NCBI GenBank assembly: GCA_002310415.1
Contig: DBYN01000006.1
Span: 219,249-283,248 of the forward strand
Direction: 5' to 3'
From: Alphaproteobacteria bacterium UBA1185
GTDB lineage: Bacteria > Pseudomonadota > Alphaproteobacteria > Rs-D84
DNA length: 64,000 nucleotides
Translations under genes and position numbers: made by a program
Notes under the pieces: model-generated
What the model was told of the DNA's origin: nothing
Databases searched by the model: none
Seen by the model: the letters and a program-made list of their open reading frames with translations, nothing else
In this document: piece after piece, positions 1 to 64,000 of the stretch
How the letters are laid out: every line of letters starts with the position of its first letter
How positions within the stretch are numbered: position 1 is the first letter of the stretch

Positions 1-136
1 AGTAAAAACAAATGTTGAAAGTATATCGGACGGAATTCCAGTAGAAATAAAATTGGTGTGGGAACCAATGTGGGATGTGTCCAGAATGTCTGATGTGGCG
101 CGTGCAGAATTAGATTTAACAGAACAGGGGTGGTAG
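1..136 (+). CDS. DUF59/SufT-like Fe-S assembly protein, C-terminal fragment (5' end outside window)
   Basis: Frame 2 reads ...VEIKLVWEPMWDVSRMSDVARAELDLTEQGW and stops at TAG 134-136. The LVWxPxW...MS pattern is typical of DUF59/MIP18 proteins. It lies directly upstream of a sufE-like gene. Confidence 0.55.
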   Translation, partial: VKTNVESISDGIPVEIKLVWEPMWDVSRMSDVARAELDLTEQGW

Positions 137-138
137 TT

Positions 139-501
139 ATGACTTATGATGAAATAAAAAAATCTTTGTCATTAATTTTAAATCCTGCGGATAAATTAGA
201 TATGGTTATGGAATTAGGTAAGAGTTTAACAAAAGCCCCTGATTCTGCTGTATGCACAGAAATTTATGGGTGTACATCGTTTGTGCAAATATGTCGAGAT
301 GGAAGTCGTTTTTATGGCATAGCCGATTCGTTTATGGTACGTGGAATTGTTGCAATTATTTTGGCGATGGTTGACGGTAAAACACCACAACAAATAAAAG
401 CCATGGATATAATGGCAGAGTTTCAAAGTCTGAATTTAAATTTTGGTGCAGCCAGATTAAATGGTATTCAATCTATGATTAGTTTTTTTCATAATTTGTG
501 A
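139..501 (+). CDS. sufE: SufE-like sulfur acceptor protein
   Basis: ATG at 139 is preceded by AGGGG 126-130; the track ORF starts at GTG 130. About 120 aa with a conserved-looking Cys in IYGCTSFVQI and a C-terminal RLNGIQSMI, as in SufE/CsdE. Confidence 0.75.
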   Translation: MTYDEIKKSLSLILNPADKLDMVMELGKSLTKAPDSAVCTEIYGCTSFVQICRDGSRFYGIADSFMVRGIVAIILAMVDGKTPQQIKAMDIMAEFQSLNLNFGAARLNGIQSMISFFHNL

Positions 502-530
502 TAAAATACATAACAAAGGAAGGGATTTCT

Positions 531-821
531 ATGCGAGACGATGAAAAAATGTTTAATCTGGGGTTGTGTATGTTTTTTTGTGTTGTGTGTTTGATTGTGT
601 TTTTGCAGGTGTGTTATCGTGTACAAAACAGTAATCTAGAATATGTTTTAAATGCGTTAGATAATACGAAATACGAAACCGCACTAACAGAGACTAAATA
701 TTCGCATTTATCGTCTGGCGATTCTTTGCGCAGTTCTGTGATTCTTATTTATCCAAATGCAAAGACTGTTTCATACAGCAGGATTGTTCATATAAACGAT
801 ATCCCGATGGTGTCAGAATGA
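531..821 (+). CDS. small bitopic membrane protein, possibly FtsL-like
   Basis: ATG 531 is preceded by AAGGAAGGG (516-524). One N-terminal TM segment (LGLCMFFCVVCLIVFLQV). Its stop overlaps the ftsI start (ATGA at 818-821), which is the usual FtsL position. Confidence 0.4.
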   Translation: MRDDEKMFNLGLCMFFCVVCLIVFLQVCYRVQNSNLEYVLNALDNTKYETALTETKYSHLSSGDSLRSSVILIYPNAKTVSYSRIVHINDIPMVSE

Positions 822-2482
822 AATTTAACATAGGACATGATGTTTTACCGCATGAATACAAAGGTACTGTATATAATCATGACAGTGTCGGGCGTTTGCG
901 TTTTTTGCGTGCGGCGTTTATGTTTGTTTTTGCTGTTTTTATTGTACGGACTTTGCAGTTGGGGTTGCAACATAGTTCTGGTCGATATGTTGGGGTAAAA
1001 AAACAAGAAATTGAACAACGTGCTGATATAGTGGATAGAAACGGTGTGGTGTTGGCAAAAAGTGTTAAATCTGGCAATATTAAATTGTATCCACAAAAAG
1101 TAAAAGAAACCCAAATAAATGATATTGCACGCTTGATTCACGAGATAGTTCCAATGGATTACAGTGTTACAGATGCTGTAAATTTGGTTAACTCTTGGAT
1201 TCGTTCTGGCAAAGAAGGTGTGTATGTAAAGAAAAGTGCCAATGAAGAGCAAATAAAACTTGTCAGAGAAGCAAGATATGACTGTTTAGATGTTGAAACG
1301 TTTACTGTGCGTCGATATCCGCAACGTAATGTATTCGCTCATGTTGTGGGCTTTGCTGGTAAAGACAAGGGACTGGAAGGTGCTGAATCTGTATATGATA
1401 AATATTTGCGTGAAAACAAAGACCCATTAAGGTTGTCCATAGATTCGCGTGTGCAAAATATATTTTATGAGCAATTAAGTATAGCGAAAAACAAATATAA
1501 TGCCAAATCTGCTTTGGGTATGTTGATGAATTCAACTACTGGTGAAATGATTGCTATGGTTCAATTACCAGATTTTGATCCGAATAACATAAAATTATCG
1601 CCACCCATAAATCGTCGATTTAAATTATTACGAGATAATTTTATAATGGGGTCTGTATTCAAAATATTTAATACTGTTTTGGCATATGAAAACGGTTTGC
1701 AGGATAAAGAATATAAAATTAATGAACCATTGATGATTCCGGACAAGTTTGGTCGTCCGGCTATGAAAAAGCCAATTGATGATGTTTCGTCTTTTAAACG
1801 TGATGTGATAAAGAAGAAGGGCATTACTAAATTAACTGCCCCAGATATAATGTTGTATTCTTGTAATGTAGGCAGTGCGAAAATTGCTTTGGAATTACCA
1901 GATAATGCACAACAAGAGTTTTTTCAAAGATTGCATTTTGATAAACCGTTAGAATTGGAATTTGGAAAAACAGAAGGTACGTTAATGCATAAAATTTGGG
2001 GACCTGTGGAGCGTGCAACCGCTGGCTTTGGACATGGAATTGCTGTTACACCAATGCATTTACTGTTGGCGGTTAATGCTGTTACAAATGGTGGTTTTTA
2101 TGTGTATCCGACTTTGTTAAAACGTGGAGTTGGTGCGATACGTGGCGAAAGAGTTGTTGATTCTGATATTTCTGCAAATATTCGTCAAATAATGTTTCAA
2201 ATAGCAGAACAAACAACTGCCAAAAGTGCGCGAGTCAAAGGAATAGAAATCGGTGGTAAAACAGGGACTGCTGAAAAACACATAAATGGGCAAATTGATA
2301 AAAGTAAAAATGTGGCGACTTTTGTGGGAATTTTTCCTGTATCTGCGCCACAATATGTTATCGTTGTTATGTTGGATGAACCTCAGGCAACAAAAGAAAC
2401 TGGTGGGTGGCATTCTTCGGCTTTGAATGCAGTACCAACGGCGGGTGCAATACTTGATGGAATCATGCCATTGCTATTTTAA
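818..2482 (+). CDS. ftsI: peptidoglycan D,D-transpeptidase FtsI (PBP3-type class B PBP)
   Basis: 554 aa with an N-terminal TM anchor. Transpeptidase motifs are SxxK (GSVFKI), SxN (YSCNVG) and KTG (GGKTGTAE). Confidence 0.9.
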   Translation: MKFNIGHDVLPHEYKGTVYNHDSVGRLRFLRAAFMFVFAVFIVRTLQLGLQHSSGRYVGVKKQEIEQRADIVDRNGVVLAKSVKSGNIKLYPQKVKETQINDIARLIHEIVPMDYSVTDAVNLVNSWIRSGKEGVYVKKSANEEQIKLVREARYDCLDVETFTVRRYPQRNVFAHVVGFAGKDKGLEGAESVYDKYLRENKDPLRLSIDSRVQNIFYEQLSIAKNKYNAKSALGMLMNSTTGEMIAMVQLPDFDPNNIKLSPPINRRFKLLRDNFIMGSVFKIFNTVLAYENGLQDKEYKINEPLMIPDKFGRPAMKKPIDDVSSFKRDVIKKKGITKLTAPDIMLYSCNVGSAKIALELPDNAQQEFFQRLHFDKPLELEFGKTEGTLMHKIWGPVERATAGFGHGIAVTPMHLLLAVNAVTNGGFYVYPTLLKRGVGAIRGERVVDSDISANIRQIMFQIAEQTTAKSARVKGIEIGGKTGTAEKHINGQIDKSKNVATFVGIFPVSAPQYVIVVMLDEPQATKETGGWHSSALNAVPTAGAILDGIMPLLF

Positions 2483-2532
2483 TATTTTTAGATTATAATA
2501 GTCCTGATAATAATAAAAAAAGAGAGTTAGGT

Positions 2533-4287
2533 GTGCGAAAGATAGTAGAAAAATCCATGCTTGGTAAGGTGTGGGTTGTGTCAGATGATTATTATAGAAA
2601 TAGTGATTCGGATGATGCCGAAAGTTTGGTCAAAGGCATTTTGAATTCACGTGGTATTATTGGTGATGACAATATAACCAGATTTCTTAACCCGTCTATC
2701 AGGGAATATATGCCAGATCCATTCGTGTTGAAAAATATGGATGTCGCGGTTGCTGTTATTGCTGATGCTGTTTGTGCGCATGACAAGATCGCTATATACG
2801 GTGATTACGATGTTGATGGAATAACGTCTACGGCGGTCTTTGTAAAATATTTGCGGGCATTGGGGTGCGATGTGTCGTGGCATTTGCCAACTCGCGAAGG
2901 TGAAGGATATGGGTTAAATGTTGATGCTGTAACTAAAATTGCAAATGATGGTGTTAAATTATTGATTACTGTGGATTGTGGTATCAGTGGTATAGAAGAG
3001 GTGGCGTGCGCAAAAAATTTAGGCATGAAAGTTGTTGTTACAGACCACCATTCGCCTGATATTGTTTTACCAGATGCAGATGCAATTGTGAATCCAAAAC
3101 AGGCGGATGATACGTCTGGATTGTGTTTTTTGGCGGGGGTCGGTGTTGCGTTTCTGACTTTGGTTGCATTAAATCGTGAATTGAAAAACAGAAATTTTTT
3201 TAATGATGAAAAAAATCAAATAAATTTATTGAATTATATGGATTTGGTTGCGCTGGGTACAATTTGTGATACGATGCCATTGATTGAATTAAATCGTGCT
3301 TTTGTTGCAACTGGATTAAAAGTAATGGGGTTGCAACAAAATCTTGGGTTAAAGACTTTAATGAATTTGGCTGGGATAAAACATCCATCTGTGTATGCAG
3401 CGGGGTTTGCTTTGGGACCACGTTTAAATGCAGCGGGACGGTTGGATTCTGCGGCACCTGCGTTGGAATTATTGTTAACAGATAATCCTTTGATTGCGAA
3501 TGATTTGGCTAATAAATTGCATAAAATGAATCAAGAAAGAATTGATATTCAAAATGCCATTATGATAGATGCAACAGAAAAAGCGGATTGTTATTGCAAA
3601 GATGGTAAATGCAGTTTATTTGTCTGTGGTGATAATTGGCATGGTGGTGTTATGGGGATTATTGCAGGCCGATTAAAAGATAAATATAATTTACCAACAT
3701 GTGTCGCGACACGTTGTGATGGTATGATAAATGGGTCGGGGCGGTCTATACCCGAAATTGATTTAGGTAAGATAATACATGATGGATTGGCTGCTGGAAT
3801 ATTGTCAGAAGGTGGTGGACATGCAGCAGCAGCAGGTTTTACGTTAAGTGCTGATAAAGAGGTTGAGTTTTGTGCTTTTTTGGAACAGGCTGTTAAAGAG
3901 CAATTAAATGGGGCTTGTCCAGTGCCGGAAATATTTGTGGATGCAGAAATGGATGCATCTGGTGCAAATATGCGGTTGGTTGAAAAATTGGCTGATTTGG
4001 CACCTTTTGGTCAATGTAATCCAGAACCTACATTGGTTTTGTATGGGGCAGTGTTAAAATTTGCAACTGTTATGGGTAATGGTATGCATTTGCGGGGGAT
4101 GGTAAAAACCGGTAATGGTACACAATTGTCTTTTGTTGGATTTAATTTGGTTGGAACACCTGTGGGTGATTTTTTACTGGACGAAGCGCATACAAACACT
4201 AAAATAACAATGTTGGGTAAATTAAAGGAAAACGAATATAATGGTCGCGTTAGTGCGCAATTTGTATTAGAAGACATGGTGATATGA
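2533..4287 (+). CDS. recJ: single-stranded-DNA-specific exonuclease RecJ
   Basis: 584 aa. DHH-family motifs are YGDYDVDG, ITVDCG, VVVTDHH and DHHA1 GGGHAAAAGF. GTG start at 2533; an alternative ATG lies at 2557. Confidence 0.9.
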   Translation: MRKIVEKSMLGKVWVVSDDYYRNSDSDDAESLVKGILNSRGIIGDDNITRFLNPSIREYMPDPFVLKNMDVAVAVIADAVCAHDKIAIYGDYDVDGITSTAVFVKYLRALGCDVSWHLPTREGEGYGLNVDAVTKIANDGVKLLITVDCGISGIEEVACAKNLGMKVVVTDHHSPDIVLPDADAIVNPKQADDTSGLCFLAGVGVAFLTLVALNRELKNRNFFNDEKNQINLLNYMDLVALGTICDTMPLIELNRAFVATGLKVMGLQQNLGLKTLMNLAGIKHPSVYAAGFALGPRLNAAGRLDSAAPALELLLTDNPLIANDLANKLHKMNQERIDIQNAIMIDATEKADCYCKDGKCSLFVCGDNWHGGVMGIIAGRLKDKYNLPTCVATRCDGMINGSGRSIPEIDLGKIIHDGLAAGILSEGGGHAAAAGFTLSADKEVEFCAFLEQAVKEQLNGACPVPEIFVDAEMDASGANMRLVEKLADLAPFGQCNPEPTLVLYGAVLKFATVMGNGMHLRGMVKTGNGTQLSFVGFNLVGTPVGDFLLDEAHTNTKITMLGKLKENEYNGRVSAQFVLEDMVI

Positions 4288-5234
4288 ACGAGAAAATAAA
4301 ACTTTTAATAGAAAAAATTACAAACGCTAAATCAATTGCTATATCGGGACATAAAAATCCAGATGGTGATTCTATTTGTTCTGCGTTGGCTTTGATGCGA
4401 TTGATAGAATTGAATTTTGATAAAACCGCAACGGTTATTTATGATGGAAATATTCCACGCGAATTGGATAATATTCCTTTGCGAAAACAGGCTGTGTTTC
4501 ATGGGCATATTCCAGAAGATTCAAAATATGATTTATATATATTGGTTGATTATGGAACTCGTATTCATTTGGGTGGGGTCGAACGTTTTGTAAATGAGGC
4601 TGAATTCGTTATTGAATTTGACCATCATTTTAATGATGATGTTGTTGGGCAATTATGTTTTGATGATCCAGACAAAGCTGCTGCATCCCAAATAATTTAT
4701 GATGTTGCGAAATCTGCGAATTTAACAATAGATGAAGATGTTAGAAATCTTGTTACATTGGCAATTATTACAGATACTGGTAATTTTAAATTTGTTCGTA
4801 ATGGTGATGTGTTGCGTGATGTTGCTGAATTGGTTGATAATGGTGTAAATATGCCGTATTTGGTAAATCTGTTGCGTAATAAAAGTAAAAAAACTGTATT
4901 AGTGGAATCTGAAACTGTCGCAGGTGCTGAATTTTTTATGCGTGGTCGTTTGGCAATTGCGACAATAAAACAGCCTGATTATAAACGATTGGACGGTCGT
5001 GGTGAATTGGTTTTGAGTTTGTTAGGACAGATTCATGGGGTTGAATATGTTGTGTTATTAAAAGAACAAAAAGAAAATCAAATTGGTGTTTCTATTCGCA
5101 GCAGAAACACCCCGATAAATCATATTGCTGAATCATTGGGTGGTGGTGGGCATTTATGTGCCGCTGGTGCTGTCGTTGCAGATAATATTGAATCTGTACA
5201 TGAAAAAATATTGAACGCGTTCAAGGGGATGTAG
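4284..5234 (+). CDS. DHH/DHHA1 phosphoesterase (NrnA-like oligoribonuclease/pAp phosphatase)
   Basis: 316 aa with motifs GHKNPDGDSICSALAL, EFDHHFND and GGGGHLCAAGA. Overlaps the recJ stop by 4 nt. Confidence 0.8.
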   Translation: MNEKIKLLIEKITNAKSIAISGHKNPDGDSICSALALMRLIELNFDKTATVIYDGNIPRELDNIPLRKQAVFHGHIPEDSKYDLYILVDYGTRIHLGGVERFVNEAEFVIEFDHHFNDDVVGQLCFDDPDKAAASQIIYDVAKSANLTIDEDVRNLVTLAIITDTGNFKFVRNGDVLRDVAELVDNGVNMPYLVNLLRNKSKKTVLVESETVAGAEFFMRGRLAIATIKQPDYKRLDGRGELVLSLLGQIHGVEYVVLLKEQKENQIGVSIRSRNTPINHIAESLGGGGHLCAAGAVVADNIESVHEKILNAFKGM

Positions 5235-5235
5235 A

Positions 5236-5850
5236 ATGAAAAAAATATTTATGATTATTTGTGGAATGTTTATATCTTTGACTGCTGATGCCGCTGTGGA
5301 CAAGACTTTGGTGCAGAACGCAGAAAAATATTTGAATTCAATTGGCGGCTTAAAGGGCTCTTTTGTTCAAATGGCAAATGGAAAAACAGAAAGCGGATTG
5401 TTTTCTATGTTGCGCCCGGGTCGTGTTCGTTTAGATTATAAAAATGCACCAATTCAATTAATTTCAGATGGCAAGGATTTGTATTTTTATGATAAATCTT
5501 TGGATCAAATTACAACTGTTCCTTTGACCAGTACGCCTGCGGGAATTTTGGTTCGTAAAAGAATAGATTTACAAAATTCAGATATTAACGTTTCTGAAAC
5601 TTCAAACGATAAAAAAACGTTTACATTAAAAATGAATTTGCGTAATCAGGAAGGTTTGGGATATATGTCTGTGGTATTTAATAAATCGCCGGTGAAATTA
5701 AATTCTTGGTCTGTGGTTGATGCAACTGGAAATCAAACGGATGTGGTATTTAGTAATTTGAAATCTAAAACAGATTTTGGTAAAAATTATTTTCAATTAT
5801 CTCGTCATAAAACTGTTAGCACAAATGGTGGCGATGATTTTTATGATTAA
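5236..5850 (+). CDS. lolA: outer-membrane lipoprotein carrier protein LolA
   Basis: 204 aa with a signal peptide. LKGSFVQ and RPGRVRLDY motifs and length are typical of LolA. Confidence 0.8.
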   Translation: MKKIFMIICGMFISLTADAAVDKTLVQNAEKYLNSIGGLKGSFVQMANGKTESGLFSMLRPGRVRLDYKNAPIQLISDGKDLYFYDKSLDQITTVPLTSTPAGILVRKRIDLQNSDINVSETSNDKKTFTLKMNLRNQEGLGYMSVVFNKSPVKLNSWSVVDATGNQTDVVFSNLKSKTDFGKNYFQLSRHKTVSTNGGDDFYD

Positions 5851-5861
5851 ATTGTAAAGTT

Positions 5862-6149
5862 ATGTTAGGAATCAGTTGGACTGAATTTTTAGTAATAGTG
5901 TTGGTTGCAATTTGTGTTGTGCCTGTTAAAAATTGGCCCGATGTTGCACGTTTTTTTGGGCGTGTGTTTAAATGGGTTCGGAATTTAGTGTGGAAAATCA
6001 CTGATGTTTCAGAACAAATTCAACAACGTATAGATTTAGAAAAGCCCATAGATGATTTAATTGAAAATGCGACAAACGATATGTTTTCTGCTGTAAAGCC
6101 GATAAACAAGAAAAAAACTTTTAAAACAAAAAAGATGCAGAAAAAATGA
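5862..6149 (+). CDS. Sec-independent translocase component, TatA/TatB family (TatB-like)
   Basis: 95 aa. N-terminal TM with a conserved early Glu (GISWTEFLVIVLV) followed by an amphipathic helix. Overlaps the tatC start. Confidence 0.7.
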   Translation: MLGISWTEFLVIVLVAICVVPVKNWPDVARFFGRVFKWVRNLVWKITDVSEQIQQRIDLEKPIDDLIENATNDMFSAVKPINKKKTFKTKKMQKK

Positions 6150-6853
6150 AAATGACGTTAATGCAACATTTGGCGGAATTGCGGCGCAGAATATTGTGGT
6201 GTGTATTGGTGTTTTTATTTGCTTTTGCGTTTGGTTGGATTATTTCGCCATTTGTTGAATCTTTTTTGGTGAATCCGTTGATAAATATATGGCAAGATGC
6301 AACTTTGATTTATACTAAATTGACAGATGGTTTAATGATAAAATTCTCGTTGGCGACATTGGTTGCGTTGATTATCACAATTCCTGTTGTGTTGTGGCAT
6401 ATATGGGCGTATGTTGCGCCGGGTTTGCATAAAAATGAAAAGCAATTATTATTACCAATATTTATACTATCGCCTTTGTTGTTTGTTGTTGGTGCAGCGT
6501 TCGCATTTTATTTTTTGTTTCCTTTTGTGTTCAAATTTTTTTTGGATATCAGTAAAACAAATAATGTTCCTGCGGTTTTGTTGCCCGCAGTAAAGGGATA
6601 CTTGGTTTTTTCTATTGATTTGTTGAAGGTGTTCGGGCTGGCGTTTCAATTACCGCTGATTTTAATAGCGATGAACAAAATAGGGATTTTATCAAAACAG
6701 ACTGCGATTAAGTGTCGCAAATATGTTATAATGTGTATTTTTGTTGCAGCCGCTGTATTGACCCCACCAGATATAGTATCTCAAATTTTATTGGCTATTC
6801 CTATGTTGTTGTTATTTGAAATAAGTTTATTATTTATGCATGATGATGCTTAA
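6146..6853 (+). CDS. tatC: Sec-independent protein translocase TatC
   Basis: 235 aa polytopic membrane protein with N-terminal HLAELRRRIL, typical of TatC. Confidence 0.9.
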   Translation: MKMTLMQHLAELRRRILWCVLVFLFAFAFGWIISPFVESFLVNPLINIWQDATLIYTKLTDGLMIKFSLATLVALIITIPVVLWHIWAYVAPGLHKNEKQLLLPIFILSPLLFVVGAAFAFYFLFPFVFKFFLDISKTNNVPAVLLPAVKGYLVFSIDLLKVFGLAFQLPLILIAMNKIGILSKQTAIKCRKYVIMCIFVAAAVLTPPDIVSQILLAIPMLLLFEISLLFMHDDA

Positions 6854-6892
6854 CATTTTTATTTATATCAATTTTATGATATAATTCTTTGT

Positions 6893-8272
6893 ATGAATAA
6901 AATAAAAAATAGTTTTTTGTTATTGTTGGGTTGTATTGGATTGTTGATTGGTTGTGATTTGCAACCAAAAATTTCATCAATTCCAGATAGTATTGGTGTA
7001 TTTATAGAAAATCGATTTCCTGCATTATTGGCTGACCCAGAAACTCAACCAGAGATATATAATTCTGCGGTGACTGATTATGGTGTATATTCTTCGCCAG
7101 AGTTATATGGTTCATCAAATGTTGATGATTATGTAATGTATTCTAATGTTGATGATTATGTGTTAAAACCTGAACAAAATATGACACCTGTACCAGTTGT
7201 AGACAATAAACAGATTGATGACCAAAAACATGTGGACGATTATATTGTTGTTCCTGTATACAGCAGATTTTCTGAATCAGAAGCAAAATCAGAATTAAAA
7301 AAAGAAAATGTGTCGAATGAAGTTATTGTTGTTGCCAAAGGTGATACATTATATTCTTTGTCTAAAAAATATAATTTGACCGTTGAAGAATTGGCAAAAA
7401 TAAATGATTTAAAATCGCCGTATACATTGTATGTAGGACAAAAATTACAGACAAAAAGTGTCAAAGTAAAACAAGATACGACGATAGACAAAGTTGAAAC
7501 AAAAGAAGTTTCAGAAATTAAAACAGTATCGGATAAAGAGATACGTGTTGTGTTAACAGAAATCGGGGTTGAAAAGGGCGATACATTGTATTCTATATCG
7601 CGGAAATATGAAGTACCTGTTAATGATTTAGCGGTTATTAATAAATTGTCCGCGCCATTTACATTATCTGTTGGACAGAAAATCAGAGTGCCTAAATTAA
7701 ATAAACATTCTGAAACCAGTATTAAACAAACGTCAACAAAACAGCTGGATATAAAGCAAACAAAGGTTGACGATAAATCGACGGTTAAAACAGTAAAACA
7801 ACAAAACCATGTTGCAGAAAAACAAAATGGTACAACAAAGACTAAAATATCATCTGACCCATCAAAACAGTTGCCAAAGATATCTGCGCGTTCCGGAACA
7901 AAATTTTCATGGCCTGTATATGGTAAGATTTTGTCTGCTTATGGGGCTAAAAATAATGGTCTTTTCAATGATGGTATAAATATATCTGCCAAACAAGGAA
8001 CAAATGTCAAAGCAGCGGAAAATGGCGTTGTTGCGTATGCTGGTAATGAAGTCAAAGGAATGGGGAATTTAGTTATAATGCAACACAGTGATGGATGGAT
8101 GACGGTGTATGCGCATTTGGATTCTATGTCTGTTAGACGCGGAAATGCTGTTGGCGTTGGGCAGTCTATTGGTAAAATTGGTATGACTGGCAAAGTTGAT
8201 GAACCACAATTACATTTCGAAATACGCAAAGGAACTAAAGCATATGACCCAGTTGCATATATGAAAAAATAG
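6893..8272 (+). CDS. LysM-domain M23 peptidase lipoprotein (NlpD-like)
   Basis: Lipobox LLIGC. Two LysM repeats (GDTLYSLSKKYNLTVEELAKIN and GDTLYSISRKYEVPVNDLAVIN). The C-terminal M23 motif is GMTGKVDEPQLHFEIRKG. Confidence 0.85.
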   Translation: MNKIKNSFLLLLGCIGLLIGCDLQPKISSIPDSIGVFIENRFPALLADPETQPEIYNSAVTDYGVYSSPELYGSSNVDDYVMYSNVDDYVLKPEQNMTPVPVVDNKQIDDQKHVDDYIVVPVYSRFSESEAKSELKKENVSNEVIVVAKGDTLYSLSKKYNLTVEELAKINDLKSPYTLYVGQKLQTKSVKVKQDTTIDKVETKEVSEIKTVSDKEIRVVLTEIGVEKGDTLYSISRKYEVPVNDLAVINKLSAPFTLSVGQKIRVPKLNKHSETSIKQTSTKQLDIKQTKVDDKSTVKTVKQQNHVAEKQNGTTKTKISSDPSKQLPKISARSGTKFSWPVYGKILSAYGAKNNGLFNDGINISAKQGTNVKAAENGVVAYAGNEVKGMGNLVIMQHSDGWMTVYAHLDSMSVRRGNAVGVGQSIGKIGMTGKVDEPQLHFEIRKGTKAYDPVAYMKK

Positions 8273-8274
8273 GG

Positions 8275-8892
8275 ATGTTTTATATGGTTATGTCAGGTAT
8301 TATTTGTCGTAAATTAAATCCAAAAGATGATTTAAATATTCTGGCTAAAATTGATTTAGAATGCGTTTTGCATAACGATGTCGACTATATGTGTCCAGAG
8401 GTAATATCAGAAAACAATGCCAAGCTTACTAATAAAATTAAAAACAATACAGTAAATATCAAGCAAACCAATATTAAAAAAATGCTGGACTCAATTATAG
8501 TAGCAGAGATAAATGATAAAATAATTGGCTATTCAATTACGCAGACCCCAGATTTATCAGAAAGACAGGTTCCAAACGCTGATTATGAATTGGTCAGAAT
8601 TGCTGTTTTACCAGAATATCAGTCGAAAGGTGTTGCAACCGCTCTGTGGAATGCTGTTATTGCTGAAATGAAACAACAGAACAAATCTGTATTACAATTA
8701 GCTGTTGATATTGCAGGTCCAGAGGACAACAATGGAGTGCGTGGTAAAGGTAATGAAAAAGCCATCAAATTTTATAAGGGCAAAGGTTGTACTTTCTTGA
8801 ACAATACAAGCCAATACAAGTCAAAAACAGGTATTCCACAATCAAAGATATGTGTTCAAGGTTGGATGATTAAAGATATAAACGAAAAATAA
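8275..8892 (+). CDS. GNAT-family N-acetyltransferase
   Basis: 205 aa. Acetyl-CoA motif A-like VRIAVLPEYQSKGVATALWNAV. Confidence 0.65.
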   Translation: MFYMVMSGIICRKLNPKDDLNILAKIDLECVLHNDVDYMCPEVISENNAKLTNKIKNNTVNIKQTNIKKMLDSIIVAEINDKIIGYSITQTPDLSERQVPNADYELVRIAVLPEYQSKGVATALWNAVIAEMKQQNKSVLQLAVDIAGPEDNNGVRGKGNEKAIKFYKGKGCTFLNNTSQYKSKTGIPQSKICVQGWMIKDINEK

Positions 8893-9023
8893 TCGTTAAT
8901 CTTTTGTTTTTCTGCAATGTGTGGTCGCTTATTTTGTTTGTGTAGTTTAAAAAACAAAAAACAGTATAAATGCTTGCTTTTTATGTAAAATAATTTATAA
9001 TCAGCCAAGACTTGTTCAGTTTT

Positions 9024-9099
9024 GGATGCGTAGCTCAGTTGGTAGAGCAACTGACTCTTAATCAGTGGGTCCAGGGTTCGAATCCCTGCGCGTCCACCA
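9024..9099 (+). tRNA. tRNA-Lys (anticodon CTT)
   Basis: 76-nt cloverleaf folded by hand. Acceptor GGATGCG/CGCGTCC, D arm GCTC-AGTTGGTA-GAGC, anticodon arm ACTGA-CTCTTAA-TCAGT, T arm CAGGG-TTCGAAT-CCCTG, encoded CCA. Confidence 0.9.
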
Positions 9100-9105
9100 A
9101 AAATT

Positions 9106-9131
9106 AAAACCACCGTTTTGGTGGTTTTTTT
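9106..9131 (+). terminator. rho-independent terminator after tRNA-Lys
   Basis: Hairpin CCACC-GTTTT-GGTGG (9110-9124) followed by T7. Confidence 0.7.
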
Positions 9132-9135
9132 GCTC

Positions 9136-9164
9136 TTGATGCCACAGATGCTCTATGATACAAT
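9136..9164 (+). promoter_or_regulatory. sigma70-like promoter with extended -10 upstream of the lipoprotein gene
   Basis: TTGATG (9136-9141), 17-nt spacer, TGaTACAAT (9156-9164). A strong RBS AGGAGG lies about 10 nt before ATG 9199. Confidence 0.5.
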
Positions 9165-9198
9165 ATCATTGTGAAAAGAATCAGAAGGAGGAAATATC

Positions 9199-10563
9199 AT
9201 GAAAAAATATCTTGTTTTGACATCTGTGCTGGCTTTAACTGCATGTGGTGGTGGTTCTGGTAGTAGCGGGGCTGGTGCCGATGTAAATACGGTTGTTGTT
9301 CCTGGCGATTTGGCGGGGCGTGTTACTGCAACTGATAATGATGTGATTACAAAAATGAAATCTGAAGTTATTGTGGCATCTAATTCTGATAATCCTTTGT
9401 CACGTAAAGCGACGGTTGAAAAAGATGGTGTAACATTTGCTTCATACAGATTGGAAGATATCCAATTATATGCGGCAGATTTTGCACATACTGATAATGG
9501 TTTTTTACAAATAGGAATGGATGAAAATACTGGACGTATAGAAAATATAACGATGACTGTTGGTGGTACAGGCGCACCTGTTGCACGTGATGGCAATACG
9601 AATCGTTTCTTTGGACCAATTTTTGAATATGTTGAAAATGGCAAAGATCAGGCTGTATACAGAACTGCGAATACGGGGCAAACTGCCGAAGACTTGGCAC
9701 AATTAAAGGCTGATTTGATTGCACAGGGCAAAATACAAGATGGTGGTCATTGGAATATGATAAATGAATATATGGATGTTGTAACGTATGGGCGTGATAT
9801 TGGCAATGGCGAATCGTTGCAATATGCCGATTTTGGACATTTCAATCCTGTATATAAGCAAAAATATAAAAACGTAGATGGTTTATCAAATGACCAAATG
9901 GCTTCGGCGCGTCAAGGTAAAGATTTGGGGCGCGGTTCAGAATTAGATGAAAGAAAAACTGCAGAAGATTTTAATGATGAAATGGCAGCAGAAGATTATC
10001 AATTGTTTGCTGGGGGATATGCAATTAGTGGTGTAAAGTTGGAAAAATCGTTGCAGCCAAATAATAATACTACTTATCGTGGTATGGCAATTGGGCGTTT
10101 GTATACGACTGTGTCTGCGGATGATGGCGTTAATAATGATGTACGTGAAGCAAAAGCGACAGCGGCAGGTTACAGTGCGGATCGTGATATAAACAAAGCC
10201 TTTACAACCAAATCAGCAACAATGACTATTGGGGCAGATGGGACTCAAACACTTTACATGCCGTTTAATACACAAAGTGATAATCCAGACAGCAAGTTTT
10301 ACGATATAACTTTGGTTCAACACAAGGATGGAACACTAGACACCGAATTCACAGGAAATCCAACAGATCCGAAACATAATAAGGGACATGCTTTGGAATA
10401 TATTGTTGAAAATGAAAGTGGTGTTAATTTTGGATATTATGGTGTGAATACGCCATCTGAAGCCGCCGGAACTGCACGTTTGTATTCCGCAGAAGATTTG
10501 GGTGGTGGTGTTCAACGTGAATATGAAGTTCAGGGCGCATACGGTATGAAATTACAACATTAA
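9199..10563 (+). CDS. surface-lipoprotein candidate, TbpB/fHbp/HpuA-like (putative Slam substrate)
   Basis: Lipobox LALTAC followed by a Gly/Ser linker GGGSGSSGAG. The C-terminal region TYRGMAIG...NFGYYGVNTPSEAAGTARLYS...VQGAYGMKLQH resembles the terminal 8-strand barrel signature (GxFYGpxAxExaG...GAFGa) of TbpB-type lipoproteins. Confidence 0.65.
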   Translation: MKKYLVLTSVLALTACGGGSGSSGAGADVNTVVVPGDLAGRVTATDNDVITKMKSEVIVASNSDNPLSRKATVEKDGVTFASYRLEDIQLYAADFAHTDNGFLQIGMDENTGRIENITMTVGGTGAPVARDGNTNRFFGPIFEYVENGKDQAVYRTANTGQTAEDLAQLKADLIAQGKIQDGGHWNMINEYMDVVTYGRDIGNGESLQYADFGHFNPVYKQKYKNVDGLSNDQMASARQGKDLGRGSELDERKTAEDFNDEMAAEDYQLFAGGYAISGVKLEKSLQPNNNTTYRGMAIGRLYTTVSADDGVNNDVREAKATAAGYSADRDINKAFTTKSATMTIGADGTQTLYMPFNTQSDNPDSKFYDITLVQHKDGTLDTEFTGNPTDPKHNKGHALEYIVENESGVNFGYYGVNTPSEAAGTARLYSAEDLGGGVQREYEVQGAYGMKLQH

Positions 10564-10587
10564 TATCCAAGGTGTGTTGTTTTTATT

Positions 10588-10620
10588 AAATTCGGTTCAT
10601 ACTTTTGAACCGAATTTTTA
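10588..10620 (+). terminator. rho-independent terminator
   Basis: AAATTCGGTTC-ATACTTTT-GAACCGAATTT hairpin followed by a T-run. Confidence 0.7.
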
Positions 10621-10694
10621 TATAATTTTATCTTGTTATATCTTGTAAAAATTACTATCATAGGACACAAGTCTTAGTAATGTATGGTATTTTT

Positions 10695-12140
10695 ATGAAA
10701 CGTATGTTTTTATCTTTGTTGTTTGTTATTGTTTCTACGTTTTCTGGTTGGGCGGTCGGATCGGTCAGTGTGCAGAAAACGTCTGATAATTCTGGTGTAA
10801 CGGAAAAAAATGAAAAGCCGGCAAAGCAAGCAAAAAAAACGTCCAAAAAAAACGACAAAAATGGGAAAACAGAAATTACAATGACATCATTAGATGCCGT
10901 TAAATTGGCTGGCAAAATGGTTGAAATGGGTGATTATGAACACGCAACTCAGATTTTAACAAAAATGCCACAAACCAAAAGTTTGCCTGTGGAAATTGAA
11001 CGGTGGTATTTGTTGGCGCAAATGGAACAACGCAAAGGTAATTATGACGAAGCAATCAAAATTTATCGTAAAATATTAGATTCTCAACCAGATTTATCCA
11101 AAATTCGTTATGAATTAGCATTATGTTATATGGCAAAGGAACAATGGTATCGCGCAGATTATCATCTTCGTTTGGCTATGGCTGGAAAAGATATACCTGA
11201 ACCGGTTAAACAACGTATGATGTATTACAGGTATATTGCACGTAAAAACAAAAATTGGAATGTTTGGTTTAATTTTGGCGCTGCACCAGACAATAATATT
11301 AATCAGGCTACGGGCGGTCAAGAATGTATTTTTTATAATGGGTATTTTTATGGATGTGCTGATAACCCTGAACCTGAAAAGGCTGTGGGATATAATTTGT
11401 TGTTGGGCGGAAATTACGAATTTAAATTGTCTGATAATTGGCGTTGGAAGAATGATGCGAATATTTATACTAATGTTTATAATAAACATAAGTATGATGA
11501 TTTGTATTTAGCCGGTTCTACCGGTCCACGTTATGTTTGGGGAAATGGTGATGTTTGGTTGGCTGGTGTTCTAAGTCGGCGTTGGTATGGCTGGGATCGT
11601 TATAATTGGGCGTATGGCGCCAAGATTGATACTAATTATGATTTAACACGTAAATTGTCTTCTGGATTGACTTTGCGTGTAATGAATAATAAGTATGATG
11701 AATATTGGCAATTGTTAAATGGGCAGACATGGACATTTGCACCACGTTTTTCTTATTCCTTTGACGCATCGAAATATGTTGTGTTAAGAGGTGCGATTGA
11801 TCGTGAAACAGCAAAAGCGGATGCATATGCAAATTGGCGATATAATGCTGGATTGGGTTTTGGGGCCGAGTTGTTGTGGGGATTTAGTGTTTATTTAGAG
11901 CCTTCTTTTACATGGGTGAATTATGATGGCGAACGTTATGTTCCAAAAGATGGGGATTTAAAATGGGTTGTTGAAAATGATTTTATTCAACGTTATTCCA
12001 TATCTTTGTCTAATAATAAATTCAGTATTTGGGGTATGGTGCCGACTTTGACGTGTAGTTATACGAAAAAAGATTCTAATATTCACAACCGGCAATATGA
12101 AAAAGCCACTTTGGAATTAACTTTCCAACAAAGATTTTAA
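10695..12140 (+). CDS. Slam-like outer-membrane protein (N-terminal TPR + C-terminal DUF560-type beta-barrel)
   Basis: Signal peptide MKRMFLSLLFVIVSTFSGWA. TPR-like helices (WYLLAQMEQRKGNYDEAIKIYRKILDSQPD, YELALCYMAKEQWYRADYHL). An aromatic/Gly-rich beta-strand region ends SYTKKDSNIHNRQYEKATLELTFQQRF with a terminal Phe. At about 480 aa it matches the size of Neisseria Slam. An alternative start lies at 10680. Confidence 0.7.
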   Translation: MKRMFLSLLFVIVSTFSGWAVGSVSVQKTSDNSGVTEKNEKPAKQAKKTSKKNDKNGKTEITMTSLDAVKLAGKMVEMGDYEHATQILTKMPQTKSLPVEIERWYLLAQMEQRKGNYDEAIKIYRKILDSQPDLSKIRYELALCYMAKEQWYRADYHLRLAMAGKDIPEPVKQRMMYYRYIARKNKNWNVWFNFGAAPDNNINQATGGQECIFYNGYFYGCADNPEPEKAVGYNLLLGGNYEFKLSDNWRWKNDANIYTNVYNKHKYDDLYLAGSTGPRYVWGNGDVWLAGVLSRRWYGWDRYNWAYGAKIDTNYDLTRKLSSGLTLRVMNNKYDEYWQLLNGQTWTFAPRFSYSFDASKYVVLRGAIDRETAKADAYANWRYNAGLGFGAELLWGFSVYLEPSFTWVNYDGERYVPKDGDLKWVVENDFIQRYSISLSNNKFSIWGMVPTLTCSYTKKDSNIHNRQYEKATLELTFQQRF

Positions 12141-12176
12141 TTTGCAAATTTTTATATTTATGCTTAGATTTTATTT

Positions 12177-12872
12177 ATGAAGATAATAGATGCGCATAGC
12201 CATATTGATTATATAACGTATAATCATCAAAAAGATGTTGTTGGTACTATTTGTGCAACAACGACAGAAAATCAATGGATAAAATTAATCAATTTAATGT
12301 GTCAGGATAAAAATATTTATGGCGCTTTTGGGGTGCATCCGTGGTTTGTGGATTCTGTTAGTAGTAATTTTATTCAACAATTAGAATGTTTATTGAATGC
12401 AAATTCGAATTATATGGTTGGTGAAATTGGTTTGGATAAATATAAACCAAACATGGATAAACAAATTGAATGCTTTATCAAACAATTTGATTTAGCCGTT
12501 AAATTAAATCGACCAGTTTTTTTACATTGTGTGGGGGCGTGGGATAAAATTTTGCATGTTTTAAAACAGTACAAAACAAATCAATTACCAATTATTGTTG
12601 CGCATTCTTTTAATGCTGGTCATGACATATTGAAACAATTGTTGCGATATGAAAATATAATGTTTTCATTTTGCAATCTTTGTATGTCGCACAAAAATTG
12701 CTGTATAGAACAAATTCCAATTGAAAGAATTGTAGTTGAATCTGATGGAAAGGAAAATTCTGATTTAGTAAAATGTATTAATGATATAATAAAAAGTAAA
12801 CATAATGATAATGCTGATATAATAATTTATAATAACACGCAAAGGATTATAAAAAATGAACAGATTGCATAG
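12177..12872 (+). CDS. TatD-family metal-dependent hydrolase/DNase
   Basis: IDAHSHIDY, GEIGLDKY, FLHCVGAWD and VVESDG motifs; 231 aa. Confidence 0.85.
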   Translation: MKIIDAHSHIDYITYNHQKDVVGTICATTTENQWIKLINLMCQDKNIYGAFGVHPWFVDSVSSNFIQQLECLLNANSNYMVGEIGLDKYKPNMDKQIECFIKQFDLAVKLNRPVFLHCVGAWDKILHVLKQYKTNQLPIIVAHSFNAGHDILKQLLRYENIMFSFCNLCMSHKNCCIEQIPIERIVVESDGKENSDLVKCINDIIKSKHNDNADIIIYNNTQRIIKNEQIA

Positions 12873-13530
12873 AATAAATTTATTATTAGGCAATGAATCA
12901 ATAGTTAAATTGCAAAAATCAACAGTTATGGTTGTTGGATGCGGTGCAGTTGGTTCTTTTGCTATTGAAGCATTGGCGCGTTCTGGAATAGGGCATTTGA
13001 TTTTAATAGATTGTGATGTTGTTGAAGAATCTAATATAAACCGACAGTTGTTTGCTTTGGATTCTACAATTGGACAACCCAAGGTAGATGTAGCCAAACA
13101 GCGTATATATGATATAAATCCAAATATTATTGTCGATGTATTTAATTTATTCTTTGATGAAGATACTATTATTAATGTTAAACCAGATTTTGTTATAGAT
13201 GCTATAGATACCGTTAAATCCAAAATAGCCCTATATAAATGGTGTTTTGATAATGACATACAATTTGTTTCCAGTATGGGTGCTGCGCGTAAAACAGATG
13301 TTGCAAAAATTAAAATCACTGATATATCCAAGACTTCTGTATGCCCATTGGCATCTAAAATACGTCATTTGGTTCGTGATTTAAAATTGCCTGATTTTCC
13401 GGTTGTGTATTCAACTGAAAATGCAATAAATATGCAAAATGGTGGAAGAGAGTTTGGTTCTATTATAACAGTTACCGGCGTGTTCGGGTTGATATTGGCA
13501 GATTTTGTTATTAAAAAATTAACTTTATAA
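12856..13530 (+). CDS. tcdA: tRNA threonylcarbamoyladenosine dehydratase (TcdA/CsdL, ThiF/E1-like)
   Basis: VVGCGAVGSFAIEALARSG Rossmann motif and ESNINRQL. 224 aa. Overlaps the previous gene by 17 nt. Confidence 0.8.
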   Translation: MNRLHRINLLLGNESIVKLQKSTVMVVGCGAVGSFAIEALARSGIGHLILIDCDVVEESNINRQLFALDSTIGQPKVDVAKQRIYDINPNIIVDVFNLFFDEDTIINVKPDFVIDAIDTVKSKIALYKWCFDNDIQFVSSMGAARKTDVAKIKITDISKTSVCPLASKIRHLVRDLKLPDFPVVYSTENAINMQNGGREFGSIITVTGVFGLILADFVIKKLTL

Positions 13531-13660
13531 ATGTTCTATACAGCATATTTACTGGAGTTTATGATTTATATCCTATGGGGATAAGTGCCTATGTAAATGT
13601 CATATATTGTCTGATAGAATATCAATTGTTGAGATTAATCAGCAACAAAAGGAGAAACTT

Positions 13661-14275
13661 ATGAAAAAAGTTATTGCTACATCGATGGCAGTATTATTGG
13701 CAACACCTGCTTTGGCCGGTGGATACAATTATGAACAACAACCAAGTACAGTCTTGGGTTGGGAAATTTTACCGTATGTTGCAGTGCGTGGCGGTGCAAC
13801 ATATAGTAATTTGAATTATAAAATAAACAATATCAAAGAAGATGTTTCGTTAAACTCTTATCAAGTGCGTGCCGCTTTGGGTTTAACAATGGATGATGCT
13901 GCGCGTTTTGAAATTGAAGGTTCTTTCTTTAACAAAGCGTATAAGACCCAGGATTTTGGCACTATCCAAGGTGTAGATGTGTCTGCAAGAAATATAGAAT
14001 TGATGGCTAATACATATATGAATATCGGTCATTTTAATTATATTCAACCATTTGCAGGTTTGGGCGCAGGTTTAGCATTCATAGATACTGGTGCACGTAT
14101 TGCAGGTGTCAGGGAACATAAAGACTCAACAAAATTCTCTGCTATGGGAACTTTGGGTTTGTCAATGCCGTTTGGTTGTTTTGCAGTTGATGTTGCGGCA
14201 CGTTATAATTATGTTGATGTTGCTTCTGGAATGCATAATTTCAGTGGTGATATTGGTGTACGTTATATGTTCTAA
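13661..14275 (+). CDS. small outer-membrane beta-barrel protein (OMP_b-brl / Omp25-Opa-like)
   Basis: ATG 13661 is preceded by GGAG (13651-13654). Signal peptide ...ATPALA, alternating beta-strand pattern, C-terminal GVRYMF. The track ORF starts earlier at 13607. Confidence 0.75.
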   Translation: MKKVIATSMAVLLATPALAGGYNYEQQPSTVLGWEILPYVAVRGGATYSNLNYKINNIKEDVSLNSYQVRAALGLTMDDAARFEIEGSFFNKAYKTQDFGTIQGVDVSARNIELMANTYMNIGHFNYIQPFAGLGAGLAFIDTGARIAGVREHKDSTKFSAMGTLGLSMPFGCFAVDVAARYNYVDVASGMHNFSGDIGVRYMF

Positions 14276-14299
14276 TATAATCTTGTTCTCATGTTATGC

Positions 14300-14327
14300 A
14301 AATCCCGTTTTTATGCGGGATTTTTTT
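14300..14327 (+). terminator. rho-independent terminator
   Basis: AAATCCCG-TTTTTATG-CGGGATTT followed by a T-run. Confidence 0.7.
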
Positions 14328-14367
14328 ATTGATAGAAAAAATTCCTATGTGCTAGCATGAAATAGTT

Positions 14368-15870
14368 ATGAATAGATTTTTGTGTTTTTCAAGATTTGTA
14401 ATATGTATAACTATTTTGAGTTTATCAAATGGTTATGCCGATGATTATTATGTTTCTCAAAACTCTTTTGAAGAAAATATCAATTTGTCTGATGATATGG
14501 TTATTAAAAATTATGGGAATATTAATAACATATATACAAATGGTTATAATCTGCACATATACAATTATGGTTCCATAGGAATAATTCATAATCCAGAAGG
14601 AATTGCTTATGTTCAACAATGTATTCCAAATAACAATGCTTTGAACAAGATTAATTTGGACGGCGGTAATTTTGGGGTTGAAATTGACAATTTGGATGAA
14701 GTAAGTTTGAACACATTAAAATATATTCTGGACGGTGTAGATGGCGCAATAACTGTTACTAATTCGTCAATTGTCATAGATAATTTTGAAGATTGGCAAA
14801 ATTGGGATGCAAATATTAAATTGGATAATACAGATACTTTGGTTATTCTTAACCCAGATACTGTAACGCCGGGCCAGGCGATTAATCATGTTAATGGTCC
14901 AATCAGAATTATTGTCAAAGATTTAGATAAATATTATAAAACAGAACTATCACAAGAAGTTGGTGCAGTTTTAATAGATGTGATCAGAGAAACAGATTAC
15001 ACCAAAGAATTCAAAGATGAACGTGGCGAATTGTTGGATAAGTTAAGAAGTTATAATCCTAATGATTCTTTGTTAGTTGCGTTAGATAGTGCGACCAGTA
15101 GTGAAGCATTACATTATATCATGGATTCGTCTTATCATTTTAATTCAAATATTTTATTAAAGCCGGTTAAAACTGTAACTAATTTTATGTTGTCGGATAA
15201 TAATATAACTGATGATGTATTGTATGCTGGTATATCTGGTTTTTATATTTTTGCAGATAACACCGATGATTATGGAATACATTTATATATGGGAGGAAAA
15301 TATAATGATTCTTATTTTGGTGCGGGCTTTGATTTACATAGTTTTCATTACAAAGATTTGATTAATGATTTTGGCGGATGGATGTATGGGTTTAACGTAA
15401 ATTCTAAAATGTATTTTGATAATCTATGGATTGATGGATTGTTGGGCATATCTTTTGTTAATTTTAATGTAGACGATGTTTTATACAAAGATACAACAAA
15501 AAATAATCCAATGGGATTTTTGTGGTACGGAACATTTGATATTGGTTATGATTATTCTGTAATATCAGATTTTGTTCTAAGCCCGTTTGTTGGTGTGTTT
15601 GGGACGCAATATTTGGTTTTGAATATCGATGATAAAGATTGTAATATTCGTGGTGGTATGGGTGCAAAATATTCTTTTGTTACAGATAATGTGAAATATG
15701 TATACAGCGGAAAAATTGGCGTTGCAGATAATAAAGATGTTTTTGGCGGATTGTCGGTTGGTTTTATATCGGAAATAGACAAGGCCGGTGTTACTGTGGA
15801 ATGTGATTTTTTAAAAACAGAAAACGAGAAAGGTTATAAAATATCAGTTAACGGACATTTAGCATTTTGA
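14368..15870 (+). CDS. autotransporter-like outer-membrane protein
   Basis: 500 aa with a signal peptide. The N-terminal Asn/Gly/Ile-rich repeats (NYGNINNIYTNGYNLHIYNYGSIGII) suggest a beta-helix passenger. A linker (LDSATSSEALHYIMDSSYHFNS) precedes a C-terminal aromatic-rich barrel ending GHLAF. Confidence 0.55.
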   Translation: MNRFLCFSRFVICITILSLSNGYADDYYVSQNSFEENINLSDDMVIKNYGNINNIYTNGYNLHIYNYGSIGIIHNPEGIAYVQQCIPNNNALNKINLDGGNFGVEIDNLDEVSLNTLKYILDGVDGAITVTNSSIVIDNFEDWQNWDANIKLDNTDTLVILNPDTVTPGQAINHVNGPIRIIVKDLDKYYKTELSQEVGAVLIDVIRETDYTKEFKDERGELLDKLRSYNPNDSLLVALDSATSSEALHYIMDSSYHFNSNILLKPVKTVTNFMLSDNNITDDVLYAGISGFYIFADNTDDYGIHLYMGGKYNDSYFGAGFDLHSFHYKDLINDFGGWMYGFNVNSKMYFDNLWIDGLLGISFVNFNVDDVLYKDTTKNNPMGFLWYGTFDIGYDYSVISDFVLSPFVGVFGTQYLVLNIDDKDCNIRGGMGAKYSFVTDNVKYVYSGKIGVADNKDVFGGLSVGFISEIDKAGVTVECDFLKTENEKGYKISVNGHLAF

Positions 15871-15874
15871 TTTA

Positions 15875-17185
15875 TTATTTAATTAATTCCCCACGCAGAG
15901 ATGCTTTGTTTGCATCTGTTATTTTTATTTTTTGTAATGGTGGAATTTTTGTGTTTGGTTTTTCAACAATACATTGTTGCATATATGGGGTACGAAATAC
16001 CAGATGACGACCGGTTTTGTCCAGACCTTCGCATAAACACATCATTTCTTGTCCTATACAAGATGTATTAAATTCTCGTTGGTTTTCATTTAGTTGAGAA
16101 TCTAGACGTTGTAAACGTACGGTTTTTATTTGTTCGCTAATTTGATTCGACATCATAGCTGCCGCCGTATGCGGACGAGGTGAGTATTTAAAAGAATATG
16201 AATTTATATATTTTATTTTTTTGGCAATATTTAGTGTCTGTTCAAAATCTTCATCTGTTTCATCTGGAAAACCAACAATAAAATCAGATGATATTTGAAT
16301 ATCTGGACGAACAGATTTAAGTTTTTTTACTATATTTTTATAGTTATCTAAATTGTCTGGTCTGTTCATCATTTTTAATATACGTGGTGAACCACTTTGT
16401 ATCGGCATATTTAAAAATGGTAATAATTTTGGCTCAATCCCAAACATTTCAATCAAGTCATCTGTCATTTCTGTTGGATAACTGGATGTAAAGCGTATAC
16501 GGTGTATTTCGGGCAGTTTAGCAGTTTCACGAATCAAATCAGATAATTTATAAAGGTTTCCAGTTTCATCTGTATATTTATATCCATTTACATTTTGACC
16601 AAGGAAACAAATTTCAATTGCACCAGTTTTTGCAGCGTTTATTGTGTCTTGTATAATATCATCAAATGGACGTGATAATTCACGACCACGCGTGTACGGC
16701 ACAATGCAATATGTGCAACAATGGTTGCAACCTTCTTGGATTGGTATATATGCGACGGTCGGAGATTTTGTCATTTGTGGTAATTCATCAAATTTTTCCA
16801 AACCACCCAAATCAATATTTAATAATTTTGTTTCTGGGTTCTTTATGATTTCTGGTAATTTGTGATAACTTTGCGGACCCAAAACAAAATTTAATTCGGG
16901 TATACGCCGAAAAGCGTCACTTCCAGATTCGCGCGCCACACATCCAACAATACCGAGCAGGGCAGATTCTTTTTTTGCGCGCCTTATGCGTCCCAATGCG
17001 GAATAAACTTTGTCTGTTGCTTTTGCACGAACTGCACATGTATTTAATATAATCAAATCTGCATCACTAACGTTTTCTGTTTTAATCCAATTTTGTGATT
17101 CAAGCATATTGGCAATCCGTTGCCCGTCATATACATTCATTTGGCAACCAAACGTTTGAATGAAGAATTTTTGCTGTATAGACAT
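15875..17185 (-). CDS. miaB: tRNA-2-methylthio-N6-dimethylallyladenosine synthase MiaB
   Basis: FGCQMN N-terminal motif, radical-SAM CNHCCTYC and a C-terminal TRAM region; 436 aa. Confidence 0.9.
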   Translation of the reverse strand: MSIQQKFFIQTFGCQMNVYDGQRIANMLESQNWIKTENVSDADLIILNTCAVRAKATDKVYSALGRIRRAKKESALLGIVGCVARESGSDAFRRIPELNFVLGPQSYHKLPEIIKNPETKLLNIDLGGLEKFDELPQMTKSPTVAYIPIQEGCNHCCTYCIVPYTRGRELSRPFDDIIQDTINAAKTGAIEICFLGQNVNGYKYTDETGNLYKLSDLIRETAKLPEIHRIRFTSSYPTEMTDDLIEMFGIEPKLLPFLNMPIQSGSPRILKMMNRPDNLDNYKNIVKKLKSVRPDIQISSDFIVGFPDETDEDFEQTLNIAKKIKYINSYSFKYSPRPHTAAAMMSNQISEQIKTVRLQRLDSQLNENQREFNTSCIGQEMMCLCEGLDKTGRHLVFRTPYMQQCIVEKPNTKIPPLQKIKITDANKASLRGELIK

Positions 17186-17191
17186 ATTTTA

Positions 17192-18718
17192 TTAAACCAA
17201 TTTTTGTTTTAACAAATCACTTACCATGGCGGGATTTGCCTGACCATGTGTCGCTTTCATAACATTCCCGACAAAGAATCCAAGCAAACCGACTTTGCCA
17301 GATTTATATTGTTCGACCTGTGCCGGATTGTTTTTGATAACTTCGTCCACAGCAGATTCAATGGCACCAGTATCGGTGATTTGTTTCATACCATATTTTT
17401 CTGCGATTTCGTGGATCGTTCCATGTTCGCCATCAAGCATTTTGATAAAGATTTCTTTTGCTTGTTTGCCGTTAATTTCGTTTGATGCAATCATGTCAAC
17501 CAATTCAGTAATGTTTTCTGGCGTGATAACGCGCGGTGCATCTGGATCAGAATTTTCACGAATTTCATTTGTAATATCCATATTTTCAGGGTGGGCAAAT
17601 AATTCAGAAATTAACCAATTTGCAACGGGTTTTGCGCGTTCTTTTTTACCGTTTACAGCGGCATCATACCAATGTGAAATATCAACTGTTTCTGTTAAAC
17701 GCGCTGCATCATATTCAGACAAACCGTATTCATTGATATATCTTGCGCGTGTCGCAGACGGTAATTCTGGCATTGTTTTTCTGATACGTTCAATATCTTC
17801 ATCTGTGATTTCTAATTCCAATAAATCTGGGTCCGGGAAATAGCGATAATCCAGTGCATCTTCTTTGCTGCGTAATACAGATGTGGTTCCGTCTTCTTGA
17901 TTATAACGCATAGTATCTTGTGAAATAGTACCACCATTTTCAAGTATTTCTACCTGACGTTTTGCTTCGTATTCAATTGCGGTTTTAATAAATTTAAAAG
18001 AAACCATATTTTTCGTTTCTGTGCGCGTTCCGAAAGTTTTTGAACCAACAGGGCGAACAGAAACATTAACGTCGGCACGCATTGAACCTTCTTCCATATT
18101 TGCCTTTGATACACCGAGTGCTCGTGCAATTTCACGAATTTGACGCAAGTATTTTTCTGCCTCATCTGGTGATGATATATAAGAATTATTTTCTGGATTT
18201 TTTGTGTCCAAGAAAGTAACAATTTCCAGCAACATTACACCAGTTCTGTTAAAATCAACAAAAGATTTTGTTGGGTGCATATCGTGTTTGTTTTTTGCTG
18301 CATCTTGTTCCATGTGCGCGCGTTCAATTAGAATCTTTTTTGGGTTTCCGTCATCACCAATAATTTCAATCCAACCACGACCAACCACAGGCGGTTCATC
18401 TGCGGGTTGAGATATTTGATATCCCTGGGGCAGGTCAGGGTAGAAATATTGTTTACGGGCAAATTTGCTGTGATGCGATATTTCTGCGTTTATACCCAGA
18501 CCAAATTTAATGGCTTGTTCCACACAATGTTTATTTAATACGGGCAACATACCAGGCATAGCGACATCAACCATGCATGCCTGGGTATTTGGGGCAACTG
18601 TTGGATTATAATCGGCAGATGCACCGCTGAAAATCTTACTGTTGGATAAAACCTCTATGTGAGTTTCCAAACCTATAACTACTTCCCAATCTGTTGTTTT
18701 GCCTTTTATTGTAAACAT
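17192..18718 (-). CDS. gatB: Asp/Glu-tRNA amidotransferase subunit B
   Basis: MFTIKGKTTDWEVVIGLETHIEV start; YFYPDLPQGYQISQ motif. The track ORF extends to 18796 only because it reads through the antisense of tRNA-Phe (LYQLSY artefact). Confidence 0.9.
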   Translation of the reverse strand: MFTIKGKTTDWEVVIGLETHIEVLSNSKIFSGASADYNPTVAPNTQACMVDVAMPGMLPVLNKHCVEQAIKFGLGINAEISHHSKFARKQYFYPDLPQGYQISQPADEPPVVGRGWIEIIGDDGNPKKILIERAHMEQDAAKNKHDMHPTKSFVDFNRTGVMLLEIVTFLDTKNPENNSYISSPDEAEKYLRQIREIARALGVSKANMEEGSMRADVNVSVRPVGSKTFGTRTETKNMVSFKFIKTAIEYEAKRQVEILENGGTISQDTMRYNQEDGTTSVLRSKEDALDYRYFPDPDLLELEITDEDIERIRKTMPELPSATRARYINEYGLSEYDAARLTETVDISHWYDAAVNGKKERAKPVANWLISELFAHPENMDITNEIRENSDPDAPRVITPENITELVDMIASNEINGKQAKEIFIKMLDGEHGTIHEIAEKYGMKQITDTGAIESAVDEVIKNNPAQVEQYKSGKVGLLGFFVGNVMKATHGQANPAMVSDLLKQKLV

Positions 18719-18769
18719 TTTATTTTTCCCTTGATTTTTCGTTTGTGATGTCTTAATATGTGCCTCGTT

Positions 18770-18845
18770 GGCTAGATAGCTCAGTTGGTAGAGCAAGGGA
18801 CTGAAAATCCCTGTGTCAGTAGTTCGATTCTACTTCTAGCCACCA
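18770..18845 (+). tRNA. tRNA-Phe (anticodon GAA)
   Basis: 76-nt cloverleaf. Acceptor GGCTAGA/TCTAGCC, D arm GCTC-AGTTGGTA-GAGC, anticodon arm AGGGA-CTGAAAA-TCCCT, T arm AGTAG-TTCGATT-CTACT, encoded CCA. Confidence 0.9.
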
Positions 18846-18857
18846 TTTTTTTATCCT

Positions 18858-20327
18858 TTAATTTCCCATTATCTTTGTTGGACGGTTATCAAATTCAGAT
18901 ATCTCTTCAATATGTTTTGCCAATTGTAACATTTCCATATCTTTGAAACGTGGTGCAACAACTTGCATACCCAATGGTAAACCATTTTGGGTTAAACCGC
19001 ATGGAACAGATACAGCGGGTACACCAGCCAAATTCATGGCAACCGTAAATAAATCCAAAGCATAATATTCCAATGGGGTTAAATCTGAATCCAATGGCAG
19101 GGCGGGGCCACTACTTGATGGACATACGATTAAATCACATTGTTCAAATGCTTTATTGAAAGAATCTGCAATCATACGACGAACACGTGCAGCCTGCATG
19201 AAATAAACATCGTAAGATTCGCTGGATAATACTGCAGTTCCAATCAATAAACGACGTTTGACTTCTTCGCCAAATCCAGCAGCGCGTGTCTTTTTGTATG
19301 TGTCGTTTAAATCTGACCCTTCTACGCGTAACCCATAACGCATACCGTCATAGCGTGCAAGGTTCGAAGATGCTTCTGCTGGTGCGATTATATAATAAGC
19401 CGCCAATGCATCCAAAATATTTGGAATGGACACTTCTACTATTTCTGCACCCATAGATTTCAAATCTGTTACTCGTTTTTCAAACAGTTTTTTCATATCT
19501 TCTGATATTTTAACCGAAGCAAATTCTTTGATAACACCAACACGTAATTTTTTGCCGTTGCCCAAAATTGGTTGCAAATTTCCATCTGTATCAAATTTAG
19601 CATCTGGACTGCTGGTTGAATCTTTTGGGTCATGTCCAGCCATAACAGATAGCAAAAGTGCAGCATCTTCAACTGTTCTTGCAATCGGACCGGGTGTATC
19701 AAGACTTGATGCAAAAGCAACACACCCCCAACGTGAACATAAACCGTATGTTGGTTTTACGCCGACCAATCCGGTAATCGCACAAGGAAAACGAATCGAA
19801 CCACCGGTATCTGTTCCTGTTGCACCAATTGCAAGGCCAGAGGCAACCGCGCTGGTTGAACCACCAGATGACCCACCTGCTGTTAAGCGTTTTTCCAATT
19901 GCCAAGGGCTTACTGGTGCACCAAAGAAACTGGTTTTACTGAATGTTCCCATTGCGAATTCATCCAAATTAGATTTGCCCAAAAGGACTGTTCCTGCATC
20001 AATAAAATGTTGTGATACTGTGGATTCATATTGTGGAACAAAATTTTCAAGCATACGTGATGCCACAGTTGTTCGTATACCACGTGTAGCAAATAAATCT
20101 TTCATAGCAATTGGCATGCCGTCCAATTTTAATGCCGTGCCATTTGCGTATCTTTCATCAGATTTTGATGCGTCACTTAATGCACGTTCTGGTGTTATTG
20201 TGATATAGCAATTCAACTGTTGGCCAAATTTTTCAATGCGTTCCAAATAGCATTTTGTTAATTCTGTGGCAGAAATTGTGTGTTCTTTTAATTTATGAAG
20301 TGCTTCTTTAATTGTTAAATCTATCAT
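18858..20327 (-). CDS. gatA: Glu-tRNA(Gln) amidotransferase subunit A
   Basis: 489 aa. Amidase signature AGGSSGGSTSAVASG with GTDTGGSIR. Confidence 0.92.
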   Translation of the reverse strand: MIDLTIKEALHKLKEHTISATELTKCYLERIEKFGQQLNCYITITPERALSDASKSDERYANGTALKLDGMPIAMKDLFATRGIRTTVASRMLENFVPQYESTVSQHFIDAGTVLLGKSNLDEFAMGTFSKTSFFGAPVSPWQLEKRLTAGGSSGGSTSAVASGLAIGATGTDTGGSIRFPCAITGLVGVKPTYGLCSRWGCVAFASSLDTPGPIARTVEDAALLLSVMAGHDPKDSTSSPDAKFDTDGNLQPILGNGKKLRVGVIKEFASVKISEDMKKLFEKRVTDLKSMGAEIVEVSIPNILDALAAYYIIAPAEASSNLARYDGMRYGLRVEGSDLNDTYKKTRAAGFGEEVKRRLLIGTAVLSSESYDVYFMQAARVRRMIADSFNKAFEQCDLIVCPSSSGPALPLDSDLTPLEYYALDLFTVAMNLAGVPAVSVPCGLTQNGLPLGMQVVAPRFKDMEMLQLAKHIEEISEFDNRPTKIMGN

Positions 20328-20345
20328 TGTATACCACCTGTTGTT

Positions 20346-20639
20346 TTATTCGTCCATAACCTTTGGCACCGCAAAGTAGCCACGTGATACCCCTGTAGTG
20401 TCTGGGTCATTAGCCAATATTTCATTGCGCATATTAGGTTCGGTGACCACGTCTTCACGCAGTGGTAATTTATGTTCTGCGGGGCTTAACATAGGTTTTA
20501 CACCAGTAGTGTCAATTTTTTGTAATTTATCAATCCATTCGACAACAGAATCTATGTTCATTTTGTCCAGTTGTTCGTCAGATACATCAATTTTGATTAA
20601 ATCTGCAAATTTATGTAATTGTTGCTTGCTAAATGCCAT
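20346..20639 (-). CDS. gatC: Asp/Glu-tRNA amidotransferase subunit C
   Basis: 97 aa from ATG 20639 (MAFSKQQLHKFADLIKIDVSDEQL...). Lies upstream of gatA on the same strand. Confidence 0.85.
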   Translation of the reverse strand: MAFSKQQLHKFADLIKIDVSDEQLDKMNIDSVVEWIDKLQKIDTTGVKPMLSPAEHKLPLREDVVTEPNMRNEILANDPDTTGVSRGYFAVPKVMDE

Positions 20640-20677
20640 TTGAAATCCTATTATTTTTACAGTCAAAGGATTATAAC

Positions 20678-21127
20678 ATGATTTTATCAGATTACAAGGA
20701 TTTTCCGCGTATGGGACGCGTTCTGGGACTAGATTGGGGTGCCAGACGGTGTGGGGTTGCGGTATCAGATGAAAAACATGATTTTGTGTTTGTCAGACCG
20801 CAGATAAATATCAAGAATCAGGACGAATTGATAAATATGGTTGTTCAATTGGTTATGAACGAGAAAATTATTGGCATAGTTATTGGATTGCCTTTGCATG
20901 CTGATGGTTCTGATTCAGAAACAACTGTTCAGGTCAAGGCGTTTGCAAATAATTTATCTGAACACACAAATTTACCGATAATTTTTATTGAAGAAAATTT
21001 AACTAGCACGATGGCAGAACAGGAAATGGGGCAGAAATCATGGGTCAAGAAAAAATCAGAAATAGATTCCATGTCCGCTAAAATTATCCTTGAAAACGCA
21101 ATCGCTATATTAAAAAGACTGACATAG
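20678..21127 (+). CDS. ruvX: Holliday-junction resolvase-like nuclease RuvX (YqgF)
   Basis: VLGLDWGARRCGVAVSD N-terminal motif. About 150 aa. RBS AAAGGA precedes ATG 20678. Confidence 0.85.
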   Translation: MILSDYKDFPRMGRVLGLDWGARRCGVAVSDEKHDFVFVRPQINIKNQDELINMVVQLVMNEKIIGIVIGLPLHADGSDSETTVQVKAFANNLSEHTNLPIIFIEENLTSTMAEQEMGQKSWVKKKSEIDSMSAKIILENAIAILKRLT

Positions 21128-21206
21128 GTATAAATATTGTAAAAACTTGATTTATTTAATGTGTTTGTTATACTGGGTTATAATGTGATACAAATAAGGT
21201 TAGAAA

Positions 21207-21557
21207 ATGAAAAAACATTACGAGAGTTATCGTGATTTCTATTTTGCAATTTGTGATGCAAAAACAACAAAAAAAATGCAAAAGGTTATTGATTCCTGTG
21301 AAAATATTGATGTAACAGGTAATAAATATGGTTTTACAGCATTGATGTGTGCGGTTTATTCTGCCAATAGGCAAGTGGCAAAACTACTTCTTGAAAATGG
21401 TGCAAATCCGGAAGCAAAGGATAGTGATGGCCAATCTGTTTTAGTTCTTGCCCCGCAAGGTGAGATTAAAGCGATGGTTTTAAGGGCTATTGTGACAAAA
21501 TATTGGCAAGAAAAACGTTCGGCGCGTATCAATAAATCCCGAGGTTTAGCAAGGTAA
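21207..21557 (+). CDS. ankyrin-repeat protein
   Basis: 116 aa. GFTALMCAVYSANRQVAKLLLENGANPEAKDSDGQSVL matches the ANK consensus (G-TaLh-A...G....v.lLl..GA..n..d). Confidence 0.75.
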   Translation: MKKHYESYRDFYFAICDAKTTKKMQKVIDSCENIDVTGNKYGFTALMCAVYSANRQVAKLLLENGANPEAKDSDGQSVLVLAPQGEIKAMVLRAIVTKYWQEKRSARINKSRGLAR

Positions 21558-21590
21558 TATAAAATACACTATTTGAATTTTAAAAAATTT

Positions 21591-22628
21591 TTAGTCATTT
21601 GTGGCTTCTGCCGGTATATTACCATCTTCTGACAATAACACAGCGATCCAACGGGTAGATTTAAATTGAGCCGTTGTAATATATATGCCAGCCAAAATAG
21701 GGACACTGAAAAACATTCCTGCAATTCCCCAAAGCATACCCCAAAATACTAGGTTAATAAGTATTGCCAATGTTGAGATATTCAGGGTTTTTCCTGTTAA
21801 TTTTGGGTCAAGAATATTGCCAAATACAATTTCAATACCAATTAAAGATGCTGCTGTTAGCAAAGGTAAATGCCAGGTCTCCCCCCCGCTTATAAAAGCG
21901 TATGCAATTGGCATCGCACAGGCAAGAATGGAACCAAGTGTTGGAATATAATTTAATATGAAAATCATAAATGCCCATACACTAGCAAATTCTAATCCGA
22001 TTATTCGTAGTGCAATATACGCAAAGATACCTGTTGCAGCAGAAATAAACGTCTTTGTAAATAGATATTTTTTCATGTGTTCGTCAATGCTGTTTAATAT
22101 ATATCGTAATTTTTTTGACTTTGTTTGAGATGTTGTTAATGAATGTAGTTTGTTGCTAAATGAACTTTGTTCAATGAACATAAAGATTAAATATATCAAT
22201 ACCATGCCAATAGATGTTGCAATACCGGCAAGTGAAGAGGCAACATATGTTGCAATATGTGGTATGTTCGGAATTAAATTTAAATCTAATTTTATACCAA
22301 TTTTAGAAGAAACAAATTCACCAAATGTTAACAGTTTTTGCTGTAATAATGGGGTTGCTTTATATAATTCCCAAAACATAGGTTTTATTTGGGTCGCAAA
22401 TAAAAATATAATTCCGCCAATTGTTGCAAATGATAATATAATAGACAGCCAATTATAAATCTTGGACGGTCTGACATCAGAATCATGATATGGCATAATT
22501 TTTCTGTAATATGTGGCAATTGCATTCAACAAATACCACAAAAATGCTGCAAATAAAATTGGAATAAACAACGAACGTCCTATCCATAAACATAATATCA
22601 AAACGATGCATGTTACAAACTTATTCAT
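21591..22628 (-). CDS. AI-2E family transporter (PerM/YhhT-like permease)
   Basis: 345 aa polytopic membrane protein. The C-terminal region GMLWGIAGMFFSVPILAGIYI is typical of the family. Confidence 0.7.
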   Translation of the reverse strand: MNKFVTCIVLILCLWIGRSLFIPILFAAFLWYLLNAIATYYRKIMPYHDSDVRPSKIYNWLSIILSFATIGGIIFLFATQIKPMFWELYKATPLLQQKLLTFGEFVSSKIGIKLDLNLIPNIPHIATYVASSLAGIATSIGMVLIYLIFMFIEQSSFSNKLHSLTTSQTKSKKLRYILNSIDEHMKKYLFTKTFISAATGIFAYIALRIIGLEFASVWAFMIFILNYIPTLGSILACAMPIAYAFISGGETWHLPLLTAASLIGIEIVFGNILDPKLTGKTLNISTLAILINLVFWGMLWGIAGMFFSVPILAGIYITTAQFKSTRWIAVLLSEDGNIPAEATND

Positions 22629-22631
22629 ATT

Positions 22632-23570
22632 TTATCCTTTGGTTATCATATGGTATAATATGCTGAACACATGATATTTTTGATTAATCACATATATAGT
22701 TAATGCCAACATAATTAAATTAGTGGCTATTGCAATAAAAGCATAACTTTTATGCATTTGTTTTTTGAATTCGTGTTGTTTTGATTGTTTCCAAATTGCA
22801 TATATCAACAGAAGTGATAGTGGAAATAAAAATGTTGCCAAATCATTTGTAAAAAGAATATTAGAAAAGATTATTAAAAATATAAACATAAAGTACGTAT
22901 TTGATTGTGTTTTAAGTGTCCAGTTATTAAACTTGGTGTACCACTTTGATTGAATTTGCAGGTTCGAAGTATGATTTGTTTCATTTGTTAAATAACCCGG
23001 CATCCAAATCATAATGAAAGTGAATGGCATAGATAAAATGATTTTCCATGGTGAAAATCCCATAACCCTGGCGCGCTTATATTTAACACAAATATTAGAT
23101 ATTATAATGCCTAAAACGTACATTGATATTGTTATACGTAATATGGTAAGCATATCAAAAACAAATCGAGATACTAATAAACGTCCTGCTAATGATTTTT
23201 TGAGCAATTCAGGTGCAATATTTGGTACAAACACATCTGATGGAACAAGAAAATTCATAAAGGCACCAGATATTAATAAAAATAATACAGTTAATACTGC
23301 TGTTATTCTATAACCATTAACAATTGCAACAAAATCTTTTTGACTGATATTGTACAAAGGTAAAGATTTTATCAATCTGTACACGCCGAATATAAAAATG
23401 GCAAGCATCGCAAATAACATAGCGTTATTCATGAAAAACGGTTCGTCTAGGGATGGAAATACCACAGGTAACCAGGCAATAGCGACCGCAAGTAACATCC
23501 ATAATGCAAATTTGAGCGGTTTAAAAAACAACCAGGTACTCAATTTTATATTTGTGCTTTCGTTTTTCAT
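22632..23570 (-). CDS. hypothetical polytopic membrane protein
   Basis: 312 aa with about 8 hydrophobic segments. No recognisable motif. Confidence 0.5.
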   Translation of the reverse strand: MKNESTNIKLSTWLFFKPLKFALWMLLAVAIAWLPVVFPSLDEPFFMNNAMLFAMLAIFIFGVYRLIKSLPLYNISQKDFVAIVNGYRITAVLTVLFLLISGAFMNFLVPSDVFVPNIAPELLKKSLAGRLLVSRFVFDMLTILRITISMYVLGIIISNICVKYKRARVMGFSPWKIILSMPFTFIMIWMPGYLTNETNHTSNLQIQSKWYTKFNNWTLKTQSNTYFMFIFLIIFSNILFTNDLATFLFPLSLLLIYAIWKQSKQHEFKKQMHKSYAFIAIATNLIMLALTIYVINQKYHVFSILYHMITKG

Positions 23571-23599
23571 TGTTTTCCCCTTAGTTTAGATAATGCACA

Positions 23600-24277
23600 T
23601 TATACCACAATTTTACCGTTATCCAAAGTGGTTGTTTTGGTTATTCCTAACCTAGATGCAAAATCATCTTGGTGCGATATAAACAAAAATGTAGTATTGG
23701 GCATTTTGTTTATTGTATCAATGATTTGATTTTGTACATCTTTGTCTGCGCCAGAATCTGGTTCATCAAGTATTGCAAATGCGGGTTGTGTCAAAAGTAG
23801 TCTTAGTAACATTATGCGTTTGCGTTCACCCCCAGAAAAACCAACATTTACAGAACGATTTAGCCAATCTTGAGGTATGTGTAGTTGTTCACGTACGGAT
23901 TCCAGTTTTTCAAGAAATCCACCCATGGATAAATCTTTGCCTGTATCATAATGTGTGTGGGCAATCATGGAATGTTTTAAAAAACTTAACAAAGTCAAAC
24001 CATTTATTTCTGGAACATTTTGTGCACCTAAAAAGATTCCACGTAATGCACGATTGGTCGCGTTTTCTTTTGTTATATCCATCCCGTTAAAAATTATATT
24101 ACCAGAATCTATTGTATACATTGGGTTTCCGGCAATTGTGTTTACTAACGTTGATTTTCCAGAACCATTATGTCCGGATAATCTATATCTTGCACCACGT
24201 TCAATGGATATATTTATGTCTTGTAACAATATTTTTTTATCCATAGATACGCAAAGATTTTTTATTTCCAGTATCAT
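23600..24277 (-). CDS. sufC: Fe-S cluster assembly ATPase SufC
   Basis: Walker A GHNGSGKST, signature FSGGERKR, Walker B ILDEPDSG. Lies directly downstream of sufB. Confidence 0.9.
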   Translation of the reverse strand: MILEIKNLCVSMDKKILLQDINISIERGARYRLSGHNGSGKSTLVNTIAGNPMYTIDSGNIIFNGMDITKENATNRALRGIFLGAQNVPEINGLTLLSFLKHSMIAHTHYDTGKDLSMGGFLEKLESVREQLHIPQDWLNRSVNVGFSGGERKRIMLLRLLLTQPAFAILDEPDSGADKDVQNQIIDTINKMPNTTFLFISHQDDFASRLGITKTTTLDNGKIVV

Positions 24278-24281
24278 TTTT

Positions 24282-25622
24282 TTATTCTTTTGTTAAGGCC
24301 ATTTGTATTAATTGTTTTGATTCTACCAAGAATTCCATTGGCAGTCTAGATATTATAGGGGACGCTTGTGAACCAACAATCAGTGCGATGGCTTCATCTG
24401 TACTGATACCACTTTGTTCCAGAAATAACAAAGTTGCCGCATCAATGGCACCCGTTGTCGCTTCGTGTGATTGTTGATTTGTTGCATTCATGTGAATTAC
24501 AGTTGGGATTGTGTTGGCTGTTGCGTTTGTCCCAATAATTCTGGTGTCACATTTGCAAGCATTTATTCCGTTTTTACCGCACATCGAAACAGTGCTGCGG
24601 AATGTTTGACGTGAATTATCAATTGCGATTCCGTATGACACAATATTTGATTTTGTTTCATTTCCAATATGAATCATTTTTGTACCAGTATCCGCCTGTT
24701 GTGTACCACGTGTTATAGTTAATGAATAAAAATCGCTGTGCGATTTATCACCATGCAAAATTGTTGACGGATATTTCCAAGTCATAGCAGAACCAATTTC
24801 AACCTGAGTCCAATCAAGCCCGGCATTTTCATAACATTTTCCACGTTTTGTAACAAAATTTAATATCCCATTTTTATCTGTTGAATTTTTGTTGTGTACA
24901 GCAGAATCTCCTGCATACCAGTTTTGTACAGTAGCATATTTTACATATGCATTATCTTTAACAATTATTTCTACAACTCCACTGTGTAGTTGGTGATTTG
25001 GACGACGTGGAGCACTGCATCCTTCCATATACGATAATGTTGAACCGTTTTCTGCAATAATCAAAGTCCTTTCAAATTGACCTATTTTGGCGGTTTCTAT
25101 TCTGAAATAACTTGCCAAATCAATAGGGCATTTAACGTTATGTGGTATATAGACAAAAGTTCCATCTGAAAATACTGCTGCGTTTAATGCAGCAAAAAAA
25201 TTATCATTATTAGAAACAACAGAACCAAGATATTCTTTGACTAAATCTGGATGTTTTATAACCGCCTCGGACAAAGGTAAAAATATAATTCCTAGTTTAT
25301 TTAATTCTTGGGTGTATGAAGTGTGTACAGATTTGCTGTCTATGACAGTATCTGTTGCCATGCCAAGTAATGCCCGTTGTTCAGATTCAGGTAAACCCAT
25401 TTTTTCATAGGTTGCTTTTAATTCTGAATTATCAATTTGTTGTGGTTCGTTATAATAATTTAATGAATCATAATCAATTTTTGGGTAATCTATTTCTGCC
25501 CAATGTGGCTCTTGCATTTTTTGCCATGTTGTGAACGCATCCAAACGCCACCGTAAAAGCCATTCTGGTTCGTTACGTTGTTTGGATATTTTTCGAATAA
25601 GTTCTGTGTTCAATTTTGTCAT
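24282..25622 (-). CDS. sufB: Fe-S cluster assembly scaffold SufB
   Basis: 446 aa. FERTLIIAENGSTLSYMEGCSAP and the C-terminal beta-helix region are typical of SufB. Confidence 0.9.
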   Translation of the reverse strand: MTKLNTELIRKISKQRNEPEWLLRWRLDAFTTWQKMQEPHWAEIDYPKIDYDSLNYYNEPQQIDNSELKATYEKMGLPESEQRALLGMATDTVIDSKSVHTSYTQELNKLGIIFLPLSEAVIKHPDLVKEYLGSVVSNNDNFFAALNAAVFSDGTFVYIPHNVKCPIDLASYFRIETAKIGQFERTLIIAENGSTLSYMEGCSAPRRPNHQLHSGVVEIIVKDNAYVKYATVQNWYAGDSAVHNKNSTDKNGILNFVTKRGKCYENAGLDWTQVEIGSAMTWKYPSTILHGDKSHSDFYSLTITRGTQQADTGTKMIHIGNETKSNIVSYGIAIDNSRQTFRSTVSMCGKNGINACKCDTRIIGTNATANTIPTVIHMNATNQQSHEATTGAIDAATLLFLEQSGISTDEAIALIVGSQASPIISRLPMEFLVESKQLIQMALTKE

Positions 25623-26159
25623 TTATGAATTAGCTAATGTTTGTGCTTGGGCAAAAAAGGTCAAAGATTGACCCAACAGACCGTCTGTGAATGTGGTTGA
25701 TAAAATACCGTCCGTATCAGTATTTGCCATGTGTTGCAAAAATTGATTTGCACGATTTAAATAATGACTTACATTGTGTGCAATATTCACGTCCAGTTTT
25801 ATTGCACGTCTTAATTTTTCCAAGACAAAAGGATTTTTGGCATATTCGTCCATAATTCCACCCAGTGCGCGCCATAATGGGTGTTCGGATGTATTGCGTG
25901 GCATTATATCAACAGATGCCATAATAGGGATTAAATCCTGTAATAAATCTTGGTAAATTATTTCTGCTTTGTCAGTGGTTTCGTTAACAGAAAATTTGTT
26001 TTTTAACATTTGTTGCATTTTTAGCAAGATGTTATGTTGCAATGTCAGATTTTTAGATAGTATTCGAATTTTATTATTTGTGTTTGTTACTAAAAATACC
26101 GAAACAAGTCCACATATTGTGGTTAGACCGACAAGAATCAAAATTATCAAATTGTCCAT
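25623..26159 (-). CDS. hypothetical membrane-anchored protein
   Basis: 178 aa with a single N-terminal TM (IILILVGLTTICGLVSVFLV). Abuts the sufB start. Confidence 0.5.
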   Translation of the reverse strand: MDNLIILILVGLTTICGLVSVFLVTNTNNKIRILSKNLTLQHNILLKMQQMLKNKFSVNETTDKAEIIYQDLLQDLIPIMASVDIMPRNTSEHPLWRALGGIMDEYAKNPFVLEKLRRAIKLDVNIAHNVSHYLNRANQFLQHMANTDTDGILSTTFTDGLLGQSLTFFAQAQTLANS

Positions 26160-26263
26160 GTTTTTGCCTTGATTTTTGTTTTACAAATCGCAGTATAACA
26201 TGTTTTATCGATTCGTGCGATTTTATCTTGATAATTTTTTTATGAAAATCGTATTTTTAAGTC

Positions 26264-26292
26264 TTGCACAGATTTGGTCAAATTGTTATAAT
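26264..26292 (+). promoter_or_regulatory. near-consensus sigma70-like promoter for the secretin cluster
   Basis: TTGCAC (26264-26269), 17-nt spacer, TATAAT (26287-26292). RBS AGGAAG precedes ATG 26325. Confidence 0.5.
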
Positions 26293-26324
26293 CAAATATA
26301 ATATATCAATAAAAGGAAGAAAAT

Positions 26325-27200
26325 ATGTTCCAAAAAATTTGTTTGTTTGCGACTTTGGCTTGTTTTTCTGGGGTTGCTTTTGGTGTTGAAAAATTGCCTC
26401 AGGTTGTTACATCTGAAGTATTTTATGAATATGAACCTGCACAGTATGCTGTTCAAGAAAAAGAAATTGTTACACAAAATCAGGTTACCCAGGTTCCTGT
26501 ATGGCCACTTGCTGGCTCGGACGCGGATTTTAAGATTGCTTGTGATGATATGGGGTGTGCGGACAATGTCGCACAGCCGGTTGTGGAATATGATTTTAAC
26601 GCAAGTGGTACTGGTTGGTCTGGTGGACCCGATATTGATAACGGTCGTCCTGTTCCGGCTGGGTTTGATAATGAATGTGAAAATAATGCGGAAATGCCAT
26701 TATTAAGACGCGAAATGTTGGAAGATGATGGTGGGGCGGTATTAGCCGTTTCGCGTAGTGCGCGTAAAAAATGTAACAAAAATTCGGATTCGTATGCTGT
26801 ATTTGCGGAACGTGCCGGTTTTGCAGCAGAAAAAACTTGTGATAAATCTGCTGTTGTTGACGAAGCCGAGATAGATGTTATGATTGATACAGATGAAAAG
26901 ATAAGTGAATCTAATGATGAACAGGCACCTGTGAATATTCGTAATCAAGTTCGTTCTTGGGTTGTTGCAAGTGGTCAAACGTTACGTCAGGTTTTACAGT
27001 CTTGGTGCGACAGGGAAGGTTGGGATTTGGTTTGGACTACATCGCGTGAATACCCTATAGAAGCCAGTGCGGTATTCAAAGGTCGCTTTGTGGATGTGGC
27101 ATCTGCGTTGGTTAGAAATTTTGAGCGTGCTACACCAATACCTTATGCGAAATTTTACAAAGGAAATCGTGTAATAGTTGTTTCAACATCGGAAGAATAA
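26325..27200 (+). CDS. TcpQ/PilL-like secretin-associated protein (C-terminal TcpQ-type domain)
   Basis: Signal peptide MFQKICLFATLACFSGVAFG. The C-terminal SWVVASGQTLRQVLQSWCDREGWDLVWTTSREYPIEASAVFKGRFVDVASALVRNF...KFYKGNRVIVV matches my recollection of the TcpQ domain pattern (W-v--G-tL---L--W----GW-lvW ... f-G-f--Av--L ... y-gN-vlvV). Confidence 0.6.
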   Translation: MFQKICLFATLACFSGVAFGVEKLPQVVTSEVFYEYEPAQYAVQEKEIVTQNQVTQVPVWPLAGSDADFKIACDDMGCADNVAQPVVEYDFNASGTGWSGGPDIDNGRPVPAGFDNECENNAEMPLLRREMLEDDGGAVLAVSRSARKKCNKNSDSYAVFAERAGFAAEKTCDKSAVVDEAEIDVMIDTDEKISESNDEQAPVNIRNQVRSWVVASGQTLRQVLQSWCDREGWDLVWTTSREYPIEASAVFKGRFVDVASALVRNFERATPIPYAKFYKGNRVIVVSTSEE

Positions 27201-27223
27201 TTATCATTTGGGACTTGTAGGAG

Positions 27224-28858
27224 ATGAAGATGAAAATGCGTTTGAAAATGTTTTTAACGGGTTTGTTGATGATGGGGGCGTTGGCGGGTTGCACTTTGCA
27301 AGAATCTGCCAAGGTGTCGGCATCTGTTGATCAAAACTTTGTAAAAGCATATGAAGCATTTGAAATGGCGAAAAATCCGCGTGCCAAGGTTGCTAGTGGT
27401 GATACGGTTTCTGTATCAGAAGGTGTTTGGTTGGGTAATAAATCTACGGTTTTGGAACATAAAAATACGTTGCCTGCTAAATTTGAAACTGATACAGGAA
27501 TTACGATTTTATTGAACGAGCCAGTAACGTTACAGGTTTTGGCAAATGATATAAATTCTATTACCGGTATTCCTGTCAAGATAGATAACCAGGTCGATTC
27601 GGAAAAGTTAAGAAAGACAGTTGATGTTGCGTATACTGGAAAGTTATCTGGTCTGTTGTCGCAAATTGCAACTGATTTAGATTTGTTGTGGTATTATGAC
27701 AAAGATGCGATTGTATTTTATGAAACAGAAACGCGGACATATACATTATATGCGCTGGGTACGGATGTATCATATCAATCTTCGGTTCAAACAGACGATG
27801 GAAATCAGGTTTCTTTGGAATCCACATTAAAAGAATGGGATGAAGTTGAATCAACAATAAGTTCAATTGTTAATTCATCTAAAAATTCTCAATTTACTGT
27901 TTCACGTAGTTTAGGAACAATCACAGTAACTGCATCGCCATCTGTGTTAAACAGGGTTGCGGAATATATTGCAAAACAGAACAAACGCTTGTCTCAGTTG
28001 GTAACCATAGATGTCAAAGTGTTACAAGTGTCTTTGTCTAATGAATCTGCATTTGGGTTGAATTTGGCGGCTGCGATTAATTCTGCATCTGGATTGAATA
28101 TAGTTGCAAATCCAAAAAATAATTTAGCGACCACAGAAGCAAGTTCTATGAATGTTGCTGTTTTATCTAATACAGTTTCGGCTTTGACAGGTGCAACACA
28201 TGGTGATGGATTAGAAGGTGCGTATACAAACGATCAAATTATGAATGGTTCTATGGCACGTGTGGCGGGAACAAATGCTTTGATAGAGGCTTTGGCAAAA
28301 CAAGGTAAGGTTTCTTTGGTGACAAATGTTGGTGTTACAACACGTAACAATCGTGTTGCACCCGTAACAAATACCAGAACAACTGGATACATAAAACGGT
28401 TTGAATCGCGTAATTTTACAACTGTTGAATCCAGTACGGTTGACCAAGATAATTTGGAAACAGGTTTTTCAATGCAATTGTTGCCTAACGTTTTGGAAAA
28501 CGGCAAGATTTTATTGTTGTTCAAAATGTCTATTCGTGAATTGTTAAGAATGTCAACTCAGACGATTGGTGATCAAATGAAAGTAACACTGCAATTACCA
28601 GAAGTAGAAGAACGTTCGTTTATGCAAGAAGTTATTATGGAATCTGGTCAAATGTTGGTAGTATCTGGATTTGAAAAGCAAAAGAATAATGATACACGTT
28701 ATGGTTTGGGGGATCCTGATTTTATGGCGTTGTCTGGGTCGCGTGAAACAGCAGCATCACGTGAAGTGTTGGTTGTTATTTTGACGCCTCAGGTTTTGGT
28801 TAGCCCGATGGATGCAGAACGTAATATTCAACAACATTGGGGCGCACCATTAAATTAA
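27224..28858 (+). CDS. lipoprotein secretin, type IVb PilN/TcpC-like
   Basis: Lipobox GALAGC. The secretin C-domain features are VTIDVKVLQVSLSNESAFGLNL, ...QMLVVSGFEKQKNND... and GLGDPDFMALSGSRETAASREVLVVILTPQVL. Confidence 0.75.
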   Translation: MKMKMRLKMFLTGLLMMGALAGCTLQESAKVSASVDQNFVKAYEAFEMAKNPRAKVASGDTVSVSEGVWLGNKSTVLEHKNTLPAKFETDTGITILLNEPVTLQVLANDINSITGIPVKIDNQVDSEKLRKTVDVAYTGKLSGLLSQIATDLDLLWYYDKDAIVFYETETRTYTLYALGTDVSYQSSVQTDDGNQVSLESTLKEWDEVESTISSIVNSSKNSQFTVSRSLGTITVTASPSVLNRVAEYIAKQNKRLSQLVTIDVKVLQVSLSNESAFGLNLAAAINSASGLNIVANPKNNLATTEASSMNVAVLSNTVSALTGATHGDGLEGAYTNDQIMNGSMARVAGTNALIEALAKQGKVSLVTNVGVTTRNNRVAPVTNTRTTGYIKRFESRNFTTVESSTVDQDNLETGFSMQLLPNVLENGKILLLFKMSIRELLRMSTQTIGDQMKVTLQLPEVEERSFMQEVIMESGQMLVVSGFEKQKNNDTRYGLGDPDFMALSGSRETAASREVLVVILTPQVLVSPMDAERNIQQHWGAPLN

Positions 28859-28948
28859 AATATAATTATACAAAAACAAAGATGCGCAAAAATTATGAGT
28901 AGGTATGCAAAAGTACATGAACATGCTGGAAATCGCAGAAACCTATAC

Positions 28949-30316
28949 ATGCAATCAAAGCGTTGTCTGATGGTTTTGGTTTTTGTGATGGGGTTGCATA
29001 ATATCGCTTTGGCTGCAAGTTGGGACTATCCATGTGAAGCAGTTAAATGTGGACCTGGATCGTATTTCTCAAGTAGTGACAATAGATGTAAAAAATGCAC
29101 AGAAGTTAAAGATACAGAGTTACAATCAGTTGGTGTAACAAAGGATATGTTGTGGTGTCCAGGGTATATGAGTGATTGTAATGATAAAAAGAATGGTTTA
29201 CATACGTGTGAGTCTTATATAAGAAATTATGATGACAACTATGAATGGTTTTTGGAAAATAATAACACGGACGAAGGTTGGAAAGAATTTACAACAGAAG
29301 TGGCTTGGTCACCCACAGTACAACAAAACCAGGAAAGAGAGGATTATCGTGATGAGGTTGTTGGTGTCAAATATGTTGCAGATGCCCTTAATGATTACAA
29401 AAAGTGTAAATTAACCGAGGTGCATTGTAAACCAGGGTACTATTTGCCAAAAAACACTGATAAATGTGAATTTTGTTCAAATGAATTCAGGAAATATTGT
29501 CCAGGTGGTTGGTATGAAGTAGAACAATCCAAAGATCAAGGCGTGTATGATTGTGATGCTTCAAAAATAACTGGTAGGTATCATACTGCATGTGTGTCTT
29601 GTCCGGATGGTATGCGAGCCAACTCGAATGAGGACAAGTTTATTTGGTATGATGTTATGATTAATGGTTCAAAGGCGGACTCATCAGATAGAGCGTTACG
29701 AAATATAGCTTGTATCAATAATAATGGATATGGTAAACATTATAAAGTTGAGTGTGGTAATGAGTTATCTAGTGACCCTGATTATAACAAGAAAAATGGT
29801 ATTTGGGGGTTGTGTGAAGAAGAAATTGGAGTGGCATCGTTACCTATCCAAAAGCAACATATTGAGATGGATAGAGTATATTTAAATGACAACTCAATCG
29901 TCGGTATAGAAATAAAAACATTCCCTGGTTCTGTGTACTATAACGGTACATATGTAAAATGTGCGGATTATCCAGAATTTGCAAAGGTGGCCAAAGAAGC
30001 ACGCATGTATTGCCCAGGAAATTGGGTAACAAAGGATGCAAATGGCAATTATCCAACCCCATTACAACAAATGAAACAATGCCCACCCAAAAAAGAGCCG
30101 AATGATGATTTATCCGGTTGTGAATGTATGTGGAAAGATAAGGGAGCCACAGAAACACCTGAGGGTGAGTGTATTCATAAAGAATTAAAATTGGGATATA
30201 AAGATTTATATTACGGACCATTTTGCAAAGATGATCCGACATGTCCATTGTTTAAACAATGTTGGACCAAGTTTAATAACAAAGCAGCATACAGAAAATG
30301 TATGGGCTTTGATTAA
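28949..30316 (+). CDS. secreted cysteine-rich protein with furin/TNFR-like repeats
   Basis: Signal peptide MQSKRCLMVLVFVMGLHNIALA from ATG 28949; the track ORF starts at 28895. I count 28 Cys in the mature part. Repeats are KCGPGSYFSSSDNRCKKC, HCKPGYYLPKNTDKCEFC, YCPGGWY, YCPGNWV and WCPGYMSDC. Confidence 0.6.
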   Translation: MQSKRCLMVLVFVMGLHNIALAASWDYPCEAVKCGPGSYFSSSDNRCKKCTEVKDTELQSVGVTKDMLWCPGYMSDCNDKKNGLHTCESYIRNYDDNYEWFLENNNTDEGWKEFTTEVAWSPTVQQNQEREDYRDEVVGVKYVADALNDYKKCKLTEVHCKPGYYLPKNTDKCEFCSNEFRKYCPGGWYEVEQSKDQGVYDCDASKITGRYHTACVSCPDGMRANSNEDKFIWYDVMINGSKADSSDRALRNIACINNNGYGKHYKVECGNELSSDPDYNKKNGIWGLCEEEIGVASLPIQKQHIEMDRVYLNDNSIVGIEIKTFPGSVYYNGTYVKCADYPEFAKVAKEARMYCPGNWVTKDANGNYPTPLQQMKQCPPKKEPNDDLSGCECMWKDKGATETPEGECIHKELKLGYKDLYYGPFCKDDPTCPLFKQCWTKFNNKAAYRKCMGFD

Positions 30317-30461
30317 TCAAGTGTAAAAATATCTTGCGGTTGTTTCATAGAAACATTGTCACGATAATACACAACAAAAAAACCACCCAATTTTATTACA
30401 CGAAACTTTATCGAAGTGTGACGGGCGGTTTTCTTTGATAAATAAAAGCACAACAACTTAA

Positions 30462-30722
30462 TTATGCGATTTTTGCAATTTTCTTTGCCAGACGAGCAAC
30501 TTTACGTGAAGCGGTTTTCTTTGGCATTGTTTTGCCAGCTGCTTTCATAATTTTGCTTTCTGCATTGCGCGCAGCTGCAATTGCAGCGACTTTGTCACCA
30601 GATTCAATCGCGCTTAATGCTTTTTTGGTTGCAGTTTTAACAGCACTACGACGTGCTGTGTTAATCGCATTTTTCTTTGTTGTTACTAAGATTCTTTTAT
30701 CACATGATTTATGATTTGCCAC
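30462..30722 (-). CDS. rpsT: 30S ribosomal protein S20
   Basis: 86 aa, basic. MANHKSCDKRILVTTKKN...ARRSAVKT is typical of bS20. Confidence 0.9.
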   Translation of the reverse strand: MANHKSCDKRILVTTKKNAINTARRSAVKTATKKALSAIESGDKVAAIAAARNAESKIMKAAGKTMPKKTASRKVARLAKKIAKIA

Positions 30723-30795
30723 TTTATTTTCCTTTTATTTTTATGCTGTTTATGCTATTTTATAGAAAACAAACATAAAATCAAGGAAAAACGAC

Positions 30796-31437
30796 ATGAT
30801 AAATATTTTTTTTAATGCCTATACGATTTCTTTATTAATTGCTTATCTTTTGGGATCAATACCCTTCGGCATTATTGTTGCAAAATTATTTCACAAGGGT
30901 GATTTGCGCAAAATCGGCAGTGGAAACATCGGTGCGACAAATGTTATGCGGGTCGGTGGGTTGCGTTTGGCTGGTTTGGTGTGGGTTTTAGATATGGCCA
31001 AGGCCATGTTAGCAGTTTGGTTGTGTAGTAATGTTGGCTCGGCGACATTTGGGTATGAATATATCCCAAGTGTTGCTTTGGTTTATGGGGCTTGGGGTGG
31101 ATTTATGGCGGTTGTTGGGCATTGTTTTCCAATATGGTTGAAATTTCATGGCGGTAAAGGCGTTTCTTGTTTGTTTGGTGTATTATTGGCGATAAATCCA
31201 ATGTTGTTCGTTGTTTGTGGGGTTGAATGGTTATTGGTTGCTTTGGGATCTGGATATTCATCTTTGGGGGCAGTAGTTACATTTTGTTTTATGCCTTTGT
31301 TTGGTTTCTTTACAGGTTTTGATATGGGAATTGCTTTCTTGGCAATTGCTTTGCTTTGTTTATGGCAGCATCGCGCTAATATTTTACGTTTGATTTCTGG
31401 CAAAGAATCAAAAATAGAATGGAAATGGAAAAAATAA
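30796..31437 (+). CDS. plsY: glycerol-3-phosphate acyltransferase PlsY
   Basis: 213 aa membrane protein with GSIPFG and GSGNIGATNV motifs. Confidence 0.9.
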   Translation: MINIFFNAYTISLLIAYLLGSIPFGIIVAKLFHKGDLRKIGSGNIGATNVMRVGGLRLAGLVWVLDMAKAMLAVWLCSNVGSATFGYEYIPSVALVYGAWGGFMAVVGHCFPIWLKFHGGKGVSCLFGVLLAINPMLFVVCGVEWLLVALGSGYSSLGAVVTFCFMPLFGFFTGFDMGIAFLAIALLCLWQHRANILRLISGKESKIEWKWKK

Positions 31438-31514
31438 CACTTTTTATATCATATAATATTTGTTTTTGTATGTTTTTTGTGATATAATATGTCCAAAGAA
31501 GAGGGATTAACTAG

Positions 31515-32360
31515 ATGAAATTTATAGTGTCTGTGATAGTTGCGACGTTGGTTATATCCGGCGCAAATGCTGCACAAAGTGGACGTCCGGCGATGGCTGG
31601 TACCCGCGTTATATCGTCGCCACGTTATACAGCATCTGTGAATCAATTAAACGGAATGTCTGGTATGCCAAATGCTGTGACGGCCGGAAATCCTGTTGTT
31701 TCTGTAAACAACGTGGTTGAATCTGTTCCGCAGGATACTGTGAAAGAAGAATCAACAGAGGAAAAAGTTACTGTTGATATGCGCGAAGCAGAGCGTAATG
31801 CGTGCATTAATAATAATATTGGTGTTGGCAATACTTTTGTGTGGGCTTCAAAATACAGCAATACAGATGATTATGCCAGCATGGTTGAAGACAGTGAACA
31901 TCCTGAAAATAATGTTTGCTTTGTAAGGGTTGAATTAAAATCTTCTAATGAATCCAGAATCAAGGTGTCTGACATAGAACCAAAGTATTTTATGTGGGGT
32001 GAACCTATTACTTGTGGCAGTTGGGTCAGCAAAAAGGAAATGGAAAAACGTATTTTGGATGCTAAAAAGGGTGTGCGTATTGGTGGTATAGTAGCAAGTA
32101 CTATTGGTGGTATGGGATTGGGTGTCGGTGCGATGGAGTTATTTGGAAACAGGTTGATTGGTGGCAAAGTCGAAGGCCAAAAATCTGCATCCAGTGTAGA
32201 GTTGTACAAGCATAGATTATTAGCATTACAGAAAAGTGATAAAACTTTGTATGATAAATATGTAGCGGATTTGCATACGTTAAGCGATGCGTGTCGCGAG
32301 AATTCTGTACCCAGTGACAATTGTATCACGTACAACGAGCTTTTAAAGGCAATCGAATAA
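31515..32360 (+). CDS. hypothetical secreted/membrane-anchored protein
   Basis: Signal peptide ...VISGANA. The Cys-containing middle domain includes ACINNNIGVGNTFVWASKYSN and NNVCFVRVELKS. A Gly-zipper TM (IGGIVASTIGGMGLGVGAMELFG) precedes a helical C-terminal tail. Confidence 0.5.
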   Translation: MKFIVSVIVATLVISGANAAQSGRPAMAGTRVISSPRYTASVNQLNGMSGMPNAVTAGNPVVSVNNVVESVPQDTVKEESTEEKVTVDMREAERNACINNNIGVGNTFVWASKYSNTDDYASMVEDSEHPENNVCFVRVELKSSNESRIKVSDIEPKYFMWGEPITCGSWVSKKEMEKRILDAKKGVRIGGIVASTIGGMGLGVGAMELFGNRLIGGKVEGQKSASSVELYKHRLLALQKSDKTLYDKYVADLHTLSDACRENSVPSDNCITYNELLKAIE

Positions 32361-32376
32361 ACAAAAAGGTGAAAAA

Positions 32377-32877
32377 ATGAAAAAATATTTATTTGTGTTA
32401 TTTATGTGTTTACCAGTGATGGCTGTGGGTGCTCCGTCTGTAAGGGCGTTGGGCGGTGGTGCTGCGGTCAGTGGTTCAACGGGGGCGATGGCCACGAAAG
32501 TTACGCCTGCAAAAACTGGTTCTGCTGGTGTATCGCGTGTTGGATCGTTACGTGCCAGGGCGGTCACAACTGGGGCATCTGGTGGGGCTATTTCCGGGTC
32601 TTCAACACGTTTCCCGGTTTTGTTGCCAACCAAGTCTTATAACAGTGTTCAAGCACCACGTCCAGTGGCTTCGGGAACAACGAATGTGAATACAACTGAA
32701 ATTAACGAAAATATAACGAATATTACAAATCAAATCACAGAAATAGATGGTCGTATTACAAATATCACAGAATCTTTGAAAGATGATTCAAGATTTGATT
32801 CAATTAGTACATTGCCTTTGTCTGGCAACCCCGGGGAAAATCGTGCGTGGATATGGGTTGAGGATTCGGCTGAATAG
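32377..32877 (+). CDS. hypothetical secreted protein, APSV(R/K)xLG...IW(V/I)E family (paralog of 58851..59402)
   Basis: Signal peptide ending VG|APSVRALGGG, a Gly/Ser/Ala-rich segment, an Asn/Ile heptad-like segment NENITNITNQITEIDGRITNITESL, and a C-terminal RAWIWVEDSAE. Confidence 0.55.
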   Translation: MKKYLFVLFMCLPVMAVGAPSVRALGGGAAVSGSTGAMATKVTPAKTGSAGVSRVGSLRARAVTTGASGGAISGSSTRFPVLLPTKSYNSVQAPRPVASGTTNVNTTEINENITNITNQITEIDGRITNITESLKDDSRFDSISTLPLSGNPGENRAWIWVEDSAE

Positions 32878-32941
32878 TTATTTAGAAATTTAATTTTTTG
32901 CTTTTCAGGGATTGCAGATTTGTTCTACAATCCCTTTTGAT

Positions 32942-33952
32942 ATGAACGATATTTTGCAAAAACTTTTTATTCTAAGAAGTCCAAAAATTGGCCCAGCGAA
33001 ATATAACGCTTTGTTGACCGAATATGGTGATGTTGAATCTGTGGTCGATTCTTTACATTTATCAACAGATTTTATGGATGATGTTAAAAGGGAAATCGAT
33101 AATGCGTATAGTTTGGGAATTGAATACATAGACGATACCGATCTGCGATATCCAAAAAATTTATTAAAAATAAAAAATCATCCAATTGTTATTACTGCGC
33201 GAGGTAATGTTGATACTTTGAATAAAAAAACTGTGGCAATGGTTGGAACGCGACATTCGACTGCGGGTGGTATGGAATTTATGGCAGATATGGCACAGTC
33301 TTTTGCGGAACATAATTTTGCTGTTGTTTCTGGTATGGCAATGGGAACAGATACAGCAGCGCATATTGGTGCTTTGCGGGCTTGTGGAAATACTCAAACT
33401 ATTGCAGTTCTTGCTGGTGGGGTTGATTATATCTGGCCACTGGAAAACGAATCGCTTTATTATGAAATATTAGACAGGGGTGTTGTAATAAGTGAATTAC
33501 CAGTTGGTATGCAACCAACAGCACAAAATTTTGTTTTACGAAATCGTTGGGTTGCTGGTTTGTCTGATTTTTTAATTTTGGGTGAAGCAGATTTAAAATC
33601 AGGCAGTATGACAACGGCGCGATTCGCTTTGGATTATGAACGGCGCGTATTTGCAGTGCCTGGACATCCTTCCGATTCGCGTAGTGTTGGTCCAAATTCA
33701 TTAATAAAAAATGGTGAGGCGACGTTATGTATGTCTGTGAAAGATTTCTTTGATGATGATAAGAAACAAAAAAATAATAAAATTAATAAATATGAAAATG
33801 ATATTTTAGATAAAATAGGAATAATTCCTGTGTCAGAATCTGTATTGGCAAGTCTTGTCAAAAAAAGTGTTTCGGAAATCAAGACTGATTTGGTGGTCTT
33901 GGAATTACAAGGTTTAATAAGGAAACAAGATGGTGGCTATGTTTTAAATTAA
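32942..33952 (+). CDS. dprA: DNA-processing protein DprA (Smf)
   Basis: VAMVGTRHSTAGG, SGMAMGTDTAAH and VLRNRWVAGLS motifs, plus a C-terminal winged-helix-like tail. Confidence 0.85.
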   Translation: MNDILQKLFILRSPKIGPAKYNALLTEYGDVESVVDSLHLSTDFMDDVKREIDNAYSLGIEYIDDTDLRYPKNLLKIKNHPIVITARGNVDTLNKKTVAMVGTRHSTAGGMEFMADMAQSFAEHNFAVVSGMAMGTDTAAHIGALRACGNTQTIAVLAGGVDYIWPLENESLYYEILDRGVVISELPVGMQPTAQNFVLRNRWVAGLSDFLILGEADLKSGSMTTARFALDYERRVFAVPGHPSDSRSVGPNSLIKNGEATLCMSVKDFFDDDKKQKNNKINKYENDILDKIGIIPVSESVLASLVKKSVSEIKTDLVVLELQGLIRKQDGGYVLN

Positions 33953-34246
33953 TTTTTAAAATGTCTATACAGTGTATATACAAAGTGCGAAAATCTAAGA
34001 AAAAAACGAATCGTTGTCAAAAAATAAATGTTTAAAAATGAATTAACATTTGGTTGCAAACAGAAATAAATCTTATAGATTATCTGTTGTATTCAAATGG
34101 TTGATTTAATCAATCACAAAAGCGAGAGAAAAGAGTAGGGCAACGTAAGTGTCAATTATAAATTGATGTTTATGCAGGGGTGTTTTGTACACTTTGAATT
34201 TGCACAGGCAGGAAACTCTTTTAAGAAAGGAAAAGGAGCAAACGAC

Positions 34247-35524
34247 ATGCAAGCAGCAACAAAACAAATTGCAAATATAGAATCAATAAAAATGGCAATT
34301 TCTGCCAGAATAGGTTCTGCGGGTTTTACTTCTTGGATTTTGCCTTTACGATTTGAAGTTGTTGATGATTGTTTGAATTTGGGTGCACATAATCAATTTG
34401 CTGCTGATTATATTAAAAATGTTTATGGTGAAATTCTTTCTGATATTGTTTCTGAATTTTCGTTGAATTTGAATATATATGTTTGTTCATCTGGTAATGT
34501 TGTGAATACCGCAAATGATAATGTTGTTTGTGCATATACACCGGAACCAAAACAAACAGTTGTTAAACATAAAAATGGGTTTAATTATTTTGTATGTTCT
34601 GATGAAAATGCTTTTGCTATGGCTGCATGTAAAAAAATAGCATCTGGTAATGCGCCTTTTTCTCAATTGTTTATATATGGTCCCAGTGGTTGTGGTAAAT
34701 CTTTATTGGCATCTGCGATTTGTAGCGAATCATCGGGTCATGTTGTTATGATGTCTGGGGGACAATTTGTTTTTGAATTTACTCGCAGTTTGCGCGATAA
34801 AACTATATTCGCATTCAAAGATTTTTGTCGTAATTGTGATACTTTTATTTTGGATGATGTGTGTGCGCTGGCGGGCAAGCGTGCGACAACGGATGAATTT
34901 TTACAATTGGTTATGGATTTACATAATATGGGTAAAAGGATTGTTTTGACATCAACTGTTGCACCAAATGCTTTGAATGGTTTTGACAGACGTATACAAT
35001 CTTTGTTTGCATCTGGTTTGGTTGTTGATTTGGTTGCACCAAATGCGTATGTTCGTCGTCAGATGTTGGTTCGGGGCGGTGTTGAAAGTGGTGTGGCTGA
35101 TGAGTTATCTAAACGAATCGCGGCTGATGGTCATTTAGTTGATGGTGTTATAAATAAAATTAAAACATATACTGAATTGATGGGTGAACGTGTTGATATG
35201 GAAGTGGCTGCGAGATTGTTGGGTGATACATTGGCAAAAAATAAAACACCAATTATGATGGTTAAATCTATGTGTGAAAAAATGTGTGTATCGTACGATG
35301 AAATATGTGGTAATTCACGTGCGCGTCGTTTGGTTCGTGCACGTCAAATAATGATGGCTGCTTTGAAAAGTGCGACAAATATGTCTTTGACAGAAATTGG
35401 TACTGTTTGTGGTGGTCGTGATCATGCAACGGTTGTTTATGCATTGAATCAAATTGAAAGTCAAAAAGAATCAGATTTAATATTAAATGCAGAATTGGAT
35501 GACATGATAAAAATTTGTAAATAA
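34247..35524 (+). CDS. dnaA: chromosomal replication initiator DnaA (divergent AAA+ motifs)
   Basis: ATG 34247 is preceded by AAGGAG. The N-terminal domain has FTSWILPL...NQFAADYIKNVY. Walker A-like GPSGCGKSLL and Walker B FILDDV are present. The domain IV HTH reads SRARRLVRARQIMMAALK...LTEIGTVCGGRDHATVVYALNQIE. Confidence 0.8.
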   Translation: MQAATKQIANIESIKMAISARIGSAGFTSWILPLRFEVVDDCLNLGAHNQFAADYIKNVYGEILSDIVSEFSLNLNIYVCSSGNVVNTANDNVVCAYTPEPKQTVVKHKNGFNYFVCSDENAFAMAACKKIASGNAPFSQLFIYGPSGCGKSLLASAICSESSGHVVMMSGGQFVFEFTRSLRDKTIFAFKDFCRNCDTFILDDVCALAGKRATTDEFLQLVMDLHNMGKRIVLTSTVAPNALNGFDRRIQSLFASGLVVDLVAPNAYVRRQMLVRGGVESGVADELSKRIAADGHLVDGVINKIKTYTELMGERVDMEVAARLLGDTLAKNKTPIMMVKSMCEKMCVSYDEICGNSRARRLVRARQIMMAALKSATNMSLTEIGTVCGGRDHATVVYALNQIESQKESDLILNAELDDMIKICK

Positions 35525-35562
35525 TCTGAATATACCAGTTTGCTTTGTGCCAGAAGGGGAAA

Positions 35563-35596
35563 GACCCCACCAAACAAAACGGTGGGTGTTTTTTTA
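35563..35596 (+). terminator. rho-independent terminator after dnaA
   Basis: CCCACC-AAACAAAAC-GGTGGG hairpin followed by TGTTTTTTT. Confidence 0.6.
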
Positions 35597-35672
35597 TTTG
35601 CAATAATGTGCCATATAATCTATACTTGGCATCAAAAGGAAAGCAACGTTTGTAACAAGAGAGAATAAAAAG

Positions 35673-37217
35673 ATGAAAACGCTGGAACCCGCAGAACTCT
35701 ACACACACACACACACACACACACAACTAAAGCGTTGCCTGGCATTTTTATTTTCTGCGGTCTTGTTTGTTTCGTCTGCGTTTAGTACAACTCTTCCATC
35801 TGGTTATACGGAATTAGAATACATTGAATCAACAGGAACGCAATATATTGATACTGATTTTGTATATGATAATAACACCAGGGTTGTTTGGGATATACAA
35901 TTAACAGCACAAATTCCTTCATCTGAAAGTAATAATTCTGGTGTTGGATGGGTTAATAATGATTATGAAAAATTGGGTTTTACAATTAATAAAGATGATT
36001 CAATGTTACGTGTATACAAAGCATTTGCGGCTGAAGCAAATCCCGCTGGAGATACAAGACTTGCCACAATTCAAGTACATAATAATCGTCATGTAATAGA
36101 AATAAATTCACCTATAAACAAAGCATATGTAGATGGTGTTGAATATACATTTGATCCTGCAGTAGGTGATATAAATAATGACTATAATTTAACATTACCT
36201 TTATTTGCTTGGTTAGGCGGGACGGGATATAGACAATATTTTATAGGAAGAATGTATTCTGTAAAAATTTATGACAATGGAACACTAGCAAGAAATATGA
36301 TACCTGCTAAACGCAATTCTGATAATGCTGTAGGTATGTATGATACCATAAATGATGTATTTTATACCAATTCTGGCACAGGAAGTTTTACAGCAGGTCC
36401 AGAAATAACACTTCCAGAATACATACCGTTGGAGTATATTGAAAGCAGTGGAACACAGTATATATGTCTTAATTTTGGTTTTGATAAAACAGACGAAATA
36501 GAAACTGAATTTTCTATTCAAGACACTGATGTTTGTAACAAATATATGGTTGGTACAACAAGCTGGAACACCAATAACAATAGATTTGGAATGGGAGAAC
36601 ATTGTTGGGATTCCACATATAATTTTGCTTATGGTTCTGCTGACAATAGGAATACAAGTTTGTCGCCGCACAGAAGTTTGGACGGACAAATTCATAGATG
36701 GTTTTACAAAGATCTTGTAGTTTCTATTCCAGAACTTTCTACAAGTTTGGATGTTTCGGGTATAACTTTTGGTGGAACCACTACGAACTTGCGGTTGTTT
36801 TACGGCGGGATTAATGGTAGTGTGACAACAGGCAAGATGAAGTATTATAAACATATTAAAAACGGAACAGTTGTGTTTAATGGTATTCCAGCTAAAAGAA
36901 AATCTGATAATGTAGTTGGATTATATGATTTAGTTGGTGATACATTTTATACTAATTCAGGTACAGGTGATTTTATAGCGGGACCTGAAGTAGTAGACAG
37001 TACATGTACAAGTGCAACAGTTATGGGTGAAAATGTCTGTTTAATAGATACAGAACCAAATGGAGATTATATAAATGTCAGATATAATAATGAACAATAT
37101 TATTTAATGCTGGATTCAGAAAATGACTATCCAATACATGTTGGTTCAAGTAATAAATTAAAAATAATAACAAATACCGCTACCTATAACGTTCATGATG
37201 CATCAGTTGTGGAATAA
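35673..37217 (+). CDS. secreted two-module lectin/tail-fibre-like protein, putatively phase-variable
   Basis: 514 aa reading M-K-T-L-E-P-A-E-L-Y-(TH)3-T-Q, then signal peptide LKRCLAFLFSAVLFVSSAFS. Two homologous modules span aa 41-244 and 247-440. Each starts LP..Y..LEYIES(T/S)GTQYI and ends IPAKR.SDN.VG.YD...D.FYTNSGTG.F.AGPE. Confidence 0.7.
   Translation: MKTLEPAELYTHTHTHTQLKRCLAFLFSAVLFVSSAFSTTLPSGYTELEYIESTGTQYIDTDFVYDNNTRVVWDIQLTAQIPSSESNNSGVGWVNNDYEKLGFTINKDDSMLRVYKAFAAEANPAGDTRLATIQVHNNRHVIEINSPINKAYVDGVEYTFDPAVGDINNDYNLTLPLFAWLGGTGYRQYFIGRMYSVKIYDNGTLARNMIPAKRNSDNAVGMYDTINDVFYTNSGTGSFTAGPEITLPEYIPLEYIESSGTQYICLNFGFDKTDEIETEFSIQDTDVCNKYMVGTTSWNTNNNRFGMGEHCWDSTYNFAYGSADNRNTSLSPHRSLDGQIHRWFYKDLVVSIPELSTSLDVSGITFGGTTTNLRLFYGGINGSVTTGKMKYYKHIKNGTVVFNGIPAKRKSDNVVGLYDLVGDTFYTNSGTGDFIAGPEVVDSTCTSATVMGENVCLIDTEPNGDYINVRYNNEQYYLMLDSENDYPIHVGSSNKLKIITNTATYNVHDASVVE
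35701..35724. repeat. perfect (AC)12 dinucleotide microsatellite inside the 5' coding region
   Basis: Read directly: ctct-(ac)12-aactaa. It lies between ATG 35673 and the signal-peptide codons. Confidence 0.98.
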
Positions 37218-37231
37218 GGTTGACGAGTTAT

Positions 37232-38368
37232 TTAAAACCAACCTTTCTTTTCAGATTTGATTCCTGCAAATTCGCTTAATGCTTTCTTTTGTTTTTCGGT
37301 TAATTTTTTGGGTACAATAACACCTGTTTCAATGTACAAGTCCCCAAATCCACCACGTCCATTTGGCATACCATGTGAACGAATTCTTAAACGTTCGCCA
37401 ACCTGGGTTCCAGACGGTATTTTTACAGATAATTTTTTATCATCAATTGTTTCAATTTCTACTTCGCCACCCATTGCCAATGTCGGAAAATCTATATCTA
37501 TGTGCATCAGCAAATCATCGCCAACCCGTTCGAATTTTTTATCTGGTTTAATACGGATGTCTAGATAAAAATCGCCTGCACGACCGCCATTTGGACCCGC
37601 TTCGCCCATGCCAGCCAAACGCAATCTTGCGCCATCTTGGATTCCTGCTGGGATTTTTACATCCAATGTACGTTGTTTGTTAATTGTTCCAATTCCACCA
37701 CATGCGGTACATTTTTTATCAATTTTGCGACCCAAGCCATTACAGTCTGGACAAGGGGTTTCCACAGCAAAAAAGCCCTGACGTGCATGTACATAGCCGG
37801 TTCCGCCACATGTTTTACACGTCGGTGCAGGTTTGCCGTCGGCTGTGCCGTTGCCATTACATTTTTCACATTTCACAGCACTTGAAAATTTTACTGTATG
37901 TGTTGTGCCAAAAAATGCATCTTTTAACTCAATAACAACTTCATCCAATAAATCCCGACCGGATTGTTGTTGTGTGCCGTTACGACGGTCGCCACCAAAA
38001 CCACCGCCAAAACCAAAACCACGCATGGCTTCGCGTAAAATGTCTTCCATTCCGCCCATATCGCCGCCACCCATATTAAAGTGAAAGGCACCATTACCAA
38101 ACGGATTACCACCAAATCCAGCGCCTGCACTTGCGCCATTACCGCCGGCGAATGCCGCATCACCAAATCTGTCATACGCAGCGCGTTTTTGTGGGTCTTT
38201 TAATATATCAAAAGCGTTGTTGACTTCTTTGAATTTTTCTTCGGCAGTTTTATCGCCCGGGTTTTTATCAGGATGATATTTCATAACCAATTTGTGATAC
38301 GCTTTTTTTATATCAACATCGCTAGCATCTTTTGTAACACCCAATATTTCATACGGATTTTTGTTCAT
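37232..38368 (-). CDS. dnaJ: molecular chaperone DnaJ
   Basis: J domain (YEILGV...HPDKNPG), G/F-rich region, and four CxxCxGxG motifs (CEKCNGNG, CKTCGGTG, CPDCNGLG, CTACGGIG). Confidence 0.92.
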   Translation of the reverse strand: MNKNPYEILGVTKDASDVDIKKAYHKLVMKYHPDKNPGDKTAEEKFKEVNNAFDILKDPQKRAAYDRFGDAAFAGGNGASAGAGFGGNPFGNGAFHFNMGGGDMGGMEDILREAMRGFGFGGGFGGDRRNGTQQQSGRDLLDEVVIELKDAFFGTTHTVKFSSAVKCEKCNGNGTADGKPAPTCKTCGGTGYVHARQGFFAVETPCPDCNGLGRKIDKKCTACGGIGTINKQRTLDVKIPAGIQDGARLRLAGMGEAGPNGGRAGDFYLDIRIKPDKKFERVGDDLLMHIDIDFPTLAMGGEVEIETIDDKKLSVKIPSGTQVGERLRIRSHGMPNGRGGFGDLYIETGVIVPKKLTEKQKKALSEFAGIKSEKKGWF

Positions 38369-38518
38369 TTTTTTACCTGTTTAATTCTTTTGTATGAAAT
38401 ATATAGGTTATTTATAATAAAAATCAAGTGTGTTATTGGACTTTTTGCTGTTTTTTTATCGCTTGCACCAATGTCAAAAATGTTCTAATAATATTATGAT
38501 AAAAAAGCGAGAAGTGTA

Positions 38519-40483
38519 ATGAATAAATACGATGCGTCAGATATTCAAGTTCTGGAAGGTTTGGAACCTGTACGTTTACGCCCAGGTATGTATATCGGTG
38601 GAACAGATGAAAAGGCTTGGCATCATTTGCCTGTGGAAATTATGGATAATTCTATTGACGAAGCGGTTGCCGGGTTTGCTAAAAAAATAGTGGTGAATTT
38701 AATTGATTCTAAAACCATAGAAATTACTGATGATGGACGTGGAATACCTGTGGATGAACATCCAAAATATCCGGGAAAATCTGCGCTGGAAGTCATATTA
38801 ACTACGTTACATTCTGGGGGGAAGTTTAACAATAATGTTTATAAAACCAGCGGCGGTTTGCATGGTGTGGGCAGCGCTGTAGTTAATGCTTTGTCATCCG
38901 AGATGATTGTTACTATTTCGCGGGACGGGTATGAATGGCACCAAACTTTTTCTCGTGGTAAAGTAACTTCACCGATTCAACGCGGAGATGTGACGAAAGC
39001 GCATGGAACAAAAATACGTTTTACTTTGGATGATGAAATTTTTGGCGAAAATGCTGTGTTTAAGCCTGTAAAAATCTACCGTATGGCGCGGGCTAAATCT
39101 TTTCTGTCGCGTGGGGTAAAAATTGAATGGCATTGTAATCCGGCGCTTTTGACCGAAGATATGAATATCCCCGCAGACCAGGTGTTGTTTTATCCAAATG
39201 GTGTTGCTGATTTTGTCGCGGAAAAAACAGATTCTAAACCACGTATTTTACCAAAAATTTTTAGCGGTTCTGTTGATTTTCCAGATGATAGTGGTCGTGT
39301 AGAGTGGGCTTTGACTGTGTTAACAGATGAAAATGGTGCTGCATCAGATGACGGATTTTTTGCATCATACTGTAATACAATTGCAACTGTTGATGGTGGC
39401 ACGCATGAAGCAGGATTCAAAGCCGCTATTACAAAAGGGTTAAAGGCATACGGTGAAAAGGTAAACAACAAATCTGCGGTTAGTATTATTGGTGAAGATG
39501 TTTTTGATTCGGTTGCCGCTATTGTTTCCGTTTTTTACAAAACACCACAATTTTTGGGGCAAACCAAAGAAAAACTTTCTAATCCTGAAGTTGCAAGGTA
39601 TACAGAAAATGCTTTGCGTGACCCATGGGAAATGTTTTTGGCATCTGACCCAAAGACTGCGAATGCGTTATTAGATTTTGTTGTAAATTTGGCTAACGCA
39701 CGTATTAAAACAAAACAAGTGAAAGATATTGCGCGTAAAACGCCGACCAAGCGTATTCGTATGCCTGCTAAATTAGCCGATTGTTCCAAACATGGTGTCG
39801 AAGGAACAGAATTGTTTATTGTAGAGGGTGAATCAGCAGGTGGAACCGCTAAGCAGGCACGGGACAGGGCTTTGCAAGCAATCATGCCTTTGCGTGGAAA
39901 GGTTTTAAATGTTTTGTCTAATTCAGATGAGCGGTTTAGTGCAAACAAAGAGTTGAATGATTTAATTGACATTATTGGGGCAGGGACAGCAAAAGATTGG
40001 GACGATTCAAAACTAAGATATGAAAAAATAATCATCATGACAGATGCAGATGTCGACGGCAGTCATATTGCTTCATTGTTAATGGCATTCTTTTACCAAT
40101 ATATGCCACAGTTAATTTACGGGGGGCATTTGTATTTGTCTTGTCCGCCGTTGTATAAATTAACTTGTGGGACAGAATCGGTTTATGTAGATACGGATGA
40201 AGAATTGGAAGAATTGAAAAATGGTAAATACAAAAACAAACGTGTTGAAATATCGCGATTCAAAGGACTTGGTGAAATGATGCCGAATCAGTTGAAAGAA
40301 ACAACTATGTCACCAAAAACACGTCGTTTAATTCGGGTTGATTTGCCACCGAAGACCGAAGATGGTTTGGAAGATACCGAAAAAACAAAAACTTTGGTGT
40401 ATGATTTAATGGGTAAAAAACCTGAATTTCGATTCAAATTTATTACCGAACATGCACAGTTTGTAAAAGATTTGTTTGTATAG
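38519..40483 (+). CDS. parE: DNA topoisomerase IV subunit B (ParE)
   Basis: 654 aa. LEGLEPVRLRPGMYIGGTDE, EGESAGG, PLRGKVLNV and IMTDADVDGSHI motifs. The length and GGTDE variant favour ParE over GyrB. Confidence 0.8.
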   Translation: MNKYDASDIQVLEGLEPVRLRPGMYIGGTDEKAWHHLPVEIMDNSIDEAVAGFAKKIVVNLIDSKTIEITDDGRGIPVDEHPKYPGKSALEVILTTLHSGGKFNNNVYKTSGGLHGVGSAVVNALSSEMIVTISRDGYEWHQTFSRGKVTSPIQRGDVTKAHGTKIRFTLDDEIFGENAVFKPVKIYRMARAKSFLSRGVKIEWHCNPALLTEDMNIPADQVLFYPNGVADFVAEKTDSKPRILPKIFSGSVDFPDDSGRVEWALTVLTDENGAASDDGFFASYCNTIATVDGGTHEAGFKAAITKGLKAYGEKVNNKSAVSIIGEDVFDSVAAIVSVFYKTPQFLGQTKEKLSNPEVARYTENALRDPWEMFLASDPKTANALLDFVVNLANARIKTKQVKDIARKTPTKRIRMPAKLADCSKHGVEGTELFIVEGESAGGTAKQARDRALQAIMPLRGKVLNVLSNSDERFSANKELNDLIDIIGAGTAKDWDDSKLRYEKIIIMTDADVDGSHIASLLMAFFYQYMPQLIYGGHLYLSCPPLYKLTCGTESVYVDTDEELEELKNGKYKNKRVEISRFKGLGEMMPNQLKETTMSPKTRRLIRVDLPPKTEDGLEDTEKTKTLVYDLMGKKPEFRFKFITEHAQFVKDLFV

Positions 40484-40504
40484 TAAAAAAAATATAAACA
40501 AAAG

Positions 40505-40530
40505 AAAATCCGCTGTACAGCGGATTTTTT
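40505..40530. terminator. bidirectional rho-independent terminator (parE / pgsA convergent)
   Basis: AAAA-TCCGCTG-TA-CAGCGGA-TTTTTT. Confidence 0.75.
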
Positions 40531-40544
40531 GATTGGTATTTTGT

Positions 40545-41144
40545 TTATTTTATTTTCTTTAATTTTTGTGCAAATGTAAAGGTGTATTGTACTGCGCTCC
40601 AAATAGAAGACACCAATGCGAACCACAAACAGAATATTCCGACATCTGGCAATGTAGTTATTAAATAAAAGACAAATCTACTTTCTGTGTTTTTGGTGAC
40701 AGAGGCAAAAATTGCAAAGAACAATAGAAATGCAGCAATTGCAATCATTTGGGTTGTTGTTTTAATTTTGCCCATGGACAAGCGCGCTTTGGGTACAGGC
40801 ATTTCAATTTTTTGTGTACCCAGAAATTCACGTAATCCACTTATATACAATTCACGCGCAATCATTATTATTATTGGTATCACAACTGTCCATGTTGGTG
40901 CCATCAATGCCAACATGATGAAAGTGTTGCATACCAGTAATTTATCACCAATATGATCCAAAACACCACCTAACTTAGAACAGCATTTATATTTACGCGC
41001 CAAAAATCCATCAAACCAATCGGATATTGCACCGATAACATATAATGCAAACGCAATCCAGGTCCATTTCACCATAAGTGCCGGTATAATTAAAAATGCG
41101 ATTATTATACGTAAAGATGACAAAAAGTTCACAAATGTTTTCAT
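40545..41144 (-). CDS. pgsA: CDP-diacylglycerol--glycerol-3-phosphate 3-phosphatidyltransferase
   Basis: CDP-alcohol phosphatidyltransferase motif DWFDGFLARKYKCCSKLGGVLDHIGDKLL; 199 aa membrane protein. Confidence 0.85.
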   Translation of the reverse strand: MKTFVNFLSSLRIIIAFLIIPALMVKWTWIAFALYVIGAISDWFDGFLARKYKCCSKLGGVLDHIGDKLLVCNTFIMLALMAPTWTVVIPIIIMIARELYISGLREFLGTQKIEMPVPKARLSMGKIKTTTQMIAIAAFLLFFAIFASVTKNTESRFVFYLITTLPDVGIFCLWFALVSSIWSAVQYTFTFAQKLKKIK

Positions 41145-41171
41145 ATTAATTTCTCCTTTGATAATTGTCTA

Positions 41172-42599
41172 TTATAACAGGTCTGAATGAAAATAGGCAT
41201 AAATTTTTTCTGCAGCAGATTTTCCAAGTTCTGGAACCCGTAGCAAAGATTTTAAATCTGCGTCCATAATTGCGTGTACAGAACCAAAATGTTGTAATAA
41301 TTGTTTTTTGCGAATTGGGCCAATGCCTTCTATTTCGTCCAAACATGATGCTGTTAATTGTTTAGCGCGGACGGAACGATGATACGTTATAACAAATCTG
41401 TGCGCTTCATCACGAACATTACGCAACATTAAAAACAAAGGTGAATCTTTGGCAAGATTATAATTTTCGATTCCATCTGGCATTATAAAATGTTCATCAC
41501 CATTTCTGACTTCACCTTTGGTTACACCCAATACTGGTATTTTATTTTGTGTCACTTTATTAGCAATGTTCCATTGGGCAGGACCACCGTCTACTATTAT
41601 CAAATCTAATTTTGGACCGTTTTCTATTGCACGTGTAACAAATTCTTCCATCATTGCAATATCGTTTCCTGCACGTTTTGTGTCGCGTAATTTAAAATGA
41701 CGATATGCGGATTTTATAAAACCATCATGACCAAAAGCAATCATTGCACCGACTGGATTTTTACCAAATAAATGTGAATTATCAAAAACGCCGACGCAAT
41801 CTAATTTTAACCCTAACCATTTTTCTAATTCGGTTACATTTGTATCCCATTGTAAATTTGATATATATGTGGATTTCTGCTGTATACCACGATTTACAGT
41901 TGTTGTTAATGCAGTGATTTTATCGCGTATAATCGCAGCATTTTCATAATCCATTTTATCTGATAAATCTTTCATTAATTTTGTTAAATCTGCAATTATT
42001 GGTTCGCTGTCCCCAGTTAAAATTCTACGTGCTAATTGAACATTTTTATCATAATTTGTTTGAGACAAACAACATGGTGCGCTGCAACGACCAATTTGAT
42101 ATAATAAACATGGTCTTGAACGATTTTTCATAAATGTATCGTTACATGTTCTTAGTTGACATACTCGTTGCAAGGTTTTTATTGTGTCGTTTAATGCATA
42201 TACTGATGGATATGGACCATAAACGTCTTTGCGCTGAGATATTTTGCCACGAAATTTTAATAAACGTGGAAATTCGTGTTTGGTCAATGCCAACATGGGA
42301 TACATTTTGCCGTCTGTTAGCATAATATTATATTTTGGTTTTAATGTCTTGATTAATTTTTGTTCTAAAATCAGGGCATCCGCTTCTGTTTTAGTTGTTT
42401 CCCAATCTATACGTTTTACCAAAGACCGCATAATTTGTTTGTGGGTTTCCAATTTAGATATATCAACATATTGGCGTAAGCGATGTAAAATATTTTTTGC
42501 TTTGCCGACATACAATAAAATTCCGTCCCCATCAAACATCTTGTAAATTCCTGGGGACATAGGTGCATTTTCTATTAAATCTCTAAATTGAAAATTCAT
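41172..42599 (-). CDS. uvrC: excinuclease ABC subunit C (short form)
   Basis: GIY-YIG (PGIYKMFDGDGILLYVGKAKNILHRLRQY), UVR-like helix (YENAAIIRDKITAL), RNase H-like endonuclease region (VFDNSHLFGKNPVGAMIAF) and C-terminal HhH (IEGIGPIRKKQLL). 475 aa from ATG 42599. Confidence 0.85.
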   Translation of the reverse strand: MNFQFRDLIENAPMSPGIYKMFDGDGILLYVGKAKNILHRLRQYVDISKLETHKQIMRSLVKRIDWETTKTEADALILEQKLIKTLKPKYNIMLTDGKMYPMLALTKHEFPRLLKFRGKISQRKDVYGPYPSVYALNDTIKTLQRVCQLRTCNDTFMKNRSRPCLLYQIGRCSAPCCLSQTNYDKNVQLARRILTGDSEPIIADLTKLMKDLSDKMDYENAAIIRDKITALTTTVNRGIQQKSTYISNLQWDTNVTELEKWLGLKLDCVGVFDNSHLFGKNPVGAMIAFGHDGFIKSAYRHFKLRDTKRAGNDIAMMEEFVTRAIENGPKLDLIIVDGGPAQWNIANKVTQNKIPVLGVTKGEVRNGDEHFIMPDGIENYNLAKDSPLFLMLRNVRDEAHRFVITYHRSVRAKQLTASCLDEIEGIGPIRKKQLLQHFGSVHAIMDADLKSLLRVPELGKSAAEKIYAYFHSDLL

Positions 42600-42647
42600 A
42601 ATAGATATGATACAATACAAATTGTAAAAATCAAATAGAGGTGTGAT

Positions 42648-43109
42648 ATGAAACAAGAATCTGGACGTTCAATGATAGAAATGATAGGTGTATTGGCCAT
42701 TATGGCTGTTATAACAGCGGGTGCATTTGTGCTTATTTCTACGGCTTTTCATACCCAGAAACGCAGTCGTGTAACTGATGATGTGGCAAGCATTGTGTCG
42801 GGTGTGCGTAGTTTGTTGGGCGAATATGATGATTTTTCTAATATAGATAATTCTACTATTTTTGGTGCAATAGCAGTTAGCAATAAAAATCCATATGGTG
42901 GCACGTATGAATTGGCTGTTGATACCGCCAATCCTCGTCAGTTTATTGTTAGTATAAATGGTTTATCTAAATCTGATTGTGAGGGTTTGATTACCAAAGC
43001 ATGGACTGATTCGGTTGGTTATACAACATCTAATCGTAAAGAAAGTGGTGCGACTGGTAAATGTTTGGACGGCAATAATAATATTGTGTCTATTACGTAT
43101 GGCGAATAA
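42648..43109 (+). CDS. type IV pilin-like protein (prepilin-type N-terminus)
   Basis: MKQESG|RSMIEMIGVLAIMAVITAGAFVLI has a short basic leader, Gly at -1, Glu at +5 and a hydrophobic helix. A C-terminal Cys pair (SDCEGL...GKCLDG) is present; 153 aa. Confidence 0.7.
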   Translation: MKQESGRSMIEMIGVLAIMAVITAGAFVLISTAFHTQKRSRVTDDVASIVSGVRSLLGEYDDFSNIDNSTIFGAIAVSNKNPYGGTYELAVDTANPRQFIVSINGLSKSDCEGLITKAWTDSVGYTTSNRKESGATGKCLDGNNNIVSITYGE

Positions 43110-43112
43110 TGT

Positions 43113-44075
43113 ATGGCTGAATTTATCAAGATTTCCGAAGTTGAAGCAGGAACACGTTTGTTGCGGTGGTTTTTAAGGCATTATCCGGCTATGCCCCAGA
43201 GGGAGTTTTATAAACTATGTCGTGGTGGGCAAATCAGGGTAAATTCTTCGCGATGCAAAGGTATGGAGATTTTATCTGCGGGTGATGTGATTCGGATTCC
43301 ACCAACATTACGTTCTTTTCAGACAGTATCAAAAGTAGAAACAGGTGTTAAATTTTCATTATCTGATTTAGAGAGTTTACGAAAATGTATTCTATACAAC
43401 GATGCAGATATTGTTGTTTTTAATAAGCCTGCGGGGTTGGCAGTTCAGGGTGGAACGGGTATAAAAAAATCTATTGATAAAATGGTGACGGCTTTGTTCC
43501 CTTATGATAAACCTTCTTTGGTTCATCGTTTAGATAAAGAAACCAGTGGATTATTGGTTGTTGCAAAAAATCAACGTGCTGCACAAGATTTATCAAAACA
43601 GTTTCAAAATAAAACTGCACACAAAGATTATCTTGCTTTGTTACAGGGAACAATTGCTGATAAATCTGGTGTCATAGATAATTATGTTGTCAAAGGTCGG
43701 GTGTTTGAAAATATTTCTGATGCCCCAAAAGATTTGCATCCACAGCGTGCAATTACAGAATACAAAGTATTAGGTGAAGCATCAGGTTTATTATCATGGG
43801 TTTTGTTTTCACCAAAAACGGGACGCACACATCAATTAAGATTGCACAGTGCTTATTCTTTACATGCCCCGATTGTTGGTGATGATTTATATGGTGAAAC
43901 TCGCGGGGAATTAAATACTGTTTTGGGTGCGATGTTAAAAACACAGAAATTATTTTTGTTTGCATATAAAATAACTTTCAGACATCCTAGCACAGGTAAA
44001 ACAATTATGTTACGTGCAACTTTGCCTGATTTTATGCAATCAGTAGTTCAATTTTTAGAATTTAAAATTCCATAG
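43113..44075 (+). CDS. RluA-family 23S rRNA pseudouridine synthase (RluC/RluD-like) with S4 domain
   Basis: HRLDKETSGLLVVAKN catalytic motif, TGRTHQLRLH, and an N-terminal S4-like region. Confidence 0.85.
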   Translation: MAEFIKISEVEAGTRLLRWFLRHYPAMPQREFYKLCRGGQIRVNSSRCKGMEILSAGDVIRIPPTLRSFQTVSKVETGVKFSLSDLESLRKCILYNDADIVVFNKPAGLAVQGGTGIKKSIDKMVTALFPYDKPSLVHRLDKETSGLLVVAKNQRAAQDLSKQFQNKTAHKDYLALLQGTIADKSGVIDNYVVKGRVFENISDAPKDLHPQRAITEYKVLGEASGLLSWVLFSPKTGRTHQLRLHSAYSLHAPIVGDDLYGETRGELNTVLGAMLKTQKLFLFAYKITFRHPSTGKTIMLRATLPDFMQSVVQFLEFKIP

Positions 44076-44083
44076 GTGAAAAA

Positions 44084-46168
44084 ATGTTCTTATATGTTTT
44101 TTATAAACGAAATCTTGGTTTATTACGAGGCATATTTATTTTTATTATGGGGCTTTGTGTTGCTTTTGCAATTGCGTTGCATCAAATAAATCTTGAAACA
44201 CTACGTGGTAATATTCTGTCTGTGTTACGTGATGTTACAAATATGCCTGTGGAAATAGATGGTGGTATATCGTGGAAATTTTCTTTGCGACCCCAAATAG
44301 AATTGAATGATGTACGTATTCCAAATGCAGATTGGGCAAAGCAAAAAAATTTGTTTTCTGCAAATAAAATAAATGTGCGTTTAGATTTGATATCGTTGTT
44401 TAGTTCGAAACCAGCAATCAGATATATACGAGTGTATGATGCAAAAATAGCATTGGAAAAAAATTCTGTTGGGAATAATTCAATTGTGTATAATGATTCA
44501 CAAACAGTAGAAAATCAGCCGGATACAACAGAAAATATTGTACAAAAATATCCTGTAGATGCGTTGCCTTTCGGTGGTTTGACGATAAATAAAATATCTG
44601 CGAATATATATGGTGAAAAATATAAACTAAAAAGTTTTAGTTTACGTAATCACAGTCGGCATTCACGAATGGAATACAGCGGTTGGGTAAATCCAGAAAA
44701 TACTAATTTACCATTCGTTGTGAATTTTTCTGAATATAATGTGGAAAGAAAGGTTTATCCTGTGAAAATTGCGTTTGCTACTGGTGCCGATGCGTTAATA
44801 GCAGATATTGCTTTGGAAGGCGCAAGTAAACTGCCCATAGATTTTATTGTTCGTGGGGATATATTGAATATCAAAGAATTTGGAAATTGGTTTAATGTTG
44901 ATGTTATGCATTTGCCTAAAATCAAAGTAAATATAGCAGGCGGCTTTGACAGAAGAAAATTAAGTTTCAGAAAATCGTCTGTTGTGGTGGGGAATTCTGC
45001 ACTTGATTTTTCTGGTTTTTATGATTGGTCAAATAAGATTCCATACATAGATGCAAAAATATCGTCAAATGATATAAATATATATAAATCTTTTCCAGAA
45101 TGGTTTGGTGTTGGTCAAGAATGGGTACATCCAAATCGAGATTTAAATATATTTCATGATATGCCTTTGTTTGGGCAGTATTTGTATGGTATAAAAGCAA
45201 ATGTAGAGATAAATTTAAAGAAGTTCATTCCATATCGTAAATTGTTGTTATCTGATTTAAGTATCAAAGCAAATGTTCAAAATCACAAATTACGTGCTGA
45301 TGCGAATTTAAAAATGGCATCTGGAAATATGTTGGTCGCTTTGGATGCAGATATAAGCGAACAGGGGGTGTATACAGTAAAAGCGGCTGCGGATTGTGAA
45401 AAGTTATACATTGGTGAAATTTTAAATCAGGTAAATGTTCATAATATAATTTCTGGTTTGCCTGTGAATATTGATTTGTATGTGGAAGCGCGTGGTTCAA
45501 ATATGTCTGAAATTATGCAAACGATAACGGGGCCAGTGTTATTATATTCTGTTGATAAAGGCTATGCACATGCTGATTTGGTTGAATATATGTATGGCGG
45601 TGATTTTTTGACATCTTTGCGTCATAATGTTTCAGATTTATTCAGTGCAGATAAAAAACATGATATGATTGAAATAGGTGGTGCCATTGCAAATGTTAAA
45701 TTGCGTAACGGTTTAATTGAAACGCAAAATGGGGTTGCGGTTGAAACCAAGGCAATAAATGTTCGGTTGGCGGGTAATTTGGATTTAGGCAAAGAAACAA
45801 TACAAATGTCTTTGGCAACGGTGCCTGTGCGTGGGTTAAAATTATCTTTGTCGGGTAATTTGGTAAACGCATTACAAATAACTGGTAATTTGGCAGAACC
45901 TGATTTTAAAATCAGTGGTGGTGCATTGGTCGGCAAAGTGGGTTCTGCGGTTGGCTTGGGATTATTGTTGGCGCCTTTGACGGGGGGATTAAGTTTGGCT
46001 GGCGGATTTGTAGCCGGGTTGTTAGCCGGTGATTTAATAGAAAATTGGTTGGCAGATGACCATCCGTATAAAACAGCGATGAACAAAGGCGCACCCAAAA
46101 AACGTCATGACCCAGATTGGTTTGATATACCGGTTAAAAATCTGGCAGATGGTGTGTTCGGGCGATAA
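44084..46168 (+). CDS. AsmA-family outer-membrane biogenesis protein
   Basis: 694 aa with an N-terminal TM anchor. The rest is a long beta-rich periplasmic region, with LRNGLIETQNGVAVETKAINVRLAGNLDLGKETI near the C-terminus as in AsmA-like proteins. Confidence 0.65.
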   Translation: MFLYVFYKRNLGLLRGIFIFIMGLCVAFAIALHQINLETLRGNILSVLRDVTNMPVEIDGGISWKFSLRPQIELNDVRIPNADWAKQKNLFSANKINVRLDLISLFSSKPAIRYIRVYDAKIALEKNSVGNNSIVYNDSQTVENQPDTTENIVQKYPVDALPFGGLTINKISANIYGEKYKLKSFSLRNHSRHSRMEYSGWVNPENTNLPFVVNFSEYNVERKVYPVKIAFATGADALIADIALEGASKLPIDFIVRGDILNIKEFGNWFNVDVMHLPKIKVNIAGGFDRRKLSFRKSSVVVGNSALDFSGFYDWSNKIPYIDAKISSNDINIYKSFPEWFGVGQEWVHPNRDLNIFHDMPLFGQYLYGIKANVEINLKKFIPYRKLLLSDLSIKANVQNHKLRADANLKMASGNMLVALDADISEQGVYTVKAAADCEKLYIGEILNQVNVHNIISGLPVNIDLYVEARGSNMSEIMQTITGPVLLYSVDKGYAHADLVEYMYGGDFLTSLRHNVSDLFSADKKHDMIEIGGAIANVKLRNGLIETQNGVAVETKAINVRLAGNLDLGKETIQMSLATVPVRGLKLSLSGNLVNALQITGNLAEPDFKISGGALVGKVGSAVGLGLLLAPLTGGLSLAGGFVAGLLAGDLIENWLADDHPYKTAMNKGAPKKRHDPDWFDIPVKNLADGVFGR

Positions 46169-46200
46169 TTCAATTATTTGTTTTCCAAAATAAAAAATAA

Positions 46201-46220
46201 GAACGCCCATTTGGGCGTTC
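46201..46220. terminator. hairpin terminator shared by convergent genes
   Basis: GAACGCCC-ATTT-GGGCGTTC. An A/T-run lies on the upstream side (TTATTTTTTA when read on the minus strand). Confidence 0.6.
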
Positions 46221-46233
46221 GTTGTGATGTTTA

Positions 46234-47553
46234 TTAATGTTGTTTTGTCCAAAGCATACTTTGTGCCATATTCCACTTTTGTTTTTTGGTTTTGTTATAC
46301 AAAGATGCAGATGGGTCATGCCTTATGCAATTATCATTGTCGGTTGCACTGGGGGCAATTTCCGCATCAATAAATAAGTAAGACTTTGGATTGTATAAGC
46401 AACTTTCTGTATTATTAAGATGAACTTGTAAAGTCATATTATTCAAAACAATGTCCATATATGTTGTATATGTATCATTTTCAATATCATGACTTCGTTC
46501 TATGTAAGTGATTCTGTATGGTGTTTCTATCCAGTTTAATTTTCCATGTCCAAACAAAAATTCAATCACATTTTCAAACCAAATTTTATCATTTATTGTT
46601 ATGGAACATGTATCAGCAATTGTTGTGCCGTCATCATTCGTTTCGGTATTTGGTGTATAAACAGAATTCGGCATTTTTTTGCATAATTCGGCATTTTGTT
46701 GCTGAATCATTTCAATGTCGTTATTTGTAATTATATTTTTGGTAAATTTTGGTTTAAAATTCTTAGTTTCTGGGTACAAAAAAACGTATCTGGAATTTGG
46801 TGGTGATGAATAAAACTTTATAATATTGGCGCTATAATCCCCTAAAAGGTCAAGAGTGTTATTTACTTTTTGATAACTAGATTCGAAAATCATGTTTTTT
46901 ATTTTTATGTCCGACATAACTTGAAATTGCATGTTTTGGTCAAAAATGCTAGCATCAAGTTTACCAACCATATTGATAATTTTATGTGGTGTATTTAAAT
47001 CCAAACGTGCCAGATAAAACAAATGTGGTGCGAGGTCTGGTTTCTGTACTTCTTCATCAATGGTTGTAATACATGTGTCAACAAATGATATGTTGCCGTT
47101 TGGGGTAACTTCTTTGACACCCGGTACAAAGGAAGAATTCGGTAATCTTGCACAAATTACATTGTTTTGGTTTTGGATTTTATCGGCTTCGTCCGCCGGT
47201 ACTTCGTCTTCACCAGTGATATTTTGTTGGTCATCATCGTTAACGTTATCGTTGTCGTCGTTTGTTTGATTATCATCAGGTTCGGTTTTATTATCCGGAT
47301 TATCCGATGGATTATTATCGTCGTTTAATTCATTGTTGTGTTCAGAATCATTTGATGGTTTATTATCGTTTTGTTCGTCTTTTTGGTCGGAATCAACAAA
47401 TGGGTCATCTTCGATATTTGTATCTGTGTCCGTTACGGTGTTTTGATCTGTATCAACCCGTTTGATGTCGGATTCACAGCCAGTATTCAAAGCAAGCCCA
47501 GTAACCAAAGTTGCGCCAGCTGCCAATTTTTTTAATTTTTCTGTTACTGACAT
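46234..47553 (-). CDS. hypothetical lipoprotein with acidic Asp/Asn-rich linker and duplicated Cys-containing module
   Basis: Lipobox LALNTGC followed by about 100 aa of D/N/E-rich low complexity. Two related modules follow (CARLPNSSFVPG...NGNISFVDTCITTIDEEV and CKKMPNSVYTPN...DGTTIADTCSITINDKI). Confidence 0.55.
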   Translation of the reverse strand: MSVTEKLKKLAAGATLVTGLALNTGCESDIKRVDTDQNTVTDTDTNIEDDPFVDSDQKDEQNDNKPSNDSEHNNELNDDNNPSDNPDNKTEPDDNQTNDDNDNVNDDDQQNITGEDEVPADEADKIQNQNNVICARLPNSSFVPGVKEVTPNGNISFVDTCITTIDEEVQKPDLAPHLFYLARLDLNTPHKIINMVGKLDASIFDQNMQFQVMSDIKIKNMIFESSYQKVNNTLDLLGDYSANIIKFYSSPPNSRYVFLYPETKNFKPKFTKNIITNNDIEMIQQQNAELCKKMPNSVYTPNTETNDDGTTIADTCSITINDKIWFENVIEFLFGHGKLNWIETPYRITYIERSHDIENDTYTTYMDIVLNNMTLQVHLNNTESCLYNPKSYLFIDAEIAPSATDNDNCIRHDPSASLYNKTKKQKWNMAQSMLWTKQH

Positions 47554-47730
47554 TTTTATTTCCTTTTGTTGTGTTTGTTTTACACTTTTATACTAATACA
47601 TTTTGTAATATTTTGTCAAGTTTTTTGTAGGGTAACAAATATGTGTTATTTGCTCTTGCACCGAATCGGTGTTTTTTGATAAAATTTGATTAAATAATAA
47701 GAAAAACAAAAAAAGAACAGGAGAAATATT

Positions 47731-48843
47731 ATGGAATTTTCAGTGTTTCGTCAGGATTTAATTCGGGCTTTGGGGCATATGCAATCGATTGTTGAAAAAC
47801 GTGCTACGTTGCCGATTTTGATGAATGTAAAGATAGAAGTTGCAGACGATTTAATTTTGTCTGCCACGAATGTGGATTTGGAATTGGTTGAACATGTTGT
47901 TGCTGATGTTACATTGTCTGGAAAAACAACTGTGCCGGTTCAGATGTTGTATGATATCGTTCGCAAATTACCTGATGATGCGGAAATAAGTTTTAAGCAA
48001 GCGGGGGATAAACTTGTGGTATCCAGCGGACGTGCTGTTTTTCATTTGCCTGCATTGCCGGCGGAAAATTTCCCTGCGATGGCTGGTGGAAACCTTAGTA
48101 CTAAATTCCAAATGACGACTGGTGATTTGGCGCATCTTATAAATCAGACCAAGTTTGCAATTCCAACAGATGATGTTCGTTATCATTTAGGGGGAATTTA
48201 TTTCCATATATCCGAAGATACTGGCAAATTAACTGCTGTTGCTACGGATGCTCAACGTATGGCTTTGTGTGCTATGGCTGCGCCAAATGGTAGTAATGGT
48301 ATGCCGTCTGTGATTTTGCCCAGACGTGTTATTGGTGAATTGTCTAAATTACTGGAAGATGCAACTGTGGATGATGTTGTTATCGAATTATCTGATACCA
48401 AGGCGCGGTTTACTGTGGGGTCTGCCATTTTGACCAGCAAATTGGTTGATGCACAATATCCAAATTATCGTGTTGTTATTCCAAAAGGTAATGACAAGAT
48501 TGCTATCTTGGACAGAAAACAATTTATAAATGCTGTGGATTTGGTATCTGTCGCCAGTGTTGATAAAACAAAATCTGTCCAATTGTCTTTTTCTATGAAT
48601 AAATTGGTTATCAATGCATCAAGCCCTGATGCAGGAACTGCAACTCAAGAATTGGATATAGAATATAATGGTGATGCAACATTTACGATTAATTTCAATG
48701 TGAAATTCTTGTTGGATGTTGCAGGTCAGGTCGAAGGTGATAAATTCCAAATGGAAATGCAGGAATCTTTGTCCCCAACAATTATTAAATCTACTGATAA
48801 AAATACAGACGCTTTGTTCGTACTGATGCCGATGCGGATGTAA
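47731..48843 (+). CDS. dnaN: DNA polymerase III beta sliding clamp
   Basis: 370 aa with an N-terminus typical of DnaN (L..AL..V..IVEKRATLPIL.NV) and a three-domain length. Confidence 0.9.
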   Translation: MEFSVFRQDLIRALGHMQSIVEKRATLPILMNVKIEVADDLILSATNVDLELVEHVVADVTLSGKTTVPVQMLYDIVRKLPDDAEISFKQAGDKLVVSSGRAVFHLPALPAENFPAMAGGNLSTKFQMTTGDLAHLINQTKFAIPTDDVRYHLGGIYFHISEDTGKLTAVATDAQRMALCAMAAPNGSNGMPSVILPRRVIGELSKLLEDATVDDVVIELSDTKARFTVGSAILTSKLVDAQYPNYRVVIPKGNDKIAILDRKQFINAVDLVSVASVDKTKSVQLSFSMNKLVINASSPDAGTATQELDIEYNGDATFTINFNVKFLLDVAGQVEGDKFQMEMQESLSPTIIKSTDKNTDALFVLMPMRM

Positions 48844-48853
48844 AAACAAAGTT

Positions 48854-48882
48854 AAAAAATCCGCTAAACAAGCGGATTTTTT
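48854..48882 (+). terminator. rho-independent terminator after dnaN
   Basis: ATCCGCT-AAACA-AGCGGAT followed by a T-run. Confidence 0.75.
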
Positions 48883-48893
48883 ACTGAAATAAA

Positions 48894-49433
48894 ATGGAAA
48901 TCAAAATGAATTTTAAAAATATTTTGCCTGGCAAAGAACCACCAAAATTAATGAATGCTATTATAGAAATTCCAGAAAATAGTGTTGTTAAATATGAATT
49001 TTGTGAAGATATGGACTTATTAAAGGTGTCTCGTATTATGCAGACACCAATGGCATATCCTGCAAATTATGGTTTTTTCCCAGAAACACTAAGTGAGGAT
49101 GGTGACCCATTAGATTGTCTGGTTTTATGTAGTGCGCCATTGGCTGTAGGGGTATTGATTGAGGTGCGTCCAATTGGTGTTTTGGCTGTGGAAGATCAGT
49201 CTGGGGGTGATAAAAAGGTGATATGTGTTCCGTTGGAAAAAATAGATGCAAATTACAAAAATATTAAATCTTTAGATGATTTATCAGATGTTACAAGAGC
49301 AAAAATAGAATATTTTTTCCAACGTTATAAGGATTTACAGTCCGAATCTTGGGTTAAGGTTATTGGGTGGGAAAATAAACAAGATGCAGAAAAGTGTATA
49401 CTTGAAGCGATTAATAGATATAAACAGCAATAA
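48894..49433 (+). CDS. ppa: inorganic pyrophosphatase (family I)
   Basis: IEIPENSVVKYEF and YPANYGFFPETLSEDGDPLDCLVL motifs. An alternative start lies at 48906. Confidence 0.9.
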   Translation: MEIKMNFKNILPGKEPPKLMNAIIEIPENSVVKYEFCEDMDLLKVSRIMQTPMAYPANYGFFPETLSEDGDPLDCLVLCSAPLAVGVLIEVRPIGVLAVEDQSGGDKKVICVPLEKIDANYKNIKSLDDLSDVTRAKIEYFFQRYKDLQSESWVKVIGWENKQDAEKCILEAINRYKQQ

Positions 49434-49501
49434 AATTGTTGCGAATGCAAAAAGTTTGTTGTATTCTTCTGTGCGTTAAGTCATAAACAAAAGGTAAAAA
49501 A

Positions 49502-50071
49502 ATGGCATCTTATATTGCTAATGATATGCGTGTTGGTTGGGTTATTTCCCATAACGGCAAACGTTATTCTGTGACTTCGATTACAAAGGTAAAGCCGGGT
49601 AAGGGCGGTGCTTTTGTTCAGGCTGACTTGCGTGATATTGATTCAGGCAACAAAGGTGGTGATCGCTGGCGTGCAGAAGATAAAGTTGAAAAATTAATGG
49701 TTGAAGATTTGGATTGTCAATATTTGTATTCTGATGGAACGGACGCTTTCTTTATGAATTTGTCTGATTACGAACAATTTACAATGCCAAATGAGTCTTT
49801 GGGTGAACAAATGAAATTCTTGGCACCTGAAATGGTGGTCAAGGCTAACTTTGTAGAAGGACATCCTGTGTCTATAACATTACCAAAGACGGTTGTTGCG
49901 ACGGTTGAAGAAACTGAACCTGCGTTAAAAGGACAAACAGCAACTGGTAGTGGTGGAAAACCCGCAATTTTGGATAATGGTGTTCGTGTTCAGGTTCCTG
50001 TATTTATTGAACAAGGCGAAAAGATTGTTGTTAATACAGAAACACTTGAATATGTTGAACGTGCAAAATAA
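49502..50071 (+). CDS. efp: translation elongation factor P
   Basis: 189 aa with a KPGKGGAFVQ loop and a C-terminal ...YVERAK. Confidence 0.92.
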   Translation: MASYIANDMRVGWVISHNGKRYSVTSITKVKPGKGGAFVQADLRDIDSGNKGGDRWRAEDKVEKLMVEDLDCQYLYSDGTDAFFMNLSDYEQFTMPNESLGEQMKFLAPEMVVKANFVEGHPVSITLPKTVVATVEETEPALKGQTATGSGGKPAILDNGVRVQVPVFIEQGEKIVVNTETLEYVERAK

Positions 50072-50076
50072 ATTAT

Positions 50077-50102
50077 AACGGTGCGTTTGCACCGTTTTTT
50101 TT
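50077..50102. terminator. bidirectional terminator (efp / aldolase convergent)
   Basis: AACGGTGC-GTTT-GCACCGTT followed by T8. Overlaps the stop codon of the minus-strand gene. Confidence 0.7.
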
Positions 50103-51042
50103 ACGCTTTGTTTGATGAACCCATAATATTTTTTATTTCATCTATACAATTTTGAGTCATTGCGTTCATTGCAGTCGTTAAATATTCTCGTGGGTTGATA
50201 ATGTTGGGGTACTTTGCCAGAGTTTCCCGAATACTTGATGTAAAAGCAAGTCGCGAATCGCTGTCTATGTTTATTTTTGTTATATGTAAAGTAATTGCTT
50301 GACGTAATTGGGCAGGGCTTATTCCGCGCGCAAAACTTATATCCCCCCCGAATTTATTTATTTTGGTTATGAATTTTTGTGGTATAGTAGATGCTCCATG
50401 TAAAACCAATGGAATTTTAGGAATATTTGTTGCGATTTGTTTTAGAATATCAAAGCGTAATTTTTCGTTTTCGTTTTTTCTTTTATAAAGACCATGCGAT
50501 GTTCCAATTGCGATAGCCAACGAATCGGTTTGTGTTTGTTTAACAAAATCGGCAACGATTTCTGGGTTAGTATAAGATTGTTTTTTGGTAAAAGTGCGTT
50601 CGTCTTCGATTCCAGCCAATACGCCAAGTTCTGTTTCCACAGACACGTTGAATTTGTGTGCATAATCTGTGATTTTTTTTGAAAGTTTTATATTTTCAGA
50701 TAAATGTAACGCGCTGCCGTCAAACATAACAGATGAAAACCCCGAATCTATGGCATGTTTACAAGATTCAAAACTATGCCCATGGTCCAAGTGTAGCGCA
50801 ACTTGATTTTTTTTGTATTTTGCGCCCCTAATCATACCCATTAAAATATCTGGTGTCATATATTCCAGTGCCGATTCGGACACTGCTAAAATAACTGGGC
50901 TATTTGTTTGTTCTGCGGCATTTAATATCGCGTTTAACGTTTCCATATTATAAAAATTAAAGGCAGGAACGGCATACCCGTTGTTTAATGCCCGTGTCAA
51001 TAAGTGCTTTGTATTTGTTAAACCAAAATCAGAATAGTGCAT
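50101..51042 (-). CDS. class II ketose-bisphosphate aldolase (fructose/tagatose-bisphosphate aldolase family)
   Basis: 313 aa with VPAFNFYN, LHLDHGHS and VLHGAS motifs. Confidence 0.85.
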   Translation of the reverse strand: MHYSDFGLTNTKHLLTRALNNGYAVPAFNFYNMETLNAILNAAEQTNSPVILAVSESALEYMTPDILMGMIRGAKYKKNQVALHLDHGHSFESCKHAIDSGFSSVMFDGSALHLSENIKLSKKITDYAHKFNVSVETELGVLAGIEDERTFTKKQSYTNPEIVADFVKQTQTDSLAIAIGTSHGLYKRKNENEKLRFDILKQIATNIPKIPLVLHGASTIPQKFITKINKFGGDISFARGISPAQLRQAITLHITKINIDSDSRLAFTSSIRETLAKYPNIINPREYLTTAMNAMTQNCIDEIKNIMGSSNKA

Positions 51043-51193
51043 TTTATTGTTTCCTTTCAGTATCTTGCTTTATTATATCATAAACATAGGTATGTTTGTG
51101 TTTTTTTGTATAACATCTTGACAATTGACTTATTTATGCAACAATTTTAGCAGCGAATCGGGATTTGTGAGAGAAACAACAAAGGAAAAACAA

Positions 51194-51577
51194 ATGAAAA
51201 AAGTATCTTTGGCTGTATTAAGTTTGGGTTTGTTGGCCGCTTGTACAGGTTATGATTATTACAAAACAGATGTTCGTTATTATCAAGATGGCGAAGATTG
51301 TATTTATTATTCTAATGAACGTGGTAAAAGATTTGATTCTGATATCCGCGCATTACGCGACGGTAATCGTATTGTGTATCGCAATACTCGTTGCGCTGAT
51401 TTGTACAAGAAAGATACGTTTGGTTATTCGGAACGTAATGACAGACGTGCTATTGTTCCAACATCTACAATAGAAGAAACGTCGACACCAAGTTGTGGTT
51501 GTGCGTCCAGTTGTGGTTGTTCGAAATGTGGTAAAAAAACATTTTTGAAGAATAAATACATAATTATACCTGCTTAA
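51194..51577 (+). CDS. hypothetical small lipoprotein with Cys-rich C-terminus
   Basis: ATG 51194 is preceded by AAAGGA. Lipobox LLAAC. The C-terminal sequence is PSCGCASSCGCSKCGKK. Confidence 0.6.
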   Translation: MKKVSLAVLSLGLLAACTGYDYYKTDVRYYQDGEDCIYYSNERGKRFDSDIRALRDGNRIVYRNTRCADLYKKDTFGYSERNDRRAIVPTSTIEETSTPSCGCASSCGCSKCGKKTFLKNKYIIIPA

Positions 51578-51692
51578 CAGGCAATTTTGTAAATTGTATC
51601 TGGTGTCATCAAAATCGTTTTTTGATGGCACTTTTTTTGTTGTTTATTTGTTTATTGTGTGATAGAATACAAGGAAAGAAAAGGGGTTTAAA

Positions 51693-52052
51693 ATGAAAAA
51701 AATTATGAATAAAGTTAATTTTGCCATTGTTGCGATGCTGGTTAATTTGTCTGCGTTTGCTGATGATTTTAAGGTCAATCCAAACAGTGATGCTTTGTGC
51801 AAGATAATAGATCAATTGCACAATGTTTTCACGTTGTTACGTACTTTGGCTTTTGTTGGTGCTGCATTCTTGATTGCTGAGTGGGCATGGGGCTTTATCA
51901 AAGGTGGTGAAGTTAAAGATGGCGAATTAAAAAAGAAAGGAACCGGTTTGTTGGTCGGTTTTGGTTTATTGTTTGCTGTTGGTATGTTATTGAGTTTTGT
52001 AACTTCTACATTTGGTCAAGAAAAGTTGGGTTGCGGATTGCCAGACTGGTAG
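51693..52052 (+). CDS. TrbC/VirB2-like type IV secretion pilin candidate
   Basis: 119 aa with signal peptide ...LSAFA. A Cys lies before helix 1 (ALCKIIDQL). Two hydrophobic helices (LAFVGAAFLIAEWAWGFI and GLLVGFGLLFAVGMLLSFV) are separated by a charged loop, as in VirB2. Confidence 0.45.
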   Translation: MKKIMNKVNFAIVAMLVNLSAFADDFKVNPNSDALCKIIDQLHNVFTLLRTLAFVGAAFLIAEWAWGFIKGGEVKDGELKKKGTGLLVGFGLLFAVGMLLSFVTSTFGQEKLGCGLPDW

Positions 52053-52070
52053 AGATAAATGTTGTGATTT

Positions 52071-52096
52071 AAAAACCGTTCGGTTGAACGGTTTTT
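52071..52096. terminator. bidirectional rho-independent terminator
   Basis: AAAA-ACCGTTC-GGTT-GAACGGT-TTTT. Confidence 0.7.
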
Positions 52097-52976
52097 ATTT
52101 TTGATTTAAAGATTTTTTGTAAAATTGTAACCAGAAATTTCTGCGTGCGTTTTCAATATTTCGAACCGAGTTTTTGAAATTTAACTGAGTCAAAAAATAT
52201 TCCGGTATATGGTTAGTGTATTTTATAAATAAATCATGTGCACGTTTTGCACTTTGGCGACACTGTTGTGCAATTTCTTCAATGGTTAACACAGTATGTG
52301 GGTCGACCCAATTAATAATATCTTGTAATAAATAATACACGTATATCCATTGATCTGGTAACATGTGTGTAGTTGGAGAATTTGTGATACTATATCTGTC
52401 TTTTAAAATTTGTAAATTCTTGGTTTGGAAAAATTCAAGCCAGATAGTATTCCATATATAGTCAGCCGAACAATTTGGGTCATAATCAGTTGTTTTGCTG
52501 ATTAACATTCCTGATAATACTTTGGCGCTGGTTTGAATTTTTTTAGCAATTCGGTAAAGGCTTATTTCGTCCGAATGTTTAATTAATTCTGACGAGGTTG
52601 CGTTTGGAAACAAAAAATATGCTTGTGAAAATTCTGTGTTGTATAATTTTTGAAAAAAATATTCGCATCCAAGACGGGTCATTTGTTGATCACAAATATT
52701 GTCTAAGTTTGCATTGTCTGTGCATATAGTTTTGACATGAATCGGTTTTGGGAAAACATGGTCTAGTTCTGGACAGGTTTTAGAGATGTTTTTATACAAG
52801 GTTGTATGAAAATAATCAACATCAATTAACCGACTAGAATCTAACATATTTGCGTGTATTGTCGCAATATCCGAATGTAACCAAAATTCGGTTTTATCTG
52901 ATTTGGTTTGTTTAGTTTGATTCAAAGCGTACTGTAATTCTTCGGCATATTTTAATTGAGAATCGGTTGTAGTCAT
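52095..52976 (-). CDS. hypothetical protein (293 aa), partner of the RHH gene
   Basis: Long ORF 2 nt downstream of the RHH gene on the same strand. No motif recognised; predicted soluble. Confidence 0.55.
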   Translation of the reverse strand: MTTTDSQLKYAEELQYALNQTKQTKSDKTEFWLHSDIATIHANMLDSSRLIDVDYFHTTLYKNISKTCPELDHVFPKPIHVKTICTDNANLDNICDQQMTRLGCEYFFQKLYNTEFSQAYFLFPNATSSELIKHSDEISLYRIAKKIQTSAKVLSGMLISKTTDYDPNCSADYIWNTIWLEFFQTKNLQILKDRYSITNSPTTHMLPDQWIYVYYLLQDIINWVDPHTVLTIEEIAQQCRQSAKRAHDLFIKYTNHIPEYFLTQLNFKNSVRNIENARRNFWLQFYKKSLNQK

Positions 52977-52978
52977 TT

Positions 52979-53209
52979 TTACACCTTTTTTGTTTCGTCT
53001 ATGTTGGCCAGTGAAAATAATACAGAAGATATTAATGATTGATAGGGTACGTGTTGTGTTTCAGCCAGTTCTTTGATTTTATCCAAAATTGGCTTTGGAA
53101 TACGCATGTTTATGACGCAGTCTGATTTGTTAAATGCACGATATGCAGCATATTCTCGCAGCAAAGATTCAATATTCATAACAAACAATTGTTGCATTAC
53201 ATTTGGCAT
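52979..53209 (-). CDS. ribbon-helix-helix protein, BrnA/CopG antitoxin-like
   Basis: 76 aa. INMRIPKPILDKIKELAETQHVPYQSLISSVLFSLA matches the RHH antitoxin pattern (beta strand, helix, then G/PYQtLIn--L). RBS AGGAG precedes the start. Confidence 0.6.
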   Translation of the reverse strand: MPNVMQQLFVMNIESLLREYAAYRAFNKSDCVINMRIPKPILDKIKELAETQHVPYQSLISSVLFSLANIDETKKV

Positions 53210-53242
53210 ACACTAACTCCTATACACCGGTCTTTACAAATG

Positions 53243-53270
53243 ACTATAACATTGTATTTACAATTGTCAA
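53243..53270 (-). promoter_or_regulatory. near-consensus promoter with overlapping palindrome (candidate RHH operator)
   Basis: On the minus strand: TTGACA (53270-53265), 16-nt spacer, TATAGT (53248-53243). The perfect palindrome ACAATTGT (53260-53267) overlaps the -35. Flanking inverted repeats are TACAAATG (53235-53242) and CATTTGTg (53273-53280). Confidence 0.5.
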
Positions 53271-53410
53271 TACATTTGTGTATATGTGTGTAATGACCGG
53301 AATATAGGCGTTTGTGTTGATGTATGTGTTGTTTGTGTTTTTTAATTTTTATAGTTGCGTGAAAAAAATGTTGCATTATTATATTTGTATCAAAGGGAAA
53401 GGATTTATAT

Positions 53411-54727
53411 ATGAAAAAGATTTTATGCGCTTTGTTTTTTTCTGTTGTCGGTACGTTTGCATCTTTTGCGGAATTGCATGTTGATATTGTTGCTGGTGGT
53501 ACAGAACCAATAGCAATTGCTGTTCAAAAATTTGAAGTTATTGGTAATGTGCCATCTGCTGATGCCAAGATGTTACGTGAAGTTGTTGAAAATGATTTAA
53601 GTAAAACTGGATTATTTCGAATTATAAATCATGATGCTTTTCCACAATTTGTTAAGATGAATGATATGCCTAATTTTACAAGTTGGGTGGCTATTAAAAC
53701 GCAAGCTTTGGTTCAAGCCAGTATCAAGCCAGATGGTAAAGATGGTTATAAATTAGAATTTTATTTATGGGATGTTAATGGCAAAGAACAAATAGAAGCA
53801 CAAAGTTTAATCGCTTCGAAAAAGTCGATAAGACGGTTGGGGCATATTATGGCGGATGCTATTTATGAAAGATTAACGGGAGAATTGGGGTATTTTGATA
53901 CACAAATAGTTTTTATTGCAGAAACAGGACCTGTGAATAATCGTGTAAAGCGTATGGCAATAATGGACCAAGATGGGTTTGGAATGCGGTATTTGTCCGA
54001 TAAAAAGACTTTTGTTATGTCGCCACATTTTTCACCCAATATGGCAACGATTGTATTTTTATCATATCGTAATGATGACCCAATGGTTTGGGCTTTGGAT
54101 TTAGATACTGGTGATCAGACTAAGTTAGGCAATTTTGGTGGTATGAATTTTGCACCACGTTTTTCGCCAGATGGAAATCGAGTTGCTTTGTCTTTAGTCA
54201 AAGATGGGGTAACAAATATATATGAATATAACATGATTGATAAAACTTTGCGTCAATTGACGTTCGGAAATCATATTGATACCAGCCCGTCTTATTCGCC
54301 TGATGGTAAATATATGGCTTTTAATTCAGATAGGTCTGGTTCGCAACAAATTCATGTTTTGGATTTGGTCAAAGGTACGCAAAAACGTATTACTTTTGGG
54401 GCAGGGCGTTATGCTACACCTGCTTGGTCGCCTGATGGGCAATTTATCGCATTTACAAAAATTGCTGATGATACTTTCTTTATCGGTATTATGAATCCAG
54501 AAGGCAGACACGAAAAAATTTTGGCTGGTGGTTGGTATATGGAAGCGCCGTCTTGGGCGCCTGGTTCAAGAAGATTGGTATATTATGAAACAGAACGTTC
54601 AGAAGATGATCAGGACCGTATAAGTCATATTCGCAGTGTAGATATTACAGGGCGTAATTTATATGATATTGATTTAAAAGATGATATAAACGGAACAGAG
54701 CCTACGTGGTCACCAAAACTGCCGTAA
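53411..54727 (+). CDS. tolB: Tol-Pal system beta-propeller protein TolB
   Basis: 438 aa with a signal peptide. Repeated PRFSPDGNRVAL, PSYSPDGKYMAF and PAWSPDGQFIAF blades. Confidence 0.9.
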   Translation: MKKILCALFFSVVGTFASFAELHVDIVAGGTEPIAIAVQKFEVIGNVPSADAKMLREVVENDLSKTGLFRIINHDAFPQFVKMNDMPNFTSWVAIKTQALVQASIKPDGKDGYKLEFYLWDVNGKEQIEAQSLIASKKSIRRLGHIMADAIYERLTGELGYFDTQIVFIAETGPVNNRVKRMAIMDQDGFGMRYLSDKKTFVMSPHFSPNMATIVFLSYRNDDPMVWALDLDTGDQTKLGNFGGMNFAPRFSPDGNRVALSLVKDGVTNIYEYNMIDKTLRQLTFGNHIDTSPSYSPDGKYMAFNSDRSGSQQIHVLDLVKGTQKRITFGAGRYATPAWSPDGQFIAFTKIADDTFFIGIMNPEGRHEKILAGGWYMEAPSWAPGSRRLVYYETERSEDDQDRISHIRSVDITGRNLYDIDLKDDINGTEPTWSPKLP

Positions 54728-54728
54728 A

Positions 54729-55142
54729 ATGAAAAAAGTTATATGTAGTGTTTTATTTGGCTTGATATGTTATACGGCTGCTGCGACACCGGTCATGGTA
54801 ACTCGTATTATTGATGGTGATACATTCAAAGCAACTGTGCTGTTGGCTGATGGAATAGAGATTATGTCTGTTATGGTACGTTTACGTAATGTTGATACCC
54901 CCGAGATACATGGTCAATGTGATGATGAAATCACGCGTGCCGAATTGGCAAAACAACGTTTGTCGGAATTGATTCCTGTGGGTTCTGTTATCGAAATTTC
55001 TAATGTTAAAAATGATAAGTATCCAGGGCGCATAGATGCAAATGTTTTTGATGAACATAATCGCGATGTTGGATTAGTTTTAATACGAGAAGGTTACGGT
55101 CGATCGTATTCTGGGGGTAAAAGACAATCGTGGTGCGATTAG
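54729..55142 (+). CDS. secreted thermonuclease (SNase-like)
   Basis: Signal peptide, then RIIDGDTF and VRLRNVDTPE motifs typical of staphylococcal-nuclease homologues; 137 aa. Confidence 0.75.
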   Translation: MKKVICSVLFGLICYTAAATPVMVTRIIDGDTFKATVLLADGIEIMSVMVRLRNVDTPEIHGQCDDEITRAELAKQRLSELIPVGSVIEISNVKNDKYPGRIDANVFDEHNRDVGLVLIREGYGRSYSGGKRQSWCD

Positions 55143-55846
55143 CAACTGTGACGATTTATCGCAGTCCTTATTTCTTCCAGAGTAGCAGATGATGGTAATT
55201 CTGGTTCAAAATATATATTTGCAGTGCCCGCTTTTATTCTGCCACGTTTAGGCCAATATAAACCAGTATCTACCCCAACAGGCATAATCGGAAGTTTTAA
55301 ATTTTCTGCCAAAAATAATAATCCGCGTTTTAATGGAATATTTTGATTTGGCGATACACGTGTACCTTCGGGAAATATTATAAGTGTCATACCATTCATT
55401 ATGGTTTTGGTTACGCGGTCAGATAATCGCTTCATATTTGTTGCACCACGTTTTCTGTTTACGCCAATCAGACCGATGCGCCAAAAAGCCCAACCATAAA
55501 TTGGAAGCCAGAGTAATTCGCGTTTTATAATAAAAAATGAATTTGGTATGTGGGTTACAAGAATTGCGACTTCTAATACAGACATGTGTTTAGATGCTAT
55601 GATTGCGCGCCCATCCAGACGAGTGTTTATATTGTGTTGAAAAGGTATACCATTTTCGGCAACAGGTGGGTAATGTATTTTATATTTTATACCGCCAATA
55701 ATACGCGCAATAAATAAAACACCCCATGCATCTGATAATATAAACATATGCTCTAGTTTTGAAGATATTAAACCAATTATCAAAAGTGGTGTCCATAAAA
55801 CAAACCATGATAATAATATAAATTTAAATATAATGGTTTTTAACAT
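55139..55846 (-). CDS. plsC: 1-acyl-sn-glycerol-3-phosphate acyltransferase (PlsC family)
   Basis: N-terminal TM. The HX4D-like box is KHMSVLE (Glu in place of Asp). FPEGTRV motif present. Confidence 0.75.
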   Translation of the reverse strand: MLKTIIFKFILLSWFVLWTPLLIIGLISSKLEHMFILSDAWGVLFIARIIGGIKYKIHYPPVAENGIPFQHNINTRLDGRAIIASKHMSVLEVAILVTHIPNSFFIIKRELLWLPIYGWAFWRIGLIGVNRKRGATNMKRLSDRVTKTIMNGMTLIIFPEGTRVSPNQNIPLKRGLLFLAENLKLPIMPVGVDTGLYWPKRGRIKAGTANIYFEPELPSSATLEEIRTAINRHSC

Positions 55847-55848
55847 AT

Positions 55849-56355
55849 TTAACCTTCCTTTATTCCAAACAAAGTAACAATATATTTTATATATTCAATT
55901 GTCCAGCGTTTAACGCGAGTCGGGGTTGGCATACCAGACAGTGAAGCAGGGCATGCAATTATATCTGTATTTGGCAATTCATTTCGTAATAAATACAAAG
56001 AACGATTCATGTGGTCTTCGGTAGTTACGATAACAATTCTGTCCAAGTTTTGTTGTTGTATAATGCTTTTTATAGCCAAAGCATTTTGGTATGTTGATTT
56101 AGATTTTGATTCAATAAAAATGTGTCGTCTGTTCGGAATATTTGTTATGCCTGCGCCAATAATGTATAAATTACCATAATATAATTCGTCCAATTTGCGT
56201 AAAGCATAAGGTATCCGACGTGCATCGCCAGTTAATACAAAAATATTGTCGTTTTCCAGCAAAGCCCCACATCTTGGCGGCGTAACAGATTTAAACATTA
56301 ATCCACCCAAAACAAAGCAAAATAATAATATTAAAGATAATGGGATATATTTCAT
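55849..56355 (-). CDS. DUF218/YdcF-ElyC family protein
   Basis: N-terminal TM. NIFVLTGDARRI and IVIVTTEDHMNRS motifs are typical of DUF218. Confidence 0.65.
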   Translation of the reverse strand: MKYIPLSLILLFCFVLGGLMFKSVTPPRCGALLENDNIFVLTGDARRIPYALRKLDELYYGNLYIIGAGITNIPNRRHIFIESKSKSTYQNALAIKSIIQQQNLDRIVIVTTEDHMNRSLYLLRNELPNTDIIACPASLSGMPTPTRVKRWTIEYIKYIVTLFGIKEG

Positions 56356-57194
56356 TATTTACCAGATAATATTTTCAGTGTAGTCTTTTTAGTAATATAG
56401 ACAGAAAAAACAATTATAGCAATTGTTAATAAAAATAATGCCAGCCATGAATTACCGGATAAATATAGAGTTGCAAGTAATCCAACACGTGCAGAATGCG
56501 CAGTTGACATTATCAACATCAAAATCGGGCAAGCAACCAACAGACCAATAAAACAAGCAAGTGTACTGATTTTTGCAACGATAATTTGCATTTGTTTAGC
56601 AATAAAATTATCTGTGGCACCGACTTGATTTAATATTTCTAATTCGTGTTTGTGTAACATCGCTATGTTTCTGGATATATAAGATATGCAAACACATATA
56701 GATAGTAAAAGTAATATCAAAACGAATGATGTTATTGTTACCAATTTCCAGCCAGCGGACATAGATGGGGTTAATGCTGATGTGTGCGTTAAAAATTTTG
56801 CTTTGGTTGTAATTTGTTGTTTTAACGTTTCAATATCTTTTGAATCTTTGACTCGTATTTCAAACATTTCAGGTAAATAATTGCTTAAATTAGCATTACT
56901 TGAAATCCATGGTTGTATTATATGTTCCATTTCAGATTTGGTTATTTCACGAACTGATTCAATTTTATCAACATTAGAATCTAAAACCTTTTTTATAAAT
57001 TTCGTATTGTCAGAGTTCGTAATTTGAATTGTTGCGTATTTGTCCCATTGACTATTCCAACTTGTGACCCCATTTTTGATGGATAAAGCGATACCAAAAG
57101 CCAATATTGCCAAGAATGTTAGTATAGATATAACAACTGTCATAAATATTGACTGTTCGCGTATCAGTGAAAATACCAGTGTTTTTTTCTTCAT
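56355..57194 (-). CDS. ftsX: cell-division ABC transporter permease FtsX
   Basis: 279 aa with 4 TM segments and a large loop between TM1 and TM2. Overlaps the ftsE stop. Confidence 0.75.
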   Translation of the reverse strand: MKKKTLVFSLIREQSIFMTVVISILTFLAILAFGIALSIKNGVTSWNSQWDKYATIQITNSDNTKFIKKVLDSNVDKIESVREITKSEMEHIIQPWISSNANLSNYLPEMFEIRVKDSKDIETLKQQITTKAKFLTHTSALTPSMSAGWKLVTITSFVLILLLLSICVCISYISRNIAMLHKHELEILNQVGATDNFIAKQMQIIVAKISTLACFIGLLVACPILMLIMSTAHSARVGLLATLYLSGNSWLALFLLTIAIIVFSVYITKKTTLKILSGK

Positions 57195-57982
57195 TATGAA
57201 TTTCCAATATCTTTGAATTTTTCAGAAACATGTGAAAAATAGTTTTGTGGTTGTGGCCCCTTCCATTTTCGTGTAGTTTCAGAATTTAATTGTGTTTCGC
57301 CACCCGTACCAGAAAAAGCAACATGATGATTTTCTACACGTATCACAGGAAATTTATATGTTTCCAGTAATTTCTGATTATGAGTTGCCAAAATGATTGT
57401 TGTTCCAAACATTTTGTTCATTTGAATAAATAATTCCATCAATCTTGATGCGTTTTCATCATCCAGATTTCCGGTTGGTTCGTCTGCTAGTAAAATTGAT
57501 GGTTGAATAATAATAGCACGCGCAACAGATACCCGTTGTTGTTGACCTCCACTTAATTCTTTGGGGTATGCATCCGCGTATTTACCCAATCCAACCCATT
57601 CCAATGTTTTTGTTACCAATTTTTTTATTTTATCACCAGGAAATCCGCGAACACGTAAAGGTAACGCAACGTTTTCAAAAACATTCATATGCGAAATCAA
57701 AGAATATTCTTGAAAAACAATTGCCATTTTGTGTCTTAATAACGATATATCATTACGTGATAAAGACTCACAGTCTTGACCAAATAATTTTATTTGACCG
57801 GTTGATGGTTTGTGCAGTTGGTAAATTAATCGCAAAAGTGTTGTCTTGCCGGCGCCACTTGCACCTGTTAGAAAATAAAAAGCACCATTGCTTATGTTGA
57901 AAGATACGTCCAGCAGCACGTCATTGCCGTTTTCGTAATTCGCAGATACATTTGCAAAAGATATTACTGTTTTACCTTCCAT
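57194..57982 (-). CDS. ftsE: cell-division ATP-binding protein FtsE
   Basis: ATG 57982 (MEGKTVISF...). Walker A GASGAGKTT, signature LSGGQQQR, Walker B LLADEPTGNLD. It carries a C-terminal tail of about 40 aa that I do not recall being usual for FtsE. Confidence 0.85.
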   Translation of the reverse strand: MEGKTVISFANVSANYENGNDVLLDVSFNISNGAFYFLTGASGAGKTTLLRLIYQLHKPSTGQIKLFGQDCESLSRNDISLLRHKMAIVFQEYSLISHMNVFENVALPLRVRGFPGDKIKKLVTKTLEWVGLGKYADAYPKELSGGQQQRVSVARAIIIQPSILLADEPTGNLDDENASRLMELFIQMNKMFGTTIILATHNQKLLETYKFPVIRVENHHVAFSGTGGETQLNSETTRKWKGPQPQNYFSHVSEKFKDIGNS

Positions 57983-58125
57983 TATAAGTCGCATCATAGT
58001 AAAAAAAATATCAAAGGGCAAGATTTTATTGTTATTAAAAATATTGTAAATAAAAAAAAATAATATTTGGATTTGTTATATTTATGTGATACAATTCACA
58101 CAAAAGGTATTTGGAGAATTTTATC

Positions 58126-58839
58126 ATGAAATCATTATTAAAAACTGTATTGTTTATTGGGTGTATGGCACCTTGGGCCGCATTTTCTGCTTCGAACGGC
58201 AGTTATTCTGTCGTTACAAAGTATGGTGATGAAACCAGTATAAATTATCGTCGTACTTCGGAACCCATGAAAATGTATCTGGATGTTCGTGCAGATTTGT
58301 CTTTCCTTAGTTGGACAAATGAATACACACCGAATCAGTATGGTGATGATGATTTTGATTTTAAATCTGTTATTGGTGCAGATATTGCTTTGGGATGCAG
58401 GTTTAATAAGCATTGGCGCGCTGATGTAGAATTAGGATATATGGGTCGTTATTCTGAACAAGAAACTGAATATTATCCTGGATTCCCAACGGAAAAAACA
58501 GATTTTAGTTTAACTGTTATGAATGCAACAGTGAATGGTTATTACAATATTTGGGCGGGTATGTATTCTGGTGTATATATGGGATTGGGGGCTGGTGCTG
58601 CAATTTCAGAAATTTCTTTGAATCATACCGTGTTTGCCAAGGAAGCAAAGAAAAGTGTTTCGCCAATGGGTGCTGTTATGTTGGGCTGGACAAACAAATT
58701 AAACGAAAAAATCGATTTAAATTTACGTTATAAATTTGCAGCGTTTTCTGGTGCGACACTTGATTATAATGGTGTTTCAACCAAGATTGGTTTAATAACT
58801 GATAACTCTGTATCGGTTGGTATTCGTTATGAATTTTAA
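58126..58839 (+). CDS. small outer-membrane beta-barrel protein (OMP_b-brl / Omp25-Opa-like)
   Basis: ATG 58126 is preceded by an RBS. Signal peptide ...PWAAFS, G.GAGAA strand motif, C-terminal VGIRYEF. Confidence 0.75.
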   Translation: MKSLLKTVLFIGCMAPWAAFSASNGSYSVVTKYGDETSINYRRTSEPMKMYLDVRADLSFLSWTNEYTPNQYGDDDFDFKSVIGADIALGCRFNKHWRADVELGYMGRYSEQETEYYPGFPTEKTDFSLTVMNATVNGYYNIWAGMYSGVYMGLGAGAAISEISLNHTVFAKEAKKSVSPMGAVMLGWTNKLNEKIDLNLRYKFAAFSGATLDYNGVSTKIGLITDNSVSVGIRYEF

Positions 58840-58850
58840 ACAAATAAACA

Positions 58851-59402
58851 ATGGGACAAAAAATGTTTAGATTAAAAATATTATCAATTGTATCTGTGTT
58901 TATATTGGGGCTGATGTCACCTGCGTGGTCTGCGCCATCAGTTAAGATGTTAGGCTCATCGGGGGCGCAACAGGCAAGTGCTGGTATCGTTCCAACAAAA
59001 TCTGTGTCTGTTAATGCACAGCGTCCTGGTTCTGTACGTTCGGTTAAATCTTTGGCAGATAAAAGTATGAAATCAAATAAAACTGTAAGTGGTAGAGGAA
59101 ATGCAGCACGTTTATCTGTGGGTAAATATTTGCATGATTCTGGTAAAAGTGTTGGCACGATAAAGCCGGTTAGTGTGGTGGAACCTGCTTCTGTAAAAAC
59201 AGTTAATAATTATGTAACTGAATCTGTAAATATTGTAGATGATGAAATTGATACAGACAAAGCCATAACGAAAATAGAAGTTGGTGAAGATGGTAAGACA
59301 TTGAATATTCAACGTTCTAATGTAAAGATACCTGTGGGTTCAGAGAATGCTTTGCCGGTGGCAAGTATTTGGATTGAAGAATTAAATAACAGTGATGATT
59401 AA
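58851..59402 (+). CDS. hypothetical secreted protein, APSV(R/K)xLG...IW(V/I)E family (paralog of 32377..32877)
   Basis: Signal peptide ending AWS|APSVKMLGSSG, RPGSVRSVKS (compare RVGSLRARAV in the paralog), and C-terminal ASIWIEELNNSDD. Confidence 0.55.
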   Translation: MGQKMFRLKILSIVSVFILGLMSPAWSAPSVKMLGSSGAQQASAGIVPTKSVSVNAQRPGSVRSVKSLADKSMKSNKTVSGRGNAARLSVGKYLHDSGKSVGTIKPVSVVEPASVKTVNNYVTESVNIVDDEIDTDKAITKIEVGEDGKTLNIQRSNVKIPVGSENALPVASIWIEELNNSDD

Positions 59403-59954
59403 TAATCCAAGCAACGCAAATATTATTGCACCAATTGTTAATTCCAATGAGTATTTTTTTACAATGGTGTTTGCTTGTTCTTGAAAACGCCATAATAAAT
59501 ATCCAATGATTGCAAAGCGTCCAGTTCTAAACAGTGCGGATACGCCAAGAAATACAAGAACTGGGTAATACAGAAATCCTGCACATAATGCCAACAATTT
59601 ATATGGAATTGGGGTAACTGCGGTCAAAATTATAATCATTATGCCGTATTTATTGAACATGGTTTTTGTTAATTCAAATTTTTCTTGACTCGCAAAATTA
59701 TCAATCAACCATGTTCCTACACTATCAAACAACCATAAACCAATTAGATAAGTAATCAGACCACCAACCAAAGATCCCAATGCAGCGGCAAATGTAACAG
59801 GAATTGCGCGTTTTTTATCTGATACTATGGCAGGGGTCATAAAAATTTCTGGTGGAATAAATAAAAACACAGATTCAAATACGGTCATAATAAACACGAC
59901 CCATGTATACCATGGTTTTGAAGATTGTTCAAGAATCCGGGATATTAATTTCAT
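59382..59954 (-). CDS. YqaA/DedA-family membrane protein
   Basis: 190 aa. FESVFLFIPPEIFMTP and LGSLVGGLITYLIG motifs resemble the SNARE-associated/DedA family. Confidence 0.7.
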   Translation of the reverse strand: MKLISRILEQSSKPWYTWVVFIMTVFESVFLFIPPEIFMTPAIVSDKKRAIPVTFAAALGSLVGGLITYLIGLWLFDSVGTWLIDNFASQEKFELTKTMFNKYGIMIIILTAVTPIPYKLLALCAGFLYYPVLVFLGVSALFRTGRFAIIGYLLWRFQEQANTIVKKYSLELTIGAIIFALLGLLIITVI

Positions 59955-60071
59955 ATCGTCGTATAATAAAATATTCTTATAGGACGTGCAAGTATAATAA
60001 ATAATTTACTTGTCTTTTTATATATACATGTGTATCATTGCCGCATAGTAGATTTATTTAAAGGCTTTATA

Positions 60072-60419
60072 ATGGACAGAAATACAGATTCAAATCGCAG
60101 TGAAAAAATTTCAAGCAAAGTGCAAACTTTGGTTGCGGAAATCTTGCAACGTGAATTTGCAGATGATGATTTGATAAATAGTGTTTCTTTGGTTGGGGCC
60201 AAGGCTCGGGGTGGTATGCAATTTGTTAAATTGTTTTTTTATACTCGCCATAATCCAGAAATTGTTCAAAAACGTTTGGATGATATAACCAAAATGGTTC
60301 GGTTTTCTTTGGCACAAAAAATTAACCAAAAATATGTTCCTGAAATAAGGTTTGTTTATGATGATACATTGGAACGTGCGGATAGAATAGAATATCTTTT
60401 GAATAATATTAACAAATAA
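60072..60419 (+). CDS. rbfA: ribosome-binding factor A
   Basis: About 115 aa from ATG 60072. [17 protein letters not shown] and [21 protein letters not shown] are typical of RbfA. Confidence 0.85.
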
Positions 60420-60423
60420 AAGT

Positions 60424-62226
60424 GTGAAAAGAATGAAGCAAAGTCATATAAGAAATTTTTCTATTGTTGCACATATTGACCATGGAAAATCGACACTTTC
60501 TGACAGGTTGATTGAATATACAGGTGGTTTAGAATCTCGTGAAATGAAAGCGCAAGTTTTAGATTCTATGGATATAGAACGTGAACGTGGGATAACAATC
60601 AAAGCACAGACGGTGCGTTTGAATTATACCGCTAAAAACGGTGAAACATATCAATTGAATTTGATGGATACACCGGGACACGTAGATTTTTCGTATGAAG
60701 TTTCCCGCAGTTTGGCTGCGTGTGAGGGCGCAATTGTTCTGGTTGATGCAACCCAGGGGGTTCAGGCGCAAACTTTGGCAAATGCTTACTTGGCTTTGGA
60801 TAATGATTTAGAAATGCTGCCTGTGTTAAATAAAATAGATTTACCGTCCAGTGATGTTAATGCGACACGTGAGCAAATTGCAGATGTTATTGGTATGGAT
60901 GCATCAAATGCTTTGTGTGTTTCAGGAAAAACGGGGGCAGGTGTTCCCGAATTACTGGAAGAAATTGTAAACAAATTACCTGCGCCAAGTGGTGATGAAA
61001 ATGCATCGACGCGTGCTTTGTTGGTCGATTCGTGGTACGATTCTTATTTGGGTGTAGTAGTCCTTGTTCGTGTTGTTGATGGTGAATTAAAACGTGGTCA
61101 AAAGATTAAATTTATTGCAACAGGTGCAGAATATGTTGTCGAAAAAGTTGGTTATTTTACACCAAAAATGGAAAATGTTGATTCATTAACAACTGGTGAA
61201 ATAGGATTTATTATTACTGGCATGAAAACAATTCATGATTGCAAAGTTGGGGATACAATTTGCGATGCAAAAAGTAATGTTGAAGCATTGCCTGGTTTTA
61301 AACCGTCTGTGCCTGTTGTGTTTTCAAGTTTTTTTCCAGTAGAGGCTAATGATTATCCTGATTTGAAAGAGGGGGCAGAAAAATTAGCTTTGAATGATGC
61401 ATCGTTTGTTTTTACAACCGAAAAATCTTCTGCATTGGGCTTTGGATTGCGTTGTGGTTTTCTGGGATTATTACACATGGAAATTATCAGCGAAAGATTA
61501 AATCGTGAATTTAATCTCAGTTTGATAAATACTGTGCCCAGTGTGTTATATAAAATTCATTTACGTGATGGTTCAATTATGGACTTGGAAAATCCCGCAG
61601 ATATGCCGGATATAACCAGAATAGAATCAATTGAAGAACCATGGGTACGTGCAACAATAATGATGCCAGATAAATATCTTGGGGCGATAATGGAATTATG
61701 TGCATCACGACGTGGTGTTCAAGAAAATATTTCTTATGTTGGTAATCGTGCTGTATTGGTTTATCAATTACCATTATCAGAAATAGTTTTTGATTTTTAT
61801 GACAGGGTAAAATCTTTGTCTTCGGGTTATGCATCTTTTGATTATGCTTTGTATGATTATCGCGTATCTGATTTGGTAAAGGTTTCTATATTGGTAAATG
61901 ATGAAAACGTTGAACCTTTGTCATTTTTATGTCATCGGTCTGTTGCAGAAAAACGTGGTCGTCAGATTGTAGAAAAATTAAAAGATTTAATACCCAGACA
62001 TCAATTCAAGATTCCTTTGCAGGCCGCTATTGGTGGAAAAATTATCGCACGTGAAACAATTGCTGCATATCGCAAAGATGTTACTGCAAAATGTTATGGT
62101 GGCGATATTACCCGCAAAAGAAAATTGCTTGAAAAACAAAAAGAAGGAAAGAAACGTTTGCGGACTTTCGGTAATGTAGAAATACCGCAGACGGCATTTA
62201 TAAACGCTTTAAAAGTTGGAGATTAA
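60424..62226 (+). CDS. lepA: elongation factor 4 (LepA)
   Basis: [25 protein letters not shown] and NKID G-motifs. 600 aa with a LepA-type C-terminus. GTG 60424, or ATG 60433. Confidence 0.92.
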
Positions 62227-62229
62227 AAA

Positions 62230-62742
62230 ATGAATATTAGACAAGATGCAAGTGTGTTTTTAAAAAAATATCTTCAGGCATGTGCCATAAAAAAAGATAT
62301 GAATAAATTTCGTAATAATCATGCCGAAGAATGTTCAATATCAAATTATTGGGAAAATTATATAAAAACTCTTGGTTTCAAAGATAAAATTCAAACCGCT
62401 AAATTTGATGAATATGGTAAATATGGTGATGAAGCATTGGAACATCGTTCTACATCATGTTTTTATGTTGGTCCAGAAAAGCAATTTAAATTGCAACAAT
62501 GTGTAAATGTTCAAAATGATGGTATTATTATCAGAAATTGTTGTTCTAATTGCCCGCATTTTAAAACAATTCAAGAATATTCTGTGACAGCTAAGAAGTT
62601 ATCAGATGCAAAAAAAGAGCAAAAAAATATAATAGATGGTTATATCATGTCTGTTGTGGACTTTAATACGAGAACATGTAGAAAAGTTTTAAAGAAAATA
62701 AATGATTTGATTTCATATTTTTATAAAGAAAACACTAAATAG
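62230..62742 (+). CDS. hypothetical protein with CCxxC motif
   Basis: 170 aa with no signal peptide. Contains RNCCSNCPHF. Precedes the integrase-like ORF. Confidence 0.45.
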   Translation: MNIRQDASVFLKKYLQACAIKKDMNKFRNNHAEECSISNYWENYIKTLGFKDKIQTAKFDEYGKYGDEALEHRSTSCFYVGPEKQFKLQQCVNVQNDGIIIRNCCSNCPHFKTIQEYSVTAKKLSDAKKEQKNIIDGYIMSVVDFNTRTCRKVLKKINDLISYFYKENTK

Positions 62743-62751
62743 GATTTAGTT

Positions 62752-64000: not shown

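Follow-up and report, generated by a model that had tools for sequence, protein, structure and literature searches.

A predicted two-gene type 11 secretion (Slam) module with a cargo lipoprotein lacking Pfam domains in an uncultured gut alphaproteobacterium

Results and discussion

The gene pair and its expression signals

The window analysed here is a stretch of 64,000 nt from Alphaproteobacteria bacterium UBA1185 (GCA_002310415.1, contig DBYN01000006.1, positions 219,249-283,248, forward strand). It carries two adjacent genes that a preliminary description, made from the sequence, had taken for a surface lipoprotein and its Slam translocon, in the genome of a host-associated alphaproteobacterium. 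Both ORFs are present on the + strand as described there, and the homologues and related loci, which come from animal-gut genomes, agree with the proposed background. The relevant features, in window coordinates, are the following:

5236..5850, + strand: LolA, the periplasmic lipoprotein carrier, as pathway context (Pfam LolA, E 1.7e-26)
9024..9099, + strand: tRNA-Lys(ctt) (ARAGORN)
9106..9128, + strand: terminator-like hairpin and T run after the tRNA (terminator scan; -11.6 kcal/mol, z = -3.07)
9136..9164, + strand: sigma-70-like promoter match, TTGATG, 17 nt, TGaTACAAT (extended -10; 9/12 matches, TG present)
9186..9191, + strand: Shine-Dalgarno AGGAGG, 7 nt before the ATG (read from the sequence)
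9199..10563, + strand: lipoprotein gene, predicted Slam cargo, 454 aa (ORF)
9199..9288, + strand: signal peptide, lipobox L-T-A-C (residues 13-16, Cys16) and Gly/Ser tether (17 to about 30) (translation)
9334..9873, + strand: N-terminal beta-rich lobe, residues 46-225 (DSSP of the AlphaFold2 model; conservation)
9985..10560, + strand: predicted C-terminal beta barrel, residues 263-454 (separate AlphaFold2 model; Foldseek; hhalign)
10588..10622, + strand: intergenic 12-bp hairpin and U tract, a possible terminator or attenuator (sequence, folding)
10695..12140, + strand: Slam, type 11 secretion outer-membrane protein, 481 aa (Pfam SlipAM and TPR_Slam)
10908..11189, + strand: Slam, periplasmic TPR domain at roughly residues 72-165 (matches to TPR_Slam, TPR_19, ANAPC3 and further TPR families)
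11256..12137, + strand: Slam, DUF560/SlipAM membrane barrel with C-terminal Phe, residues 188-481 (Pfam match)

The lipoprotein gene lies immediately after the tRNA-Lys gene, as the preliminary description had it, and 3.3 kb downstream of the LolA gene. The same description credited it with a promoter, ribosome-binding site and terminator of its own. The AGGAGG element is present, as is a hairpin at 10588-10622 that may be a terminator or an attenuator; the promoter sequence is also there, but such sites are not enriched in the region (20 versus 14.5 +/- 3 by chance) and it stands as a consensus match only. The intergenic hairpin has a folding energy of -15.4 kcal/mol (z = -5.75), with none of 200 shuffled sequences folding as well, and was skipped by the simple terminator scan because its T-run rule was unmet. 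It suggests that the cargo and the Slam are unequally expressed. The absence of an adjacent TonB-dependent receptor, also claimed earlier, was borne out on a wider scale: neither such a receptor nor TonB or a heme oxygenase was found among the neighboring genes or in the set of largest ORFs from the whole 64 kb, and no TonB-dependent receptor occurs in the 25 most frequent Pfam families of the 88 flanking genes (10-kb flanks) of 13 related loci.

The downstream gene encodes a Slam

A profile search against the DUF560 family, as the preliminary description had suggested, established the identity of the 10695-12140 product: it matches SlipAM/DUF560 (PF04575) at 128.9 bits (cut-off 22; E 3.6e-37), over positions 1-288 of the 288 in the profile. 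The match to TPR_Slam (PF24575) is marginal and only just passes its threshold, with 35.9 versus 35.2; within residues 72-167 a number of generic TPR families are recognised too, and PF24575 is found in the precomputed annotation of close relatives. The TPR and DUF560 regions are both carried by all Slams described in PMC5449769, and we recovered this combination in 120/120 of the homologues among the matches listed, the family comprising at least 570 members. The N-terminus, as read from the translation, resembles a signal peptide (MKRMFLSLLFVIVSTFSGWAVG...), while the C-terminus (...LELTFQQRF) ends in the aromatic residue typical of an outer-membrane beta-signal. An alternative ATG at 10680 would extend the protein to 486 aa. 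Identity to annotated Slams, including that of Neisseria gonorrhoeae, is 22-27%.

A lipoprotein family with conserved motifs and a variable insert

The translation of the upstream gene displays the LTAC lipobox followed directly by a Gly/Ser tether (MKKYLVLTSVLALTAC-GGGSGSSGAG) that had been noted earlier, and the type II signal peptide with lipobox expected of a Slam-dependent surface lipoprotein; it ends in ...VQGAYGMKLQH. Among 57 relatives A15 and C16 never vary and G17-G19 hardly do, and the lipobox is present in every orthologue across the 13 loci. The N-terminal lobe is marked by the conserved motifs PIFEYV, GGHWN and LQYADFGHFNP, with an insertion hot spot after residue 148 at which relatives carry inserts of up to 115 aa. 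The predicted C-terminal barrel in turn carries the motifs FAGGY, YRGxAIG, FYDI, YYGVNTPSEAAG and AYGMK. We detected 186 close homologues, all unnamed or annotated as 'hypothetical', and 325 wider relatives. The lipoprotein itself has no Pfam, NCBIfam or PDB sequence-profile match. Marginal matches to NEAT and DOMON domains appeared in single members of the family and were not reproduced in other members.

The predicted barrel and its possible kinship with TbpB

The preliminary description had likened the C-terminus of the lipoprotein to the terminal barrel of TbpB and fHbp and called for a search against the corresponding profiles. That search returned nothing: the lipoprotein does not match TbpB_B_D (PF01298) or FHBP_C (PF08794) in a Pfam profile search at E <= 1, none of the 57 relatives does so at E <= 10, and ten distant superfamily members likewise lack a match to either. 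Three PDB profile searches (with profiles A1, A2 and A3) recovered no TbpB, fHbp, HpuA or NHBA. Since the family-profile test failed, the label 'TbpB/fHbp-like' rests on three weaker lines, namely a confident AlphaFold2 barrel, Foldseek matches of low TM-score and a weak profile-profile match that nevertheless beats its shuffled controls.

AlphaFold2 models the whole lipoprotein (pLDDT 87.8, pTM 0.84) as an N-terminal beta lobe followed by a barrel of about eight strands at the C-terminus, with residues 1-30 disordered; for the barrel domain modelled alone (pLDDT 90.4) DSSP assigns 8-9 long strands to the prediction. With the full model as query, the top PDB fold match in Foldseek is the TbpB C-lobe (5kkx_B, E 1.6e-4, probability 1.0), with a low TM-score. 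The isolated barrel retrieves the TbpB C-lobe (probability 0.98), NHBA (0.89), LbpB and the eight-stranded barrels of PsbO; TM-scores to TbpB are low throughout (0.23-0.37), and for the isolated domain the PsbO barrels score equal to or above TbpB. In hhalign comparisons the barrel superfamily profile (A3) was aligned with a profile of 21 real PF01298 proteins (A4). This gave a score of 30.4 (P 1.2e-3) with a probability of only 19%, and an alignment made at low mact runs colinearly along the entire barrel. The score lies above those of the reversed target (15.1), the best of 200 shuffles (23.1) and unrelated beta-barrel families (10.6-17.7). Profile A1 against A4 reached a probability of 58% (P 9.6e-5), over 32 columns only. 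These comparisons suggest a distant kinship of the lipoprotein barrel with the TbpB_B_D family, at a strength below the usual level of acceptance.

Linkage of the two genes across two phyla

The proposed pairing of lipoprotein and Slam is retained well beyond the window. In 25/25 related GTDB loci with sequence downstream, all of them from animal-gut genomes of Alphaproteobacteria and Elusimicrobia, the lipoprotein gene is followed by the Slam gene on the same strand, and a Slam lies downstream of the lipoprotein gene in L001-L006 and L037-L039 as well. The neighbors otherwise differ between these loci, and the constancy of the order in all 25 indicates that the adjacency is not due to chance. 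Relative to the window copies, identity across loci is 62-70% for the Slam and 33-62% for the cargo, so that the Slam is the more conserved partner; Hooda et al. likewise reported SLPs to be less conserved than their Slams (PMC5449769). The gene trees of Slam and cargo are congruent. Variations on the arrangement include two loci with two cargo-like genes ahead of one Slam, a 655-aa paralogue, divergent and unlike the others in its middle region, that immediately precedes a Slam from the same clade, and orphan lipoprotein paralogues.

That an ordinary periplasmic lipoprotein merely happens to adjoin a Slam whose cargo is encoded elsewhere, a notion to which the want of a recognised Pfam cargo domain might lend itself, is scarcely credible given the invariant order and strand in two phyla amid otherwise different neighbors and the congruent trees.

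A candidate surface display module

We consider the pair to be best read as a self-contained two-gene type 11 secretion (Slam) module, with a probability of roughly 0.75. By gene linkage and by analogy with known systems, the 454-aa lipoprotein is most likely the cargo of the adjoining Slam and displayed on the cell surface. The order of transport steps would be that worked out for TbpB and Slam1 of Neisseria (PMC9090332). The lipoprotein would be exported by Sec, lipidated at Cys16 and passed by the Lol pathway to the outer membrane, where the Slam encoded downstream would take it over. The TPR domain and the putative 14-strand-type DUF560 barrel would recognise the still-unfolded C-terminal barrel of the cargo and thread the protein through the outer membrane, leaving it lipid-anchored on the surface by its flexible Gly/Ser tether. 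In the gut, the N-terminal lobe with its variable insert might then bind some ligand. Since no TonB-dependent receptor turned up in the window or in the 10-kb flanks of the 13 related loci, this ligand is more likely to be a host or luminal component relevant to colonisation than a classical iron carrier, and the lipoprotein may thereby interact with the host.

The most serious competitor to this proposal concerns only the ligand and leaves Slam-dependent display unchanged: the lipoprotein could be a nutrient-capture co-receptor or hemophore-like binder of heme, metal or a vitamin, serving a TonB-dependent transporter encoded elsewhere, as TbpB and LbpB serve TbpA and LbpA and HphA serves HphR. 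The Slam1 of Neisseria serves substrates encoded far away, and orphan paralogues of the lipoprotein exist; in addition, the His, Trp and Tyr residues of the N-lobe motifs GGHWN and DFGHFNP are kept in two phyla. Furthermore, many characterised type 11 cargoes bind metal or heme, and TonB and heme genes often co-occur with cluster 1 Slams (PMC12282271). However, the lack of a TonB-dependent receptor, TonB or heme oxygenase among the neighbors and largest ORFs of the window, and of such genes in the 25 most frequent Pfam families flanking the 13 loci, speaks against this role, which we regard as unlikely.

The strict linkage, and the mere 3-4 nt that separate the two genes in Elusimicrobia, where they almost abut, would equally suit any obligate two-protein complex. 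The lipoprotein might accordingly face the periplasm and partner or plug the DUF560 barrel, much as LptE does with LptD, the two forming a stable complex in the outer membrane that serves some other task. We find this improbable: a long disordered Gly/Ser tether, a cargo-like soluble barrel, a variable insertion reaching 115 aa in length and a rate of evolution above that of the Slam, all predicted or observed here, are hallmarks of displayed Slam cargo (PMC5449769, PMC12282271). Moreover, the tandem second cargo genes and the orphan paralogues misfit a 1:1 structural subunit, and the hairpin between the two window genes points to expression at different levels.

Release into the medium without surface retention, as for soluble cargo of the hemophilin/HphA kind, has a precedent in that type 11 systems also secrete unlipidated proteins (PMC8406197, PMC12282271). 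It is nonetheless very improbable for this family, because the conservation of the lipobox Cys and its context in all 57 relatives, and of the lipobox in the orthologues of the 13 loci, would be unexpected were lipidation dispensable.

Comparison with characterised and related systems

The surface display reading draws on likenesses to several systems. The Neisseria pairs Slam1/TbpB-LbpB-fHbp and Slam2/HpuA share with the window an outer-membrane protein composed of a TPR N-domain and a DUF560 barrel, and cargo made up of a flexible tether, a beta 'handle' lobe at the N-terminus and, at the C-terminus, a barrel with about eight strands, as predicted for the window lipoprotein. A soluble eight-stranded C-terminal barrel is a feature of type 11 cargo (PMC5449769, PMC12282271), the architecture of which is described in PMC12282271. 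In the HpuA/Slam2 case the cargo gene also adjoins the Slam gene, as in the window (PMC5449769). The differences are nevertheless considerable: the gonococcal and window Slams share only about 27% identity, the window cargo matches neither PF01298 nor PF08794 and has a single lobe versus the two of TbpB, and, unlike bipartite systems of the TbpA/TbpB type, the pair has no TonB-dependent receptor partner in the window or in the 13 related flanks. The hosts differ too, an uncultured gut commensal lineage as opposed to a mucosal pathogen.

A second alphaproteobacterial pair is found on plasmid pLA3 of Novosphingobium pentaromativorans, where JI59_RS19935, a lipoprotein named 'transferrin-binding protein-like solute binding protein' and carrying a TbpB_B_D domain, lies directly upstream of the Slam JI59_RS19930 on the same strand, as in the window. 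Among the named entries of the plasmid collection, this Slam matches that of the window best (E 1e-38), albeit with only 26% identity, and the barrel family of the pLA3 cargo is that which gives the colinear hhalign match to the window barrel. The pLA3 cargo is a true PF01298 member (E 4.7e-9), whereas the window cargo is not; their N-terminal lobes have no detectable similarity, and the pLA3 host is a free-living sediment bacterium rather than a gut inhabitant.

Hemophilin, HphA and HrpC combine a handle with a C-terminal eight-strand barrel and depend on a Slam for export (PMC8560813, PMC12282271), a likeness to the window cargo that stems from its predicted fold. They are soluble heme-binding proteins that lack a lipobox and are linked to TonB-dependent receptors, in contrast to the window cargo with its invariant lipobox and no such neighbors. 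The closest functional parallels may be NilB/NilC of Xenorhabdus and PmSlam/PmSLP of Pasteurella, which are likewise two-gene Slam/lipoprotein modules without a TonB-dependent receptor, and in which the cargo is a host-colonisation or immune-evasion factor, not a receptor component (PMC9100927, PMC12080921, PMC5449769). No sequence relationship of these to the window pair was detected. By this analogy, a cargo for colonisation or host interaction is the functional model we favor.

Implications and dispersal of the module

While the kind of system and its mechanism are already known, the predicted cargo family is new. Work on Slam (type 11) systems has dealt almost exclusively with proteobacterial pathogens, in which cargo is predicted from the TbpB_B_D and lipoprotein C domains of Pfam (PMC12282271). 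The locus shows that such domain-based screens overlook a whole family of probable cargo, with its 186 close and 325 wider relatives; both this family and the Slam clade of at least 570 members reside entirely in uncultured animal-gut bacteria. The lipoprotein is a candidate surface antigen or colonisation factor of gut Alphaproteobacteria, and the pair constitutes a defined two-gene unit for testing in E. coli.

The related loci also provide evidence for movement of the module into Elusimicrobia, outside the phylum to which such systems are usually ascribed. In Elusimicrobia the pair forms a unit within an island bearing a serine recombinase. We would give even odds to a broader scenario in which the pair is a horizontally mobile, self-sufficient colonisation cassette, made up of a deep-branching, gut-confined Slam clade and a Pfam-less cargo superfamily (conserved N-module, swappable insert, TbpB-like barrel), which crossed from Enterousia-like Alphaproteobacteria into Elusimicrobia, and whose cargo is a major surface determinant of such uncultured lineages, with a non-iron ligand. 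If this were true, type 11 secretion would not be restricted to Proteobacteria, contrary to its usual description. The tRNA-Lys gene is a conserved neighbor on the upstream side: the same tRNA immediately precedes the lipoprotein gene in L001, L016, L022 and L029, and is found there inverted in L008. The window contains no att-like repeat of the tRNA 3' end outside the tRNA gene itself.

The downstream gene encodes a divergent Slam

Translation of the two ORFs of the module places both on the plus strand, in agreement with the preliminary description, which had proposed the second of them to be a Slam (surface lipoprotein assembly modifier; type 11 secretion, T11SS) adjoining a TbpB/fHbp-like surface lipoprotein. 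The relevant features are:

5236-5850: LolA, a Lol carrier near the module
9024-9099: tRNA-Lys(ctt), with a hairpin and T run directly after it
9136-9164: promoter match (TTGATG, 17 nt, TGaTACAAT) upstream of the lipoprotein gene
9199-10563 (+): lipoprotein ORF, 454 aa, with AGGAGG 7 nt before its ATG; N-terminus MKKYLVLTSVLALTAC and then GGGSGSSGAG, i.e. lipobox and Gly/Ser tether
10588-10622: 12-bp hairpin followed by U's between the lipoprotein and Slam genes (-15.4 kcal/mol, z = -5.75)
10695-12140 (+): Slam ORF, 481 aa (486 aa from an alternative upstream ATG at 10680)

We grade the promoter as a consensus match only, because this AT-rich region shows no enrichment of such matches. Folding found no hairpin like the intergenic one 3' of the Slam gene.

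The assignment of the downstream gene was borne out by Pfam, in which residues 188-481 match SlipAM/DUF560 over the full profile (positions 1-288 of 288, E 3.6e-37); residues 72-167 match many generic TPR families, and the match to TPR_Slam lies barely over the curated cut-off. The translated product begins with a hydrophobic signal-like N-terminus, contains a Lys-rich stretch and has Phe as its last residue. A search of 5.8 billion proteins recovered 570 relatives, and all 120 of those listed are at least 61% identical to it and carry both PF04575 and PF24575. Annotated Slams, those of Novosphingobium, Neisseria gonorrhoeae, Acinetobacter and Roseobacter-group plasmids among them, share 22-27% identity with the window protein, and an NJ tree rooted with outgroups recovers the gut Slam clade as monophyletic in 100/100 bootstraps, on a long stem. 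From the Pfam matches, the domains of the relatives, the identities to annotated Slams and the tree, the window protein is therefore a member of the Slam family on each feature tested. No second Slam and no paralogs were found elsewhere in the 64-kb window. The comparison included a true gonococcal Slam taken from the PLSDB entries NZ_CP119140.1 and NZ_CP119142.1 (locus L034), 2.17-Mb N. gonorrhoeae "plasmids" that are evidently whole chromosomes, a curation oddity.

Conserved linkage of the lipoprotein and Slam genes

Gene linkage speaks most strongly for the lipoprotein being cargo of the Slam. Scanning GTDB with one genome for each species yielded 26 loci, all from animal-gut or rumen metagenome-assembled genomes labeled as Alphaproteobacteria (including Candidatus Enterousia) or Elusimicrobia (Elusimicrobiaceae, Candidatus Avelusimicrobium). 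Wherever downstream sequence is present (25/25 loci) a Slam of the gut clade lies 3' of the lipoprotein gene on the same strand, and the same order recurs in metagenome contigs. Across lineages the Slam is the only recurring neighbor, the flanks otherwise being housekeeping genes. In the GTDB loci the Slams are 62-70% and the lipoproteins 33-62% identical to the window copies, just as known Slams are reported to be more conserved than their substrates (PMC5449769). In these uncultured gut Alphaproteobacteria a divergent Slam is paired with a new family of putative cargo that lacks a Pfam model; the Slam/cargo kind of system is already known.

In the window the pair looks resident rather than recently acquired, since its third-position GC fits that of its neighbors (GC3 0.25 and 0.29 for the lipoprotein and Slam genes; 0.21-0.36 around them), no att-like repeat is present and the gene order is common to several species. 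The raised GC of the pair stems from codon positions 1 and 2, i.e. from amino-acid composition. Integration of an island at tRNA-Lys was considered and rejected, given that a repeat of the tRNA 3' end and meaningful flanking repeats are both absent. The order tRNA-Lys, cargo, Slam is common to the window and at least five other species, and the synteny LolA-TatA-TatC-LysM/M23-[pair]-OMP is common to the window and the related locus L001.

A lipoprotein family with a probable distant relationship to the TbpB barrel

Direct assignment of the lipoprotein to a family had to be dropped, as Pfam, NCBIfam and PDB sequence-profile searches gave nothing relevant: the lipoprotein itself has no match in Pfam or NCBIfam, and three increasingly broad profile searches of all PDB sequences found no TbpB, fHbp, HpuA or NHBA. 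The TbpB_B_D (PF01298) or fHbp-type match anticipated by the preliminary description is absent in its relatives too: at a cut-off as loose as E <= 10, 0/57 match TbpB_B_D or FHBP_C. The lipoprotein has 186 close relatives, all unnamed or labeled "hypothetical". A hit of the broad barrel profile A3 to the LNS domains of neurexin-1 (E 9e-6 for the whole chain, a sum of weak stretches) was judged spurious, because it is driven by the β-strand motif "...LtmpF...WYDVtV..."; functional hints from NEAT (E 0.0027) and DOMON (E 0.022), seen in single members only, were dropped when ten long homologs failed to show them.

An AlphaFold2 model built from a 57-sequence alignment (pLDDT 87.8, pTM 0.84) predicts the following segments:

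residues 1-30: signal peptide and tether, disordered
residues ~46-225: β-rich N-lobe
residues 226-262: variable linker
residues 263-454: C-terminal barrel of long strands (pLDDT 90.4 when modeled alone)

In Foldseek searches of the PDB the best match of the whole model is the TbpB C-lobe 5kkx_B (E 1.6e-4, probability 1.0), with full-length TbpBs ranking after it, and the barrel alone matches PsbO barrels, the TbpB C-lobe (probability 0.98), the NHBA C-domain (0.89) and LbpB. On this model the fold class appears right; the TM-scores are all low, at most 0.37, and do not prove the barrel to be that of TbpB.

A bridge to TbpB_B_D was provided by the plasmid collection, in which a Slam gene of Novosphingobium pLA3 is immediately preceded by that of a "transferrin-binding protein-like" lipoprotein (PF01298, E 4.7e-9). 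We aligned 21 homologs of this lipoprotein (alignment A4; PF01298 is present in 33/34 homologs gathered) and compared them by hhalign with A3, which combines the window family with distant superfamily members from an exhaustive HMMER search (325 proteins at E <= 1e-3). The two align with a score of 30.4 (P 1.2e-3, probability 19%), against 15.1 for the reversed target, at most 18.3 in 100 column shuffles, at most 23.1 in 100 block shuffles (mean 14.3, sd 2.3) and 10.6-17.7 for unrelated barrel families (OMP_b-brl, Slam clade). The relaxed alignment is colinear across the whole barrel, pairing FAGGY...P..mtFtGkAiG with FVTGyETP..PtsGsATFnGfveG, WYDV with WNxL, and YYG.N.PsEA.G with FYGP.AEELG. 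The alignment of the window family itself (A1) matches A4 on the first barrel strands (P 9.6e-5, probability 58%). The signal arose only from comparing family against family; a profile against a single TbpB_B_D protein was not significant (probability 0.3%). We read the TbpB-like motifs noticed at the outset as a real resemblance that probably reflects distant common ancestry, although the hhalign match falls below the level usually accepted, and the lipoprotein is not a member of the Pfam TbpB_B_D family as defined.

Domain architecture and dispersed paralogs

The N-terminus (MKK..LTS.LALAACGGGSGG), a ~100-aa module and the motifs of the C-terminal barrel are conserved in distant relatives, and it is the middle that varies. 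Among close relatives insertions fall mainly in the N-lobe after residue 148 (window 9643-9645, residue 148/149), where as many as 115 residues (mean 26) are added, which accounts for homologs of 530-580 aa; a second site is a barrel loop after residue 324. The N-lobe hot spot is likely a variable effector region, and the architecture fits the effector, pedestal and barrel scheme published for type 11 cargo (PMC12282271), of which the window protein is a minimal version.

A 655-aa paralog with a different middle is directly followed by a Slam of the gut clade. In two loci a single Slam is preceded by two cargo-like genes, the second in tandem with the main one:

L024 3142-4860: second cargo-like lipoprotein gene, barrel-profile E 1.7e-24
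L031 6668-7786: second cargo-like lipoprotein gene, a distant 373-aa paralog

Two further distant paralogs, P0187 (L041/L042 2522-4108) and P0169 (L044/L045 4001-5512), are solitary, surrounded by housekeeping genes, and no Slam occurs within 4 kb of them. This placement suggests that a single Slam may act on several substrates encoded at scattered sites, and resembles the situation of Neisseria Slam1, whose substrates are encoded away from it.

Probable transfer of the pair to Elusimicrobia

The more notable point, which comes from related loci rather than the window, is the presence of the cassette in Elusimicrobia. The Slam and lipoprotein trees are congruent, with the Elusimicrobial copies beside one alphaproteobacterial subgroup in both, and in the Slam tree with outgroups Elusimicrobia are nested within alphaproteobacterial diversity in 76/100 bootstraps. 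Slam identity between the phyla is 63-66% as against 22-27% to other proteobacterial Slams, a contrast that calls for both genes having been transferred horizontally together. Mis-binned contigs were rejected as the source of these copies: five independent bins carry the pair, RefSeq assigns the neighbors to Candidatus Avelusimicrobium, and GC is 0.43-0.49 versus 0.36-0.40 in the window. The RefSeq product names in Candidatus Avelusimicrobium are "surface lipoprotein assembly modifier" for the Slam and "hypothetical protein" for the lipoprotein.

On one contig of Candidatus Avelusimicrobium caledoniensis (L004) the pair lies in an island (5934-15396) with the order zeta toxin, hypothetical gene, lipoprotein, Slam, HTH_17, hypothetical genes, HTH_17 protein, large serine recombinase and tRNA-Glu. 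Its GC3 (0.42-0.49) is lower than that of the surrounding core genes (0.53-0.55), and we consider it a candidate integrative element with a type 11 module. Slams have been described as proteobacterial (PMC5449769, PMC8406197, PMC12282271); a limited literature search, which is no proof of novelty, found no link of Elusimicrobia with DUF560 or T11SS.

Proposed transport route and role

What the two genes encode, the predicted fold and the linkage are shown here; for transport and surface exposure we infer a route modeled on the reconstitution of TbpB and Slam1 (PMC9090332). The lipoprotein would be exported by Sec, lipidated at Cys16 and carried by Lol; the unfolded cargo would be recognized by the Slam through its C-terminal barrel region and threaded through the DUF560 barrel, with the lipid anchor let go into the outer leaflet. 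The intergenic hairpin would allow a surplus of cargo over translocon.

The lack of an adjacent TonB-dependent receptor, pointed out in the preliminary description, holds more widely: no such receptor, TonB or heme gene is found among the window neighbors or the frequent families in the flanks of related loci. Because no receptor is linked, we favor a role in colonization or host interaction, like NilC, fHbp or PmSLP; the main alternative is a nutrient co-receptor whose transporter is encoded distally. The observation made in that description is confirmed, and its interpretation is essentially right.

Other features of the window

Just downstream of the module, 13607-14275 (+) encodes a small 8-strand-type outer-membrane protein (OMP_b-brl) whose ortholog in L001 is Opacity-like; such proteins make up 5/88 neighbor genes examined in relatives. 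The next ORF considered, 14368-15870 (+), encodes 500 aa without a Pfam match, and ends in ...VNGHLAF with an outer-membrane-protein-like C-terminal Phe; it may be an outer-membrane or autotransporter-like protein that has escaped annotation. ORFs comparable in size (517-520 aa) and position occur in L001 (12415-13977), L016 (9582-11138) and L029 (9567-11117), each a few genes 3' of the Slam. Finally, a secretin-family protein (PF00263) is encoded at 27224-28858 (+) and adjoined by an ORF without a Pfam match (28895-30316); the region 27224-30316 may be a pilus or secretion locus.

Follow-up and report, generated by a model that had tools for sequence, protein, structure and literature searches.

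A TcpQ-domain protein and a lipoprotein secretin beside rpsT

In the window (the whole 64-kb stretch of DNA analysed here), a gene for a TcpQ-domain protein is followed after a gap of 23 nt by a gene for a lipoprotein secretin. The original prediction had placed both genes correctly, and both are intact among the window ORFs. The pair, its neighbours and a pilin gene further downstream are arranged as follows:

26264..26292, + strand: promoter of the pair (TTGCAC at 26264-26269, 17-nt spacer, TATAAT at 26287-26292, TGn extended -10)
26325..27200, + strand: BfpG/TcpQ-type secretin partner, 291 aa
27224..28858, + strand: BfpB/PilN-type lipoprotein secretin, 544 aa
28895..30316, + strand: variable-slot gene, Cys-rich secreted protein
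30462-30722, - strand: rpsT
32912-33952: dprA
42648..43109, + strand: type IV pilin, 153 aa, probable fibre subunit

The neighbours are those described originally, namely a Cys-rich secreted ORF, rpsT on the minus strand, dprA and a single pilin-like gene at 42648-43109. The reported lack of assembly genes in cis was confirmed as well, with no T2SSE ATPase, T2SSF platform protein or A24 peptidase among the ORFs of the 64-kb window.

Contigs of up to 0.93 Mb from Alphaproteobacteria MAGs and Ca. Enterousia carry the closest homologues (82-94% identical), and the window itself derives from Candidatus Enterousia, a gut alphaproteobacterium of the order Rs-D84 with a genome of <1 Mb. Published Enterousia genomes measure 0.75-1.0 Mb, and Rs-D84 bacteria are described as missing standard transporters and possibly dependent on partners; the published survey of Rs-D84/Enterousia genomes assigned type IV pili only to a different lineage. 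The neighbourhood of the pair (gatCAB, sufBC, rpsT, plsY, dprA, dnaA) recurs in dozens of species, and the GC content and GC skew of the pair agree with those of its surroundings. We rejected the proximity of dprA as evidence of competence because the gene order there is conserved housekeeping synteny. At its end, the window contains an integrase-like ORF.

The first gene was predicted to end in a TcpQ domain, and it does: Pfam TcpQ (PF10671) matches residues 210-287 (nt 26952-27185) with 67.2 bits against a cut-off of 27 (E 1.3e-18). Residues 204-290 also match BfpG (E 5.4e-15), chain R of the secretin complex BfpB-BfpG of the EPEC bundle-forming pilus (BFP; PDB 9u5s; Nat Commun 2025, PMC12531336), with the beta-5 segments of the two proteins aligned as (I)KFYNGN to (A)KFYKGN. 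A type I signal peptide (residues 1-20) and an acidic N-terminal region (residues ~21-205) precede the C-terminal TcpQ domain. The N-terminal region evolves fast (dN/dS ~0.2), against ~0.02-0.06 for the TcpQ domain. The signal peptide is of type I and its N-terminal Cys lacks conservation across species, which rules out a lipoprotein. Of the label 'TcpQ/PilL-like' given to it originally, the TcpQ part therefore stands, while the likeness to PilL does not, the protein being closer to the non-lipoproteins BfpG and TcpQ.

The second gene encodes a lipoprotein secretin, as proposed. Pfam Secretin (PF00263) matches residues 356-525 (nt 28289-28798) with 48.1 bits against a cut-off of 27.5, so that both domains named in the original prediction score above their profile cut-offs. 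The best NCBIfam match, to the PilN-family type IVb outer-membrane protein TIGR02520, reaches 256.3 bits and falls short of the equivalog cut-off of 287.65 bits; the protein is therefore a divergent relative and not a PilN equivalog. Other NCBIfam models score far under their cut-offs (MshL, 105.6 versus 250.2 bits; SctC, 32.7 versus 238.45 bits). BfpB (9u5s_A) matches the secretin over residues 128-525 (E 3.8e-40), with a further match over residues 35-119, and the region of the secretin domain aligns to BfpB 143-528 (E 7e-31).

Domains follow in the order LG-like, N0, N3 and secretin. An LAGC lipobox lies behind a hydrophobic signal sequence, with acylation predicted at Cys23 (nt 27290-27292), a residue that does not vary across 16 homologues or across 23 close ones. 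The LG-domain-like N-terminus (residues ~35-119) aligns to BfpB 14-97, and within it V68-W69-L70-G71 (nt 27425-27436) aligns to BfpB I46-Y47-I48-G49, which is required for BfpG binding (PMC12531336). The W, L and G of this motif are invariant in the 16 homologues, down to 33% identity. The interface motifs are kept, and the partner may ring the secretin in a fixed ratio, as in BfpBG, where it is 17:17. There is no C-terminal S-domain, with 19 residues remaining after the secretin domain. An insertion of ~30 aa precedes the secretin domain relative to the nearest non-Enterousia relatives, and the region of the extra N3 beta-barrel hairpin of BfpB (Tyr198-Val235) can be aligned, though its loop is shorter. 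An AlphaFold2 monomer of the secretin, built on a shallow alignment of 82-95% identical sequences, has a mean pLDDT of 42 and is confident in N0 alone. The dN/dS of the secretin is 0.03-0.08 at dS ~1, and purifying selection on the pair is strong.

The near-consensus promoter upstream of the pair had been taken as an argument against a dead locus. Its sites are present, but a match to the consensus by itself is no better than chance (22 promoter-like sites in the region versus 18.7 expected). However, a 30-nt block, CTTGCACAGATTYGGTCAARTTGWTATAAT, is identical in eight species whose secretins are 83-92% identical, while the flanking intergenic DNA diverges. Promoter and ribosome-binding site are both conserved.

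A pilin gene and a variable slot downstream of the pair

The pilin gene, 14 kb downstream of the pair, is the sole ORF in the window with a class-III signal. Its product has a six-residue leader (MKQESG) followed by RSMIE, with Gly at -1 and Glu at +5, a hydrophobic N-terminal helix, two C-terminal Cys and 147 mature residues. Pfam N_methyl matches it weakly (17.5 bits, under the cut-off), as does EPEC BfpA in a phmmer search (E 3.7e-7). Orthologues that are 58-63% identical lie at other positions in two relatives (L042 and L022), and the leader is short in these proteins, with 6 aa here and 11 aa in L022. The long leader and large subunit of classical type IVb pilins are both lacking. The protein belongs to the type IV pilins without being a classical type IVb pilin, and its small size and short leader make it more type IVa-like.

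The Cys-rich ORF directly downstream of the secretin probably starts at the ATG at 28949, which yields a signal peptide; from there, the protein has 455 aa with 6.4% Cys and repeated CxPGxY motifs. It has no Pfam or NCBIfam match, and no homologue was found in ~175 related loci, even at E 10. In relatives, secretin and rpsT are separated either by <130 bp or by unrelated genes of 0.4-4.4 kb, and the products of several of these genes also have 5-10% Cys. Because this slot is hypervariable and often empty, the Cys-rich gene is not part of the secretin module. Export of its product, one of the functions first suggested for the pair, is not supported, since none of the relatives has a homologue of the gene and about one third of species have nothing in the slot.

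An ancestral six-gene operon broken in the Enterousia clade

To place the pair in an evolutionary context, we scanned loci for secretin homologues with an alignment of six sequences. The TcpQ gene adjoins the secretin gene in all 80 related loci. In sister lineages, with secretins 37-63% identical, the gene order is TcpQ, secretin, PilO/BfpC, PilP-like, ATPase, platform; in L050 (secretin 63% identical), all six genes are adjacent. Of 16 more distant species, 13 have an ATPase gene, a platform gene or both next to the pair; the exceptions are L013, L021 and L006. In the Enterousia clade (secretin at least 69% identical), the pair stands alone beside rpsT, and none of 62 species has an ATPase or platform gene flanking it, with at least 5 kb of downstream sequence present in 48 of the 62.

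The remaining genes are found elsewhere on the chromosome. In close relatives, genes for PilO, PilP-like, ATPase and platform proteins, the motor half of the operon, sit between lpxC and gyrB. A metagenome scan linked the ATPase on the same contig to a close relative of the window: on Ga0265301_10000015 (293,723 bp; secretin 92% identical), which shares the gatB-to-dnaA synteny of the window, the pair lies at ~45.4-47.9 kb and the ATPase at 174.3-175.9 kb, 129 kb apart. This ATPase is flanked by lipoprotein, PilO, PilP-like and platform genes, in an operon without a secretin. The same arrangement of pair and ATPase is seen on JAKSTC010000001.1 (secretin 74% identical), at ~42.5-44.9 kb and 191.9-193.5 kb, respectively, a separation of 148 kb. 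The motor half is collinear in 80 of 80 metagenomic ATPase loci, and where at least 4 kb upstream of pilO is available, a secretin lies near it in one of 38 loci, at a distance of 7.3 kb. Its proteins match PAP_PilO, T2SSE and T2SSF, and the PilP family with 29.3 bits, under the cut-off of 34.65; phmmer matches reach E 1e-96 for BfpD and E 1e-58 for BfpE.

Searches for further components used phmmer, with a lytic transglycosylase also among the queries. BfpP and a plasmid A24 peptidase found no A24 prepilin peptidase in the window or in ~175 related loci (~20 kb per genome), and BfpF and BfpH-L found no retraction ATPase or minor pilins in the same ~175 loci; with so little sequence per genome, the absence of peptidase and retraction ATPase carries little weight. 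Conserved ORFs of 189 and 104 aa beside the motor half were considered as peptidase or pilins and rejected: of their products, one is soluble and the other a small lipoprotein, with no family match for either.

The ancestral six-gene operon has thus been broken between the secretin and pilO genes in the Enterousia clade. The pair looks like a stand-alone module, as it was first described, only because this lineage has split its pilus operon; the secretin-less motor operons 129 and 148 kb away on the same contigs contradict that description. What survives is the proposal that the pair works with components encoded elsewhere, which is supported by the motor half at lpxC-gyrB in relatives and by the six-gene operon in sister lineages. 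A pilus operon lacking its own secretin elsewhere in the genome is the situation that the original prediction equated with simple operon scattering; such operons are present in relatives, and the case is judged to be scattering of the ordinary sort. We infer from these relatives, the closest with a 92% identical secretin, that the genome of the window also carries the motor half.

Relation to known pili and function of the pair

Among characterized systems, the bundle-forming pilus is closely similar. BfpB and BfpG are likewise encoded by a two-gene unit in the same order, the small TcpQ-fold partner before the lipoprotein secretin, and both proteins of the pair match their respective chains in 9u5s (E 5e-15 and 4e-40). 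Conservation extends to the N-terminal lipobox, the LG-domain region and the partner-binding motif (hydrophobic-aromatic-hydrophobic-Gly), and the two complexes also share a secretin without an S-domain and a partner that is not a lipoprotein. The operon of the sister lineages runs collinear with the BFP genes in the order G-B-C-U-D-E. Unlike BFP, which resides on a virulence plasmid, the Enterousia pair lies on the chromosome, in a genome of <1 Mb, and is passed on vertically; identity is only ~26%, the break in the operon falls between the secretin and the bfpC/pilO-like gene, the partner has an extra acidic, fast-evolving N-terminal region of ~185 aa relative to BfpG, and no bfpF-, bfpP- or bfpH-L-like genes were seen near the pair.

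The thin pilus of the IncI1 plasmid R64 offers a second parallel with PilL-PilN: the PilN family is the top NCBIfam match (256 bits, below the equivalog cut-off), the motor-half genes match PAP_PilO and the PilP family, and the R64 order L-N-O-P-Q-R, also annotated at a plasmid locus, is collinear with the ancestral operon. R64 PilL is a lipoprotein, unlike the first protein of the Enterousia pair. The pair also differs from R64 in lying off conjugative elements, with no shufflon or PilV adhesin nearby. TcpC-TcpQ of the Vibrio cholerae toxin-coregulated pilus (TCP) is again a lipoprotein secretin with a TcpQ-family periplasmic partner, the latter being needed for secretin stability (PMC12531336); the likeness to TcpC rests on the Pfam TcpQ domain and on the homology stated in that paper. 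The TCP genes, unlike those of Enterousia, are in one island, with the exported TcpF included. The scattering of secretin, motor and pilin loci, together with the short pilin leader, recalls type IVa systems, in which pilMNOPQ lies apart from pilBCD and pilA. However, the proteins are of the type IVb lineage (lipoprotein secretin with TcpQ partner, PilO/BfpC, PilP), and there is no PilMNOP or PilF pilotin.

We consider it very likely that the pair forms the outer-membrane portion of a type IVb pilus machine of the BFP/R64-thin-pilus kind, one that is encoded on the chromosome and inherited vertically. By homology to BfpB-BfpG, the secretin would be lipidated at Cys23, delivered to the outer membrane through the Lol pathway and assembled into multimers that form a gated channel. 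The TcpQ-domain protein would bind the V-W-L-G motif in the N-terminal LG domain of the secretin and act as a hoop round the N3 ring, steadying the multimer. A fibre of the 42648 pilin may be polymerised at the inner membrane by the PilO/BfpC-like, PilP-like, BfpD-like ATPase and BfpE-like platform proteins and leave through the secretin channel. In its position beside rpsT, the pair now has a conserved promoter of its own.

A different reading is that the pair has been repurposed as a channel independent of pili, for export of the downstream protein or for uptake of DNA or nutrients, and that its separation from the motor half reflects functional uncoupling. Its own conserved promoter, its physical distance from the ATPase half in 62 species, the frequent secreted, Cys-rich proteins in the downstream slot and the lack of standard transporters in Rs-D84, which may rely on partners, would all be compatible with such a change. 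Type IVb systems also have soluble export substrates, such as TcpF and CofJ. However, the assembly half is intact and collinear across the clade, which would not be expected if the channel no longer served assembly, and the downstream gene is not conserved, being absent in about one third of species. Separate secretin and motor loci are moreover normal for type IVa pili, and no secretin is known to function in the absence of an inner-membrane motor. Repurposing is thus distinctly improbable.

An origin from a horizontally acquired conjugative type IVb module (R64 thin-pilus-like) of an integrated element, as opposed to the core chromosome, is less probable still. The PilN family is the top NCBIfam match, and 2,465 of 2,884 plasmid matches are on plasmids typed as conjugative; one relative carries VirB3 and VirB4 genes ~7 kb from the ATPase half, and the integrase-like ORF at the end of the window could be counted in the same direction. 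Yet the pair keeps the same housekeeping neighbourhood in dozens of species, matches its surroundings in GC content and skew, is only 26-30% identical to plasmid PilN or BfpB, has no adjacent relaxase or transfer genes, and diverges along with its lineage. The possibility raised originally of a channel left over from a lost pilus operon and now in decay appeals to the missing assembly genes in cis and to the highly reduced genome, and we regard it as extremely unlikely. It is rejected because all 62 sampled species keep the pair intact, with full-length reading frames, and dN/dS is 0.03-0.08 for the secretin (dS ~1); the low value for the TcpQ domain (0.02-0.06), the conserved promoter and ribosome-binding site and the retention of the partner half-operon likewise speak against decay.

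The secretin is hence no orphan in a new role; with its partner it forms a textbook pair whose operon was cut in two by genome rearrangement. The added value is taxonomic and modest: a BFP/R64-like type IVb machine is conserved in at least 62 Enterousia-clade species and relatives, and what is new, in a minor way, is the presence of a type IVb pilus in Rs-D84 bacteria. We infer a putative role in adhesion to host or partner cells, and a strongly conserved pilus in ~0.9-Mb, non-respiring, transporter-poor bacteria is a reasonable candidate for the contact with partner or host that the survey authors proposed. It is more doubtful whether the pilus might be the main organelle of auxotrophic, transporter-poor Enterousia for attaching to a host or partner cell and taking material from it, with the slot proteins as strain-specific cargo or tip adhesins (compare TcpF and CofJ), an unlikely idea that, if true, would explain why a genome of <1 Mb keeps this machine under very strong purifying selection.

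The secretin pair and its match to BfpB-BfpG

The pair consists of two intact ORFs separated by 23 nucleotides, listed here with two further genes of the window.

26325-27200, + strand: TcpQ-domain protein gene, 291 aa, intact
27224-28858, + strand: secretin gene, 544 aa, intact
28895-30316: Cys-rich ORF downstream of the secretin; start probably at 28949, giving a 455-aa product
42648-43109: type IV pilin gene, apart from the pair; class III signal (G, then RSMIE with Glu at +5)

Profile searches confirmed both domains, with TcpQ at residues 210-287 of the first protein (67.2 bits versus a Pfam cut-off of 27) and Secretin at residues 356-525 of the second (48.1 bits versus 27.5). The PilN family of type IVb outer-membrane proteins, also named in the original prediction, is the top NCBIfam match of the secretin, with MshL and SctC scoring far lower, but its 256 bits fall just below the equivalog cut-off of 287.65. 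The secretin lipobox is L-A-G-C, with a Cys invariant across homologues, and the protein lacks an S-domain, as only 19 residues remain after the Secretin domain. The first protein begins with a type I signal peptide and is not a lipoprotein, because its single N-terminal Cys varies between species; BfpG is also a non-lipoprotein.

Of all PDB sequences, the secretin hit just one, BfpB in entry 9u5s (E = 3.8e-40), and the TcpQ-domain protein had a single significant match (E = 5.4e-15), to the BfpB partner in that entry, a chain of 114 residues. The structure shows the secretin complex of the EPEC bundle-forming pilus (BFP), with BfpB and BfpG in a 17:17 ratio; in it, the N-terminal LG domain of BfpB brings the acylated Cys to the outer membrane, and linker residues I46, Y47 and I48 of the BfpG-binding region are required for function (PMC12531336). 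Residues 35-119 of the window secretin align to BfpB 14-97, covering the LG/BfpG-binding region, and place V68-W69-L70-G71 on I46-Y47-I48-G49; all 16 homologues compared, the most distant at 33% identity, keep the W, L and G. In the partner, AKFYKGN is aligned with the beta-5 segment IKFYNGN of BfpG. Relative to known type IVb secretin-partner pairs, the window pair is fairly divergent (26-30% identical). By homology, the lipidated secretin would form an outer-membrane channel, the TcpQ-domain protein would hoop its N3 region via the conserved V-W-L-G segment, and the channel would pass a fibre built by PilO, PilP-like, ATPase and platform proteins encoded elsewhere. The multimer stoichiometry of the window pair, and the use to which the pilus would be put, we likewise infer.

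Secretins of the Enterousia clade carry a ~30-residue insertion (…LSNTVSALTGATHGDGLEGAYTNDQIMNGS…) at residues ~300-340, just ahead of the Secretin domain, that is missing from 41-43% identical relatives and from BfpB. The secretin model from AlphaFold2 was of too low quality to be informative.

One operon in sister lineages, two halves in the Enterousia clade

No match to a T2SSE ATPase, a T2SSF platform protein or an A24 peptidase was found in any other ORF of the 64-kb window. The remaining genes are housekeeping (a penicillin-binding protein, recJ, lolA, tatC, gatCAB, sufBC, rpsT, plsY, dprA, dnaA, dnaJ, uvrC, dnaN, tolB, lepA), including a 654-aa GyrB-family subunit that is probably parE. 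With both domains confirmed and such surroundings, the original description of the gene identities and window content was accurate.

Gut and rumen MAGs named "Alphaproteobacteria bacterium" and Candidatus Enterousia contain the nearest secretins (82-94% identical); the contigs that carry them reach 0.93 Mb. According to a published survey, Enterousia (order Rs-D84) genomes span 0.75-1.0 Mb and lack the TCA cycle and respiration; dependence on partners has been proposed in published work, and type IV pili were reported in the survey solely for another lineage. A small new point is therefore the conserved type IVb pilus encoded by Rs-D84/Enterousia bacteria.

Scanning a single genome for each GTDB species gave 80 loci with secretin relatives, whose six-frame ORFs were searched with BFP proteins and a plasmid PilN operon. 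Across 62 Enterousia-clade species (secretin at least 69% identical to that of the window), no ATPase or platform gene occurs in the flanks of the pair, which extend at least 5 kb downstream in 48 species and at least 5 kb upstream in 54. The nearest sister locus, L050 (secretin 63% identical), has a six-gene operon between rpsD and gyrB: TcpQ protein, secretin, 422-aa PilO/BfpC-like protein, 227-aa coiled-coil protein, 552-aa ATPase and 364-aa platform protein. The third gene was confirmed as PAP_PilO in L052, another sister locus. An ATPase and/or platform gene also adjoins the pair in 13 of 16 more distant species (secretin 37-46% identical); the exceptions are L013 and L021, each with less than 3 kb of downstream sequence, and L006, with no ATPase within its 10 kb. 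As the sister operon is collinear with both bfpG-B-C-U-D-E and the plasmid PilN operon, the single operon is, by parsimony, the ancestral state and the lone pair derived.

The other half was found with the L050 ATPase as query, which shares 71-76% identity with over 120 protein clusters from MAGs of these kinds. Its order, collinear in 80/80 metagenomic ATPase loci, is PAP_PilO (416 aa), a coiled-coil protein (217-225 aa; weak PilP-family match, 29.3 bits versus a cut-off of 34.65), T2SSE (540 aa) and T2SSF (356 aa), then gyrB, with a constant upstream context of DUF374, lpxK, lpxC and a 104-aa lipoprotein. Two contigs carry both halves far apart. On JAKSTC010000001.1 (198,610 bp; secretin 74% identical), the pair lies beside rpsT at ~42.5-44.9 kb and the ATPase at 191.9-193.5 kb. 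On JGI Ga0265301_10000015 (293,723 bp), which shares the gatB-to-dnaA order of the window and whose secretin (P0013) is 92% identical, the pair is at ~45.4-47.9 kb and the ATPase at 174.3-175.9 kb, surrounded by the lipoprotein, PilO, PilP-like and platform genes. The halves are only 7.3 kb apart in the rumen contig L108, with lpxK, lpxC and others between, so the distance varies within the clade. Close relatives thus keep both halves on one chromosome, and the second half is presumably present in the window's own genome. Prepilin peptidase, retraction ATPase and minor pilins were not found in about 175 related loci (~20 kb per genome). In one Enterousia-clade genome (L086), the half-operon with the pilus ATPase is preceded, at a distance of ~7 kb, by VirB3 and VirB4 type IV secretion genes (724-3422).

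The original proposal of a stand-alone module is contradicted by the single operon in sisters and by the secretin-less half-operon on the same contig in close relatives; the type IVb pilus system is scattered, the case that the proposal itself had named as speaking against it. Its alternative, that the pair works with components encoded elsewhere, agrees with the two contigs carrying both halves. [quoted passage not shown]

Selection, promoter and the downstream slot

Another alternative, that the pair is a remnant, is countered by purifying selection. Against five relatives with usable dS (~1.0-1.4), dN/dS is 0.03-0.08 for the secretin and, in the first protein, ~0.02-0.06 for the TcpQ domain and ~0.2 for the N-terminal extension. 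A 30-nucleotide block with TTGCAC, a 17-nucleotide spacer and TGnTATAAT is identical in eight species, the ribosome-binding site being conserved alongside it and the adjacent intergenic DNA diverged. The promoter had been cited against a dead locus; that argument stands on conservation, while the bare consensus match is not above chance in AT-rich window DNA. The pair is functional. A second conserved block at 26203-26229 (TTTATCGATTCGTGCGATTTT), ~35 nucleotides upstream of the -35 element and invariant in most of the eight aligned species, could act as an operator or drive the divergent 178-aa/sufBC genes as their promoter.

Export of the downstream Cys-rich protein had also been suggested, but its ORF has no homologue in any related locus, and rpsT directly follows the secretin (gap ~70-130 bp) in about one third of species. 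Others have 0.4-4.4 kb of unrelated genes there; these often encode secreted proteins with 5-10% Cys and CxPGxY-type repeats (several cases), and one relative has trypsin-like genes. From the window and related loci L001-L083 and L180, this hypervariable interval is a slot outside the module.

The pilin and other window genes

The pilin has a weak BfpA match and a short leader not typical of type IVb pilins; its orthologues in other species are located at other positions. Its predicted +1 residue is Arg (G, then RSMIEM), which is unusual among type IV pilins and is kept in the L042 and L022 orthologues.

A 454-aa lipoprotein without family match (9199-10563; LTAC-GGGSGSSG) is encoded directly upstream of a Slam outer-membrane protein (10680-12140; SlipAM and TPR_Slam), the usual layout of a Slam-dependent surface lipoprotein pair. 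ORF 35673-37217, for a 514-aa secreted protein without family match, contains a perfect (AC)12.5 repeat at 35701-35725, in the 5' part of the coding sequence and immediately ahead of the hydrophobic core of the signal peptide; it resembles a phase-variation switch of the slipped-strand type. At the window end, after lepA, ORF 62752-63765 has the N-terminal and central domains of a phage integrase and may be where an integrated element begins or ends. The - strand at 50101-51042 encodes a class II fructose-bisphosphate aldolase domain with a strong match (311 bits), in contrast to the published Rs-D84 survey, which reported genomes without this enzyme. A small ankyrin-repeat protein (21207-21557) has an orthologue with Ank_2 matches in L180, where two such genes occur; the motif is eukaryote-like, and the bacterium is suspected of depending on a host or partner.

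What the first reader, a model, noticed from the sequence alone, without database searches (positions are those of the whole stretch)
28949..30316. 28-Cys secreted protein with furin/TNFR-like CxPGxY...CxxC repeats immediately downstream of the secretin
The ORF has a Sec signal peptide and, by my count, 28 cysteines in about 455 mature residues. Its recurring units are KCGPGSYFSSSDNRCKKC, HCKPGYYLPKNTDKCEFC, YCPGGWY, YCPGNWV and WCPGYMSDC. This spacing is reminiscent of eukaryotic furin-like, GCC2/GCC3 and TNFR cysteine-rich repeats, and of protist surface antigens, rather than typical bacterial periplasmic proteins. Its position as third gene behind the TcpQ-like and secretin genes, 37 nt after the secretin stop, suggests co-transcription. 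It could be a secretin-dependent exported or surface protein that mimics a host-type Cys-rich module. I know of no described secretin-plus-Cys-rich-cargo arrangement of this kind.
Basis: partly seen in the sequence, partly recalled or inferred. Interest (0 to 1): 0.65.

Follow-up and report, generated by a model that had tools for sequence, protein, structure and literature searches.

The report
Variable cysteine-rich protein beside a secretin
The gene is real and encodes an exported, cysteine-packed protein of a small undescribed family found only in tiny-genome gut bacteria (Candidatus Enterousia), but it sits behind the secretin because that spot is a fast-changing slot for surface-type genes, so its position is no evidence that it is the secretin's cargo.

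Summary
ORF 28949-30316 (alternative ATG 28895) encodes 455 aa with a Sec-type signal peptide, 29 Cys (28 mature; 6.4% against 1.2% background) and all five quoted CxPGxY/CxxC motifs. It is the third gene after a TcpQ-like gene and a PilN-type lipoprotein secretin.

The cargo interpretation is not supported. The secretin is 82-94% identical across more than 120 protein clusters from relatives. Homology stops at its stop codon and resumes near rpsT. The interval holds unrelated secreted-protein genes in different lineages. Samples with the same secretin protein differ there by (AC)n slippage, (AT)n slippage or a 70-bp inversion of the start codon.

Homologues of the protein number 41 representatives among 1.84 billion. 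In five other loci they lie after nrdG (two loci), murG, an RNase E/G gene and beside tRNA-Pro, never next to a secretin. The family combines variable Cys-rich units with a conserved ~130-aa domain ending CMGFD. It often uses a leader, shared with unrelated families, that carries a phase-variable (AC)n tract. That tract has decayed in the window gene.

No HMM or fold search places the family in TNFR, furin-like, GCC2_GCC3 or VSP.

Best reading: a disulfide-rich variable surface or secreted protein in a contingency slot.

The parts
26325..27200 (+). TcpQ-like gene (context; conserved in relatives)
   Evidence: PF10671 TcpQ, E 1.3e-18, aa 210-287. Present upstream of the secretin in all related loci.
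27224..28858 (+). PilN/TcpC-type secretin, probably a lipoprotein (LAGC lipobox) (context)
   Evidence: PF00263, E 1.3e-12. TIGR02520 PilN family, E 5e-76, 256 bits, below the 287.65 cutoff. It is 82-94% identical to more than 120 protein clusters from relatives.
28861..30422 (.). Variable slot between the secretin stop codon and the 3' end of rpsT
   Evidence: blastn homology to seven related loci ends at 28858-28860 and resumes at 30423-30462. Slot content differs between lineages.
28917..28970 (+). Decayed copy of the conserved leader. Its canonical ATG is out of frame with the gene body, giving an 18-codon uORF. The (AC)n tract has collapsed to ATACATGCAAT.
   Evidence: DNA alignment with leaders of L001, L003, L004, L005, L011 and window 35673. 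Frames read from the sequence.
28949..30316 (+). Cys-rich protein CDS, 455 aa (an in-frame alternative ATG at 28895 gives 473 aa)
   Evidence: A 99% identical copy is P0001 in L002.
28949..29014 (+). Sec type I signal peptide (MQSKRCLMVLVFVMGLHNIALA, with A-L-A before the cleavage site)
   Evidence: Read from the sequence. The homologous K/R-R-C-L hydrophobic leader occurs in family members.
29033..29209 (+). Cys-rich module 1 (aa 29-87; CGPGSYF...CKKC, WCPGY)
   Evidence: Motifs. AF2 pLDDT 74-89 for aa 31-90, modelled as beta-hairpins.
29405..29602 (+). Cys-rich module 2 (aa 153-218; CKPGYYLPKNTDKCEFC...YCPGGWY...QGVYDC), the canonical family repeat unit
   Evidence: Repeat unit aligned across members. 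AF2 pLDDT 83-91.
29906..30313 (+). Conserved family domain of about 130 aa, ending ...LFKQCWTK...YRKCMGFD
   Evidence: Most of the invariant and near-invariant columns of the family alignment lie here. It is the part matched by most of the 41 representatives (profile positions about 295-427). AF2 pLDDT 86-94 for aa 321-410.
35673..37217 (+). Second variable-protein gene in the window. It carries the intact leader with (AC)12 at 35701-35724 and is in frame. It belongs to an unrelated mature family (LPxGYTELEYI...).
   Evidence: The same family fills the secretin slot in L010 and L011.

Best explanation
The gene encodes a Sec-exported, disulfide-rich protein. It belongs to a small, undescribed, highly diverse family confined, as far as any member can be placed, to Candidatus Enterousia (Alphaproteobacteria, order Rs-D84; gut bacteria with genomes under 1 Mb and a partner-dependent lifestyle).

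Family members combine a variable number of Cys-rich units with a conserved domain of about 130 aa ending CMGFD. The unit is C-x-x-G-x-Y-[LM]-P-x4-5-C-x-x-C ... Y-C-P-G-G-x-[FY] ... G-[VIL]-x-x-C.

Many members, and unrelated secreted-protein families in the same genomes, start with one shared leader: M-K-T-L-E-P-A-E-L-Y-(T-H)n-Q-L-K-R-C-L. Its (AC)n tract switches translation on and off by slipped-strand mispairing.

The window gene occupies a gene-turnover (contingency) slot between the convergent secretin and rpsT genes. I read its adjacency to the secretin as positional, not functional.

The most likely role (inferred, not shown) is a variable cell-surface or released ligand-binding or antigenic protein, used in contact with a partner cell or host, or targeted by phage or immunity. 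After Sec export it would be oxidised to about 14 disulfides in the periplasm. In this copy the (AC)n switch has decayed, so the gene is no longer switchable. It is read from ATG 28949 or 28895.
For: Shown:
- Lineage. The only genome hits are two paralogues in a Ca. Enterousia MAG. One family member carries an 'Alphaproteobacteria bacterium' MAG label with the same IJL05 locus-tag prefix as one secretin relative. The lifestyle of the lineage is described in PMC12306168.
- Rarity and diversity. There are 41 representatives among 1.84e9 proteins. Nine of ten clusters checked have one or two members and the tenth has three.
- Architecture. The C-terminal domain is conserved, the N-terminal part is variable and the unit recurs. 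Four members place the domain N-terminally, ahead of another domain.
- No linkage to a secretin. Family members lie after nrdD-nrdG (L003, L005), after murG (L004), after an RNase E/G gene (L006) and beside tRNA-Pro (L001).
- Slot behaviour. The flanks are syntenic and homology breaks exactly at the secretin stop codon. The slot holds at least seven unrelated contents.
- Phase variation among samples that share the same secretin protein. (AC)19 against (AC)21 turns the gene OFF or ON in L010 and L011. (AT)4 against (AT)5 shifts the frame in L012 against L013/L014. An exact 70-bp inversion carries the RBS and ATG in L015 against L016.
- Shared leader in front of three unrelated mature families. 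THTHTH leaders occur in family members P0128, P0141 and P0145.
- Cysteine parity. The mature protein has an even count (28). Where other members have the first Cys pair of the conserved domain, the window protein has T/F and Y, and it has an extra pair, C426 and C432. This fits an all-disulfide protein.
- A DsbA-like gene lies two genes from a family member in L001.
Against: - Surface exposure, disulfide bonding and any binding function are inferred. There are no expression or localisation data.
- The protein has no lipobox, no beta-barrel and no recognisable anchor, so its route across the outer membrane is unknown. It could simply stay in the periplasm.
- The window copy has no repeat tract or invertible element. 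Its canonical leader ATG is out of frame, so it may be poorly expressed.
- The slot nearly always holds a co-directional gene for a secreted protein directly behind a secretin. A functional link is therefore not excluded.
- The frame differences come from metagenome assemblies of different samples. They could be fixed strain differences or assembly errors rather than active switching.
Confidence: 0.6

Rival explanations
1. Secretin-dependent exoprotein. The protein is Sec-exported to the periplasm and then passed through the adjacent TcpQ/PilN-type secretin. This would resemble TcpF or CofJ of type IVb pili, or a T2SS substrate. The slot would hold interchangeable cargoes.
For: - The gene is co-directional and lies 36-90 nt after the secretin, with no terminator-like site between them in the window.
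- In most related lineages the gene just behind the secretin also encodes a signal-peptide protein.
- There is precedent: TcpF and CofJ are secreted by T4b pili and encoded in the pilus operon (PMC9565799, PMC10120004, PMC6048534).
- A soluble protein with no lipid anchor needs some route across the outer membrane.
Against: - Linkage is not conserved for this family. In five other loci the family member is away from any secretin.
- The slot can hold a minus-strand M23 peptidase gene instead.
- In L012-L014 a strong hairpin followed by a T-run sits right after the secretin stop codon.
- The same kinds of variable gene fill other convergent junctions, for example after dnaA in the window.
- The 64-kb window contains no prepilin, no pilus ATPase and no platform gene. 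The literature reports type IV pili only for another lineage and does not mention them for Rs-D84.
- Mature N-termini are not conserved across the family, so there is no TcpF-like N-terminal signal.
Confidence: 0.12
2. A periplasmic resident protein, for example a redox buffer, a metal-binding protein or a structural envelope protein. In this reading the cysteine content reflects chemistry rather than a disulfide-knotted surface module.
For: - It has a Sec signal peptide and no detectable outer-membrane targeting feature.
- It is very rich in Cys.
- One family member gives a weak metallothionein-type Pfam hit at E 0.025.
Against: - Hypervariability, near-singleton clusters, the phase-variable leader and multiple paralogues per genome are signatures of exposed proteins under diversifying selection, not housekeeping periplasmic proteins.
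- The Cys positions fall in conserved paired patterns, and pairs are lost or gained together.
- AF2 models the modules as beta-hairpin, disulfide-type units.
Confidence: 0.12
3. A decaying or silent gene. The window copy would be a locked-OFF remnant of a formerly phase-variable gene and no longer make protein.
For: - The canonical leader ATG at 28917 is out of frame and ends after 18 codons.
- The (AC)n tract has decayed.
- Neither 28895 nor 28949 has an obvious Shine-Dalgarno sequence.
Against: - A 1.37-kb frame remains open in 37% G+C DNA.
- The family-invariant residues of the C-terminal domain are retained.
- A 99% identical copy in another sample differs at only six residues and has no frameshift or stop codon.
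- The ATG at 28949 starts a well-formed signal peptide.
Confidence: 0.1

Closest known systems
Helicobacter pylori Hop/OipA-type outer-membrane protein genes, with CT dinucleotide repeats in the signal-peptide coding region (PMC10564699). Neisseria opa CTCTT leader repeats are similar (my own knowledge).
   Same: A dinucleotide tract inside the signal-peptide coding region switches the frame of surface-protein genes. One leader design is shared by several paralogous genes. ON and OFF states are seen between samples.
   Different: The mature proteins here are soluble-looking, Cys-rich modular proteins rather than beta-barrel OMPs. The same leader fronts at least three unrelated mature families. 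The window copy has lost the tract.
Giardia variant-specific surface proteins (VSPs) and other protist CXXC-rich surface antigens (my own knowledge).
   Same: A variable Cys-rich, CXXC-containing ectodomain is joined to a conserved C-terminal region. The family is diverse.
   Different: No Pfam VSP hit in 33 members. There is no C-terminal transmembrane helix or CRGKA tail. The organism is bacterial and the export route is different. The similarity lies in design, with no evidence of common descent.
Eukaryotic GCC2_GCC3/Ephrin_rec_like (PF07699), TNFR and furin-like Cys-rich repeats.
   Same: The C-x-x-G-x-Y ... C-x-x-C spacing is similar, and AF2 models small beta-hairpin disulfide modules. 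The weak Foldseek hits are all to such domains (CaSR/mGlu CRD, Elapor1, DcR3).
   Different: No significant HMM, profile or fold match. The second half of the unit (Y-C-P-G-G-x-F ... Q-G-V-x-x-C) and the CMGFD domain have no counterpart.
TcpF (Vibrio cholerae) and CofJ (ETEC): soluble proteins secreted by type IVb pili (PMC9565799, PMC10120004, PMC6048534).
   Same: A Sec-exported soluble protein is encoded next to T4b-type outer-membrane components (a TcpQ-like gene and a TcpC/PilN-like secretin).
   Different: The window has no pilin, minor pilin or ATPase genes. There is no conserved N-terminal aromatic secretion signal across the family. There is no sequence or fold similarity. Linkage to the secretin is not conserved.

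Membership tests
GCC2_GCC3 / Ephrin_rec_like (PF07699) | Match to the Pfam HMM at or above the gathering score | tested here: not met
   No hit for the window protein at E<=1. Among 33 family members, one hit at E 0.089, far below threshold.
TNFR_c6, furin-like and Giardia VSP repeats | HMM match, or sequence-profile similarity to solved examples | tested here: not met
   None of these families appears among the Pfam hits at E<=1 for 33 members. PDB searches with the family profile, with member P0138 and with the repeat-unit profile found no such protein at E<=10.
TNFR-like / Cys-rich beta-hairpin module fold | Significant structural superposition on a solved Cys-rich domain | tested here: inconclusive
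   Foldseek against the PDB gave no hit at E<=0.001. The best hits have E 0.5-3 and probability <=0.3. Many are Cys-rich domains (mGlu3, CaSR, Elapor1 at 25% identity over 72 columns, DcR3). The model is confident only in parts.
T4b-pilus-secreted proteins (TcpF/CofJ type) | Encoded in an operon with pilin, minor pilin and assembly ATPase genes | tested here: not met
   Only the TcpQ-like gene and the secretin are present. Pfam annotation of the window ORFs and a prepilin-motif scan found no pilus genes in 64 kb.
T4b-pilus-secreted proteins (TcpF/CofJ type) | Flexible mature N-terminus with a conserved aromatic secretion signal that binds the minor pilin | tested here: not met
   The window's mature N-terminus is ASWDYPC, with only about 6 residues before the first Cys. 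The N-termini of other members (KCEIGNC, GTQKCNAGEY, KKIECKAGQY) share no such motif.
T4b-pilus-secreted proteins (TcpF/CofJ type) | Secretion depends on the pilus and secretin | not testable with these tools
   This needs genetics or a secretome in a cultured or heterologous system.
   In five other loci the family member has no adjacent secretin. Behind orthologous secretins lie unrelated genes.
SSR-controlled contingency (phase-variable) genes | A repeat tract in the 5' coding region whose length changes the reading frame | tested here: not met
   For the window gene itself, the tract has collapsed to ATACATGCAAT and the slot has no SSR of 4 or more units. The feature is met for relatives and slot neighbours: (AC)19 against (AC)21 in L010 and L011; (AC)12 in window gene 35673; THTHTH leaders in P0128, P0141 and P0145.
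'CMGFD' Cys-rich family (defined here) | Conserved domain of about 130 aa with the invariant Cys pattern, ...KQCWTK... and a terminal CMGFD | tested here: met
   The window protein was one of the four sequences used to build the search profile, and its 99%-identical copy P0001 scores E 7.9e-156. Invariant columns C355, C378, C391, C393, C408, G423, C438, W439, T440, Y448, C451 and M452.
Surface lipoproteins (Slam or Lol substrates) | Lipobox with Cys at +1 | tested here: not met
   The cleavage region is IALA|AS and has no lipobox Cys. By contrast the secretin has LAGC.

The most novel reading that the evidence does not exclude
The highly conserved, apparently orphan TcpQ plus PilN-type secretin pair of Ca. 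Enterousia is a minimal outer-membrane export gate for a changing repertoire of Sec-exported, disulfide-rich, phase-variable proteins. The slot directly behind it would serve as the expression site for the current cargo. The secretin-plus-variable-cargo arrangement would then be real, and a new kind of secretion and antigenic-variation locus in a reduced genome.
Probability: 0.1. Interest if true: 0.8.

Novelty: new variant of a known kind. Interest (0 to 1): 0.45.

Why it matters
Ca. Enterousia and the order Rs-D84 are widespread, uncultured gut bacteria with genomes under 1 Mb. They are thought to live off partner cells, and nothing is known about how they make contact.

This work identifies candidate contact or antigen proteins. 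They form a private family of eukaryote-like Cys-rich modular proteins.

It also shows that these genomes keep dedicated hypervariable slots and three separate switching devices: a leader (AC)n tract shared by unrelated families, an intragenic (AT)n tract, and a 70-bp invertible segment that carries the start codon.

That is a heavy investment in surface variation for so small a genome. It gives concrete targets for metaproteomics, for strain tracking and for finding the partner or host ligand.

It also removes an attractive but unsupported 'secretin cargo' annotation.

Tried and rejected
- Pfam and NCBIfam on the window protein and on 33 family members gave no credible family.
- PDB sequence and profile searches with the family profile, member P0138 and the repeat-unit profile found nothing.
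- AF2 with a 4-sequence alignment was too poor to use, at pLDDT 40. With 33 sequences it was usable in parts. Foldseek against the PDB and BFVD then gave no significant hit.
- A scan of JGI metagenome contigs for family members found none.
- P0158, a 3842-aa protein with 20 matched stretches, is a repetitive protein that ends in what I read as a T9SS-type sorting domain typical of Bacteroidota. It scores by summed repeats. I rejected it as a relative.
- I looked for paralogues of the Cys-rich protein inside the window and found none. Only the leader is shared, with gene 35673.
- I looked for SSRs, direct repeats or an invertible element in the window slot and found nothing convincing.
- I looked for prepilin-type leaders in all window ORFs and found none.
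- I looked for a terminator or a clear sigma-70 promoter between the secretin and the gene. Neither was called, so co-transcription is neither shown nor excluded.
It is not in the slot there.
- I could not inspect disulfide geometry, because model coordinates are not exposed.
Full report
**1. The observation**

The window has an ORF at 28895..30316 on the + strand (473 aa). Read from the ATG at 28949 it gives 455 aa. A direct count finds 29 Cys. One is in the signal peptide and 28 are in the mature part, at positions 29...451. All five quoted motifs are present. Cys content is 6.4%, against 1.2% in 52 other window ORFs (P about 1e-12).

The N-terminus MQSKRCLMVLVFVMGLHNIALA|AS has the layout of a Sec type I signal peptide and no lipobox. 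I read this from the sequence.

The two upstream genes are a TcpQ-like gene (PF10671, E 1.3e-18) and a secretin (PF00263, E 1.3e-12). The secretin is closest to the PilN type IVb family (TIGR02520, 256 bits, below its curated cutoff) and has an LAGC lipobox. The mature protein is about 433 aa. The '37 nt' spacing belongs to the ATG at 28895, not to the quoted start at 28949.

**2. Organism and setting**

The window is ordinary chromosomal DNA of a diderm bacterium with 31-41% G+C. It carries PBP2, recJ, lolA, tatC, a Slam-like gene, gatAB, sufBC, rpsT, plsY, dprA, dnaA, dnaJ, gyrB, uvrC, dnaN, tolB and lepA.

The only genome hits for the Cys-rich protein are two paralogues in a 'Candidatus Enterousia sp.' MAG. 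Relatives of the secretin carry 'Alphaproteobacteria bacterium' or 'Candidatus Enterousia merdequi' labels.

Ca. Enterousia belongs to the order Rs-D84. These bacteria have genomes under 1 Mb and no respiration or TCA cycle. They are proposed to be obligate symbionts or parasites in animal guts. [quoted passage not shown]

**3. The family**

A word-indexed search of 5.8e9 proteins found only a 99% identical copy and one distant relative. A profile search added two more. An exhaustive HMM search of 1.84e9 representatives found 41, of which 39 have E<=1e-10. One of them, P0158, is a spurious repeat match. Nine of the ten clusters checked have one or two members and the tenth has three.

Alignment shows a conserved region of about 130 aa: C-x-A-G-x-V-x-x-N-G-x-C-V-x-C...Y-A-x-E-x-R-M-Y-C-P-G...Q-x-K-K-C-P-x-G-x-x-P-N-x-x-L-x-x-C-x-C...D-L-Y-Y-G-P...L-F-K-Q-C-W-T-K...Y-K-K-C-M-G-F-D. 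It follows an N-terminal part that is variable in length and sequence. In four members the conserved region comes first and is followed by a different domain (P0131, P0132, P0148, P0149). It is therefore a module and not a strict C-terminal sorting tag.

The variable part is built from a recurring unit: C-x-x-G-x-Y-[LM]-P-x4-5-C-x-x-C, a spacer, [YV]-C-P-G-G-x-[FY], then Q-G-[VIL]-x-x-C. Window residues 160-202 are a canonical copy.

Where the other members have the first Cys pair of the conserved region, the window protein has T/F and Y. It also has an extra pair at C426 and C432. Pairs change together and the mature count stays even. This is what a fully disulfide-bonded extracytoplasmic protein would show (inference).

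**4. Fold and family membership**

Pfam and NCBIfam give nothing for the window protein. Scanning all 33 aligned members gave no TNFR, furin-like or VSP hit, and a single Ephrin_rec_like hit at E 0.089. PDB sequence and profile searches were empty, including one with a profile of the repeat unit.

AF2 with 33 sequences gives confident beta-hairpin-rich modules for aa 30-90, aa 155-225 and aa 320-415. These are joined by low-confidence linkers.

Foldseek found no significant match in the PDB or BFVD. Many of the weak PDB hits (E 0.5-3, probability <=0.3) are to Cys-rich domains: class C GPCR CRDs, Elapor1 and DcR3.

Membership of any eukaryotic repeat family was tested and not met at the sequence level. 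At the fold level it remains open.

**5. Linkage to the secretin**

The secretin is strikingly conserved: 82-94% identity in the 120 best clusters, and 870 hits with E<1e-10. Its neighbourhood is syntenic in every relative examined: gatC, ruvX, sufBC, a 178-aa gene on the minus strand, then TcpQ, the secretin, a slot, rpsT on the minus strand, plsY, dprA and dnaA.

Nucleotide homology with the window ends at 28858-28860, the secretin stop codon. It resumes at 30423-30462, near the 3' end of rpsT. Only L002, which is the same strain at 99.7% identity, carries the Cys-rich gene there.

The slot otherwise contains:
- two unrelated 320-aa secreted proteins (L007-L009);
- an LPxGYTELEYI-family protein (L010, L011);
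- a different 36-Cys protein (L012-L014);
- an 821-aa, 62-Cys protein that also has CxAGYY...CxxC motifs (L015-L020);
- a TKQPTGDYATNTAL tandem-repeat protein, with or without a Gly-rich protein after it (L021-L025);
- a minus-strand M23 peptidase gene (L026).

Conversely, CMGFD-family genes in other genomes lie after nrdD-nrdG (L003, L005), after murG (L004), after an RNase E/G gene (L006) and beside tRNA-Pro with a DsbA-like gene nearby (L001). None is next to a secretin.

In most of these places the downstream neighbour is on the opposite strand. The window's second variable gene (35673-37217) lies the same way, between dnaA and dnaJ. Such convergent junctions are permissive sites for gene gain (inference).

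**6. Contingency behaviour**

A conserved leader, ATG AAA ACG CTG GAA CCC GCA GAA CTC TAC (AC)n AA CTA AAG CGT TGC CT, encodes MKTLEPAELY(TH)nQLKRCL. It precedes at least three unrelated mature families.

Samples that encode the identical secretin protein differ in three ways:
- L011 has (AC)21 and an open 329-aa frame. L010 has (AC)19 and stops after 23 codons.
- L012 has (AT)4 inside its 36-Cys gene. L013 and L014 have (AT)5, which shifts the frame.
- L016 and L015/L017-L020 differ by an exact 70-bp inversion between the 9-bp inverted repeats GGACGATTT and AAATCGTCC. The inverted segment carries the ribosome-binding site, the ATG and the first 18 codons of the 821-aa protein.

L018 also has a TGG>TAG change. 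Members P0128, P0141 and P0145 of the CMGFD family carry THTHTH leaders.

In the window gene the leader is recognisable at 28917-28970, but the tract has decayed to ATACATGCAAT. The canonical ATG is out of frame. The body of the gene is read from an ATG at 28949 that was created inside the tract remnant, or from 28895. No SSR or invertible repeat lies in the window slot.

**7. Interpretation**

The data fit a lineage-specific repertoire of variable, often phase-variable, Sec-exported proteins placed in gene-turnover slots. This gene is one locked member of that repertoire.

Surface or extracellular exposure, disulfide bonding and a binding or antigenic role are inferences. They rest on the hypervariability, the switching devices, the cysteine parity and the partner-dependent lifestyle of the lineage.

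How a soluble protein without a lipobox would cross the outer membrane is unknown. This gap keeps a secretin-dependent route alive as a minority hypothesis. Substrates of secretion systems need not be linked to the machinery, so loss of linkage removes the evidence for that route but does not disprove it.

Co-transcription with the secretin is possible in this window, because no terminator was called. In L012-L014 a hairpin followed by a T-run lies directly after the secretin stop codon.

**8. Comparison and novelty**

The switching logic matches H. pylori oipA/hop genes, which carry CT repeats in the signal-peptide coding region (PMC10564699), and Neisseria opa (my own knowledge). The protein design, a variable CXXC-rich ectodomain plus a conserved tail region, recalls Giardia VSPs (my own knowledge), without any sequence relationship.

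TcpF and CofJ are the known examples of soluble proteins secreted by T4b pili (PMC9565799, PMC10120004, PMC6048534). The defining features I could test, namely a pilus operon, an N-terminal aromatic signal and conserved linkage, are not met.

The family, its CMGFD domain and the shared leader are undescribed as far as my searches reach: no Pfam, NCBIfam or PDB match, and the one Ca. Enterousia paper I read mentions neither 'cysteine', 'surface' nor 'secretion'. I rate the finding a new variant of a known kind, variable surface-protein contingency loci, of moderate interest. The specific 'secretin plus Cys-rich cargo' claim is not supported.

Noticed in passing
window 35673-37217 (AC tract 35701-35724): A 514-aa secreted protein with two LPxGYTELEYIES-type domains starts with the conserved leader and an (AC)12 tract, which is in frame here. 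It lies between dnaA and the convergent dnaJ. The same position holds genes of different lengths (290-516 aa) in relatives, so this looks like a second variable slot.
   Followed up: partly
L015-L020, about 5760-5850 (related loci, slot behind the secretin): An exact 70-bp invertible segment lies between the 9-bp inverted repeats GGACGATTT and AAATCGTCC. It carries the RBS, the ATG and the first codons of an 821-aa, 62-Cys protein. One locus is ON (L016) and five are OFF. This is a start-codon-bearing invertible DNA switch in a genome under 1 Mb. The recombinase is unidentified.
   Followed up: partly
L010 9146-9230 vs L011 5221-5310; L012 about 9200 vs L013/L014 about 9115: Samples with identical secretin proteins differ by (AC)19 against (AC)21 in the leader (OFF or ON). 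Others differ by (AT)4 against (AT)5 inside a 36-Cys gene, which shifts the frame.
   Followed up: yes
window 26325-28858 and about 870 related proteins: The TcpQ-like plus PilN-type lipoprotein secretin pair is very strongly conserved (82-94% identity). It stands alone among housekeeping genes, with no pilin, ATPase or platform genes within 64 kb. The published description of Rs-D84 genomes mentions no type IV pili for them. What this secretin serves is unknown. dprA lies 4 kb downstream.
   Followed up: partly
window 9199-12140: A Slam-like gene (PF04575 SlipAM plus TPR_Slam, 10680-12140) is preceded by a 454-aa ORF with no family match (9199-10563). This looks like a surface-lipoprotein substrate and translocator pair.
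   Followed up: no
window 31515-32360 and 32377-32877: Two further ORFs with hydrophobic, signal-peptide-like N-termini and no credible family match lie between plsY and dprA. Their 5' parts are conserved in relatives but their 3' parts diverge (homology gaps about 32190-32790).
   Followed up: no
window 62752-63765: A phage-integrase-family tyrosine recombinase gene lies at the end of the window (Arm-DNA-bind_3, Phage_int_M and Phage_int_SAM_3 domains). It is a possible candidate for site-specific inversion or integration in this lineage. This has not been tested.
   Followed up: no
L021-L025, slot gene 1: A Cys-free secreted protein made of TKQPTGDYATNTAL(T/N)EGLA repeats changes repeat copy number between samples (184 against 222 aa). 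The following 330-aa Gly-rich gene is present or absent.
   Followed up: partly
L001 2283-3104: A DsbA/thioredoxin-like gene lies two genes downstream of CMGFD-family member P0002. This fits oxidative folding of these Cys-rich proteins in the periplasm.
   Followed up: no
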